From Trichoplax sp. H2 (Eukaryota), in contig NOWV01000010.1 in assembly GCA_003344405.1 (NCBI GenBank), positions 496,001-560,000 on the forward strand: a stretch of DNA of 64,000 nucleotides. Direction: 5' to 3'. A model generated the notes under the pieces. That model did no database searches and was not told where the DNA came from. It saw only the letters and a list, made by a program, of their open reading frames with translations. The position numbers were made by a program, and so were the translations under genes. Shown here piece after piece: positions 1 through 64,000 of this stretch (its first letter is position 1; each line of letters begins with the position of its first letter).

Positions 1-867
1 TCTGACTCTTTGACGTAACCGTATCAGTCATAGTGATTTAATTAATGTTTTAAGTAGGTAGACAGATGCATTCGAATAAAAAGCTTAATATTTTATTGCG
101 CGGATGAGACAGCAATAATAATAAATAATATAATCAATTCATCATTTTAGTTATCGTCGATTGTTCTATTTTCACTAAATTGTTAACTGTTGTGTCGCTA
201 GCCCTGGCTGGAGTACCGTAATAACAAGTTATTTTTTAACTCTTTTCCAATAATATGATACCAATATAGTAGCATTTTAATCCTGTCAATGCGCTATTAA
301 TCATATCCTATCAACATCATTTTAAACAATTTCTTCAATTAATTCTAAATTACTATACTACTACTAGATAGTTAAAAAATATTTTTAATATAGCTTTTGC
401 ATTGATTCTCCATAATGGAAAATGAATTGAAGATCCTATGGCTGTCATGTAATATACGTTATCGAGGATAGATTAAAAAAAAGTGAATAGAGATTGGCTG
501 AAAAATGAATTCTTTGATGAAAAGTATTTTTCCACTAATTGACTGTACATCGATTATTGATGTCTGCAAAATTTTAACTTAGCTGTTAATAGTGTCGGTT
601 GATAACGATCGAGGTTAAGATAGTCAATATTTCAACATAGATATTAAAGTCTATGCTTCATCATTGAAGTTTGTATTAGCTCAACATTTAATAATTGCAT
701 TGTTAATAAAGGTTGGAATATTGATTATTTTAATAATATCATCTCATTTAACTATCAATAGAATAAAATAGTGCTAAAAGAATAGACAACACTGCAAGAA
801 TCTATAGTAAATTCCATTGTTTTCATCGACAATAAACCTAACACAAACACAAGCTTATCACCAGCCG

Positions 868-898
868 TGACTCAAAGTCTATATAAGCAGATGACATC
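868..898 (+). promoter_or_regulatory. Candidate core promoter of the TGF-beta-family gene (AP-1 site, TATA box, CRE-like site)
   Basis: TGACTCA at 868-874, TATATAAG at 880-887 and ATGACATC at 891-898 are clustered ~560 bp upstream of the ATG at 1451. Motif matches only. Confidence 0.4.
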
Positions 899-1450
899 GT
901 GCTAATTAGCTCAACTTGCAAGTTTACACAGCATTGGATGAAGTCATTGCTTGATTTAGTCAGTCTTACACTATCAAGAACTTCCATTACAAGCCACTAC
1001 CTAGAAGATAATTCTCATCGTACAGGCAAGGCAAACATTTTATAACTAATACTACTTCCTCAACATAGCCCCATTCCATTAAATCGATTTGGCCCATTTT
1101 CCACGCTCATCTTGAAGACTTTTCCTTCTACTTTCATCTCAGCTATCATTTTTTTCTCCCTTGATCGTTTTTATCCAATTTGAAAAAGTACTGAATTAGA
1201 AAATCGTCTTCATAATCTAAGTTTTTTTTCCTTTGGTTACTTCCTCCTCAAATCTTCAAATTTGTGCGTGTGTGTTAGTGCGCGCTTGTTGCATCCAAAT
1301 TCCTTTTTATTTCTATACCTAAACTTGTTGACAACACCTTACTAAGCATTTCAAAAGATATAAACTATCCCGTCAAATAGCGTTTTTTCTCCTGCTTTTA
1401 TATAAGTCTATTCATATTGGTTGACTCTTGATCCCTTTGATTTCGTGCCG

Positions 1451-4400
1451 ATGATGGTAGAAAAAATGCCTTTTACCGCTTATGTTGTCTTAGCCATGAC
1501 GATAGTCTGGGCTACCACCTGTAACCATGTTGCCTTGTCGGCTTCGGTCAGAAATAATATACCTAAAGCTGGCGACAAGAACGCTCTTGGTGGTAAACTT
1601 GCAAATATGCCATTATTTCGTACATTGGATACTGATAACAGTGAAACTACCACAGATCAAAAAGATAAAACTGATGCAAAGGACGATGACAGCCTCCTTT
1701 CAGATCTTAGCAAAATCAATGTAACGCAATTTCGTATCGATAGAATTAAAGCTAAGATTCTACGTAAAATACGCTTAACGGAACCTCCCAAAGTTGGTGA
1801 CGACTTACGTGATCGGGTAGTACCGAAACAAATTTTTAATTTAAACTATCAAGTTGAAGAGTCTCGTCACGATCCTGAAAATATGGATGAAACTGAATTC
1901 TACGGCAAAACAACTCAATTATTCGTTTTTGGTGAACACGGTAAGCCAAAAAATGATTTACGAGCATTTTTATACGCGTTACTTTCATTACTTATAGCTT
2001 CTCTCGCTGTTTTATCTCTAAATGCTGCAAATTGAGAAAATTAGCACAACATCACTTACGTCTATAGATGCGAGTATGTATATGTCATACAGTACGTACA
2101 GTAGATAAAGTTATAAATGTTGCCCTTGACATTTAATACCATACGCATACGTACACATATAGGTTATAATGCTAATTTCAACCTAAACACTTTGCATACC
2201 AACGTACATGGGCAATATATGGAATAATTAAATTAAAAAATGGAATACTGTAGACATTTTATAGCATCTATTATTGTATTTCAACTTCGATAGAGATATG
2301 GATAACCATCAAATATTAAATCAATTTCATAAAGCTTCCTTTTTTACTTTCTGATTATTTTTTTCCGTATCTAATTACCGATTAATCTCTTGCGTTGAAA
2401 CGATTACCGATTCAAAGTGACAACTAATAAGATTAATATTGAAATAGATAGTTCAATGCCGTGCCCAATCATTTTAACCTTATGAATAATCTATTATTGA
2501 TTCATAACATTTTAAATTAGTAAAACAATACACCACTGTTGTCTGTTTTTGTCTTCTGATAGGCTACAATCGAAATATTTATATGACGATAATTACGTTA
2601 TAGTTAAGTAGTTTCAAGAAAGGGAGGATATTAAAACAAAGGTTATTACTGTAATATAAGATTAAAACTATGTAGATCTTAACTTTTACTAACAAAATAC
2701 GTCTTAAAATAATGAAATCGATTTCATATGTTAAATTAATAGTCATGCACTAGTAGAGTTAACAGTTTGGAATGAGTTTCGATCAATTTTCTATTTACCT
2801 TCCATTGTGGCATTCATATACAGGAAAAGGAACAATTTCATTGATTTTTTACAGTACTTTTAGATAGCGGAAAGTAAAAAAATTACGCATGCAAGTTTTT
2901 TTGTTTTCGCAACGTTAGCCACAATATGGAGATTACAACTCAGAGGAGATGGCGCCAGTGGTTGTTACTGTTTTTTTAATTTTCAACATGTCAATACCAC
3001 ATCCTATTTTTTTATGCAATACCTAACTAGCAAGTATAATTGTTATTAATCCAACTTAACCCTTTTCATTCAATCTATACAATTTCGCCATTTAAAGTTA
3101 GCGATTAGTACTGTTTCCACTAGCTGAATTGATATTTTCAGCGTCGTAGCACGGACATCATATTCATATACGGATTCCTTACTTTATCCTTCGTTGTTGT
3201 CCTTTCCTCACTTCATAGTTATTAATGATCATCATCAATTAATAGTATTAGAGTCAGGTCGTAAGTTATTAAAATTAAAATGATTTCTTAGCATCACTGA
3301 AGCATTGATGTTCATTGACTTCTTTGTTTCACCTTCTCCTACTGATATCTCGATCACATTTCGAGTTACAGCTACGATAGTTGTGTTTCAATGTGAAGTT
3401 ATTTGAATCGTGTTACACGAGTTAGTTTGTACTTCTAGGCAAGAATAATATTTTAATCTTGAGATAACTTTATTCCATGATACTAATATCATGATTGTAT
3501 AGGGTACCAGCTCACATGTCTAAAGATAATCCGATTAAATGGTTTATTTATCAAGTTGAAATAGTTTACTGTAAATGCCGACTGAATTTTTTATGACATC
3601 TTTTAACGTATACGGAGAATGAAACAATTCTTTTAATTGACAGTCAGGACAAATAAGTTAATCAATTAGACATTTTCACCCTCGTGCTATGGAATTCCTG
3701 ATTTTTCCCCACCGATAATGACTTTTAAGAATCCTTCCAATCATTAATCCGTTCTTTTATGCTAATAGACGTTTTATAATCTGACTATACAGTAAATTTT
3801 AATCAAATAACACCTATGATCTTTTTCCCACGTATAATATTTTGTATTGGTTGAGGCAACAAGTAAAACTTTATGTTAATATTTGTTATCAATTTAGTGT
3901 ATTGAATTTTTTGTAATTGACACCGTTGGCATGTTTTTTAGATGAATACTTCTTTAATTTATCAAATTAACGACGTTATTATAATAGAATCAATGTAAGC
4001 GAGCCTCTATTACTCGCCCTCTCCGCTGGAGATGGCGAACAGTGACAGTCTATCTCTTTTTTTTGCTTTTGTCATCATAATAGTCATTAAACAAAACAAC
4101 AACAACAACAAATATGATGAAATTAAATGATGCAAATTTGGATCCAAATGGCATAAAAAAATGAATTAAATGCTTTAATTAAGTTAAACTCGATGTGATA
4201 TTGGTAGTTTAAGGTTCTAAGTTGAATAATTAACATTCCATACCACACCACATGTTGTTCTAATGTTCTATAGTTAAATCTTGATTACGCTGTTATTAAT
4301 CAAAACATTATTCGAGTGGCACCACCAAATTAGCGGTACTAAAAGGTTAAGATGGCGCACGACTATTGCATCTGATCTACTTACTGTAATGGAACTTCCT

Positions 4401-5810
4401 TATTCTATTCTTCATTTTCATACTAGCATATTACCCACATTTCTCTTTATTATAAGAGCATACAGAGCGGAATCAAAAGAGTTTCACCTTAAAAAAATAA
4501 CTTGTTGAATACAGTTCGCAAATAGGATACTAGTAGAGCATACTTTAGTACTTATTTCTTTATTACACAGATAGCCATAGCAAGTTCTAAGCTAAACAGA
4601 TTAAGTGAAATTCTTCTTTATGCTATCTTTATTTTTATTTTTTTGAATCGGAGTAGATAAAATTCATTAGTCAATAGTTTGATAAAGTATAATGAGGCCA
4701 GTGGCGCCTTAACTTAATTGACAGACAATTTAATTCATAGTTGATACTTCACTTCATTATCCCTCATCCTTTTAAATACTAAATTGCTATTTAGAATCAT
4801 TCTAAAAAATTTTTGACGTCATAAACTACGACAAACGATGACTTATTTTGACTACATATAATTATTTCAATTATGCAATGAAAATATGTTTAAAAATGAT
4901 ATTTTGCGCTATAACAAATTTAACTGGAACATTCGTTATTGTAAAATACTAATTAAATCTAAACAACATTGGCTTAAGAGCTGCTATTTTTACCTTTAGA
5001 CTAAATTTTTCTTGCTTTCTATTTATCTATTGATATCCTTTAGTAACAAAACACTGCAAGAAACATGCCTGTTTCGATTTTATATTCTCTCATCATCTCA
5101 TGGAAAAGTTTATCTATTCAGCGGAATTATGGTTCTATCCAGTAACCAGCGAGAGCGAATTATTGAAGGTCTACCGTAATGATGCGAATGGTAAAACTTT
5201 TATCACATCCCGCTATTCCAATATCTCAAGATATAACGATGGATGGATTAACATCGATGTAACGTCAGTAGTTAAAAATTGGTTAAATGGTAATGAAGGT
5301 CTGTTAAATAGTATCAAGATTTCCTGCAAAACATGCAAAGACAAGGAAATCCCCTTTATTGGCACTACTGGTGCATTAAAACCGTTTTTATCTATTAACA
5401 CAGCTAAGCCAAAATCAAATCCAAAATCGGGAATAGAGAATTTCTTTAAAAGCAGTAGCTTTAAAAGCAATAACTTTAAAAGCAGTCCAGTAAATGCATG
5501 TCGTAAACAATCAACTCATTGCTGCGTCGAAGAATTCTATATTAACTTTAAAGAAATTGGTTGGTCAGATTGGATTATATCACCTCAAGGCTATACTGCT
5601 AATTATTGTCGTGGCACATGTTTTGGTATGGATAGTTTTGGCTATCGGTTGAAAATTTTACAAAAGCTGTCAGAAGAAGATAATTCGCTCATTCCTTGCT
5701 GTTCACCCGGCAAAATGTCCTCGTTAACCATCATTTATCAAGATAGTAACGGCTATTTACACTCCGTTATTTTACCGAATATGAGAGTAGAACAGTGTCA
5801 ATGTTTCTAG
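1451..5810 (+). CDS. TGF-beta superfamily ligand, activin/myostatin/TGF-beta-type (9-Cys), 2 exons, ~418 aa
   Basis: Exon 1 is 1451-1940 (hydrophobic signal peptide MMVEKMPFTAYVVLAMTIVWATTC; prodomain helix RIDRIKAKILRKIRLTEPP; donor G|GTAAG). Exon 2 is 5044-5810 (TTTAG acceptor, phase 1, in frame). Mature domain: C..CC..F.EIGW.DWIISP.GY.ANYC.G.C..PCCSP.KMS...LPNM.VEQCQC. The extra N-terminal Cys pair is typical of the activin/TGF-beta/GDF8 branch. Confidence 0.93.
5445..5489 (+). repeat. Coding 15-bp tandem repeat x3 (FKSSS FKSNN FKSSP)
   Basis: tttaaaagcagtagc / tttaaaagcaataac / tttaaaagcagtcca, immediately before the mature domain. Confidence 0.85.
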
Positions 5811-8800
5811 CCTATATCTTCAATCACTAATATAATGAACCTGGAAATTAGGATACACCATTAAATTTCTAATGTAATTTTTCTTTGATTTTTCCTTCTG
5901 ACCTAAGTTTAATACAAATATCCGTTCTTGCAATTATGTCCATAGTAGAATTAAAAAAAATAGCTAATTCTACGAAAGAGCAAGACGAGAAATCGAAATG
6001 GTGAGTACAGCCTAAACATTTATACAACGATATCAAATTTAGTTATGCAGTGGAATATAATATAGCTGCGATAAAGAAGAATAATAAGAGAGAGGGCGAG
6101 AGAGAAAAAAAGAGGAAAGAAAGACAAAAGAGAGATAAAGGAGAATAGTTATTGCCGTCTCTGCAGTGAAAATTTTATTCTCCATCGGTAGATCTTAATC
6201 GCCATCAAGATATCCGATTACCCATATTTAATCACGTTAGTATATAAATGGTTAATAGGATTGCTATTTGAAGGAAATCTCTAAATGACTCCATATTTTA
6301 CAAGATAACTCTACGAGTTAATAATAATTTGCACAACATTATGCTATGATAAATCAACACGCAACAAATTCTGCTGACAAAAGTAAATTTGTTTTCCTGG
6401 TTATATTTTAAACCTTCAATTATAACATAAGAAAAGAACACTAATAACAACTGCAATAGTGATATGTAACCGGTACATAATCAAGGCATTATTTTACTTC
6501 ACTAGAAGATATGGAGAGAAGCTATAATAAATGTTGTATTCCGTACTAATTTTAACCGTCGGTATCTTGGTATGATATGATATTGTTGTTTTTTCATCAT
6601 CCATCAATTTCAAGCTATGACGTCAAGAGCAAATATTGTAACCCGGTTAATCATGCCAATTCATGTTTAACGTTATATTCATTATTTTTAAAAAATAATT
6701 TCTTTTATTTGTTTCTAATTAAGGTTAAAAAGTCTTTCAACATCTTCAGTATGTTTTCTCATGATTGCCAAGTATCTACAATTCATGTTATCTTTTAAAA
6801 AGAAATCATGTTTGTTTCCTTCTGTCATGGAATAGATTGGAAGATGTTGATAAATAAGTTAGTTAATCAATCTTCAATTAACGGTGTTAATTAATTAATT
6901 AATTACGGTAATTAATTAATTCATTCTATTATTATCAAGCTGAATGCTGGCATGCCATGAAAGTTGTTGAATTTGTTTCAATTATTTTTCCGCCTGCATA
7001 CTGCTTAACACCTAGTTAGCAACATTCTAGATTATAAGTTGCATAACTGTTTCTGAATTTTGGATTCATTTCGGTTCTATGTATTCTAATTATTCTTAAT
7101 AATTAATATTAAAAGGTATTCTTAAGTTTCAGCATGATCGATAATGATTAATATCTTTGACGTGAAAATGATAGAATTGCTATTTGGCAATTTTTCATCA
7201 ATACAATGCAATTTAAAAGCTATTACCTTATTTAAATAACATTTGAATCAATTCTGCCATGCTACATGTTAAGAAATTATAAATTTGAAAATTCGCCATC
7301 TTATCATGTTATCATGTCCTAATATTTGCTCATCCATAGATCTTGCATGAATGAAAGCATTGTTATTCGCCATTTTCTACAAGTGAAAACTATTCTTGAA
7401 ATTGATTTAACTTTCTGCCTTCATTTCTATTTGATTCCACTGATAATAATTATAATCTAATTGCAATATTATAACCGGTATTAATAATCTATTATAGCAA
7501 TGATTGCTGTTATTCCTTTCATAGAGGAAGATTGTAAACAATAAGATGATAAGTTTGAATTATTTCTTTCTCGCCAGGCGTACATTTATATCATACAGGG
7601 TAATGCTGGTTTTACCTTTAGGTGATTACTAATCATAACCATTTACTAACTTTATTCGCTATACTACACTCGTATTTAGAACTGCTACCGTAAAGCTTTT
7701 TTGTTTTATTCTTGTCTACTTATAGTGATATTTAAAGAGTTATTACATTTATCTCATACTATCGCTATTGTATCAATTTTATTCAGTGGTCTTTATTTGA
7801 TCAAAACACTTGAGTATTGACATGGCTCGCCATTATGATGGCCGCAACAGAATATATTCCTTCTTTAGCATGTACTCATTCACTTTTATTTGATATCATG
7901 CCTATGTAAGTTTAGCATTACTTCCGATAAGTGAAAAAGTTTACTATTGTAAGCAATTCAAGAAACTTGTAATATGTCCGTGTTGATTATTATGGTTTGA
8001 ATAGTATTCTAAGCTATAAGCTGTTTAATATCATAGCTGTGCTAATTTATCAATAATTACATGGCCTTGATTTACTATTATCACTATAACCGCTACATAA
8101 ATGTACTTTATTAATTTTTTTACCTCTCTCATTACCATTCCTGTGCCTTTTCTGATTTCATTACATCCTATAATTGGATTCATCTGATCTGATACTGATC
8201 ACTATTATGATAATATCAAATTATTTGATAACATTTTTAATTGATAATTGTATTTACATGATGATATCGAATCGGTTAATGCCAATAATAGTTCCAATAA
8301 AGGTTTCCCATCTAATGGAAGATTGTATTAAAAAACCTTTGTCTTACAGTAATATGTGTATAATCCTTTCAAAGCAATTCGGGTAGCAATTCTTACGGTT
8401 GATACGTTATCATCGTCTCAAAATCAAGTTAAATAAATTATATTATGGTAGTAACTGATTTAAATTAAAAATTCATTTATTATATTAATGTTTAAAATTT
8501 ATATTTTAAAAAGCATCAATTAGAAACTACCGCTAATGCTACTTATTTTCCTTTTCAGAAATCTTAGTAGTGGATAAAATTGCAGATAGTCATGATAATC
8601 AGGGACTATCAAATATTATACGTTGTTTGATAACTTCAACCGAAAAACGCCTTATTTATATGCATGACTACATTCATAATGCGTTTAGTACTTGGGTATA
8701 ATGACTAAACAGTTAATTTAGCACCCAAATTTTTTAGCAATTTACACGCCTACATATGAAAGAATATATCATTTACAATAAAATATGGATAAATGGATGC

Positions 8801-9331
8801 TATTGATAAGTTTTTCGTTTGGTTAAACTTCGCATAAAATCTTGAATACGATGTAGATCTACTGTTCACGGTGTAAATAACTACGACATGAAAAGTGCAC
8901 GGTTTCCAATTACATCCCAAAATTAATTAAATTATTAACAATAGAGTGTTAACTCCCAACTTAATTACAGAAGTTATGACATCACTGCGATAATTAGCAA
9001 ATGATGCGCGATATGTTCGAATAATAGCTATATATCTTGTATAAGAATCATTTATACAGCAATATACCGGATTACATAGAGAGTAATTTGGTAAGGCAAA
9101 AATATAAATGTGCGAACTATACACCAATCTATGCAAAATACTGCTGATTGATATGGTTACTAACGCTTTTCACATAATTTACATGGGTGATGCTATAAAA
9201 TATCGAAATTAATTGCATTACAATTAAATACCAAAAAAGTTACTCTGAACATTTATGCTCGATTAATAATTATTATAATATACAGTAAAGATATGACTAC
9301 AGCAAGTATTGTTGCGCTGTCTATCCAATTA

Positions 9332-12300
9332 CTAATCATCCCAGGTCCTCATATCTGTATCAATTGACGTACAATTATATGCTGCATAGAGCAGCTTTTC
9401 CTCGGCTACCTTGGGACTGTAAAGTGACATAGTGTTAGATAATTTTTCACTAGTATTTCAAGAAGTAGGAGTTACATTTCAATGATTATGAGACTTTTGC
9501 ACTAGTAATGAAAGAAAATCTAAGTAAAATATACCTAGTATATTCCGGAAGAAAAAGAGTACTAGAACAAGTTGCTGATTCAGGCAAAGAGTCTTCAGCG
9601 GCTCCACTAGATATGATTGTAAGGTATAAACATTAGGTAGGCTAAAGTTTAACAGTAAAAGCTGTATAGCTTCAAAAGTTAGATTTTACCTTCTACTCGG
9701 GCAAATAAAAAGAGGAGCAGGCAAACGCCTCCTACCAGTGACAAATCTTAACAATCTGCTTCTATCTTCTACAATCATAACGATATATTGGCTTGTATAA
9801 TTGTAGATGTCTATAAATTCAAGTTAACTAGAGTAAGTTTAATAAAACTCGTACCATTCGAAAAATTCTCTAGTGCCTTCCAGAAATACTTCACTCTCGA
9901 ATCATCGACTTCAATGTCTTCATAGCGAGCTAAACATTAAGTCATTTAAACCTCAATTATAAGCATTAATACAAAATTTTTTTGCTGCAGTTATTAACTT
10001 AGGATATTTGCAAATAACCGATATTCTTCAACTCTTGAACAGTTATTTCTGGATTTCCACAAATTCTTTTTTCCAGTTCTTGCCAAGTAAGTATATGTAA
10101 TACTGCTTTTGGTATCACCCTCAATAACCCTTTTTTTATACTTCGAATCTGTGACATGCAATAGGTGCAAGTTAGATAAGTATCTCAATGTATAGCTTTT
10201 TACTCGATGATATTGTACTTAGGATGTTGATCTACACCTGGTCATCAACTTCATGAAGTCTAGCTTCGCGAACAAGCTGAACGTAATGCAGTCTGTCTTC
10301 ATATAGCACTGAAGTCTCTGATCCATTAGATTTTAAATCAACTGCTGATCCGTCACTAAGGTTCTTCGATAAATGCAAGAAATAAAAATTGTAAAAATAT
10401 GAAATATGAAAACTTAAAAATACAAATATAGAAGTACATACTGTAGAATACGTTAAGGCATCAGCGTAATCATTGTTAAACCTTTCTTCACTCATTGATT
10501 CCAAAGCAACCAAGAGTCTGACTATAGCTTCGTCAACTGTAGAATAATCTTCCCAGGTAACGACTTCTCCGGTTAATTTTTTCCATATAAATGATGGCAG
10601 TGATAATACTAAACACTCACGACTACGAAAACACGCGCCCATAAGTTGTCCAATCCATTCATATTTGGTAAATTCTTTGCAGGCAGGGTTAGGAATATAG
10701 CCATCACGATGAATATTAGCTGCATCGTGCGCCTTAGCGTACGTATAACGATTACGAAATGAATTAGTACGAATCTTGATCTAGGCTTCATGAGACTTTT
10801 GATTACCTGATTACAACTACGGATGAAAAATGGTAAAGGTATTTGAACATCTTCAGCACTTGGACATAATTCTTCGGCGATATCAGCAAGAGAATCACGA
10901 AAGCCTCCACCTTTAAATAAATTATAAGATTTAGAGCTGCAATCGCGTACAATTTAGTTGCATAATTGTGATAGATGTACTGCTAATTTGAAAAATATTA
11001 AATGAAAGACGTCAAAAGTTTTCCTGACCTTGATCGATGATACCTTCAGATACAAATTTACATTCCCACCATTGTTCGTATTGTATAGACCATCTGACAG
11101 GTATTAATAGTGCTTATTAATTAATTCATGATATAAGAGATCTAATTTATGACTTGCACATTAATCAATATGCTAACCGATAATCTAATCGAAATCTACA
11201 ATTTTCTGGCCTTAGTTCGTTATATAGCTGAAATTGAAAATAGTTAGTAAATAAATAAGAGAGTACGTACAGGATAGAGTGCAAATAAGAAACCTGGTTA
11301 AAAAGAGCATTTTCCGCGGTAGGATCGCGGGATGTATCACTTTTGTGCTCGGAAGCTAATCGTCGGTCGAGATAAACTTTGGGAATTGGTTCAGGAACGC
11401 ATCTACAACGGAAAAATTACTATTACTATAGTACATCTTCAGCATGCTAATTAGGTCAAGGAAAGCAGGAAAGTGTGCTGTATAATCAAATGATAGTTAC
11501 TTAGTTTGGGAATCTCTGAGTAATCTTTCAATTAAAGCTAGCCTCCGTTTCGATAGCTGTAATATTTGTCTAACAGCCTATTTACAAGGAAACATCATGA
11601 GAATTTACAAACTAATTTGAAATACATTTACAGTATCGCAAATATGACTATACCTTAAAGTTACAAATATTCGTACACTCTTCTGACCAATCTGGAATTA
11701 CCAGATTAATTACACTGTCAAATAGCTCGTTAAATCTATATAACAAACAAATCCAGCGAATAAATGTCATTTTACTATCCACATGTTTGCATGGCTTTAT
11801 CATAAACTATAAATGCTCTTGGCTATGTTTACGAAATTAACTGTAAAATTTTAATACCTTAAAATTGCTATTGAGCGATAATATAATGCTTCTGGATTAA
11901 AATTTGCCAAAAGTGGAAATCTGTAGATAATCCAAGATCAATTTCAATATTATACAGCTTTAGTCGATAGAAAATTTCTCTAACATACCTCTCTATCTTT
12001 TTGTTTTTGAGTAAGTCAATCGTTAAACTACTGGATATATCGGAAGAAGTTATGATCTTAATACCATGAATTCTGGTATCAATCCCTTCATCTAGATCGA
12101 ATGAAAAGTATTAGCATATAATGTCAATATAATCATGTACTGCACAATTTCTAAATATACCTTTGCATTCTTTAATTCGTATTTCTATTTCTGGTAAGTA
12201 TTCGGCCATATCTTGCAAAATTGTAACATCTGACATTTTGGTGCTATGTAATATAGTAAGTAAAACCACATTAATCTGTATCAAAATATCGAGTAAACTG

Positions 12301-15300
12301 AAAAATATATTAAAATACCAGTCCATTAGGACTTCGGCCATTTTTCTCATATCATCATGATCGCCACCTTTCACTTCGATTAAATGCGGCATATAATTAT
12401 CATCGTTGGGATCGACGGTTACAAGTAGGCATCTGTAAAACATAACAGGTAGAGGGTTAGTAGTTAAAAAGTGAGATAAATTACTTCTAAAAGAACGGGT
12501 GACACTTTGCATTTAAGTAAATGCTTTACATAGATACAGCTGATCGCGTATAACGTACTTAATTATAACTCCTTTCTTTATTCTTAATCTAATCCAATGG
12601 CATCCCTGTGAGCCGTCAGATTCCCAATAAGAAGATTGATTACCATCTGTCAACGCATCCTTGTCTTCTTCCATCTTACATAAAGCAATTGTTTATGATT
12701 TATTATCAATCCAAGCAACACTTACAAAATATTCGGCCTTTTACAATGCATCAAATTTTTGATCGGAAAGGTCAAAGTTCTAAATTTACCGAAGAAACAG
12801 CAATACTTTCAACATAGTCTTTTAGATTTCCATATGCAGTGTTCCCATTATCCATATTTTCTGATAAATAAGTAGCTAATAATTTATCGTGTTCTAATTT
12901 CCAATTTTTAGGTGGAATACTAAGTTTGTGTTCTAATTCCACATCACTTGGTGGTAAGGTGAAAGGATATAATAACTGTAACGAATATGCATTTTCAACG
13001 GCAATTTCCCACCTGTTACAATATCAGAATAACCAAAGTACTTTTAAATTAAGAGTTCATATATCTACCATAAAGCAGCATTTAGGTAACATTTAAAATA
13101 TGATTTAGAGAAGAGAAGCGCAATATGTATACTTATATACTAAAGTCTCTTAATAAATCTATACAGCTTTGTTAAGAACATGGTATCTTATAGAAACACT
13201 TGAGGTTAAAATCTTAATCTGTAAACATATAAAGATAGCAACAGTTATCACAACATTAGTTGATCCACTCTAGACGATGTAATCACAAGTGCTTTAAATG
13301 CAAAAATAAGCAATGTCTGTTTTCGAAGTTTTCATATAGTCTTCATGAGTGATTTTTACGAAATATTGATCGTAAATACAGCATTTATACATAGACGTTC
13401 AGAAGAATGTTTACTACATCAACACTGTTAAAGCTGAAAATTTAGATTTATATTACAAAATACGTACATATTATTGTATTGGATTTAAAAATATTTGTAT
13501 AGTTGATCCCTGTTTGGCTGTAAATATCTGACTAGACTAAAACAATATGGCTTTTGCCATTTGTATTAAAGTCTCAGCTAATCATATATAGCTGAAAGTA
13601 TACGGTATTGGGAAGATTGATGCAATTGCAATTAACTTTCTTAAGTTTGTAATGACAGTAGCCCAACTACCACAATACGAATACTCATTATTACGCAAGG
13701 GATGCTGAATAAGAATAATTAAAGCGATATAGCTAGTTATCTTGCAAATTGATAGACACTGGCGTAGTTACTAGCTTTAGGAACTGATCATATTCGAATT
13801 TAATTGTCTAATAATGTGTAATAATAAAAAGTAGATAGATGGCAATTTAGAATGTCTTGAAGAAAATAGCATAATATTAATAGTAGTGAACTACATGTTA
13901 TAACGCGGGTAATACTATACATACGATATTTAAGATATACGAAATATTTATTCACGGAATTCAAGTCTGATGATCCTAGTCTTTTACTAGAATAATTAAT
14001 TACTAAGAACTAGCCTATATATTTACCTTTCATGACATGAAAAGGAAAAATGATCTAAATTGAACTATTTAGTCGAATTTCACAATATCTAAGCACACAA
14101 AATTCAGTACAGTACATGTGCTAGTGCACCATTGGATATGTGTGATTACTTTAATAGCTGCGTGGATCTTAAGATGGTTTATTTAACACGATATGCAATG
14201 TTAAACTGGGAATTGAGACGTAAAATCAAATGATACACTGTACTGTACTGCATGAATGTCCAGTACTATCAGGGTATGGATTAATCCATGACTAGAGACT
14301 TTTAATATTTTATGTTCCATACCGAATGGAATATATTTTTAGATTTGCTATTGGCTTACCCGTTTCGTTCGAGTCTACAAGCTTCAGTACTATCAGGTAG
14401 TGCCGAATAATCAAGCTGCAACGGAAAACCATTTCCTTTAGGTCTGCTATTGCTGTCAGCATGAAAATTATTACTTGATGAAACAAGGATCCAACCCTCG
14501 TGTTCCTTTCCAAAGTACTGATGATCTTGTCCTGCCTATCAATTATTTTGATCAATCATGTCAAGTATTCATTTCTCACTGCAGTTATTATAAGATCGCA
14601 TGACGCTCGTGACCATTTCTAAGCCATCACAACACTAGCATTATTTGTTTATTGCGATTTGTAGTATTAAGCACAAACAATTACTACCATCACATATAGT
14701 ACAGTACAGTACAGTAATTAACTGTGCAAGAAATGATTGTCGATTTACAGTTGGTATTGAGGTATTTGCGATTTATCAAAGAATTTTACACCAAATACTA
14801 AATCCATCTTGTAGTTATAATACAACTGATCCATCAACATTTTGGGTATTAGCTGAAATGATTACTATGGTACTAGTTATTATTTCTTACTAAACGTATA
14901 TTACTGTATACTGGTCTGGCAATAAAGGATGCGCATAGACAATTACATAGTACCGGTGTTGGCCGATTTGAGAATCAACTGATATCTATCAACATTAGAA
15001 TCAAGATAGTATTGCATCCATTTAAGGTTGGCAACATGAACACTAGTGGCTATGCAGTAGTAGAGTTTGTATTATTTTAACTCACTGTATTATAGCATAC
15101 AAGTAAGACAATTTTACAGTTCGGTTTGATGTTCAAAAGATGCATCAAACATTGATATTGGCAAGTATGGAATGGATTGTTGATTTCACGCAATCAATCA
15201 TTTATATAAGCTAGAAAATAATATTCTGCCCATCGAGTCATGGTCCCCAAAATACAAGCTAACGGAACTCACTTGACTTATCTTACGCCATGTTCCTTCG

Positions 15301-15563
15301 TTGGTACACCATTCGTTACCATATAGATAAATTGGTTGTTTAAGATTACCAACGTTAAGTTTGATTAATAATTTTGAAGTTGCAGTTGCTTCCTCAAAGA
15401 CCGATATACAGTCTCCCTTGTAATGCTTGATTTGATACGGCAATAATGTAGGCACATAGCAGAACCCCTTAGGAAGAGGCCTCGCATTTTCAATGCTATC
15501 AATACAATCAACTAGACAGCGGATTTTGCCTAATTTTTTACGATAATGGTCATATCCAAACAT
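9332..15563 (-). CDS. HECTD3: E3 ubiquitin ligase HECTD3 (DOC/APC10 domain + HECT domain), multi-exon
   Basis: Exon 1 (15273-15563) [39 protein letters not shown] resembles the HECTD3 N-terminus. DOC motif [28 protein letters not shown] at ~12560-12660. HECT segments [43 protein letters not shown] and catalytic [15 protein letters not shown]-terminus [23 protein letters not shown] (stop 9332-9334). Confidence 0.93.
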
Positions 15564-15729
15564 AATTTAGCAATATTTCAATGTTCAATTAGTTATCTAA
15601 GGTAAGGCCCCAGCCTAAAATTGAAAATGCTAGTAACCTTTAGAAAGTTTGTCAACCACCACAGGCCACCGGTCACTGGTCTAAGGCGTAATGAATCCAG
15701 TGCATAGCGAAAGCTGTCATCTCTGTACC

Positions 15730-16730
15730 ACTGTCTAGTACAGTACAGGACATTGCGACGGTACAATATTGTACAGTGTACAGTACACTTTATGAATTCA
15801 CGTACGGTAGAGTACAGTACACAGTACTGTATCATAAGAAGATTGTTTACCTTTTACCATCTACAGTCTACAGTACATTGTACAGTACAGTATCGTACTG
15901 TACAGTACGGTACAATATACAGTACTGTAGTACTGTACACTGTACAATTGTACTGTACACTGTACACTCACTGTACTGTACAGTACAGTACAGTACAGTA
16001 CACTAGTGCAGTGTACTGTATAGTACTGTAAAATCTGTTCCAAAACCCCCAATTTTGATACAAAAATCCGTATTAGCCAAGCCAGTCCCGTCATATCCTG
16101 TTGTCCACCTGTACACTGTACAGTACGTACAGTACACGTGTACGGTACAATGTACTGTACATTACACGATGCACGATACAATGTACTGTGTGGTACAAGT
16201 GTACTGTACAGTACTGTACATTGTACTGTCGATAAAATAAAAAAATTCAAAATATGTTTGCGTATTATACTGTACAGTACAATCAGTACAGTAGTAAATC
16301 CACTACAGTAATTGAAGTACAGTTATTTCCATATTAGATCCATTATTCACATCAACTAGCACGTTACAGATACATTCACGGTTCACCAAGTCTTCATCGA
16401 CGGATCCATATGACATTGGACGTAACTTTGTGCCCCTAAAATTCATCTACAAATCAGCCGAAATACAGTACTGTACTGTATAGTAAGTATACAGTGTATA
16501 CTGTACTCAGTGTACAGTACAACACTGTATCAACACTTTGCAAATAGACTCAGTCTATCACAGTCCACGTGTACAGTACTGTACAGTGTACAGTAGAATG
16601 TACAGTACTGTAGACTCTCTTTCTGCCGCCCATCGATTCATAATGGTTGACTTCATTACAGTACTGGTTCTATACTGTACAGTACACCGTATATATACCG
16701 TACAGTATACATAGTATACAGTACAGTATA
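15730..16730. repeat. TACAG/CTGTA-GTAC low-complexity motif island in the HECTD3/HIAT1 divergent intergenic region
   Basis: Dozens of TACAGTAC, GTACTGTA and TGTACA units on both strands, for example 15861-16030, 16110-16230 and 16465-16730. Confidence 0.9.
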
Positions 16731-17422
16731 TAGTAGGTCAATTACCCTTAAAGAATGGACACGGTATCGTACTAGTACAGAGTACGTTCGCAAAAGAGTG
16801 ACGTACTGCAGTAGGAGGTTGACATTGACAGTCACTTTTGACGCAGGCGATAACGAAAGACATTCTATCGTGTGTGATGGTGGCAGTAAATCTTCATTGA
16901 TTTCAATTGGATTGGAAGTTCTCTCAAGCATTATTTTACCCGTCTGCAAACATTAGCCATTGCCATTTCGCTGGTGGTTCAACTTTATGACGATTGGCAT
17001 TGCCATTAAGGGAGATTTGTCGTTGCTATTACAGCTATCCGATCTGCTCATTACCCGCATTAGCCCCAAGAGTAGGAAAACTTTCTACAATCGATTGGCA
17101 GAAGACTACGCTTATTGAATCAATCGATCTATATAGCACAACGAAAATGACAATCTGAAAATGGTTCTAATTCATTATTGACCGGCCAAAACGCCAACAT
17201 AGTCATCAGGAGAAAGGAATTGTTAACATTAGTCTTTTATGCATACGTGCAATACAATACAAATACAATTTGAATTCGTCTTACAAAAATCCTTTCCACG
17301 CGTATTGTGGTGCAACATTTTGCATTACCTCTACAATCAACGTCGGCTACTTAATTGAATAATACTGTACTACCTGCATACTTTCATGTTGCAGCCATTC
17401 TATTGGATTCCTCGATCAAATC

Positions 17423-20400
17423 ATGGATAATTCGATCCTAGCGGTAAATTGAAAGTAGTTCTAGCCAAATAATCTTGTATTGCCTTTTACGCCATAATAC
17501 ACTGGCTATGCTCTACTGTGTTGAACATCTTGCTGTATTGCAATCAATCAAATGACTGTAATGACTCATGTACAGGACTGGAAAGTAGAGTAGAGTAGGG
17601 TAGAGTACATTACAGTTGGTTTCGTTGTTAATGAAAGTTATTAAACACAGCCAATGATTGTTCATGGACAATTTACAAAGTTGTCAATAATAAATGAATC
17701 AAGTTCGTCGCTCAACAGCATAAATTATTCCAATAAGTTGATCGAGTTAGGGTTAAATGATCAACATTAACTTTATCTGATATACAGCATAACTACAGAT
17801 CAGTATAATTACAACTTGCCAATGGACTCAACTGGTGATGATAATTCCATAATATTGAAGTATAAATATTATGGAATTATGCTGATTAATTAAACAGCAA
17901 CGTTAATCGAATCGTCACTACATCATGAATAACAAATTAACCGGCTGTTGAATACTCTATTTTAATTAACTCAACTGCATGTGAAAACTATAAACAACTG
18001 CTCACTAAATATCGTAATAGATTGGATAATCACTTCACTTTGTTGAACTTTCCCATTTGATATTGTAAACAAATTAAAAGATGCAAGTATGTCAATGTGA
18101 AACAGATGACATTACAGATGCGAGCACCATACTTAGTAAAAATGAATAATGTTATGTAGGCGTATATGGCAGATGGATGTACTAATTGTATAATGTGGAC
18201 GATATCGACTACAATCATGTTAACGTAGAACGTTTACAACCATACGGCAATATTATTATGATCGATTATAATGATCAGTCCAATACCTAATATTACAAGA
18301 ACTGATTGAGAATCGCGTCAATATTTTAAAAATTATTATGCTTTACTGGTTGGATTATGGAAGTAATCATTTATTTCTATTTTAATTCATTTTTTTTTTA
18401 GGGTATCGATAAACCAAGTGTCTATCATGCTGCCATTATAATATTTTTAGAATTTTTCTCCTGGGGGTTGCTGACATCGCCGTTAATTAAGGTATTTCTA
18501 TATAAAAGTCTATGCAAAAGAAGTACAAAAATACAACTATCCCCGATAAATGTAACAAAGCGTCCGTTATAATTCAATCCTTACTCAATCACAGATAGCA
18601 TTCAACTTACAGATCATTAGGCGATGAAATGTTACTCTATATGTGTGCATACTATCGTATTAAGATATGTGTATAGTTAGGGAGTATCCTTCTTTCGTCT
18701 TGCACTCGTACAACGTTGAATAACGTGTTTGTACTATACCATGTCAACTCCGTTGTTTGCGACTTTGCATAGAATTAATTTCAAATTGTAATGTTTCTGT
18801 ATATGTTTTATTATATCCGTGACATTACCCTATTTTGCAAATAGTTATTAAATTAAATTAATACGTTTATTGCAATTTCTTTTCTTGCATCTCTAATTTT
18901 AGCTACTGGCTGAAACATTTCCTAAATATACATTTCTCATCAATGGAATTATTCAAGGCATCAAGGTATGAAGAAATATTGCAATCTAAGGATTAGCGTT
19001 ACTTTTTCGAACGCCGGAACCAATGCCGTACAAAAAATAATCATGGTTTGCGGAGCCGCAATAGATTAGTTTTATAGTAATTGTTTGATCGTTTATTGTA
19101 TTTCGCTTACTATAGCATTTTGATTTACTTTCATACCTAGTGTAAAGCGTCCATATCTTGCAGCTTAAATGTTACTATATTACTTTCCCCATACAATCTG
19201 AAACTGCAAATCCACCGTTGCTACTATGTGTTTATAAAATTTTAAAATTATCATAACGTTCTCAACATATAAAAGACTAGTTTATGGAACTCTGAGAAAG
19301 CAAAATTGTTTCTCACGCCTATAATGATAATCTTGATTGCATGAGATCATTATAATTGTTGACACGCTCTCAACTCCATTACAAAAAATGTAACCTAAAA
19401 TTGAACGAAAGAAAATTTCTTTGACAACACTGTACTCGTTAATACTACCGTACAATATGAAAGTCTAAGTTGAATAACTTAATGTACGAATAAAAATTGC
19501 AAACGGTCGTCTTTTAGAAATTATTTTAAATAATTTTACAATATACATTTCTAATCTTAATAAATTGTTACTTCATTTTAGGGAATACTATCATTCTTTA
19601 GTTCTCCTCTAATTGGTAGTCTGTCGGATTCAGTAGGGAGGAAACCTTTTTTATTACTAACGGTTTTTTGTACGTGCATCCCAATACCTGTTATGTGGTT
19701 TGATGCGTTGTAAGTAATCATTACTACTAATCGAATTTATTCTCCTAATTTGGTAACTGGAGTACAAATCTTTACTAATCGAATCAGTATTATTTTCGAC
19801 ATAAATCAAAAATTATAATTTTTTCTATTCCATTGGTATGCGAACGTAATAGTATATGCTTACAATGACCTTTAAATTATAGGTCTTACTTTGTGGTCTT
19901 TACACTCTCTGGTATGTTCTCTGTAACTTATTCTATTGTATTTGCCTATGTTGCTGATATATCTCCTACTGAAGAAAGGAGCTCTTCATATGGCTTGGTT
20001 AGTAACCTTTCATGATTAAATAATTGCTTTTTCTCAATTTTCTATGCTATATACTGTATAGCAACTTTGATGTTTAATCATATTAAGTGGTAACAACATT
20101 AATTTTAAACATGGAACTGAATAAACGATTATAGAAGCATTTATTGCACGTATTGATGTTTTAACAGGTAGTTAAAATTACTTAAATCAATGGTACTTTT
20201 GTAGGTTTCAGCAACTTTTGCTGCCAGTTTGATTATCAGCCCGGCACTTGGTACCTATATAAGTGATAAATACAGCGACGATGTGGTTGTCTTCATAGCA
20301 ACTGCTATCTCTTTCCTAGATGTTTTATTTATATTAGTTATGGTACCGGAATCTCTATCATCGGAACTAACAACTGAAATATCATGGAAGAAGGCTGATC

Positions 20401-21690
20401 CATTTGCGGTAATCATTACTGTCGATTACGTTGACTACAGTAGAAGTAATTAGCAACTATGAAATATCCATTTTTACATTAGTCCTTGAAGGTCGCTGCA
20501 AAAGATCCTAAACTGTTATTCATGTGCGTTATGGTATTTCTATCGTATTTACCAGAAGCTGGTGAATACTCGTGTATCTTCTTGTACTTACGCCAGGTAA
20601 CATTGACTTAATGTATTCGTTAGCTCTAACCTGATATTATACTGAAAATATGATCAACTACTGTTAATATTAGTAAGGCCAGACTTAGCTTCGTTGATAA
20701 TTTAATTATTACCGTAATTCTACTGGTAGGTTATTGGACTTCCTTCTTCACAAGTAGCAATTTTAGTAGGTGTTACCGGTATTATGTCAGTAATAGCCCA
20801 AGTAAGACAAAATTCTTTGCAATATTATACTTTTTATTTACCCCGTTTGTATATTTATTGATCCATTATTATTGCTACATCATTATATATAGACATGGCT
20901 GATGTCGATATTTTCGAATACTTTTGGTATTTACAATACAGTCATAATCGGAATGATATGTCAAATAATCCAATTATTGTTGTATGGCCTGAGTATACAG
21001 CCCAAGTATGTCATTTTTCTTAATGCATAATATTAATGTTGAAACTTAATGATAACAACTGACTTGATATTAAGTTTCTTTTATGTTTATGTTTGATTTT
21101 TTTAAGACTTATGTGGATAGCTTGCATATTTGCCGCAATATCATCCATAACTTACCCTACTCTAAACGCTATTATTTCTGTAGATGCTGATAAAAGTAGA
21201 CAAGGTATTTTTAGTGGTTAATATACAGATAAAATAATTAAAATACTGTATGCATGCTTGAATAACATATAATAAATGTATCCTAAATTAACAGGTGTGG
21301 TACAAGGTATGGTAACTGGTGTTAGAGGTTTATGCAGTGGTTTAGGACCAGCATACTATGGTTTAATTTTCTACGCTTACCATGTTAACATTGCAAGTCA
21401 AGATGTATCACATAATCAGCTTGGACCACACAAGACCCCAAATGTGAATGATACTGTAGTCACCGTACAGGTAATTGCACAAAAAAATTATATTAACATT
21501 CGTTGCATACGAATATCTTATAATACCGATGTACTGTATAATTGCATGCAATATTAATACTTGCTCTTAACTTTTACAGCCTTCATTACCTGGGCCTCCG
21601 TTCGTATTTAGTACTGTAATGGTGCTAATCGCGTTACTAATGATGGTAAGGCGAGCTGGGAAGAATAGATTAGTGCAAGTTCCTCTCTAA
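17423..21690 (+). CDS. MFSD14: Hippocampus abundant transcript 1-like MFS transporter (HIAT1/MFSD14), multi-exon
   Basis: Exon from 18402: GIDKPSVYHAAIIIFLEFFSWGLLTSP. Further exons: ETFPKYTFLINGIIQGIK, MFS motif A GSLSDSVGRKPFLL, FAYVADISPTEERSSSYGL, VFLSYLPEAGEYSC, QGVVQGMVTGVRGLCSGLGPA. Last exon 21580-21690 LPGPPFVF..*. The first micro-exon (17423-17443, MDNSILA) is tentative. Confidence 0.92.
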
Positions 21691-23185
21691 TACAACTGAT
21701 TCAAATCAATAAACAATGGTGACTAATTTTCTTATGAGTGCCTATCCTTAATGATTATTCTATGTATAAATTCTGTATTAAATTAAGTTACTGTATCATG
21801 GATACATTAAATTTTATGAGCTGTTTTACGTTAACCACATAGGTATAAAGATATATATTTATTAGCACTACTTGTACTTAGTATTTCTTTTCGAATATTA
21901 AATTAATTATGGAAAGTTCGTTATTTCTAAAGATGCATATTAACTCTTTCGAAATACTGCTTGTATCCGGAATAAGCTTATTCACCCAACTATAGCTTGA
22001 AATTCTTATTCCTTGTTGATGTAACAATAATGAGCCAAGATGATACCGAAATTTTTTCTATTCGTATATCTCAAAGCATACAATTCATCTCATCAGTAGA
22101 AATAGAGCTATTATAATTACGCGTATGTGCGTTTCTAATCCAGTCATAACCATGATTTGTAGATGTGTTGTTTATACTCTCGTTACCCAGCTTATTAAGC
22201 TGATAAGCAAGCTTTGAAAGAGCTGATTTATTCTATTATTTCTTGTTCCGTTTCTGTAATAAAATGAGAATATCTCATATTTATTTGTATACGATTGAAT
22301 TTCTGATAACTTTAGTTGTTTTTTCATTGCCAATTAATTGCGTACATTTCGTACTGTTGAGTAATAGTTCTAAGGCGCTCCCTAAATGATTTGAACATGC
22401 ATTGCTGATCCTGCATTACATAATGCTATATAGCCATGGCATGTACGAGTATTTATTAATTTTAAACCTTGAAAATCAATCTTATGTAATTGCTAGATCA
22501 TATCTTACTTGTTTTAGTTTTATAAATAACGAAATTTAACAATATAAAAGACTCGCAGGTACAGATTTTGTTAGCAATTCTATTCACTAAAATCGTTCTC
22601 AACATCTTTATATCATTAAGCAACATACGTACATTACGTAAGTATTTATGAACACTTTATTAGATGAAAACCTCTGATAGTAATAAGTTAGCACAGTCTA
22701 ACCAGGCCTAACCTTATTCTGATTTAACTCTACTGTCAAATTTAATTATATAACTAAATAGATAGATTGCTCAGATGCAATTTTCTTATGATCATTGTTA
22801 TCTTACTCATAAAATATTTTGAAACGCTTGTTTATTATGGTTATTGGACGGAATTAATACATTACTTTTTGTCCGTTTCCCTTTGAAGAAGTAACAGCCT
22901 ATCTTCAATGCTAAAAGTCAACAAAAGTACCATAGAAAATTGTATTTATTTATTCGAATGAATATTGATGGCAACATATAACAATATTTTGGAAATAATA
23001 TCACTTGCCTAATTATATGGAAGTAAGATACCCATTAATAATCATTGCTTCATTTAGTTGTAGTAAGGAAGCAAAATTGTCATCTAGCAAGTGTTTATTT
23101 AGTTAAATAATTTTCTGGTTTTTAAAGGTAAATGATTGAATCGGTACCGGGTTGTAAATATGCTATCGTCAAGCCACTGGAAAGG

Positions 23186-23193
23186 TATAAAAG
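23186..23193 (+). promoter_or_regulatory. TATA box of the vitellogenin-like gene
   Basis: TATAAAAG 100 bp upstream of the signal-peptide ATG at 23286. Confidence 0.55.
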
Positions 23194-23285
23194 TTGACCA
23201 ATTACCTGATTTCATTAGTGTTACTCGTTGAGACTTTCTGATAGAGTAGAAAACACAACGTGAAACAACAAGTTATCCGCTGGTC

Positions 23286-26200
23286 ATGATAAAGGTTATA
23301 GCGTTAATCTTATTGAGCCTTGCAGCTGTTCAAAACGGTGAGAAAAATTCATCAGACAGGAATTACTGAATGTTTAATTCACTAAAACTTTTTGATACTT
23401 GTTAATCTAAATTAAATAAGCGTATATTAAAATCATATATACTATGCTGATGATAACTTACTGTTCATTATCAGCATAATTTATTAACCTAGATTAAATT
23501 AGCGTTAGAACGATTCAAAAATTTATTTTATTACCCCTTACCTGTCTGTCTCAAATCAGCCCTCCATCATTTATTGCATTTACGTATATTTATACCACAA
23601 AGAAGGCATTAGTAAATTAACACTAGTTATTCTTAGGAGCTACGCTTCAGTAGCAAATATAAGCTTATGGTAGCCCCATTCTTCTTGTAAAATATCGTAA
23701 CAAATCATAGACGAAATAGTATCGCATAAATAAAGAAATAACAATGCTATACCTACAATTTATTTAAGTTCAATTTTGATGATTTATAAATGACTAACTA
23801 TATTGCTTAATTATATCTTTACATAAGAAGTTGCTGTTTGTATGTTTTTTCACGATTTATGTAGCTGCTACCACTATCCACAAGGATACCAATATCCTTA
23901 AGCCAGGATACTTGTATTCCTATGAATATGAGGGAGATACAGCTAGTGGTATATACGCAACAAGCGACAAATTCGCTGGATTAATGTTCAAGGCTAAAGC
24001 AAATATTGGCATTCCTAGCAATAACTTGCGAAAAACTTATCTAAAGGTAAATCTATGTAATAAGCCATATCAATATTAATAGTAATAATAATTATTGTTA
24101 TCTTCTTTCATACTATTTTCTATATTAACTTTGTTATTCCATTTGCAATATCGTCTACAGTTTATGCTATTGATCTTGCTGGTCATACGCACATCAATGA
24201 AATCTTTCTTATTTCTTAATTAATTTATTTATTAAACAATAGCAGGAGTTTACACTCACTGTGGTCCTTATTTAATAAAATATGAATAAATTTAACTTAT
24301 AAGTATCGAGATAGTATTGATTTTTAGGGCATTACATTAATTAAATTATGGTAATTTTACTATGAGAATTGATTGTACTAATTATAGCATAACCATCTCT
24401 ATATTACGTTAACCGTATAAATGAATTAAGCTTGTCTTCTATTTCCATAACTGAATATAGTTAGAACGTATGCAAGTCTTCTCCTTTAATGGTACATGGC
24501 CGCAATCAAGTAGCAGTCAGTACCAACCCGTTAAAGTCTCCGACACATTTTTAAAGCATATTCATCAACCGGTCACCTTCGATTATGAAAATGGCCGTGT
24601 AGGCAATATATATGCTCAACGTGATGAAACTGATGAAGCCATTAATATCAAGCGTGGTGTTATAAATTTGTTCCATCTTCCAGGTTTAAAATCTATCCAA
24701 AAACACCCTCAAATTGTGCGCGATCTTGAGGTAGAAAAATTGCTGTACCAGTAGTTATCATAAACTAAAGCGAACTTGTCACGATTATTTCTATATGAGT
24801 ATATCAAAAAAATTCATTTTTGTACTAGAGACAAGCAAGTAGTTGTATATAACAATATTCTCAATGCTCATTAAAATAGGAGGGAATTGAAGGCAAATGT
24901 GAATCAATTTATCATGTTCAAGAGTCTAGTCCTCAAAATTGGATCATCGTTAAAGCAAGAAATATGAATAATTGCTCGTGTTGCCCAAGTCGTCAACGAT
25001 CTATTTGGAATTTACGAAATCAATCTTGTGAAACTCAGGTTTGCTTATTAACTGCGATAGTAAGGATGATCCTCAATGGTATATATTGTTTTTATAACCC
25101 TTCATACTTTCAATGTCCAGCAGTCTAAATTCTTGAGATCCAATGTTGTCACGAGATATCAATTAAACAGTCAAAACAAACCGCAGTATGATATCGAAGC
25201 CGTAGAAACGGAAGCTAGCCATGTTTTCAGTCCATTCCGTGGAGATAAGGGCAGTGCCATGACAGTAATCAGGTTAATTTTCGGCAATTAGCTTTAACTT
25301 AAATCAGATTTTAAAGTCATAAATAATCTGAAAATTTATCCAATTTCAACCCTGATGGTAATATAGGCAAAAGCTAAAACGAACAAGTCAGAAACAGCAA
25401 AGCATTCCATTGCCAGGTAAGAGGGTAAAAAAGGCGATTAGTCATCACCTGTGTTTGTTATGCTTAAAATAGTTAAAAATTAGCCGTGAGCTTTTCAAAT
25501 TCGTGAAGGCATGAATCAAAGTTGCACTGAATGATATAGGAAACTTAGTGTCAAGAGGCCCCATCGGTTTTCAATTTTGGCCATTGTCAATCACTGATAA
25601 TCCAGCTGAACCAAATCTTAATGCAAAAGAAGAGGTAAAATTTAATGTTAGATAACAAGGAAGATTGGATAGTACCTATTCATTTTATAAGTATATATCG
25701 TTATCTTCTATTTGAATACTTTTATCACTCAACTAGGCCTTGAAAATGCTAGAAAAGATTGCTGCAAAGTCGGAGAGTGAAGGAACTGATCCAATACCGT
25801 ACTATTTTATTCATTTAATCAATGCATTGAGAGGATTAAGCCAGACAGAATTGCGTAATATATACCAAAATCGTATTAGAAATCCCAAAGAAAGGTAATA
25901 ATTACCATAAGATATCCAATTATGGAAATGTATTTCATCATGAAGAAACTTAGGATATTCACTAGTGGAATGTAATACGATCACACAGTGGTTAAAAGAA
26001 TGAAACTAAGATTGTTCATAAAATCGCTGGTGTCAACAAATACCAAATTATCGTTTCTTTTCTACTTTTACGAGCCGTAAAGAGTACATGTAGTGTATCT
26101 AGCATGCTTGTTCGTTTCATCATGGAGTGATATAGAGGAATAGAATATCCATAAAATTGATTGCAATATCACATATAGCTAACTAGGTACATTATGGATT

Positions 26201-29200
26201 GCTCAAAATCTTTCGTACTTTCTACGACTTAATCTATCATTTGGAATCCACTAGTGGAGATTTTTAAAATAGTTAAACCTTTATGAATAAATTTCATATT
26301 CTTACTCAAAAAATATCGATACTATAGATAGCTTACGGTCTAGCATGGCCACATAACGAGAACGATTACCTTATCGTAGAAATTAAATTCGCATTTGATA
26401 AAACTAGCAATAGTCTACTTAAGTTTTGTCGTAGAATTACATATAGATACAATATTGAAAGATGGTAGTAAATTAATTATTTTAATCGGTTAGCTTCAAT
26501 CTTCATACTTTAGTCATAATATACACGTATATTAAATTTGAAGTTCTATATTATGTTATAAAAATAATACTAATCGCTTTAATCTGTTAATTGAATTTTC
26601 TATATTTTTGGCAATAATATGCATTAAATTATAGAACTTATGTCATTCTATAAAATAATCTTAGGTGATAGAATACTACTCTCATTCTTAGTGTCAAATA
26701 TCTATCTATACTATACGCTATCATTTACATTTATATTGATTATTCTAGGCAATGGCTACTTGATGCTTTAACTAGTATCGGTAATTCGGAATCGATGGTT
26801 CTTCTTGGCCAATTGATTAGTAGTAAGATACTTTCTGAAAAGGATGCTCCTCACATTTTTATTCGTATACCAATGGCTCAAAATGTAACAGAACCCATGG
26901 TAGAATCGCTTTTAGTAAGTTCCCAAGCGACCTATACTTTAATGTAGCGATGATCTTTAATAAAAATGGTCTATAATTAACACATTTATAGAATTATTAT
27001 TAGACTTCACTCAATTTATCAATTCTTAAGGAAAATAACATAAATAAACCTAATTTCAACATAGACTGTCTGCAAATTACCTGAAGTCAGGAATAGTATA
27101 GCTATGCATCGATCTTGCTGGCTGGCTTACGGTTCAAGTATTTTCAAGATGTGCAACTCCACGTATAACTGGAAAAATTGTCCCACAAAATATGTCCAAG
27201 TCTTGCATACCTCGTTGAATAAAGTAACTAGCAATAAAGACAAATTATTGTGCTTGAAAGCAATTGGTAATGCTGGTTCACCATCGAGCTTACCTGTTTT
27301 AGCTCAAAAAATCAATCAAACATCGCTCAGTCAAGATGAACGAGTGGCTGCCATTTACGCTATGAGAAGAATAGCTATCATAGAGCCTAAAGAGGTTTAA
27401 GTATAAAGCCAATATAAATTTGTATAGCAATTACAATTCACCTTACTTCTATCAAACTGCAATTAAGACTGTTCTTTGTTTACAATATTCATTCCCTAAT
27501 TATAATCATTTTAACTTAACGTTCAAAATTGAATTCTAGAACAATTACACTATGGTAGTTAGTGTTATAGCTTCAACTACAGTACTATCGCGATTGCATT
27601 TTATAAGTAGCCTTAACAATTTAACGAAATGTAACAGTGTAGGTTGCAGCACCCGTCTCTGTAGATTTAATTTATTAGGCTGAAATAATATATTTGATAT
27701 GAATCCCTGATAATATACATTCTTTTTTTTCTGTTATCATCACTTTTTATAGCAAAACTAAAGTAGCGAATATTAAATGTTGTCCAATGAATGGATATAT
27801 TCCATTCAATCATGATCACAATCTTAGATTGCTAAGTCAGTAATAGTGATCAAGATCATTTTAAATAATATTAGGTTATCTCGACTCTTTTACCGATCCA
27901 TCTCAGCCATAGCGAAAATACGGAAATCCGAATTGCTTCTGTTGTTGTCATCTTTGATACTAAACCTAGTTTAGCAGTCTTGGAATTAGTTGCTGATGGT
28001 GTTCGAAAGGAAATGGATCAACAAGTAGCTAGCTTTGTATATTCTCATCTAGTTGCCGTCTCAAGCAACAAATTGAAATGTTCACAAGAACTGTAAGTTC
28101 TTAATAATTAATAAGTTATAGCTTTTAGTATTTTATGTCAAAGAATTTCATCTAAATTTCCTGGAATTGATCATAAAATTGAATAATTTGATAAAATTAA
28201 TTGAATCTAAATTATAGTTAATCTATCGAGTACGGTAATTTTTCTGATATCATATATTTAGTACTACCATCATGAGGTATAATGATTAAAAGTAAACATT
28301 TGATAAATATATAGGTATTTACTATAGGTTATTTATGATTCTACTCGTCTGCCAAGTAATATGTTTAATTCCCTTACTATTGTACCCTCCGTAGTCCCAC
28401 TTGTTCGCCCTTACCACTAACCTAAACTTTTATTAAAGATGTCAGCAAAATACGATAAATAACATTATAACTACAATTATATCGTTAATTTAGCTCTTTA
28501 GTCTCAATAAATTTTCATTTAATGAGCAAAAGATTATTTATTGAAAAGAGAGAAATCTCTAATTGTTTGTTGCTTATATTAGAGCTTCAAATGCCTATCT
28601 GGTGCTGAAGACCCTTAAACCTATTGGAAATATGTTCCAAAGTCGATCCTACCTGGTTTCCGCTTATTCTAGTATGTAGTTCTTCAAAATTTGAAATTTT
28701 AGACTTAACTATCTTGGGTTACTTTGCTAGCCAATGCTACAAAATTGCTTGATAGCAAAATCATTCAATCAGAAAATAATTGGATGCTCGACAATCTTTA
28801 ATCTGACTGCCATCATTTGCTATAGAAATTTTGAAGATGGGTTCTGCTATCGATGTTAAAATGATTTACGATTCCAAAACGAAAGAACCAAGAAGTGTTT
28901 GCGTTAAATTTATATCCGATGCACTAAGCTATACCACCAGTACTATGGAGGTTCGTTAGTCCATTCTAAGATGAATGAATATTTCTATTTACAATAAAAA
29001 AATAATCAATTCTGGAGATACCTTAGTTTCGGTAATTCCAAATACCTATTTCTAAACTGCAGTCAAAAAAATCGATCATGAGATTAATTGATTCACTTTA
29101 AAAATAAAAACAAGAATAATATCTCTATCTATAGTACAGACAAATTCTAAGGTTCGCTGATAAATTTCTAAATGAATAGGCAATAATGCTGCTTAAGTTG

Positions 29201-32200
29201 CCGTAGTTCTTGGATTCCTGTTTTAAATTATAACTGAATTTCACCTATAAAGCTATCCAGCAAAGGAGATTATATTTCATCGAAACAATTAACTAGTTTT
29301 AAATTTCTACTCTTGACCTAACAGATCGGCAGTTCTATGCACGGCTATACCTCGTTGATGTCTTATCCTAATGGAAGTCTTCCAATGTTACTAAGAGATC
29401 TCCAATCAAATACTGGAACAATCTTTGAAAAAGCAAGTTAAACTTTATAAAATTATTCAATTACGGTTGCTTCTCTTTATAAGATTTAACTTTCCACTGT
29501 TTATGAACCTTGATCAATCAATATCCGCTATTCTTGTTAATTTTATCTATTTTAACTGTTTAACAATTGTTTAGCTTTCTAAATTCATAACCAAGATAAG
29601 CAATGTCAACAGTACCTTTTACTTGAAATATTTCGGGGATGAAGTGTACTTTGATACTTTTAATTCGACGAGCATCATTGAGATTATTAGCCAATTGCAA
29701 CGTCAATCTAAGTCGGTTAGTTCTTGGACAGATGGAAGTTTGTGGATGGAAAATGGGCATTCTATTCCAACTCAAATTGGGCTTCCACTCCATGTTAATA
29801 TTACTGGTGTCGAGGCTAGATATATGAATGCTTCATTATCATTGAATTTCAAGCAGTTACTGAATGCCTTGGGTAGCAAGAAAATTAGTTGGAATTGCTC
29901 CTTTACTCACAAGTTCGAAAGTTTTCTTTACAAATGATTTTTTTGCATTTAAATGGAGTAAAATGTATTGTGTTTAAGGCGGCATAATGAAAGCCCGAGA
30001 AAATTAAAGCTATGTAGAGTTTTTATATAGTTTATCCTTTAATTAAGTAATTTCTTAATTGGTTACTGATTTGTTAGAATAATGATAAAGAGTATTACTC
30101 TTGAAGATTCTTGCCCTATCGATATCATACACTATCGCTATTACATTAGCTATCCTTAAATACTACCTTTCCGATTATCAAGTAAACCATGACAGTGAGC
30201 TTTAGCATTGAAGATTCTTCACATATAGCTACCAATAACCATCATATTGTTTAGCGGTTCTTTAATCCTAATTGTCGATAGATTATCAAGTTGTTAGAAT
30301 AATGATAGAGAGTATTACTACCACGAACTCTTCTTATGTAAACTACCAAGAGATAGTATTATCGCTCGTACCTAAATCATACGCTTTTTTGATAGATTGC
30401 AAAGTGATTGCGATAATAATAGAGAGCAATACTACTAAAAATTCTTTTATCGTACGATGACATGATTTCTAGCTAGCGTTATAACATTTTTCGTACCTTA
30501 ATTCAGTACTTTCTTGAGGGATTACAAGGTTGTTAGGATAATGAAGGAGTAATGTTGTTACTACCAATACTTATTATTAAACAAGCTTGCAGCAGATACT
30601 TATAGATTATCGCTCATGCTTACTTATGTAGGCTAATGGAACTGCTTTTTATCCTAGATCAACTGATTTATTGTATGGTTCTATGGGCTTAGTCAGTTCT
30701 GCCATATCCTCTGGTATTAAAATCAAATCTAGAGTATCTCATGAAGTCAGCCTGATATTCAGAACCACTGCCGATATAAGTACTGGAGAATTTGATATCT
30801 ACCTTCAGCCATATCAACAAGAAAAAACTTTGGTAAAACATAGGTATGTTAGCATATCTGATAGACAACCACAGAATGTTATTCTTAAATTTTTAATGTG
30901 TTTTTAATTCGGAATGGAAGCAACCTTAGCAATCTTCCTGATACTACCATTCGGTCACATAAGTATATCTTATAACTAATCATTTCCCTCTTGCTCTTCG
31001 CAATTTAATCACTTTACGTAGCTTGAATATTTACAACTATGTCAGAGTACAAGCTCAGCAGCCTAGATATACTTCTATAACCGAAAGTAAACTATTAAAT
31101 CCAACTAAGGTATGAATTTGATTCTTATTCAATTTAGTTCGATAATTTTCTCCATTTCTTGGAGCTTTAGATAACAATTTTTGATCTGTCTTACCTTTGA
31201 GAGCACCAGTTACTGTAGTGCTATTGAAAATTTAATTCAATTATAGTAAACGATATCTTAGCATAATAATATCATTTCAAAAATACGTTACCAACTTAGT
31301 ACATTATACATTATTTTTCTTGCTATTGCTTAAAATACTCGTGCTAATTCTATCCTATGATACTACTCTAATCGCTGCAGCTTATATAGCGTGAACAGAT
31401 TGAGTAGATTTCATAAAAACTCCTTAATCGTGGGAATTGCGTATATTTAATAGCTTTAAATGATACCTTTAGCGTAACATCAAATATTTTAAAACCCTTA
31501 CAGTTCCCCGCATCATGCTATGAAATTAGTCCGGACGGCAGAAAACTCTGTCTTGAAGCATTGTACTACCGGCCTACTAGAAATTCTCCTTGGTTGCCAT
31601 TTACAGGACCGATGCAATCACGCATTTGGATCAAACCTAGTAGCGAGCCTCGGCCGATACATATTTCTTATCGACATCTCCCAAGTTCTGATAAAATGAT
31701 TCGAAAATCTATGCTTGCAGTTCAATTCCTATCCAGATATCAGCGAGAGCTGCATATTAAATATGATGGACACACTCAAATGGCTAGTTATCGCCTTACT
31801 GCTTCCGATCGTAGCCAAGGTGGAAAGCAAATAACAGTTGGCTGTGTTATGATTCAATTTCCTGTTAATATGTCTATGCCACTCTCTATCCATATGGGAT
31901 ATAATTGCTCGTACGATCAAGTAGTTATAGCTTGTAATAAACAACAAAATTCAACCGTTTTTCAAGTCAGTGGAAAAACCATAGGTACTACACTATACGT
32001 CAACAAAATTAGCGATATGATGGCACCGTACACGCCAACCGATTTAGCAGTTATCACCAGGTAAGCAACAGTAATCAAATTTTTAAAATTATAACTTAGC
32101 AATGAATTCCAAAATTTGACTTTTACCTGTACGCTATGGTTAGAAGCAAGCTTGGACTATCGTGATGATCGCTATCGTTTACTAAAACAGTCTATTATTA

Positions 32201-34493
32201 CTAACGAGATATCTAGCGAAATGTCTGTTATATTTTGTGTAATAAGTACAGTACATTTCATGAGACGAATTTGCCACTGACTCCTTATGGCAATAATTCG
32301 ATATAGTTTTTCAGTTCTGCACTTTACATATGATTACGCTTTGCGCTATCACACACATAATTGCTTTCCAGCTCTAAGTATTGGTTGCTCTCACAGGGTG
32401 TAATTATATAATTATTATAGTAAGTTTTAAGTCCGCCTTTTACGTTGATATAAAGCTATAATAATACAAGTACTACAATTAGATTTTCATAAAAATATTA
32501 TAAAGTGTTATGAAAATGTTGATATTTGATAGTATATTTAACACTATATGTAAAAAATACCGCAGTTAGTATCTAACGGTATATCTAACAATATCACACA
32601 ACGTTAAGAGATTCTATGACACATTCATACACGTACAATATTAAAAATGTTAAAATAGCTATGTGTACATTTCTATTCCATTTAATTTCGCTCGATCGAA
32701 TATATAAGTGACATTAGTGGCTATCTAGTGTTTAATATAGCAAGGCAAAGGTGGAATAGTACAAATGTTACAAATTTTGCCTAGCTCGGTCTTATCCTGT
32801 AACATAAATTTGAAAAATCACGATAATTGGCATCATTTACTAAAGTAATTCCAATTTTAAATTAGATACTTTATGATATACGCCTACGTATAAATATTAG
32901 TCAACATCAGGTTCTTTGGTATCTGAGTACATGAAATTTATACGTATTCTGTAAAATCGAAGATAGCTATGGCTACTTTTCTATTTCATCAGACTCTACA
33001 CGATAGCAATATACGAATATAATTGTAAATATTTGGTACTTAGCGATCTGTTTAGCTAGATAACGATATAATATTGCTATTTATGATAATTTAGAATGTA
33101 CGCAAACATATTCATTTCTCTACTATTCAGGAATTATACCAATAGGTACTATCCAACCGTGGATATTGCCACTGATGCTTTTACTCCGCAACAGTTTACA
33201 CTAACAGCTAGAGCTATATTAACAATGGATTATACCGATAAACAAACCAATAAACCATCGTCACCAATACAGGAGTCAAAGCGAGGCGGTAAGATGAATA
33301 TCTTTTGCTCAACATTAAAATTAATCTGTATCCAGGGCAAAGAATCCAATAATTTTAGTCTGAACTCTTTGTAAAATTTATCATGATCGTATCGCCGACT
33401 TTTCCTCCAATTTTCTTATATTTTATTAGCTACCTGCTTGGTTGACATTGGCACCGTAAAAACCTTTAATAATGCGACATATCACTATTTAAATCCTGGA
33501 GATTGTCCTTTAACCTTAGCTACTGACTGCTCTGGAAACGGTAGATTTACTATCAGTGAAGAATTAAACGGAGTTCAAAAAATTGTTAAATTGACTTTTA
33601 GTACCCATGTGATAATATTGAAGCCCAATCGTGTTGTTTTGGTCGATAACGAAAAGGTTATAGTGAATACTAATCGACCCTATAATGATCCATCAAGGTT
33701 ATTCACTATCACTTTGAGGAAAGAGCCAGTTCACACCTACGTTATTGTTAATGTCAAAAATCACTTTATCGTAACTTATGGTGAGATATCGGTAAGTTAT
33801 GGTAAAATTTGATAGAACGATATTTATTAAAGACTTTTTTATTAACAGTTAATATGCTAAATAGTTAAGTAGATTGACACTAGAACCTATCCTATTTTTC
33901 GTCGATCATATAGACTAAGATTACCTATACTGCAAAACCATCTTATCCCGTTTGCGGCATGTGTGGCTATGCAACACAACCCAAAGGATTAAATGCAGGT
34001 TATAATGCTATTAAAGAATGGATCCAACCTAGTGCATCATGTCATGGAGGTTTGTGATAAAAAATTGAGATGCATATAATACAAGATAAAATGTACGATA
34101 TACTGTATCGCTATTATAGTATCAGTAATATATTGGTCAGTCTGATGTGGAGATAAAAATTTTGAATGAAGGTTTTCTTGTTCCGTTACATGGCTAGGTT
34201 GCCCATTGAAACTTACGCCTAAAGTGGCTAAGGTTGGCAGTCAAGTCTGCTTTACATCTCGTCCAACTTTAAAATGCAAACCAGGCTGTACTCCAACGGG
34301 AAGTCTTGCAGTTCCACATCATTTATTTTGTCCTGATGCAGTGGCTGAAAAGGACTTAACTAAGCAGTATATCTCAAACCAACAGACATTTAATTATGAG
34401 CTCCTACGTACTAGCTCAACAAGAGTAGTTCCGACTATTATTTCGGAAGATTACAAATGTCAGTGTTCACCTCTGTGTGATTTGATGCATTAA
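23286..34493 (+). CDS. Vitellogenin/apolipophorin-like large lipid transfer protein (signal peptide, Vitellogenin_N, DUF1943-like region, VWD), ~23 exons, roughly 1400 aa
   Basis: Signal peptide MIKVIALILLSLAAVQ. LLT motifs: PGYLYSYEYEG, PVTFDYENGRVGNIY..INIKRGVINLFH, EGIEGKCESIY, LKAIGNAG, EIRIASVVVIFDTKPS..DQQVASFVYSHL, IPTQIGLPL. VWD region: TC..VKTFNNATY..CPLTLATDCS and VCGMCG. Cys-rich tail CFTSRPTLKCKPGC. Stop at 34491-34493. Confidence 0.88.
30060..30620. repeat. Degenerate intronic tandem repeat, ~105-125-bp period, ~5 copies
   Basis: Recurring core gatta(t)caag(t)tgttagaataatgata(a/g)agagtattact near 30069, 30173, 30281, 30395 and 30520. Confidence 0.65.
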
Positions 34494-35121
34494 TTTACGT
34501 TGATCTACTAGTATTATGGTTAATTGCTCTGCTCAGTAGAATGATACCTTTGTGTTGTCTTTCGTAGGATTTAATTTGTTAGTAAACTGTGATAACGCTT
34601 GAAGTACTGAAATGATTAACAGATAAAATTAGCACTTTCTGCATAAGTAATGATGACTTACTTCATCTCATTTAATAAAATGCTATTTTCGTTTTGCAAT
34701 CCATCACATGCTTACAATTGATTGTGGCAAATACGATATTGCATAGGGTATGAAGATGTAACGTATTTAGAGTTACTTTTCAATCTTTTTATTATTGAAT
34801 TGCCATCTACGGGTATATCATCGAAGAGTCTGGAATATTAGTATAACAGTAGCACTGTACCATGCACATAACAATCAATGGCTAGCTACTATAAAGCATT
34901 AAATACAAATATCCAACTGTAGAAAATTTACCTATCCACTCTATAGTACTGTACAATTAGAGTGACGAATTTACAAATGTGCAAAAGTATAATACAATCT
35001 ATATACAGTACTACAGTATGCAAGTACCGATGCAGTACTATTAATATAAGTATATAACGCTACAGAAATATGGCCTTTGCATAATTTCAAAGTTATGATC
35101 GCATTTGCTTTCAATTCGATA

Positions 35122-36109
35122 TTAGTAACATGGTTCAAATATCGTTTGATGAAGATCTATCGTTTCATACAGCCAGATAGTCATTGTATCTGGATTTGAG
35201 GATAAATCCGCCATCTTCAGAGCTCGGATTATTACTTGATCCTTGGTTATATGTAATATTTCACCAATAGCCATGACATATGATCCTAAGTAAGGAACAA
35301 ATCGATTAAATTTTGTTGTAAGCACATTGATGAATTTTTTAAATGTTAATTCATTGTATAGTATTATTTACATTTACATTTATTTATCATATGGTCACAA
35401 TTCAATGACTATTATGTTGGTAATTTACGATTTAAAATGATGATATCGCTTTAATTCACAATGGATTATGGACTTGTTGATATAAAATCGTTCCGATTGT
35501 TTAAGCGTTAGCATAAAGTAGACTTTACCTACAGCGCAGCATAACTCGGAATAAGACTGAAGTATCAGGCACAAAAAGGTAGACGATTTTTACTGTATCC
35601 AATATAACTTTACAACAGTGTTTTGCCACTTGAAGCAAAAGTATACATGTACTTGCTCCTTAAACTCGATATTCACCGTCTGAGTAAAGAGCATCTGTAC
35701 TCTTGCAATTAACCCTAGCTTGGTATTTTTTTTACCTTTATGGGCCAGTTATCATCTACTGCACGTGCATAGTACAACGGGCACAACGTATATCAGTATC
35801 CACTTATTCATATATCAACTTGCCTACTTTAATTTTTTGATCGCTTAAAATTCTTTTGACCTGACATATCTTGGCTCTACCTGTACCATCATCTAATAAG
35901 AGTGCATCACCATCATCTTGCCATTCTAATAAGTCACCTTGTAGCCAAATACAACGCAGTGGCAGAGATTGTTGATTGCACCTTTTCAAGACTAATTGCA
36001 AGCGTTGAGCTCCAAGACCGGCACGAATAATCTGACTGATGAAAAACTTAATTGACGGTTGAGACAAAATGGAATTGCTGCCATATTTACTACCCGTTGC
36101 AGTAGTCAT
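35122..36109 (-). CDS. RMI2: RecQ-mediated genome instability protein 2 (OB fold), 2 exons, 149 aa
   Basis: Exon 1 (35824-36109): PSIKFFISQI..IWLQG..LDDGTG. Exon 2 (35122-35285): GSYVMAIG..IRALKMADLSSNPDTMTIWLYETIDL. These match RMI2 motifs (WMQG, GKYVMVMG, AVKMTDLSDNP..MWELEV.DL). The junction is in frame through a GC donor. Confidence 0.88.
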
Positions 36110-36485
36110 TTTAGCCACATAAGCTCAGCACTGATTTGCAGCCTAGGCTAGAGTTTATACTTTCTAATCCAACAGAGCTCCACAGCCTGCTGCCATTTAG
36201 CTTCATTGGCAGCTCTAGCTATTAAGCAATCAACGAGGCTTGCATCAGCCTTCGTTGTTGTCACCCATATGAACTTCTATCGAGATTCTGCCTCAAATGT
36301 ATGTTACAGTATGAGCAATTGAGCGTGAATTGCGCATGTAAGGTATCGTACAAGTGCACTTCGTACCGTATTGTACACTGTGGACTTACCGTACTGTACT
36401 GTACTGCTACAGACATTACGACACTTACTGTTACTATAGAGATAGCGCTCAAATGACTGTGACTACAGATTTAGTATAGAAATTG

Positions 36486-36905
36486 GATGTCCAGTTTCTG
36501 TCTAGTGTTCCGTCCGTATCATCGATTCCAATGCGATATACTGTACTGTCAGAACTACTGACACCAGCATCAGTTAATGTCCAGTTTCTGTCTGGTGTTC
36601 CGTCCGGACCATCGATTCCGATGCGATATAGTGTACTGTCAGAACTACTGACACCAGCATCACTTGATGTCCAGTTTCTGTCTGATGTTCCGTCCGTATC
36701 ATCGATTACAATGCGATATACTGTCAGAACTACTGACACCAGCATCAGTTGATGTCCATTTTCTGTCTGGTGTTCCGTCCGTACCATCGATTACAATGCA
36801 ATATACTGTACAGTACTGTCAGAACTCAGAACTACTGTCTGGTGTTCCGTCCGTACCATCGATTCCAATGCGATATACTGTCAGAACTACTGACACCAGC
36901 ATCAA
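36486..36905. repeat. ~90-bp tandem repeat, ~4.7 copies, between RMI2 and HDAC3
   Basis: Unit gatgtccagtttctgtctggtgttccgtccgtaccatcgattccaatgcgatatactgtactgtcagaactactgacaccagcatcagtt starts at 36486, 36576, 36666 and 36751, with a partial copy at ~36835. Copies differ by a few substitutions and by the number of TACTG units. Confidence 0.95.
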
Positions 36906-36937
36906 TTGCTTCCCGCTCGACCTGCAAGCCAAGCAAA

Positions 36938-39900
36938 ATGGGCCCCAAACGCGATGTCATGTATTTCTATGATCCAGAAGTGGGTAATTTCCATTATGGT
37001 AAGTTCAGTTAATGATTTCCACTAGTTGCTGCTAGCTGCTAGGATGAAATACTTGTTTCTGTATAAAAATAAAAATTATCAAAACCACTGATAGTATTAC
37101 TGTACAGTACACTGGTGGATGGAATCTGTCAAGAAGCAAGACAGAATATTGCAATTGAACAATATTCGACTTGATGCCAACGACAATAATGATATAATAA
37201 ATAGGAATAGTAAATAATATTAATAATTCGTGCTTTTATGTATATCGACAGGCAAAGGACATCCCATGAAACCGCATAGGATATCTTTAACCAACAGTTT
37301 AGTCTTAAGTTTTGGATTACACAAGAAAATGACTGTAAGTTTCATTAGAGCATGGCCTGATCGATTCGGATCTGCCTTATAAATGCTGTCATATTCTTCA
37401 TTACACTAGCCTTATTAGCTTACGTATTCACCTTGATAAAACGGAATATAACGTAGTAAGATGATTTTTGATATTCAAATACAGATGTTTCGGTCTATCC
37501 CAGCTTCCGATTTCAACTTGTGCCGTTTTCATGCATACGATTATATAGAATTTCTTAAAAAGTAAGATAATCCAATGAAAAGTTACTTGTAATCGAAATG
37601 GATAGGCTATGGATCGCTATTTAGACGCATTCTTGCTGATAAGCTTAACTTTATTACAGGATCACACCCGCAAATATAAGAGAATTTCCTTATAGTACCT
37701 TGAACACGTATAACGTTGGCGATGATTGGTAATGATGATCATTTCTCTAGCTGTTAATAACACACAGTATAGTATAATAGGAAGTTATAAAAATAATGTA
37801 CTAGGATATCGCTATTGAACTCGTTGTAAAGTATCCAGTAAGCTGATATATGCGCTCAGTTTATCTTTGAATAGTACACAATATTCCATCATATATGCAG
37901 TTTACCATTGCATCAGGGACTTCTAGGAGAATTTCTTGTAGCAGTCCCTGATTGTATGCTATAATGTTGATCAACGTTACTATTCTATTCATAATACAGT
38001 AAACCCTGCTAGTATAGTTATACTGTGCAATACAATCATGATTGATACCATGCATTATAAGAATTCATTTATGGAGAAACGGACGGTAATGTATCGCCAT
38101 AAATTTTTTTGCTAGACATTTGCGATCATTAAGGCCACTATCAATACCAGTTTAGGTTCTAGAGATTATTTTAATGAAACAAACAATTTCATCAATTAAT
38201 TAAGCTTAATTTTCTTGTATTATCGAAATGAAATTGCCTCATAGTCCTGTTTTTGGTGGCCTTTTTGATTTTTGTGCTATGTATACTGGAGCATCGCTTC
38301 AAGGAGCAACGAAAATAAATCATCAGGTAAGTTCATCCATACGATATCTTGGTACACTTGATAAAGTAAAAGTGTGCTCACCGAACTAGTAAAATAAGAT
38401 TTTTGTTTTAAAAATACGAGAAATACTGGGGTAGGATTCCTTTAACATCTTTTTATGCTCACTTCTACAACTAGGTCACTCTTATTATACTAATTCTAAT
38501 GATACCGGCAACTTATCAATCTGCCCTTTTTTACAGGAATGTGACATCGCTATTAATTGGTCAGGGGGATTGCACCATGCAAAAAAGAGAGAAGTAAACA
38601 ATCTTTTAACGTAGATAAATGATAATCATAGGATGTTTTACTTTCGTATATGATGGGCCAAGGCTCGGCGTGAAATCTATTGATGTATTAATCATTTATA
38701 AGCAACTTCGGAAATCATACATTTATCAATACAACTACAGACTGTAGCTATAGTCGTTCAATTGTAATTTAAGGATCATATTTAGTTTACTTTCTAACTA
38801 TTCTTTGCATTCTAATTCTCATTCATGCGAAAGGCCTCTGGATTCTGTTATGTCAACGATATTGTGGTTGCAATATTGGAACTGCTAAAGTAAGCAATTC
38901 TTGTTTACGAGTACAGTATCACTCTGTTTTAATATTACCAAGATAACATTATATCAAGTAAAATTACAAGATCTGATTATAAATTTCTGCTTTAATACAG
39001 AATCATTTCTTTCTGTAATCATTAAAATTACATTCTAACATACTGTATCATTGTATACCAAACAATTTCTCCATGCAGGTATCATGCCCGAGTATTATAC
39101 ATCGATATAGATGTTCATCATGGTGATGGCGTTCAGGTAAATTTTTTGTTTAAGCCTATCGTTACATTTTATGCAGTTCTATTATCACATGTTATTAAAA
39201 TTTTGAGACGAACGCGGAATAACTGAGTTATATGACTTGGAATACTTTTAGTGTTATGCTTTATCCTTTAGTATATTATAAATAATATATTAAGTACGCG
39301 TATTTAATTTTTTCTGTCTAATTGATTATACAAAGTTGTTAGATATCTCGATGGTATTGAACGATCTACTATATGTTATAATTATTTACAGAATTAGGAA
39401 TGTGATGCTAATCGTCTCACTTTACTGCAACAATACACTGATATACAGCATTATTCAATATTTAGGAAGCGTTTTATCTAACTGATCGTGTTATGACTGT
39501 ATCTTTTCACAAGTATGGAGATCAATTCTTTCCTGGAACAGGTAATTAAGTAGTTCAGGATTATCTAGAGGGATACTTTCATTCTATATGCAGGAACATA
39601 CTTATATATTAAAAGATCTAGTATTTATTAAATTTGTAAATGTACGCTTTTTGTGTTTTAACATCGAACGAACAGGTGATATGTATGAAATTGGAACTGA
39701 TAGAGGAAAATACTACTCTATTAATGTGCCATTGAAAGATGGCATTGACGACCATGGTAGTAAAAGAATAAAGGCTAAATTCTTTAATATCTAAGATAGC
39801 AAATCAATTTAGTAATCTTTTTTTTGCATTATCAGGCTATTTATATGTTTTTAAGCCCGTCATAGAAGCTGTAATTCAACATTACCAACCATCTAGTATT

Positions 39901-41053
39901 GTATTACAGGTCAGTAAGCATTCATTATTATAGGTTATCCCAGCAAAGCTTAACATCTCTTTTTTTCATTTACAGTGTGGTGCTGATTCTTTAGGGTGTG
40001 ATCGCTTAGGTTGTTTCAATCTTAGTATAAAAGCTCACGGGTTTGTTGTAAAAGCTATTTTCGCATTGCGTCCAAATTTGTTGTTGTTAATGTGCTTGTT
40101 CTATTTGTAGAGCATGTGTTCAGTTTGTTAAAAGTTTTAATATTCCGACCTTGGTGCTCGGTGGGGGTGGTTATACTATTAGCAATGTATCTAGATGCTG
40201 GTAATATGCGTATTATTATAAATTACAGATCAAGTTTATAGAGTTGCTATTATAAATAACACATCAACTCTGACTTATGCTATTCAGGTGCTACGAGACT
40301 GCTTTATTGGTTGATGCCGACATTACCAATGATCTTCCGTATACTGGTATGAGTGAATCATTTAATTATTGAGAAAGACTATGTTAACTTGAACATATAC
40401 TGACGGATATCACGGTTTATTTTCATGACTTTTTAGAATATTTAGAATATTTTGCTCCCGATTTTTCACTTCATCCTTCGATCAGCTATGCGAGAGCGGA
40501 AAATTTAAATACTAGACAGGTATAACGTCTGAAATTCTAAATAAAGTAACTGCTGTCATATGCTATTTGCATTGTTAAACCGGACTTGGTTCTATACTTA
40601 TGATTATCTACTTGATGTTCTGTTACTTCGCCTTTTGTAGTATCTAGACAATATCATTCAAAGCGTTAACGATAACTTGAAATGTATTACCTCGGCGCCC
40701 GCGGTTCAAATGCAAGCGGTTAGTTCGATAAATAAATTGCTGAAATTTTTCTTCGAATTTATCATGAGGTTATCTACTCGAATTATATATCATTAATCAC
40801 TATGTTAGGTACCTCCTGATTTAATCGATTTTGACTCTGAAAATGAGGATCAAGAACAATATCTAAGCGAAGTAGACCAACCACCAAGGTAAAAAAGTCT
40901 TACAATGCCAATAGAATCTGATTTATAACTATACTAAGTGCTATTAAATTGATTCCTTCAAATTCAAGTATCGAACCAGCTAATGAATACTACGATGGAG
41001 ATTCTGACAATGATAAAGATCTTGGAGTTGATATTGAAACTGCTATCGATTAA
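36938..41053 (+). CDS. HDAC3: Histone deacetylase 3, multi-exon
   Basis: [113 protein letters not shown]. The tail [18 protein letters not shown] is HDAC3-like. Confidence 0.96.
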
Positions 41054-41729
41054 TCAAAGTCTAGTTAATTGATGATGTAATTCGCTTTCTGAAAGGCTAT
41101 CTCTGTTGCGAGGATACAATCCCAATCCACTTTATCGTAACTAACATCCATTGGATATTCCTTACGACTTACAGTAAACTTACTGTATAACCAAGAATCC
41201 GATTTTACAGTGAACATTTTATTGTTTTTTAAATATGATTAGAACGACAGTGGATTTTCTTTTGACATTTTAACAAGGAAACATAAAACGTAATTCATCA
41301 AGATTATCTTTCCATCTTCATACCCAATATGTATATTAAATTAACAGTAAATTTTACATTAAAAATTGTATTTCGTTATTACAAAATATTATGTTAAAAA
41401 ATTGTATTTATAGTAACTGTATTGTACATAGATATGTTATATTCAAGCATTTATCGTAGTTACTTATTTCAATAGTCGAATACTTTGCAAAGTTAAAAAC
41501 ATGCCTCATTTTATGTTGGATCAGAATTACTTCTCATTGGGAATAAATCACGCGATGCTTTTCAAGCCATCAAACTAAATATCAATAATTCTAATTAGAT
41601 ACGTGTATTTATATATTATGCCGAACAAATTGACATTTTAGTGTCACTCATCCCTTATATCAGTAGCTAGGCTAATAGCTATCATGGTCTATTAGCAGCA
41701 AATACCTGCCAATCATTCGACAAGTACAT

Positions 41730-44700
41730 CTAATGCCTCTTAAAACCTTGCCTCTGTCTAGCTAAAAATGAATCACCTCCACTAGAAGCTAATCTATCAT
41801 TCATCGTTTTTTTATGTACTTCAAGACCCTAGCAAGAACAATGTCAGATATTAAATATTAGCGTATTGCTTGTCAGAGTCCAGTACAAGTAATTACGCAA
41901 GCCCTAAATAAAGTTTTCGATGATACTAACCAACTCATACCAAGCAGTTGTAACCAATTTCATTTCACGCTCATGAATAGTTTTCAAGTTTTCGATTTGG
42001 CGCTGCAAAATTCGAAAATTATTATTAACTACCGTGAAAGACCACGACGTGACAACAATTTTTACGCAAACCTCCAAATCTCTGACTCGATACTCTTTTT
42101 CTTGTATTTGACTTTGAAGCGCTTGTAGCTGTTTACGCACGTACGGGACAAGATGATAAAATCAGAAAACAAATTTAGATTTCGTTGAAACACGACTACA
42201 TCTAAGGAATATACAGAAAAATTAAAAATAAACTTAATTAGGTTTAGTAACCTCCGGAGATCCAGTAGCGTTTCTTGGCAATAACTACAACAATAAGAAA
42301 AAGCTCAAATATAAGTACATACAGTATCACGATAAATTTAAATTTCATGCGATTCGTATTTTCTGCGTCCAACGAAGAACATTGCAGAAAAAACAATTAG
42401 GAAAAATACCTGTTTAGCTTTATCCAGAAATTTTTTATATTTATCTTCCAAACGGATCATATCGTTTTCGTTATTCGTAAGCTGGTCTTTCAGTCTACCA
42501 ATATCAGCGTCTATCAATCATTAATTTTACTACAGTTAAAACCCTCAATCGACATTCTTTAATATCAGCTAATTCAAGGTCACAATTATCACCTCGGGAA
42601 GCCAGTTCAGTCTGCATGCTTTTAATAATGTCAGCATTTTTGTTGCCATTCTCTTGCTGAACTTGAATTTCCCTTTCTCGTTTCATAAGAAGACTGCTCT
42701 GTTCATCCACTTTGGATCTAAGATAAAAATGTCCTTAACAATCGAAGTAAACACAATATGTCTATAAGTTGTAAACGATACGTACTGCATATTTTCAATA
42801 GCTTGCTTCAGTTCAATTTTATCCTGAAATAGTGACAAGACGGATAAATTAGATTAAGTTGATTTAAATAATAGTTTCGATATGTTGTCCTTAACTAACA
42901 CGAGTATTGTAAGGTCAATACGCTGATACTCTTGAATACATCTAAAGCAAAATTACCTTATCATCTTCTTTCTGTTGCACTATTTGTGTATTATGCCTGC
43001 ATTTTAAAATTTATATAAAACTAAAATTAATATCAATGAAGAGAATCATGTTTATAATTCTGGCTACTAAATATATGTAAACAGAAGCAAGTGAGGAAAA
43101 TTCTCTTACTTCTCTATAAGATGTTCATTCTCTCTAATAAATAATTTCTTCTCTGCTTCCTCCGCCCGCTTTCTTAGACTCTCATTTTCTGTTTGCAATT
43201 GGATCATCTTTTCCCTGTAATGGTATTGAAATAAGAAGGATACGTCACAATTAACCATATTGTTTATTATAATAAGTCACTGATAAGAAAATTAACAAAA
43301 GTAATTTTCTATTCTAGAGTCGAAATTACATACCTTGCATCGCTATCATTATCTGCCAGTGCTTGCCCTAGTGCATCGTCTAGCGATACAACGCCTGTGC
43401 GCACATTTTAAAATCATTAGAAAAAGAAGGACATGTTAGCAGATACACCAAATTGAATAATATTAAGATTAGTATCTCTCTTACCCGATATTTTTCTCGC
43501 TGATAAATGAGCATTTATCTCGCGTAAACTTTTCATTTCATCAATTAATTTCTTAAAGACAGTCACAGGTCATATCGTTAATGCCAATTATTTATGATGA
43601 ATAAGTTAAGAACCTTCATTACACTCACTAACTTTGTTTTCAAATTCCAATTTATTGCATTTCTCTCTACTGCCATATAAGTCTACTTTAGCCTAGAAAA
43701 GACAGCGTAAGCAGTTTAAATAAGTACACTTAAATTGATAATTGCTTAAAATTACTTACTTCTTCTTCAATCTTTTTACATTCTTCTATGTCCTTCTTCA
43801 ATTGGCTGATCTAGTGAGACAATTAAAAATACTTTCTATTTTCTCTTAAAGCAGACAAACTAGTAATGCAACATAAAAGTACGCATAGTACCTTTTCACT
43901 GTAATATTCATTATGAAATTTCGTTTGTGAATTTTGTTGTTCCAGTTTCTACATACAAATAATAAATTTTACATTATATAAGTATCATAAACTTCCCATC
44001 ACAATTCAATGAAGTGCACAGGTTACTTACTGCCTTTAACTCCGCATTATCCCTAACAAATCCAGCTATTCTATCTTCCAATTTTTTTATTTGATCACGC
44101 TGACCAGCAGCATCATCTACGAAATAAAACATCGGATTATATTGATTTATTAAGGTACAAAAGATAGTACCATACTAAAAGAGCTACAACATGTTTAATT
44201 TGTATTACCTAACTTCTTCTTGTAATTGGTTAATTGAGCTTCGCTTTGTGCCTATATTACGCCATTAAGTAATATTACTTCAATAAATGCAAGTTGTCAC
44301 ATACATAATTTAAATTATACGCTATATGACTTGATTAACTATAAGGTTTCATCCAACTCACCAATTTATCTGCTGTGTGAGATAACTCGTCAACTTTATC
44401 TCTTAATTCTTGTGCTTCTTCTGCTCTCTTACTTAATAGTAATCTCTAAGATATACGTAAAGCGCAATAATAGTGAATAAGACAATAAGTGTCTACAAGT
44501 ATCACATCAGCTATTTGATTCACAGAGTTAGTAATCGTAGTCATGCTACTATTTACTTCTTGTCTAAGCTCGATAAGTATCTTTTCTTGACGTTCTTCAC
44601 GCGTAGTTATTTCGTCTCTTTCTAAAGAATTATACGGGATAAATACCGGCACTATAATAACTATTCAAATTGTTGCTGTACCATAAAAATTTAATAGTTC

Positions 44701-47700
44701 ATTACCAGATTCCAGTGACAAATTTTGCTTCTGCAAAAGCTCAATTTTATTATGAAGATTCTGGAATTTAAAACCAATATCTGTTGTAGGGTCATTTACA
44801 ATACTTTCGACATTGTTATAACGATCTAACAACTCCTTATTAGATGTTAGCTCCTCCTGCAGATTAGCAACTTGATTTTCAAGATCACGGCATTTATTTG
44901 TTAACTCTTTCTTGTCGACTGCTAGGTCATGTATTTCTTGCTCCAATCTTTCTACCCTTTCCTCTTCTATTGATTGATCATTTTGAGATGTGGGAGTCAT
45001 TAGCTCTTGAATTGCTGTCATAATAACCTCTTGTACGGACTGCTCCAACTCCATAATAACTTTAATATAACCTAGTATTAGAAAAATATATCACTTTCAG
45101 ACGGACAAGTTCATTGGTGAAATATTAATCATCAATTCATATCCATGACGATGAGTTTGATAAAACATTATAGAACGATGGTGATTACATAATTCAAATT
45201 ACGTAGCCAACCTATGTGTTAATTAATTTCTAGCTAGCTATCTAATTTACGAAAAATTTTAAATGACACCATTAAAGTATATACTACTACGTATACGTAT
45301 GTCTTAATTAAGGGCTACCTATCATACCTTCTCGATTATTACAGAAGAACGCGCAACCAAGAATGAGCTGTAACATTTTACCTAATTCTTCTTCATCACA
45401 ATTAATAGCTATAATTGAAACAAAGAGTCTCACTTTAAATATTTATCTTAAGCTATTTTAAAAATTTTGTCAAGCTCTGTTAAACCAACCAATTTTTTCT
45501 ACATTTGGCAAGGACAGATTGCTTAAGTCTTGTTTTAATGTCTAATTAAAGGAAGAAATGGGTAGTTTACGAATTGCACTATGCCATTGACATTAGTAGA
45601 AGAACAGTAATAAATAAATAATGATAAAATACATCATTGTATGATGACATATGTTGCATTGATTATAGATATGAACTTAACACTTTACATTATACTACTG
45701 TTTCTCAATAAAACGAACTGTTTAGTGCGTTCACATTTATAACTTGCCTCGTGATAGTAGTATTCTATTCCCCGCAGGACTTTCTTTAAATTGCTAACCT
45801 ACATAATTAGGTAAATAAATGATAAGTATTAGGAAATGGCTATTGAGTTAGTTTATTAATAAAATTGGTTGTCAATATTGATTTAACAGTAGTGATAGCA
45901 TATTGTATCAGTGGGTTAATAAAGATGAGTTTGTTGTAATACTTCATTAGGTATTTTTTAGATACTAGTATCGTGACAAGAAAAGTACGACAACAAGTAT
46001 TTTTTAAATATTTTACATGTATAAATACTACATCGCGCTAAGAGAGTTATACAGTATTTTAACCTGTCAGTGAAAGGGATAATTGATCGAATTAATATAT
46101 ACTACCTCATCTAAGATTAAAAAACGTTAGAGGGATAACTATGTAGTATTCTGGAATCTAATCAAGTTAAAAGTAACTAACAAGAGATCTAATTGTAAAT
46201 TATATCTACATTTCATCATAATAATATCCAGCTATAAGTTCTATAAGTTAATAATTCTAATTATCGGATAACGATAAAATATCGCAATTGCTGAAGTATT
46301 CTCTTAAGAGTACTATATCAGTTATATATTTATGCTGTGGTATGTATACTGTATCATTGTACCTTACATTGAAATTGTAAGACTAGTGAAGATATCGTAA
46401 TTACTGCAAATAAACATATCACGTTGGTGAATCAGGCAGTGCGCTACAGCTTAAAACTCTGAAGACTAATAATCCAACCCGTGAATGGCACATACAGTAA
46501 TTGGCTTTAGTATTATTTAGTTATTCATTCACTATCTATATTAAATGACTTTAAGTTCAAGCTTTATACTATATTATCAATGAATTAAAAAATTGTTGCA
46601 TCAAATCAAATAATCTTCTAAATTGTCTACCAGAAAAGTAGGCACTGCATTGTACATAAAAGTCATAGCAAAATCTTACCTTTAACCGCCAATGGTTAGC
46701 ATCACGCTTGATTCTACTAAGCCATTCTCCACTAAATACAGCAGAAGCTCTAATCAAGCATATCATAAAATTAATAAATGGGTCGTCATATCATTTATTT
46801 TGGCTTATTAGGAGATACACGTATCCGTGTAAGACCTTTGAGACGATATTTAGATAAAATACAATTATTCTCCAGGTGTCAGCGACTAATCTATTTTCTC
46901 TTACTATCCTACATTCTATTTAGATTGTTACATCTATGCAAATTATATAGACTACACAAGTATTACTTCCTCATTATTGTATATGCGCATATAGTTTTAT
47001 TCTCAGTATAAAATATTAAAGAGCAACAACATTAACGAAATCGTATTCATGTTCAATGATTTAATTCAACTGATAACTTAGACTTTATTCTTATCAACTG
47101 TTCTAATAACATTGGTATTATATATATATATATAAATTTATTCAATCTGGTTAAACTAACAAATAGTTTATTCAGCTAGTGTTGTACTTTACAAGTGATG
47201 TTGCAAGTTGTAAATGTTACCATTTTCTCGGTATTGCTTACATCATCATCATTGTACTGTAATCTCTCACAGCAAATATTAAAATGAGAGTAAGAAAAGC
47301 GTGCAAAGCAATTTCAATTGGCCAAAGTTGAGTATCTCCCAATTTTATAATCATATTCTGCCGCACTACTACTGTATCCGTCCGTTTTAATCTACTTATT
47401 GTCCACTACAGTACTGCCATCTCGACTGGCTACGCGATGATCAGCTTCGCTATTGCACATCTACAGTACTATTGATCGCTCTTGTTATATAAATAAAAAT
47501 GCATTTTGGGGACTGTACTTATAGCATTTGGTACGTTATTATTGGTATGAATTTGGTATGACAGAATTGTCGATCTTGACTAAATTCATTGAACTACTTG
47601 TAACGATTGGATGATCATGACAAGTATATGACTACTATAAAAACATTTGCTTGCAGTACAGTATTACTAAAGTTAGAATAAAGCGCTCACTGTCCAAGTA

Positions 47701-48080
47701 GTAGAGCCTCCTTTACCAACTGAAAGTTTTTAAAGGGTTATTTAATACTGTAGTCAGAACCAGCATTATTCACAATTAAATATTTAATTCTACTTTTCTA
47801 GGTTCTACAATTTTTATACTAGGATAGTATATGCTAACATTTTAGACAAGCACTCGGCCATTGCAACACCATCCATTAAGTCTTGGACAGTTTGATGAGG
47901 TCCATTGATGCCATCGAACGTTCCTATCTAAAAATCATGTTATACAATGAGGAAAGTCCAAATTACTTTCAATATCCACCTTCCAGCATCACAATTAGAA
48001 CCAATAGAGTTGAAATCAACAAGATTTTAGTCCATTTTTACCCATATTAATAAGCTTTCGCACAAAACTTCGCTATCCAT
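41730..48080 (-). CDS. HOOK: Hook microtubule-tethering protein (dynein adaptor), multi-exon
   Basis: MDSEVLCESLLIW|IGTFDGINGPHQTVQDLMDGVAMAECLSKI, WLSRIKRDANHWRLK|VSNLKKVL, ELGKMLQLILGCA, IMELEQSVQEVIMTAIQELM, a long coiled coil, then EREMKLVTTAWYEL and SFLARQRQ..* (stop 41730-41732). Confidence 0.93.
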
Positions 48081-48099
48081 TTCATCCAAATGCGCTGAC

Positions 48100-48970
48100 A
48101 AGATCAGTTACTGTACTGTACTAGAAACGTTTATAGTAACGCGTCAAGCCCTTTGACCGTTGTCTCTTATTAATTACAGCTGTTGAAGTGTCCAACTGTC
48201 CATACAGGCGTCCGAGTGTGTCATGTCAGTCTACACTCTACAGTACAGTACAGTTTAGTACAGTGTACAGTACTGTAATATGTACTGTACTGTACTATAC
48301 TACTGTACTATAAATCACGTGACTATCGTGAGTAACGTCCACTAGACCAGTTAAGTTGGATACAAACTTGACTGATCTACTGGGCGCTGCTCGATACGTT
48401 TGCACCATTACGTACACTACTGTACGTACATTGTATGAATAAAAGATAGTAATACTGTACTCAGTAGTCAGTGGCCCGGTGCTGTAGTGTACTCAGTGGA
48501 TATGACGGTACTGGATCGGTGGACATTGTACAGAGCTAAAGTCAAAAGTCTACTGTAAAATCCATATCTACTAAAAATGGCCATACTCGTACTCTTTCCA
48601 CTGTTGCAGCAGCATACCACTTCTGTAGACTACCGTCACTTCTAAAAAGGAAAGAGAGGGATAACCACCGGCCATTCAATATCCCCAAAATGACGGAGCT
48701 GGCCATTGTGCGAGTCATCTCAAGTGAACTGTATGTATATCGAGCACGATACACAGTTGAAGTTGACCGTTACGCGAGTGTCATCCTGATCAGCTAGCTG
48801 CTTGGGTTGGCTTTGCACTGTACAGTATACTGTACTGTAGCGTAGGTACTGTACACTGTAGAGTACTGTACTGTAGAATGGCCGACCAAGCCCAGCCCGC
48901 CCATTCTACTGTACTGTACACAGTGCAGTACAGTGTACAGTAGCTTACCAATGGTGTGTTTCATGTCAGA
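48100..48970. repeat. TACAG/CTGTA-GTAC motif island upstream of HOOK
   Basis: Clusters at 48109-48123, 48234-48310, 48410-48465 and 48817-48945, built from the same units as 15730-16730. Confidence 0.85.
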
Positions 48971-50312
48971 ACTGCCTGATTAATTATACAATTCATATCA
49001 CTAATTTGAACTTGAGTTATTAGCTATGCAGCAGTCTATCAATTCAATTAGTTATTACTCTGGATAACAACTTCCACTTGTAAAATATTGTTTGATAATA
49101 AAAATCACCAAGACTACTTCCATCCCAAGACACCAGCTCTTTATTATACTCGTACGACTGAGTATATAGGATACGGCCAAAGCCGGTAATGTAGCCATTA
49201 CTGGTATTGGCTCACCAGTTTCATACGAATTCCTTTCAAAAAATTTGAAATCATGTTGACAAGTGTATTGTAGTCATATAGGGCTTTTACATGACAGTAC
49301 TCCATTAACGACGAAATACACGACAGATGTTTGCATGGGAGTGTATTAATGTCGTAGATTAATATTTTCCAGTAGACTAAAACTGTAATCGTTATTCGTA
49401 AATTTCTACGAGTACGGTGGATAGATAGACTCGTATGACAGTACAGTATATAATATATAGAACATATACAACTATTATCAGTTATTGTTCTTGCATAGGA
49501 TAGTATGCCATGCCTGCATGATACTGAATAGTAGAAGGAAGTCAAGCCACTTATAGTGAGTGCACTGTCTATGCACATCGAGAGGAAAATTCTCATCTTT
49601 TAAAGACGCAGTAAGTTACATTAGCCCATTTCTCCCTTGAAGTGCCTTTTTCCTTGATCTCCATAAACCATAGAATAGTATAACATCTATTCAATAGGAT
49701 CAGGGGTGAATACAGTTAAGGCATTTATTTAAAATACTATTGCACTTCAAAATAATCAATTAATCGTAAAGTCCACAAAGAAACAATGAAAGAGGAAACT
49801 AAAATTACTCACATAGCTAAATTTCAAAAAATGAAGAGGCGGGAACTTAAGATTAAAATAAATATCCAACTATATAGTGTTAATTTACTATTCATTATCT
49901 CATACAAGTATGAGAACGAAAATTCACATCCATATTCAAGTTAATTTCAATCACTTACTCATGGTTTCACAATTATTGATTGCCTAAGCTATCACTTACT
50001 ATTATTCTAATAGTAGGAGAAATATCCTTAATTACTCAATTGAACTTCAATCGTAATAAAGATCATAATTACCTTATCATCTCATGAGATCCGTGCCTAG
50101 TAAGCTATACAAGTAAGCTAAATGTGGAGGTAATACGCATATATGCATGTACTTGATAACGCAAAAATCCCATCATGATTATGTGACAGTATATACGAAG
50201 ACTACTGAACGATTGCTTAACCCTACCAAAGCATTATTTCTATACTTTATAGAAGACTACAACAGTATGTGCAAATTAATTATTACACCATCAGAGAACA
50301 CCAGCAAATTAA

Positions 50313-53300
50313 TTAAGCTTCCTTTTTCATCGTTTCTTTTCGCGAGCGATTATTATGGAAGCAGAAACGTTGATTGAGAGCATTAATAAAAATGCAAAAT
50401 TTTTCCTAGGGATAGTTCATGTAAAAGTAATAGTAATGAATGACAAAATAGCTGAAATGTACTGCTTTAAATTAGTAAAAGATTCGGTATGAACCATTAA
50501 TACTAGTCATTATTAACTTACGCGATGCTTTCGTTTGAGTCGGCGTTTTTCCTTTTCACGAAGAACTTTATTGTCTCGAATGCTAATAGAATATTCATTC
50601 CATCTACATGTATATTAAGATGATCGACCCATAATAGATTATTAATTTAAATTAACTACTGACTTACATAATTAAGATGAAGGCTTAGTGCTAAAGACTA
50701 ATCGAAAATTGTTCATTTATGTGCTGTAAAACATTTCAAGTATGACTTCTAACGAATAAACTAACCAATATTGTTCAAATATCATTCACATTTAACCATA
50801 TGATACTGCTATATAAGTATGAATCGTATAATAATATTGAAACAGCTCATTCTTACCGCCAATCAAACATAGTTTTACTTTTTTTCTTCGGTTTTGTCGA
50901 AATTTTTCCATCTTCACCCATTTTAAAAATTAATCTTTTCTTGAAATAAATCTGAATGCTCTCTTCGATGCCATCCATACTAAGCGCTACATCAACTATA
51001 CTGTAGGATCTGATTCGAAATGATTTTCTGTAATATAATGAATCATAATTTTATAAATTTATCACAATTTGAATCACTGCATGAAAATAAGAGATAACAC
51101 TATCTTAGACTAGGCATTAAAAAGACTGCAGTACACCAATATGAAATTGTGATATGCGTTCATAATTATCGAAAGTAAAATATTGAAACTTCAAGGGTCT
51201 GACGCATATCCATATAGTCATAAATAAGTATAATATACGAAGATAGTACATACAGGACGTCTACAATCACATCTTCACCAGTAATCGATGCATTAACAGC
51301 TACGATACTATATACGGAAGTTTCTAATAGCAGTGGAAAGCCAGGAGCTGTAGCATTGATTTGGCGAGCTTCATATATCAGCGCAGGCTTAATAAGGAAA
51401 GCTCTTTTATTCAAGAATCGCGAGAACACTTCATTTAAAGTTTCTTCATCAATTTTCCAAATTTTTCTTTCATTCATGATTTGATTTTCAATTCGTTCAG
51501 CTAACACATCCAAGCTCAATTCTTCATTCATTTCTTCATTCATTTCTTCATTCATTTCTTCATTTATTTCTTTATTAAAATGATATAGTGAGATATCTCT
51601 GCAATTATCACAAAATAAAGGATAGGTATTTTAAAATATTGTTAACTTTCATTTCTATAAAGAATTACAGGTATTCTGTGTCCGTTCAAAAATAATCCAG
51701 GCATAGCACTTTACTATACTACATAAAGGCTGAGCATTATATTATTGAGTATATCAGTTTATTATTGCGGTCTAAAGTGCGTAATAAGGTCTTTTCTTTA
51801 TATTTTATAAATCTTTTTTTGACAGCTATTATTTCAATATTATTACCAAGGCTAAATCTGTCAACAGCGATACAAATTACTGATTCCTACTTGAAACTTA
51901 TCCAATTTTACTGTATACCAAATACAAGTATATTAGAAATTTTAAAGTATCTTACTAACAATTATTTAATAATCACACTAGAATATACGTACACGGTCCC
52001 CGGTCTTCGATAGGATTTTCTCTTGCCTGATAAAATATCATATGTAGATATGCATACTTCAAACAGCATCAGATTCCGTTTAACAAAAGTGCTGTGGCAA
52101 AAACTCTTAACATAAATGAAGATCTATATCAAGCTAGGAATCCACATATAAGCATACGTATATCTATGTCATGAACTCTAGTATATCTAGATGTCGTGTC
52201 TATACATATTAATCAAGGCGACAACAATATAGTCTTGACAATGATCAATTCCAACATCAAATATAACTTACATGAATTGTTTGCACAACAACATCATTTA
52301 CTGTCGGAGCAACTTGCAGACTTTCTAATAAAGCTTTTATCTCCATAACAGAACTGGTTCTACTCCAAACGTTTTGAAGTTTTTGTAATATTACAGATGA
52401 TGAACGAGCGGCAATTGCGCCCATAAAGAAATCTCTAAATATGATTAATTTTATGTTAATAAACTGAAAAATTTGCTTTTAGCGTGAAATCGGAATCAAA
52501 TCATCTAACCTCGCGGTTTTTTCTTTATGCATAGAATTCAAATGGCTAAATTCTACCCCATCCATATTAGTACAGTTATATACTCCCATTTCAAATGATT
52601 GCGACCATGATTGAATATTTATTCTATCCTGTTGCGTGATTTGATTTTCATCCTGATTGAGAACAAAGAAGGGTGAGTGCTTCAGAAGCATTATGAGGCA
52701 AACACCAAACATAGTACGAAGAAACTTAATTAAAATTTAATATTATACCATTATTTAAATAAATTACATGCTATACCATTTCGTTTTCAAAAACTTCTTC
52801 GTCAATATACTCTTCCGATAGCTCCCTTAAATTGATTGATGGCTTTTTCAATTCTCCGTTGCCTTTTAGACTCAATATCTAATAAAACATATTAGCATAC
52901 TAGATTCTATGACCATGAATAGCAATGAATAGTAATGAAAATTGTTTGCTTTAAGATTAGTTTTTTCATATAATTACATATAAAAAATCAATGTTCAGTT
53001 TTGCATTTCAATTATGCAATCGAAGTGTGCAAATTATACTCGAAATATCATGACTAATCAAGATACTTTAATCAGTAAAATATAACAAATACGATTCAAT
53101 TTTTAGTGGTTGAGAAAAGTAAAGAACATTTTCCTGGCTGAATGAATGCTGAATGATTGACACAAATAATAACTAAATTTTTTGCATTACCAATTACAAT
53201 TACAAAATCTCTATTGCAATCTCGGTAAATTATCTAAACATAAATAAAAATTTGAACAGATACTACAAGCTTTTAATCTGTTCTTAAATTGTTATTATTT

Positions 53301-56196
53301 TAAAATGATAGCAAAATAACTAGATACGCGCATACTTACATAACTGATATAGTCAAATTTATTAAAGGTCTCCAAATCGGTTTGATAAAGGATAGAACTT
53401 TCGTCATAACTAAAATAATTTGCTAAAAATTTACAATCAATCATATAGAAGTTGTTACGCCTTTTCGCATTCAATATCAGGTAAATTTACTTATAATTTC
53501 CTTTATATCACTATAACTTACGGAGAAGAAAGTCGCAAGCTTTATCTTTTAGGTATGATAGCTCCTGCCTATACGGAATAAAAGAGTTTGTATTATGCGT
53601 TTAAAAAGCTTAAAACAGGCAAAAAACGGATATGTTTACAAAAAAACGAATATATTTACAAAAAACTAATGGTTCTTTGCCGGCCATGATGATCGATTAC
53701 ATTTTCTGTCCATATCTTGGCCTTAGTCAGTTGATAGATTCCATTTATTTCTTTAAATTCAAACCGACCACTAGCTGATTCAGTTATCTGTCAACGATCA
53801 AGTACAAGAGTCGAAAAAATATCATAACGCTGTAAATCAGTGTAATTTACGTTCTTAATCGTAGAATCTTCCGTTTGATTTACCTGAGGTACTCCTTTAG
53901 AACTAGAGTAAGCCTTTGAAGGATAAAGCGGTCGATTGCTACAGCGTAAACCAGTATTTATTTTATCGTAACAATTGTTCATAACACGGCATGGATAATA
54001 AGTAACATGGCATCTTCCCCTGATACAAGCCTATCAAATGAATTATCATTTAATTTGCTACCTTATAATGATAGTATGTTTAATATTTAAATTTTAATAA
54101 TGAATTATACTATTACTGTAATAAGCAATGCAGCTATTCTACAAATTGAAATAATAAAATTCAAGGGAAGAAAATACAATGTGAATCACATTTCCATCGC
54201 TTCATAAAGACTAACTATTGCTTACCTCGACCACAGTTACACCCTTCTCAGGATTGCTCTTGATGATACTGTTATTAAATTGTAATAATTCAATAGCTCC
54301 ACGTTTAAGATTTGTGGAGTAATTAATGTCATCTGGGTGAAAATAAAGCCTTTCGCTGATTCCATTTCTATTTTCAATCATCATTGAATAATTAAGCGAA
54401 GTGGAAAATTGCTTTATTCGGTCTGAAGAAGTACTTAAATATTTGTACAGCATCTGTACTGCCGGTTGCACCTTTAAAGTAGTTCAAACAGGGCAAGTTA
54501 ATATTCGACCATAATACAATATATCTCAACAAGTTATTCCAAGTTATAAAAAGAACAGATAGTCTTTCGTTAAAATAATTTTGGTCTAGAATTATTTGCA
54601 ACATGGTTTATTTAACAATGTATAAATTAATAGTAGAGTACTATTAAGTAAGTATACTCTTAAATCCCATTTCTATCACAACCTTAACAGGTCATGGTAA
54701 TTCACGTAATGCTTATAGTAATACATGATACCACAAGACAGATCATCGATAAACTTTCGTAAAAGTGTAAAGTTAATTTAACTTTGTTATAAGCTTGAAT
54801 ATCCCAGTACGAAAATAAATAATTTACAAGTCACGATATAAGAATTATTTGCATAGAATGCCAAATCCACCGCATTGCGAATAGTTAACCACTGAAATTT
54901 ATGGATGAAATTATATATAATCGTATATACAGTACTGTGAATTTATCAAATATATGCAGCCCGTCATTTTATATCAAGGATGTCTACAATATGCAATAAC
55001 TCTAAAATAAATTCTATACATAATTTATAGTATATGATATCAAGGATTTATCATTCCTTTTCTATAATATCATAATTACTACGGTTGAATTTATTGATGT
55101 TAATACGCATAAGCATAGTTGAATGTAGATTAATAATTGATATCGTCTTAGTGACACTTTTACTACCGTTGTAAGAAAGATAATTATTACAGTATTGCAT
55201 TTTACATGCGTATATTAACAGCAAAGTAAATATTATAAGTAATTTTTCATGAAATTCTATCTTATATAAAAATTAAAAGTATACTAAAATTAAATTTCTC
55301 ATAATCTGATTTTTAGTAATAGATGGTTAACTTTTCATTATAAGCCTTTGTTTTACCTGAAAATAAATATTGTTGTCGTCCATCTTTTTCTGATGAATAT
55401 GAAAAAGAAACTCGATACCTCCCTCATTTCCGACACTGTTGCTGAGAACTAGGTCGTAGCGAAACTTTTGACATGGATGCGGCGAGGAATCTAAAATACC
55501 GTATTGGATGCAAAATTTTAAGGTATGTATGAACCTGAATCGAGATTATTTCTTGATTTATGTAATATGCAAAAGTAAACGACTAGATTCTAGATCAGTT
55601 AGGTGTAGTATCTAATTCATATATAGTACTTTTATATGCATACATTATCAAAAGTAATATTTATTGATAAATTATAGAACATGCTATAAGGTAGAGCCCA
55701 ATACTAAAGTCATCTTTTGCCTTTGTGCTCCTTTATTTTTAAGTACCAGATGGAAGAAAATTTTATATACTGCAACTACTACGGTCATTAATTCATGCAT
55801 GCAGAACCATACTATTATATAGAATCTTATATTAATTTGCATGAAAATTATGCACTGAGCACGTTCCGGTTTATTTCTGATCAACTATTCTAATTACACT
55901 AGTACCGGTGTCTATTCTAGGAATAATACAGTCAAATATGAGGTGTGCTATTACGAAATGAACAAATTTTAAAGTGTAAAGAAAAACTGACGTATAAAAA
56001 TTTTCACATTCTACATTCACCAAAGTGTATCAACACACGGCTGAAATGACAGTAATAACAAAATAGATTGGCGTAATCTATTTAACCTAGCTCAGAATAC
56101 CGTAAAGGCAGAAAGCTAATTCTATCTTATCTCACCTATTAAAATAAGAGAACCCAAAATTTGGAAGAGAATTGCAATTATGGCTTTATTCTGCAT
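50313..56196 (-). CDS. Divergent, internally shortened LLTP/vitellogenin-domain paralog (possibly pseudogenising)
   Basis: Signal exon 56136-56196 (MQNKAIIAILFQILGSLILI). In-frame exons 55357-55490, 54226-54471 (ERLYFHPDDINYSTNLKRGAIELLQF) and 53884-54030 (ACIRGRCHVTY), followed by exons whose phases parallel the + strand vitellogenin. ATAPGFPLLL corresponds to PTQIGLPL. The last exon I could resolve is EKFC..RFCF..* ending at 50313. I could not splice 51620-51900 without a stop. Confidence 0.65.
51520..51570 (-). repeat. Coding 12-bp tandem repeat x4 (NEEM)
   Basis: (ttcttcattcat)n on the + strand, translating as INEEMNEEMNEEMNEEL. Confidence 0.85.
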
Positions 56197-56298
56197 ATTA
56201 AACCTGTTGCAAACCGTATCAGTGTTGTGGCATGAAGAAAATGTTTTGATCTGATCTGTGGCAGGTAGTTAAAATTTACACTCTCTTTATAATTTTCA

Positions 56299-56311
56299 CC
56301 CTTTATACTTT
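56299..56311 (-). promoter_or_regulatory. Candidate TATA box for the divergent LLTP paralog
   Basis: The minus strand reads AAGTATAAAGGG ~105 bp upstream of the ATG at 56196, the same spacing as in the vitellogenin-like gene. Confidence 0.4.
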
Positions 56312-56399
56312 TACTATTATGGCTTACCAATGTAGATTACGAATCACAGTGATTTTAGCTTCCGGGCCTTTTATTAAGGCAACATCCTTCAAGAAACCA

Positions 56400-59300
56400 A
56401 TTAATCTATTGTGTTTTAATTTTTGACGACTGGCCATAATTTTGAGATTATGTTAAAAATAGATACAATAAGCATTTTCTTATACATTCTGAGTTTTTTC
56501 AACAATATACAGTACATTCTTCGGTATGAAAAGTCAAGCCTTTGATCTAAATAAGTAATTACGAAGTACTTATACTGTATAACTACGACAATATCTATAT
56601 AAATCACACATCTAATTTTGCAACGTCATTTCCAAATTCGAACAAACCGAGTTTTGAAATACCTATAAAAGTATATGATACTGAAAGATTCTCTCAGCGA
56701 TAATAACACAGTATTTACTACTGAAGGTATATAGAATTTTTCCTCAAAAATGTACGTCATGTTAGTCTATTGACCTACAATAGACCGTGCAAAATTACTC
56801 TAACTGTTTTTAAATACGCCTAATTAGATACAAATAGGAATGATATCTATAGATGGCTTGCCTTTATTTATTTTAAAACGATAAATATATTAATGGATAA
56901 GCAGCTACTTACTGGACTATAAAGGTTACAGCTAGTATACATATTCTTGGTCCGTTTAACTACTTCTAGAATCTGATCAATCTCTTACAATTTCTCAAAG
57001 GCCATAAATCAATACAGAAAATTCCAAACATTCCTCATCAGCTATATTCGGGTGTTGTCCCATTATGGATATCATCTAAATGAATTCAAATTAAAAATTA
57101 ATAACATTTCCATAAACCGACCTGTCACTTGATTATAATTACTACAATAGTCGATAATTCATTTAATCATTAAACTGTCAAAAATTGGCGCCAGAAAAAG
57201 TACCAGCTGTGTCGAAAAATGCACTGTTTATATTTTTTTAGCTTATTTTATCGAGGATGCAACAATTTTAAACTTTGAAGACAATCAATTATTATGCTAT
57301 TATGCAAAGAGGCTGTACGATATTTTGTATCTTTCTCAACCTTGAGGGAAGCACTTTGACCTTTGCTGACACTGAGAATCATGTCAACTTGCTGGGTGTA
57401 CCGTACGTTCGGTAAATCTCTTCTACTGAGATCGTTTTTCACGTAGTCTTTGGCCGTTATTAAAATTTCATTCAAATTATAATATGAGTCATTTCAAACT
57501 TCAAAAGTGCCGGAGTTCGTGCAATTAGTTGTAAAGATCACAAATAATCTACAGAAGATCATTTAACTCAGTAAACTACTTGTAAACGCCTTGTAGTCTA
57601 AATTATCAAATTAACAGCATTTGTGGGCGTAAGTAATGTAGGTATATACTGTACCATACGAGTTGTTTCACATTGCTGAAGTTCCTCCTATATATTGCTA
57701 TTAGTTATGCAAGAGGGTAATTAGTAGGAAGATGATAATGTATTCTGGAGACTGTTGTATCCTCCTGATAGACCCTTTATAACTTAATAATAATTTTATC
57801 CTATCATCTCTATCTTAATACGCAATTGATTCTTTGTTCAGATGTAACGTTTGTCGAGAAAAATTTACACCCGGATAATTATTTATCGTCAAAGTGAATT
57901 TTCGATATGCATTTATTTGCAAAGTATATTTACATTTCTACTATTAATGCCCTTGCCGTATAACCTGCATTTTAGGAGGTAGTTTACCTGTAAAATTGAC
58001 AACAATAGTTGCCATTAACTCGTTATTCAACGTGTAGTCCGTAATTTAATTAATTTGTATTGCTAAGCGATAATGTAATACACGATGTATAAGCATGAGG
58101 CAATTGTTATGACAGACTAATTGTATTCAGAGATCATTGCTGAAAGCATAAAAATTCAATTTTATTATGTAATGTTATTCAAATGTAGTCGCCTGTAATT
58201 AGAATTGTATACAGTTGTATACTATATAATTTTTTTAACTGCTGATACAAGCTGTAAGTACTGTACAAGTATTGATGAATATCACTATAGCTAATCGATA
58301 TAAAATCTCTCCGTCACATGCAATTTTAGAACGTACCTTGAACTGCATATTTTACTTTTCCTTAAGAGCGCATTGTATTCTTTCAATTAAGTCACAGCAT
58401 ATTTGCTTGAAATATCCGATTTTACTTTCACTTTGGTAAAAATTTTATCTATAAGTTTGTTTATAAATTATTTTTATATTATATAATTGATATTAGACGC
58501 ACCTTGGATGCTAGTTATAATACTATATCTGACTTTAAAAATTTCTCATTAGGAAATAAATTTGTCAGATAGTCCCATGATATACAAAACTAAGAGAGCT
58601 TTCTATTAAATAAATTCTCAAGTAAGCATAGACTTATCCACTTATTTTATTTTATTTTACAATCTTAATTTCATTCAGCCGAAAATATAAATTAGGCACC
58701 ATAAAAATCCCATTAAACTTAATTTGTTATCGTGACATTGCACGTAATATTTCCTATTATTGTGATTCATCTCTCCCATTTATTCATTGGAACCATTGAA
58801 TACGGCACGGCACACCTATTGCTATTTTGATTATTTCACATTTCTTATGCAACGTCAATTCCCATGTTTTTCTCTAAACGATTCTCCACCTCACCATGGC
58901 ACAGAGTTAAGATTAATATTACATTAGCAATAGTTAAAATATCAGGCATACTCTGGATTACTTTATGAGCCTCCAATATTTAGTATACTGTATAATAGAG
59001 TGACGATCATAAATTAATACCAGTATAGGGATAAGAATCATTAATTATATATTTTGAAGTTATTAATTATTAATTACAGATAGTGATCATGCGATATATC
59101 GTATGATACTCATCATTAGCCTTAACTATGTCATGAGATCCTAAATAGAGAGATTTGATAAATTTTATTTATTTGTGACAGTATTTATACATTTCTACAT
59201 AATAAATATCATCATATGCATTTATTCTTGCTATGAATTTCTATTTATATCTGGTATCAAATAACAGGGCACATTAATCATAATAACTTTAACTGGATAT

Positions 59301-61770
59301 GTTGTCGTGTAACATATTCGTAATTTAAGTAGTTTTTAAAATTGGCTTCTATTATAATTTATTTATTGCATCATCTTGAAAAACTGATTGATTAGTTTAA
59401 CTATCATTTCTTACACATAGTAAAGCAAAGATAGTCGAGGAAGAAATTCTAACATTAATCTTTGTATTGTTGTTGTCACGTAAGCTAATGTGCCCACTCT
59501 GCATTTTAGAATATTCGATATACTGTAGATCTAGTAGCTTTAAATCGAAAGTAAATCTTACTCCTGTTAATTTCAGGGTAATTCCGCACTAGTCAATTTC
59601 ATGCATAAGTTTACATATTGATGTTCAAATGCGAATTTCATTCTTGATAGACCAAGAATCAATTTAAAAATATAAGGGCTTTGCATTTCATATGAGGTCA
59701 TAGTTTTGTAAAATGAGAATCGGCTGTGAAGAAATGGAACAAATTGATAATTGCGTTAGGATAAAAGTAAAAAGTAAATTCAGCAATTAATAGATTTTAG
59801 TATTTTGGATATAGAACACGTGGCCAAGTATGACCAGTATCTATTAAAGCCAGAAATGGGAAGGAAATAAATGTACTATGATATTTTACGTACAGTCCAG
59901 TATTTTTCGCCTTCATTTTATTAGCAATAAGCATCATCAGAACTTTGAAAATTATATTGAATATGCCAGTAAATTCTTACCTATCTTGTCCTAAACAATG
60001 CTTTAATAATTACCATTTCCTAATCGCTTCGATTTAGTTAAGCTCTGAAGTATAGCGTATTTATCTTTCCGATCATCAATGATGTGTGTAGTAAAATTCA
60101 AAGATAAATTTATTCCGCCTCATACAAATATTAACATTTATGAACTAAATGCCACTTTTACCTTTGCAGTTTACACCATAACTTTGTATTAATTTGGCTT
60201 GAATAACAAAAGTGTTGTTTACTCCTACGGTCGCCAATAATAGCCTTAAACAATTTTGCCAGATCAGCAAAATTTTACTTTTGTCAGTTGTGACTGCTAA
60301 TATTTAGCATTGAATTTAATTTTGTATGGATAATTTGATTCCTATGAAATATGCTATTGAACGTGCATTCGTTTTACTTGAGCTGTAGAAGTTCACTCCC
60401 ACTTCTACTGACAATAATCATTTAAATTCATTTTACCCAAACAATAAAATTTTTTCGGCATATTTATAGCCACTAACAGTCACAAAAATAATTTTGAATT
60501 AGAGATGCCTGAGAAGTCAGTTATATGATGACTTAAGTCTGCCATGCTGTAGAAGTAATTTTAAACTAAATAGCCTCTATTTACCTTAGAAGTAGTTTCT
60601 TTTCTAAAACTGTGAATAATTATGTCGTAACTGTCAATTTTCCCATTTATAGTCCATCATAAACGATATAATCATTATTATACATCAAGGCTGATTAATC
60701 TTTGCTATGTCAAATTATGATGGAATAAATCATAATACATTACACGTGAGAATATAGTACATTATATAAGGACTTTAAACGGGACTTGATTAGTTATAAC
60801 AACTTTCAATAAAACTTTATTAAAACAATGTTGCCTTCTATTGTTATTAATAGTCATCAAGAAGTGACGTGGCATTAAATCAATTTTGCTTCGTAAGCAA
60901 ATCCTAAGCTTTTAATTAAAAATGTTAACAACAGCTTTGAATCAATTTCACGTTAGAAATTATGCTTTACTTGGATGATTGCAAATAACACCGACAATAA
61001 CTTAGGATCCAACTTGCTGTAACGGTTTTAGTCAATGACGTATACCGCCACACTGCAAAAGCAAATTTTACCTCTGTTGGCAGTAACAATAATAGTAATT
61101 TGGAATTAGCATTGTTTTAGAATTCTATGGCGGACCACACCGATCAATTATCACAACGAATAGATTTTGTTGCATAAGCAAATTCTACCTTTACGATGTT
61201 ATTGTTAGCTGTTTTATTAAGTTAATTTTTTGCTTTAAAAGTCAAAGCGTCTGTTCATGGCCGCCTGTACTAATAAACTGTGAACAGCCTTTATTAATTC
61301 TGCGTAAAGGTAATTTATATCTGCATTTACCACTTTTACGATGGAACAGTCTTGACTTGGAAGGTAACCTCTAATAAAAAATAAACGCAACATGAAAAAT
61401 AGTCTATGTGAAACGATGAGATTGTGCACTAGTATACACCGTACCGTGCCACTAAAGTAATGCTAATGAAGACTTTACGCGCTAATGCTTCATAATCCTG
61501 TCTATTTAAATTGCTAAGGCATCACCTGTTGTCTTTGATTACTTCCATTATGCATCTACGTCTAAGAATCGTAAAACATTTGCTAATTTTAGTTTTGACA
61601 TTGAGGAAAAATGCATCCCGCTGATGATGAACTGAGGAAAAAAAATGGAATCCAAATAAATAGATAATGTATTATTGGTTAAAGAATAAGAATTGGAAAT
61701 AAGTGTAAAAATAGAACTCCAGAATGATATCATTGATAGCAACAAGTAAACACCGAGAACTTATCATTTT
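56400..61770 (-). pseudogene. Probable decayed multi-exon gene, possibly a third LLTP-like copy
   Basis: Several exon-like, splice-site-flanked segments are interrupted by stops or frameshifts: a frameshifted signal-like MISSRC/LLLSMISFWSSIFTLI at ~61767, INYLYAE..LTFKAK at ~61230-61320, segments at 59560-59725 and 59980-60135, an in-frame TGA at 57494-57496 inside a ~100-codon frame, and 56940-57075. The family assignment is weak. Confidence 0.35.
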
Positions 61771-63495
61771 TGCTATTTTTTATTCTCTTAACAAGCTATT
61801 ATATAATAGCAGATGAATTGTTGAACAATAAACTAAAAATAGGCGAAATTCCAAGGAAACAGATTGTATTTGATGGTAAAGAAACATCTAGTTATGCCAA
61901 TTTAGCTTGTATGACACAATAACAATCTTCATTAGGACAGTGGGACTGAGCTTAAGCCAGGAGTATAGCGAAAATGAATACAACAACTCATTCATAATCT
62001 ACAATGCACAATTGTTAGTCGGAATTCGAGAGTCTACGTGGATAGTAAAGGCAATCAAATGCATTACGCCGATAATAAGCCGATAATAAGTCGATAACAA
62101 GATCAATTCATGATATAACAACGATCTACTTGAGTACGGCAAAGACGTAAAAGCGTAGAAAGCCTGCTGCTTAATCATTTTCGGTTAATACCGCCATAAC
62201 AGAATACAATAGGATGCTAATTCGTGAAACAATTAGCGAGATTGACAGAACCATCAAGAAATACATAATCCCACATTTGACCATAAAAAACATCAGGACA
62301 AAGCCATGCAAAGACTGATGATGCAATTTAGATCAAGCTTATTATTATACTATGTATTGTACTTGTAAGAATAGCGAATAGAAAAAAATCACCGCCAATT
62401 ACGACGCCGTGATGATCAATAGCTGATTTTGCTGAGTAAGCATTAAATAGTTAGAATAGTTTTCCCGCAAACATTTGTATCACAGTCAATACACGATTTT
62501 AAACTTTAATATGTGAAATTATCAATCCTTGGATGCTCTCTCTATTACATCTTGGCTAATGTATTGTATCTCTGTATATATACATTGACCAGTAACATTG
62601 GTTAAAGTATGCAATGATATACTCTTGCACAGTTCTGCTGATGATTTACCTACTCGTATCGCTCTGAATACTCTAAATTCTGGCTGTCTTCTTAAATTCT
62701 TTAACTTATCAGGCTATTGCTACTTCCTTGAGCCTAATGTATTGCACTCTCAGTAGTAAAATTTAAAATTTATTTTATATGCTGACAGTAGTGAGCATGA
62801 AGCAGATTAAAAATGCTGATATCTTTAAAAGAAGTCACTCGTAAATCAGTGCTCTTCTTTTCCTGAAGTATATCTGCCGTAGATACACGTACATATTAAA
62901 ATCACGATTGCTAGAAAAGAAGGCCACTACAAATAGACTACCAGAAAAAGACCATTCTCTATTAGTCTATATTAACACTTATATGACAAAATAGTATGCG
63001 AATACAAGAGAATCCAAGAAATTATACAATCTACTCGTATACTCGCACAATTGCTACTATATTTGTATATAGACAAAATAATTACCTATTTGTTATCAAC
63101 CCCGTAATGAATAATTACACATTGCAGGGTTGATAATAAAGAGGTACTAATAGGATTAGCAAGACCGTAATATCCTATGTAATAGACAGGAATTTCAATT
63201 CAGCAAAGTTCACTCTTTTGACTGCCGGTACTTTTCGACGAAAAGCCAAGAAGCAATTTCTTGCTAAAATTACGACTATCGTGGCTATCAATATCGCCAT
63301 TTATTACTTGATTCTTTCAATACTAAATCATGATAAATCACTACATGAATAGTCAGTCGTTAATTTAATTTCATTGCGGTAATTATTGTTTGTATGGGCA
63401 CACCTACATCCCTATACAGGTCTGTCAAGATCTACAGTTGTGCCGAGATTTCATCAAAATCATTACAACTTATATCTGTAATGTCTAAGCTTTTA

Positions 63496-63633
63496 TTAAA
63501 CAACGATTTAACTAGTACAATCTTAATGATAGCTTATTATTAAATAGTTCCTACCACGCTAACTTAAACAACAATTTATCTAGTACAATCTTAATGATAG
63601 CTTATTATTAAATAGTTCCTACGGCGCTAACTT
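63496..63633. repeat. 68-bp direct tandem duplication
   Basis: ttaaacaac(g/a)attta(a/t)ctagtacaatcttaatgatagcttattattaaatagttcctac(ca/gg)cgctaac at 63496 and 63564. Confidence 0.9.
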
Positions 63634-64000
63634 CCTATTCCACTAAGCAGTGAATGTGAATACCTGGTAGTAATTACTGCGGACACGTACAGGTTTATGC
63701 AATAAAGATTATTAATTAACAATCTACACCTAAAATCCTAATGTTAATTATAAGGTATCTTTTTCCTTGAAGTATATTCTGTTATTACATAAAAATGGTA
63801 ACAAATTCAATGTCATAGTGATGTCAACTTGCAGCTATAGTAAGCAGTACTACCAATCACCTTAGATGCCATATTACCCCTACCTTGTAACATGTTAACT
63901 GATAAAATTAATATATTGATTTAATTACCGGTCTCACCACCTGTCCAAAAATAATAATTGATTTTACTACACTATTACTAAAAACAGTCGATTCTTAGAG

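What the first reader, a model, noticed from the sequence alone, without database searches (positions are those of the whole stretch)
15730..16730. TACAG/GTAC motif islands mark housekeeping promoters and are not seen at TATA promoters: candidate promoter-identity system
Seen in sequence: dense TACAGTAC/GTACTGTA arrays lie between divergent HECTD3 and HIAT1, between divergent RMI2 and HDAC3 (36345-36440 and inside the repeat), and upstream of HOOK (48100-48950). Sparser copies occur in the first introns (14100-14270, 14695-14715, 37097-37112, 47365-47520), so density falls with distance from the start. No such island precedes the TGF-beta, vitellogenin-like or LLTP-paralog genes, which have TATA boxes instead. 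Inference: this is a lineage-specific analogue of a CpG island, meaning a multivalent binding platform or nucleosome/looping signal that defines housekeeping promoters, perhaps seeded by a transposon. I recall placozoan chromatin work linking promoter hubs to a motif and Mutator TIRs, but I cannot confirm it is this motif.
Basis: partly seen in the sequence, partly recalled or inferred. Interest (0 to 1): 0.72.

Follow-up and report, generated by a model that had tools for sequence, protein, structure and literature searches.

The report
Known Trichoplax ACAGT housekeeping-promoter repeat islands
Dense clusters of a five-base repeat sit in front of most housekeeping genes tested in this placozoan (Trichoplax) genome and in front of few receptor or homeobox genes; they are the ACAGT repeat published in 2010 and likely act as landing pads for a still unidentified DNA-binding protein.

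Summary
15730-16730 holds 59 TACAG/CTGTA copies; 100 shuffles never exceed 10 per kb. It lies between divergent HECTD3-like and MFS genes. The HOOK island is strong; the RMI2/HDAC one is weak.

Islands precede 32 of 37 proteasome/CCT/LSM loci versus 1 of 43 homeobox/GPCR loci (p=6e-16). The TATA claim is only half supported: island promoters are TATA-poor (1 of 32), but GPCRs are at background (4 of 19).

The genome is Trichoplax. The motif is the (ACAGT)n upstream microsatellite of Wang et al. 2010, which a 2026 model links to insulation. This scan noted it repeatedly on other contigs. Identity with Kim 2025's loop-anchor/Mutator motif is unresolved.

I found no Mutator evidence: target-site duplications at chance level, little shared sequence, no transposase match. 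Added detail: the array is a strand-symmetric TA(CWG-TA)n with near-random A/T order, which plain slippage does not explain. Its unit equals the Sleeping Beauty excision footprint. The binder is unknown. Verdict: already known, interest low.

The parts
15735..16735 (.). Main island: several clusters of TA(CWG-TA)n / (GTACW)n separated by motif-poor spacers, at the divergent HECTD3-like/MFS promoter
15272..15628 (-). First exon of HECTD3-like E3 ligase as covered by an RNA contig; island starts about 100 bp upstream
16350..17442 (+). First exon (long 5' UTR) of an MFS transporter as covered by the longest RNA contig; includes the right-hand clusters of the island
36345..36440 (.). Weak motif cluster between divergent RMI2 (-) and histone deacetylase (+) genes
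36486..36907 (+). About 90-bp tandem repeat upstream of the HDAC start codon; five copies differ by 0, 1 or 2 extra pentamer units at one site
48100..48950 (.). Island upstream of HOOK (-): two clusters around a motif-poorer core; one-sided promoter (the neighbour is read as the 3' part of the LLTP paralogue, inferred)
14100..14270 (.). Sparse intronic copies, HECTD3-like gene
14695..14715 (.). Short perfect TACAG run, intron of HECTD3-like gene
37097..37112 (.). Intronic copies in HDAC intron 1; one DNA run lacks one 5-bp unit
47365..47520 (.). Sparse intronic copies, HOOK gene
1399..1406 (+). Strict TATA match 52 bp before the inferred first ATG of the island-less TGF-beta gene (contrast case)
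23186..23193 (+). Strict TATA match 100 bp before the inferred first ATG of the island-less vitellogenin-like gene (contrast case)
56285..56307 (-). Two TATAAAG words (not strict consensus) before the inferred first ATG of the island-less LLTP paralogue (contrast case)

Best explanation
These islands are the Trichoplax (ACAGT)n promoter repeat, a strand-symmetric array of GTAC palindromes every five bases that sits upstream of housekeeping genes and likely works as a many-site landing pad for an unidentified DNA-binding protein, which would keep TATA-poor promoters open and insulated and likely joins them into promoter hubs. Shown here: the arrays, their grammar, their position, their bias to housekeeping genes, and their rapid length change between near-identical copies. 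From the literature: the motif lies within 1 kb (54%) or 5 kb (85%) upstream of genes; a network trained on Micro-C predicts a role in chromatin folding; placozoan housekeeping promoters form hubs that carry a motif. Inferred: a protein reads the array, copy number rather than exact sequence matters, and the array causes rather than follows the open state.
For: Enrichment far beyond shuffles. Position at gene starts by RNA contigs. 32 of 37 versus 1 of 43, Fisher p=5.9e-16; also an island before rpl32 (13 per 500 bp). Grammar is tight: of neighbouring GTAC pairs, 737 are 5 bp apart and 146 are 7 bp apart; the linker is A/T in 690 and C/G in 47; A 640 versus T 626. Away from islands TACAGTA is 2.3-fold and TACCGTA 1.7-fold over a Markov-3 expectation, while the other near-neighbour 7-mers tested are 0.8-1.2, so the word is discrete and palindromic, as a dimer site would be. 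Orientation-free arrays suit divergent promoters. Wang 2010, Chimaera and Kim 2025 report the association, the predicted folding effect and the hubs.
Against: No binding, accessibility or contact data could be examined, and no binder is identified. Arrays change fast between near-identical copies (9 substitutions in 1072 aligned bases but 12 indels, 11 of them in or at the arrays), which fits neutral turnover equally well. The gradient reaching kilobases into introns suggests a mutational process. Strength varies widely (RMI2/HDAC weak; 5 of 37 housekeeping loci below threshold), and a POU-type homeobox gene has an island. Chimaera attributes the Kim transposon motif to ACGG, not ACAGT.
Confidence: 0.55

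Rival explanations
1. Neutral by-product: open housekeeping promoters accumulate the units through a mutational process (fold-back template switching at GTAC palindromes plus slippage and deletion between direct repeats). The islands record promoter openness but do nothing.
For: High indel turnover between near-identical copies, including a clean 10-bp tandem duplication and 19-bp and 5-bp deletions in other runs. Strong fold-back potential (z = -8.2). Near-random A/T order of neighbouring units (253 same, 196 different), as inversions would give. Distance gradient.
Against: Sharp class contrast. A predicted effect on contact maps when motifs are inserted in silico (PMC12817080). If the Kim motif is this one, it is kept at orthologous promoters across four placozoans.
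Confidence: 0.22
2. Stacked Tc1/mariner/pogo-type excision footprints: repeated insertion into TA and excision leaves TA-CAG-TA or TA-CTG-TA; open promoters take most hits; slippage then amplifies the scars, which may have been co-opted.
For: The unit equals the two canonical Sleeping Beauty footprints (bioRxiv 659086). Both TAs are needed for enrichment, and A and T are equally frequent. The 9-mers that join the two element ends (TACACTGTA 67, TACAGTGTA 68) far outnumber the alternatives that dinucleotide slippage would also give (TACACAGTA 2, TACTGTGTA 5). One copy pair differs by a single CAGTA inside a (TA)4 run. One copy of the 90-bp repeat carries an inverted unit that is not a tandem duplicate.
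Against: No donor found: 3 DDE_1 and 2 DDE_3 matches, none with convincing terminal inverted repeats within 1.5 kb, one broken. Wang 2010 found 0.13% TEs and none active. The non-canonical footprint TACATA/TATGTA is barely above background (69 versus about 53; ratio 0.98 away from islands). Most indels between copies are not single 5-bp insertions. A palindromic binding site or template switching explains the same asymmetries.
Confidence: 0.1
3. The DNA acts through its own physical properties (hairpin or cruciform extrusion under transcription-driven supercoiling, or TA steps every half turn that disfavour nucleosomes), with no dedicated binder.
For: Single-strand fold -75 kcal/mol, z = -8.2, 0 of 200 shuffles as stable. 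Period 5 is about half a helical turn. Poly(A/T) tracts, the usual intrinsic signal (my own knowledge), are depleted in islands (0.89 versus 1.57 per kb).
Against: Any palindromic repeat folds, so this is not independent evidence. Structure alone would not require one specific word, yet neighbouring words are not enriched.
Confidence: 0.08
4. The clusters are terminal inverted repeats of Mutator elements inserted at, or domesticated in, promoters (the reading of Kim et al. 2025 for their motif).
For: Kim et al. report Mutator TIRs that contain their loop-anchor motif. 46 of 61 islands match themselves in inverted orientation. Wang 2010 lists 6 MuDR fragments.
Against: 8-bp direct repeats flank 1 of 61 islands, against 1.9% for mismatched flanks. 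With the motif masked only 18 of 1830 island pairs share sequence, many being overlapping or duplicated loci, and self-inverted hits fall to 6. No match for PF10551 or PF00872 (controls rang) or PF20700 (control blank). A self-complementary array looks like a TIR pair by construction, so structure-based TE calls here may be artefacts (inference).
Confidence: 0.05

Closest known systems
(ACAGT)n microsatellite of Trichoplax adhaerens (Wang, Zhang, Meyer, Bao 2010, Biol Direct 5:18, PMC2871265; parts 1-3 of 4 of the text read)
   Same: Same genus, same pentamer, same upstream position (54% within 1 kb, 85% within 5 kb), enrichment at translation genes, proposed as a transcription-factor binding site.
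   Different: That paper counted perfect repeats only. Here the unit is described as a degenerate, strand-symmetric TA(CWG-TA)n island of about 0.8 kb (median 809 bp, 28 copies), with a housekeeping versus homeobox/GPCR contrast and low TATA content.
Repeating ACAGT motif found by the Chimaera network in T. adhaerens (PMC12817080; passages and section 61 read; supplement unreadable)
   Same: Same word, linked in silico to chromatin folding; insulation is predicted at gene starts in this species.
   Different: A model prediction without promoter-class analysis or binder. The paper assigns the transposon-derived motif to ACGG, not ACAGT.
Placozoan GP1 promoter-hub / loop-anchor motif (Kim et al. 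2025, Nature, PMC12221973; section 8 and passages read)
   Same: Housekeeping promoters, about a third of genes, a motif shared by placozoans, an architectural binder proposed.
   Different: The motif is shown only in figures, so identity is untested. Strict ACGG repeats are too rare here (ACGGACGG 15 in 1.05 Mb; CGGACGG upstream of 4 of 37 housekeeping loci) to mark most hubs, which favours but does not prove identity with the ACAGT array. I found no Mutator anatomy.
Vertebrate CpG islands (from my own knowledge)
   Same: Compositional island about 1 kb long at TATA-poor, often divergent housekeeping promoters; GC above background (0.40 versus 0.32).
   Different: Not CpG-rich (o/e 0.76 versus 0.93 overall); defined by one repeated palindrome; no methylation logic shown.
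Sleeping Beauty (Tc1/mariner) excision footprints TACAGTA / TACTGTA (bioRxiv 10.1101/659086, passages read)
   Same: Identical 7-mers, in equal proportion, both TAs required.
   Different: No donor element found; the non-canonical footprint TACATA is not clearly enriched.

Membership tests
Trichoplax (ACAGT)n upstream microsatellite (Wang 2010) | Genome is Trichoplax | tested here: met
   Exact single match to a placozoan rpl32 primer; a G000 protein 99% identical to T. adhaerens TRIADDRAFT_2637; best named hit of the window's HECT exon is T. adhaerens
Trichoplax (ACAGT)n upstream microsatellite (Wang 2010) | Tandem ACAGT pentamer | tested here: met
   TRF period 5, unit TACAG, 15869-16002; ACAGT 10-fold enriched in islands
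Trichoplax (ACAGT)n upstream microsatellite (Wang 2010) | Located within 1-5 kb upstream of genes, enriched at basic cellular genes | tested here: met
   rpl32 locus
Placozoan GP1 loop-anchor motif (Kim 2025) | Motif logo matches | not testable with these tools
   Figure only; supplement searches empty, 2 of 6 files unreadable
Placozoan GP1 loop-anchor motif (Kim 2025) | Overlap with ATAC, H3K4me3 and Micro-C loop anchors | not testable with these tools
   Only assembled contigs of runs were available
Placozoan GP1 loop-anchor motif (Kim 2025) | Marks housekeeping-gene promoters | tested here: met
   32 of 37 versus 1 of 43
Mutator (MULE) element | 8-11 bp target-site duplication at element ends | tested here: not met
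   1 of 61 islands versus 1.9% control; island ends only approximate element ends
Mutator (MULE) element | Copies share family sequence beyond the short motif | tested here: not met
   18 of 1830 masked pairs, many duplicates or overlaps; one 200-bp dispersed repeat at 4 loci
Mutator (MULE) element | MULE transposase encoded in the genome | tested here: inconclusive
   No match for PF10551, PF00872, PF20700; search is exon by exon, assembly may be incomplete, PF20700 control blank; Wang 2010 lists 6 MuDR fragments
CpG island | Raised CpG observed/expected | tested here: not met
   0.76 in islands versus 0.93 overall
Tc1/mariner excision footprints | TA + 3 terminal bases + TA, two forms in similar number | tested here: met
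   A 640, T 626; footprint definition
Tc1/mariner excision footprints | A donor element with matching ends exists | tested here: not met
   5 DDE matches, none with convincing TIRs within 1.5 kb
Tc1/mariner excision footprints | Filled and empty alleles differ by one unit at a lone TA | tested here: inconclusive
   One clean case among 21 indels of the two well-aligned copy pairs; one suggestive case in the 90-bp repeat

The most novel reading that the evidence does not exclude
The islands are stacks of Tc1/mariner/pogo-type excision footprints that placozoans turned into a promoter-identity code, read by one of the genome's immobile CENP-B/pogo-like proteins (L141-L143), which bundles promoters into hubs as fission-yeast CENP-B proteins bundle LTRs into Tf bodies. 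The published Mutator TIR calls would then be artefacts of a self-complementary array.
Probability: 0.07. Interest if true: 0.8.

Novelty: already known. Interest (0 to 1): 0.22.

Why it matters
If functional, this is a simple sequence code for housekeeping promoters and promoter hubs in an early-branching animal, and a clear bait for finding the missing placozoan architectural protein. The motif, its upstream position and a predicted folding role are already in print.

Tried and rejected
Splice-signal strand asymmetry as a cheap way to orient genes beside unselected islands: too weak on genes of known strand (for example vitellogenin-like 65:67), dropped. So the fraction of all islands that lie at 5' ends was not measured; only the gene-to-island direction was tested.

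First TATA scans used wrong start codons for TGF-beta, the vitellogenin-like gene and MFS; redone.

The rule of 8 pentamers per 500 bp within 2.5 kb would wrongly give the vitellogenin-like gene an island, because the count comes from inside the upstream MFS gene. Similar neighbour effects could touch a few loci.

BLAST of the island against the genome found only the dense core, at up to 177 places (lower bound), with no homology in the spacers: not a dispersed element family.

A DMRT-type site (ACAWTGT, recalled consensus) was rejected because the 9-mer centre is C/G (135) rather than A/T (23). Strict (ACGG)n as the island motif was rejected as too rare.

Depth of contig runs was not used, because other loci's repeats pile onto the islands. 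The TGF-beta homologue search gave no placozoan name.

Literature searches found no paper naming a binder or a TATA-versus-island analysis in Trichoplax. The library lacks most subscription papers, and the figures and Supplementary Data 1 of Kim 2025 and the Chimaera supplement could not be seen; they bear on motif identity.

Full report
Observation. The islands are real. TACAG/CTGTA occurs 59 times in 15730-16730 and 32 times in 48100-48950, while 100 dinucleotide-type shuffles of the window reach at most 10 per kb; heptamers total 136 against 15 expected. TRF reports a degenerate period-5 array with unit TACAG at 15869-16002. The RMI2/HDAC cluster is weak (best 500 bp = 7). Across 264 kb of the same contig there are 18 clusters of at least 7 copies per 500 bp, about one per 15 kb.

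Gene context. Pfam on 136 of the window's 143 stop-to-stop ORFs gives TGF-beta (+), HECT (-), MFS (+), vitellogenin-like (+), RMI2 (-), histone deacetylase (+), HOOK (-) and a second Vitellogenin_N gene (-). RNA contigs give CT..AC joints left and GT..AG joints right of the main island, so it is a divergent promoter. The HECT contig starts at 15628 and the MFS contigs at 16350, 16554 and 16837, so the right-hand clusters are partly 5' UTR. Contig ends are not start sites. The HECT gene is HECTD3-like by homologue names. The genome is Trichoplax: a published placozoan rpl32 primer matches once exactly and a G000 protein is 99% identical to a T. adhaerens protein.

Genome-wide test. I located gene families in G000 and fetched about 7 kb upstream and 3 kb downstream of the most 5' Pfam match. 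The sample was 13 proteasome loci (all loci among 23 matches), 10 of 11 CCT-family loci (one lone internal match dropped), 14 of 14 LSM, 23 of 36 homeobox matches and 20 of 147 GPCR matches (one per contig, by score; one contig skipped). At least 8 pentamers per 500 bp within 2.5 kb upstream were found in 12/13, 8/10 and 12/14 (32 of 37) versus 1/23 and 0/20 (1 of 43); Fisher p=5.9e-16. Allowing 7 kb, read from the fixed bins of that table, gives 34 of 37 versus 5 of 43. One housekeeping miss is cut by a contig end. The homeobox exception is a POU-type gene by my reading of its translation. Caveats: anchors are domain matches, not start sites; 'housekeeping' is assigned by family, not by expression; neighbouring genes can donate an island.

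TATA. Strict TATAWAWR lies 52 and 100 bp before the inferred ATGs of TGF-beta and the vitellogenin-like gene; the LLTP paralogue has only TATAAAG. The three island promoters have one strict match between them (16690). Among 32 housekeeping island loci, 1 has a strict TATA in 300 bp around the gene-side edge of the densest 500 bp. The background rate of 0.83/kb predicts about 22%, or about 11% at island composition. GPCRs have one within 300 bp of the ATG in 4 of 19, which is background. So islands are TATA-poor, but 'no island means TATA' is not general on this evidence.

Grammar. I called 61 islands in 1.05 Mb; most come from loci chosen for housekeeping genes and a few are duplicates, so this is not an unbiased set. 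Median length is 809 bp and GC 0.40. Consecutive GTAC cores are 5 bp apart in 737 cases and 7 bp apart in 146; the single-base linker is A/T in 690 and C/G in 47. Written as TA(CNG-TA)n, N is A 640, T 626, G 58, C 49, and neighbouring A/T units are the same in 253 and different in 196 cases. A microsatellite growing only by slippage should give long same-letter runs, and decay by point change should favour G over T (inference), so neither fits alone. The 9-mers TACACTGTA/TACAGTGTA (67/68) outnumber TACACAGTA/TACTGTGTA (2/5), again against dinucleotide slippage. More than 1 kb from islands TACAGTA is still 2.3-fold and TACCGTA 1.7-fold over expectation, while the other near-neighbour 7-mers tested are 0.8-1.2. 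All units are palindromes around one free base, which fits a dimeric binder, fold-back template switching (z = -8.2) or transposon footprints.

Turnover. Near-identical copies placed side by side at assembly gaps (probably two haplotypes; inference) differ by few substitutions but many array indels: 9 substitutions in 1072 bases with 12 indels, and 15 in 738 with 9 indels. These include a tandem 10-bp duplication and one single CAGTA inside a (TA)4 run. In the window, five copies of the 90-bp repeat carry 0, 0, 1, 1 or 2 extra units at one site, one of them inverted, and other runs show 19-bp and 5-bp deletions in arrays. Exact sequence is therefore not conserved; if the array has a function it rests on density.

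Transposon origin. For Mutator: 8-bp flanking duplications in 1 of 61 islands versus 1.9% of mismatched flanks; 18 of 1830 masked pairs share sequence; self-inverted matches drop from 46 to 6 on masking; no match to three Mutator transposase families (one control blank). For Tc1/mariner: the heptamers equal the canonical Sleeping Beauty footprints (idea met in earlier scan notes). But the genome search gave only three intact pogo/CENP-B-like ORFs and two DDE_3 matches, one broken, none with convincing terminal repeats within 1.5 kb, and TACATA/TATGTA is barely enriched. Wang 2010 also found no active elements. The CENP-B-like proteins are candidates for a binder only by analogy to fission-yeast Tf bodies (PMC4981269 passages). 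None has an island of 8 or more per fixed 500-bp bin in the 10 kb fetched, which is weakly against a ubiquitous role.

Comparison with what is known. Wang et al. 2010 (PMC2871265; parts 1-3 of 4 read; lead from earlier scan notes) report ACAGT as 78% of pentanucleotide repeats, 54% within 1 kb and 85% within 5 kb upstream of genes, enriched at translation genes and kinases, and propose a binding-site role. Chimaera (PMC12817080, section 61 and passages; preprint passages) recovers repeating ACAGT and ACGG in T. adhaerens from Micro-C and assigns ACGG to the transposon motif. Kim et al. 2025 (PMC12221973, section 8 and passages) describe housekeeping promoter hubs with a motif in Mutator TIRs, shown only in figures. 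Najle et al. 2023 (PMC10580291, passages) place placozoan regulatory elements near promoters and first introns. One search listed eight earlier notes of this scan on the same feature in other pieces of this genome (92 fit the look-up); they are not independent evidence.

Verdict. A real, well-supported promoter feature, already known. Most likely a multivalent platform for an unknown binder (0.55); rivals are neutral mutational accumulation (0.22), stacked footprints (0.10), intrinsic DNA structure (0.08) and Mutator TIRs (0.05). Interest 0.22.

Noticed in passing
window 36486-36907: About 90-bp tandem repeat (five copies, the last partial) just upstream of the HDAC start codon; copies differ by pentamer units at one site and contain CCGTCCGT, an ACGG-type word.
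   Followed up: partly
L018:1160-3480; L129:9100-10000 with L078:270-1100; L025/L026: Near-identical copies side by side, the first two pairs next to N gaps, probably both haplotypes placed in tandem. 6 of 16 gaps lie within 500 bp of an island although such zones are 11% of the DNA, so islands seem to break the assembly.
   Followed up: partly
L141:1042-2688, L142:859-2115, L143:1396-2673: Three intact pogo/CENP-B-like ORFs (DDE_1 with HTH_Tnp_Tc5, CENP-B_N or HTH_psq) without convincing terminal repeats; probably domesticated. L142 is 99% identical to a T. adhaerens protein and had no other hit at E<=1e-30.
   Followed up: partly
L144:1378-2541; L145:886-1968: A Tc1-like transposase gene broken into two frames, and an intact HTH + DDE_3 ORF without convincing terminal repeats.
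   Followed up: partly
L018, L022, L067, L089: An about 200-bp dispersed repeat (71-79% identity) beside four island loci, ending in a GTCC-rich word; could be an old non-autonomous element or the ACGG-type motif.
   Followed up: no
L129:5050-7237: A POU-type homeobox gene with an island upstream: the one exception among 23 homeobox loci.
   Followed up: partly
islands generally: After masking, GGAC/GTCC words (ACGGAC, CAGTCC, AGGGAC) remain about 5-fold enriched around islands; either decayed units or a second promoter motif.
   Followed up: no
window 1451-5810: TGF-beta family gene whose first exon (1451-1941) is about 3 kb upstream of the exon with the ligand domain; best named relatives are GDF8/inhibin-like at about 31% identity.
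   Followed up: partly
window 16350-17442: The MFS gene seems to have a 5' UTR of up to about 1.07 kb, with the likely start codon only near 17423 (inferred).
   Followed up: no
window 63496-63633 and 51516-51576: A 68-bp tandem duplication and a TCAT-type repeat reported by TRF; not examined.
   Followed up: no
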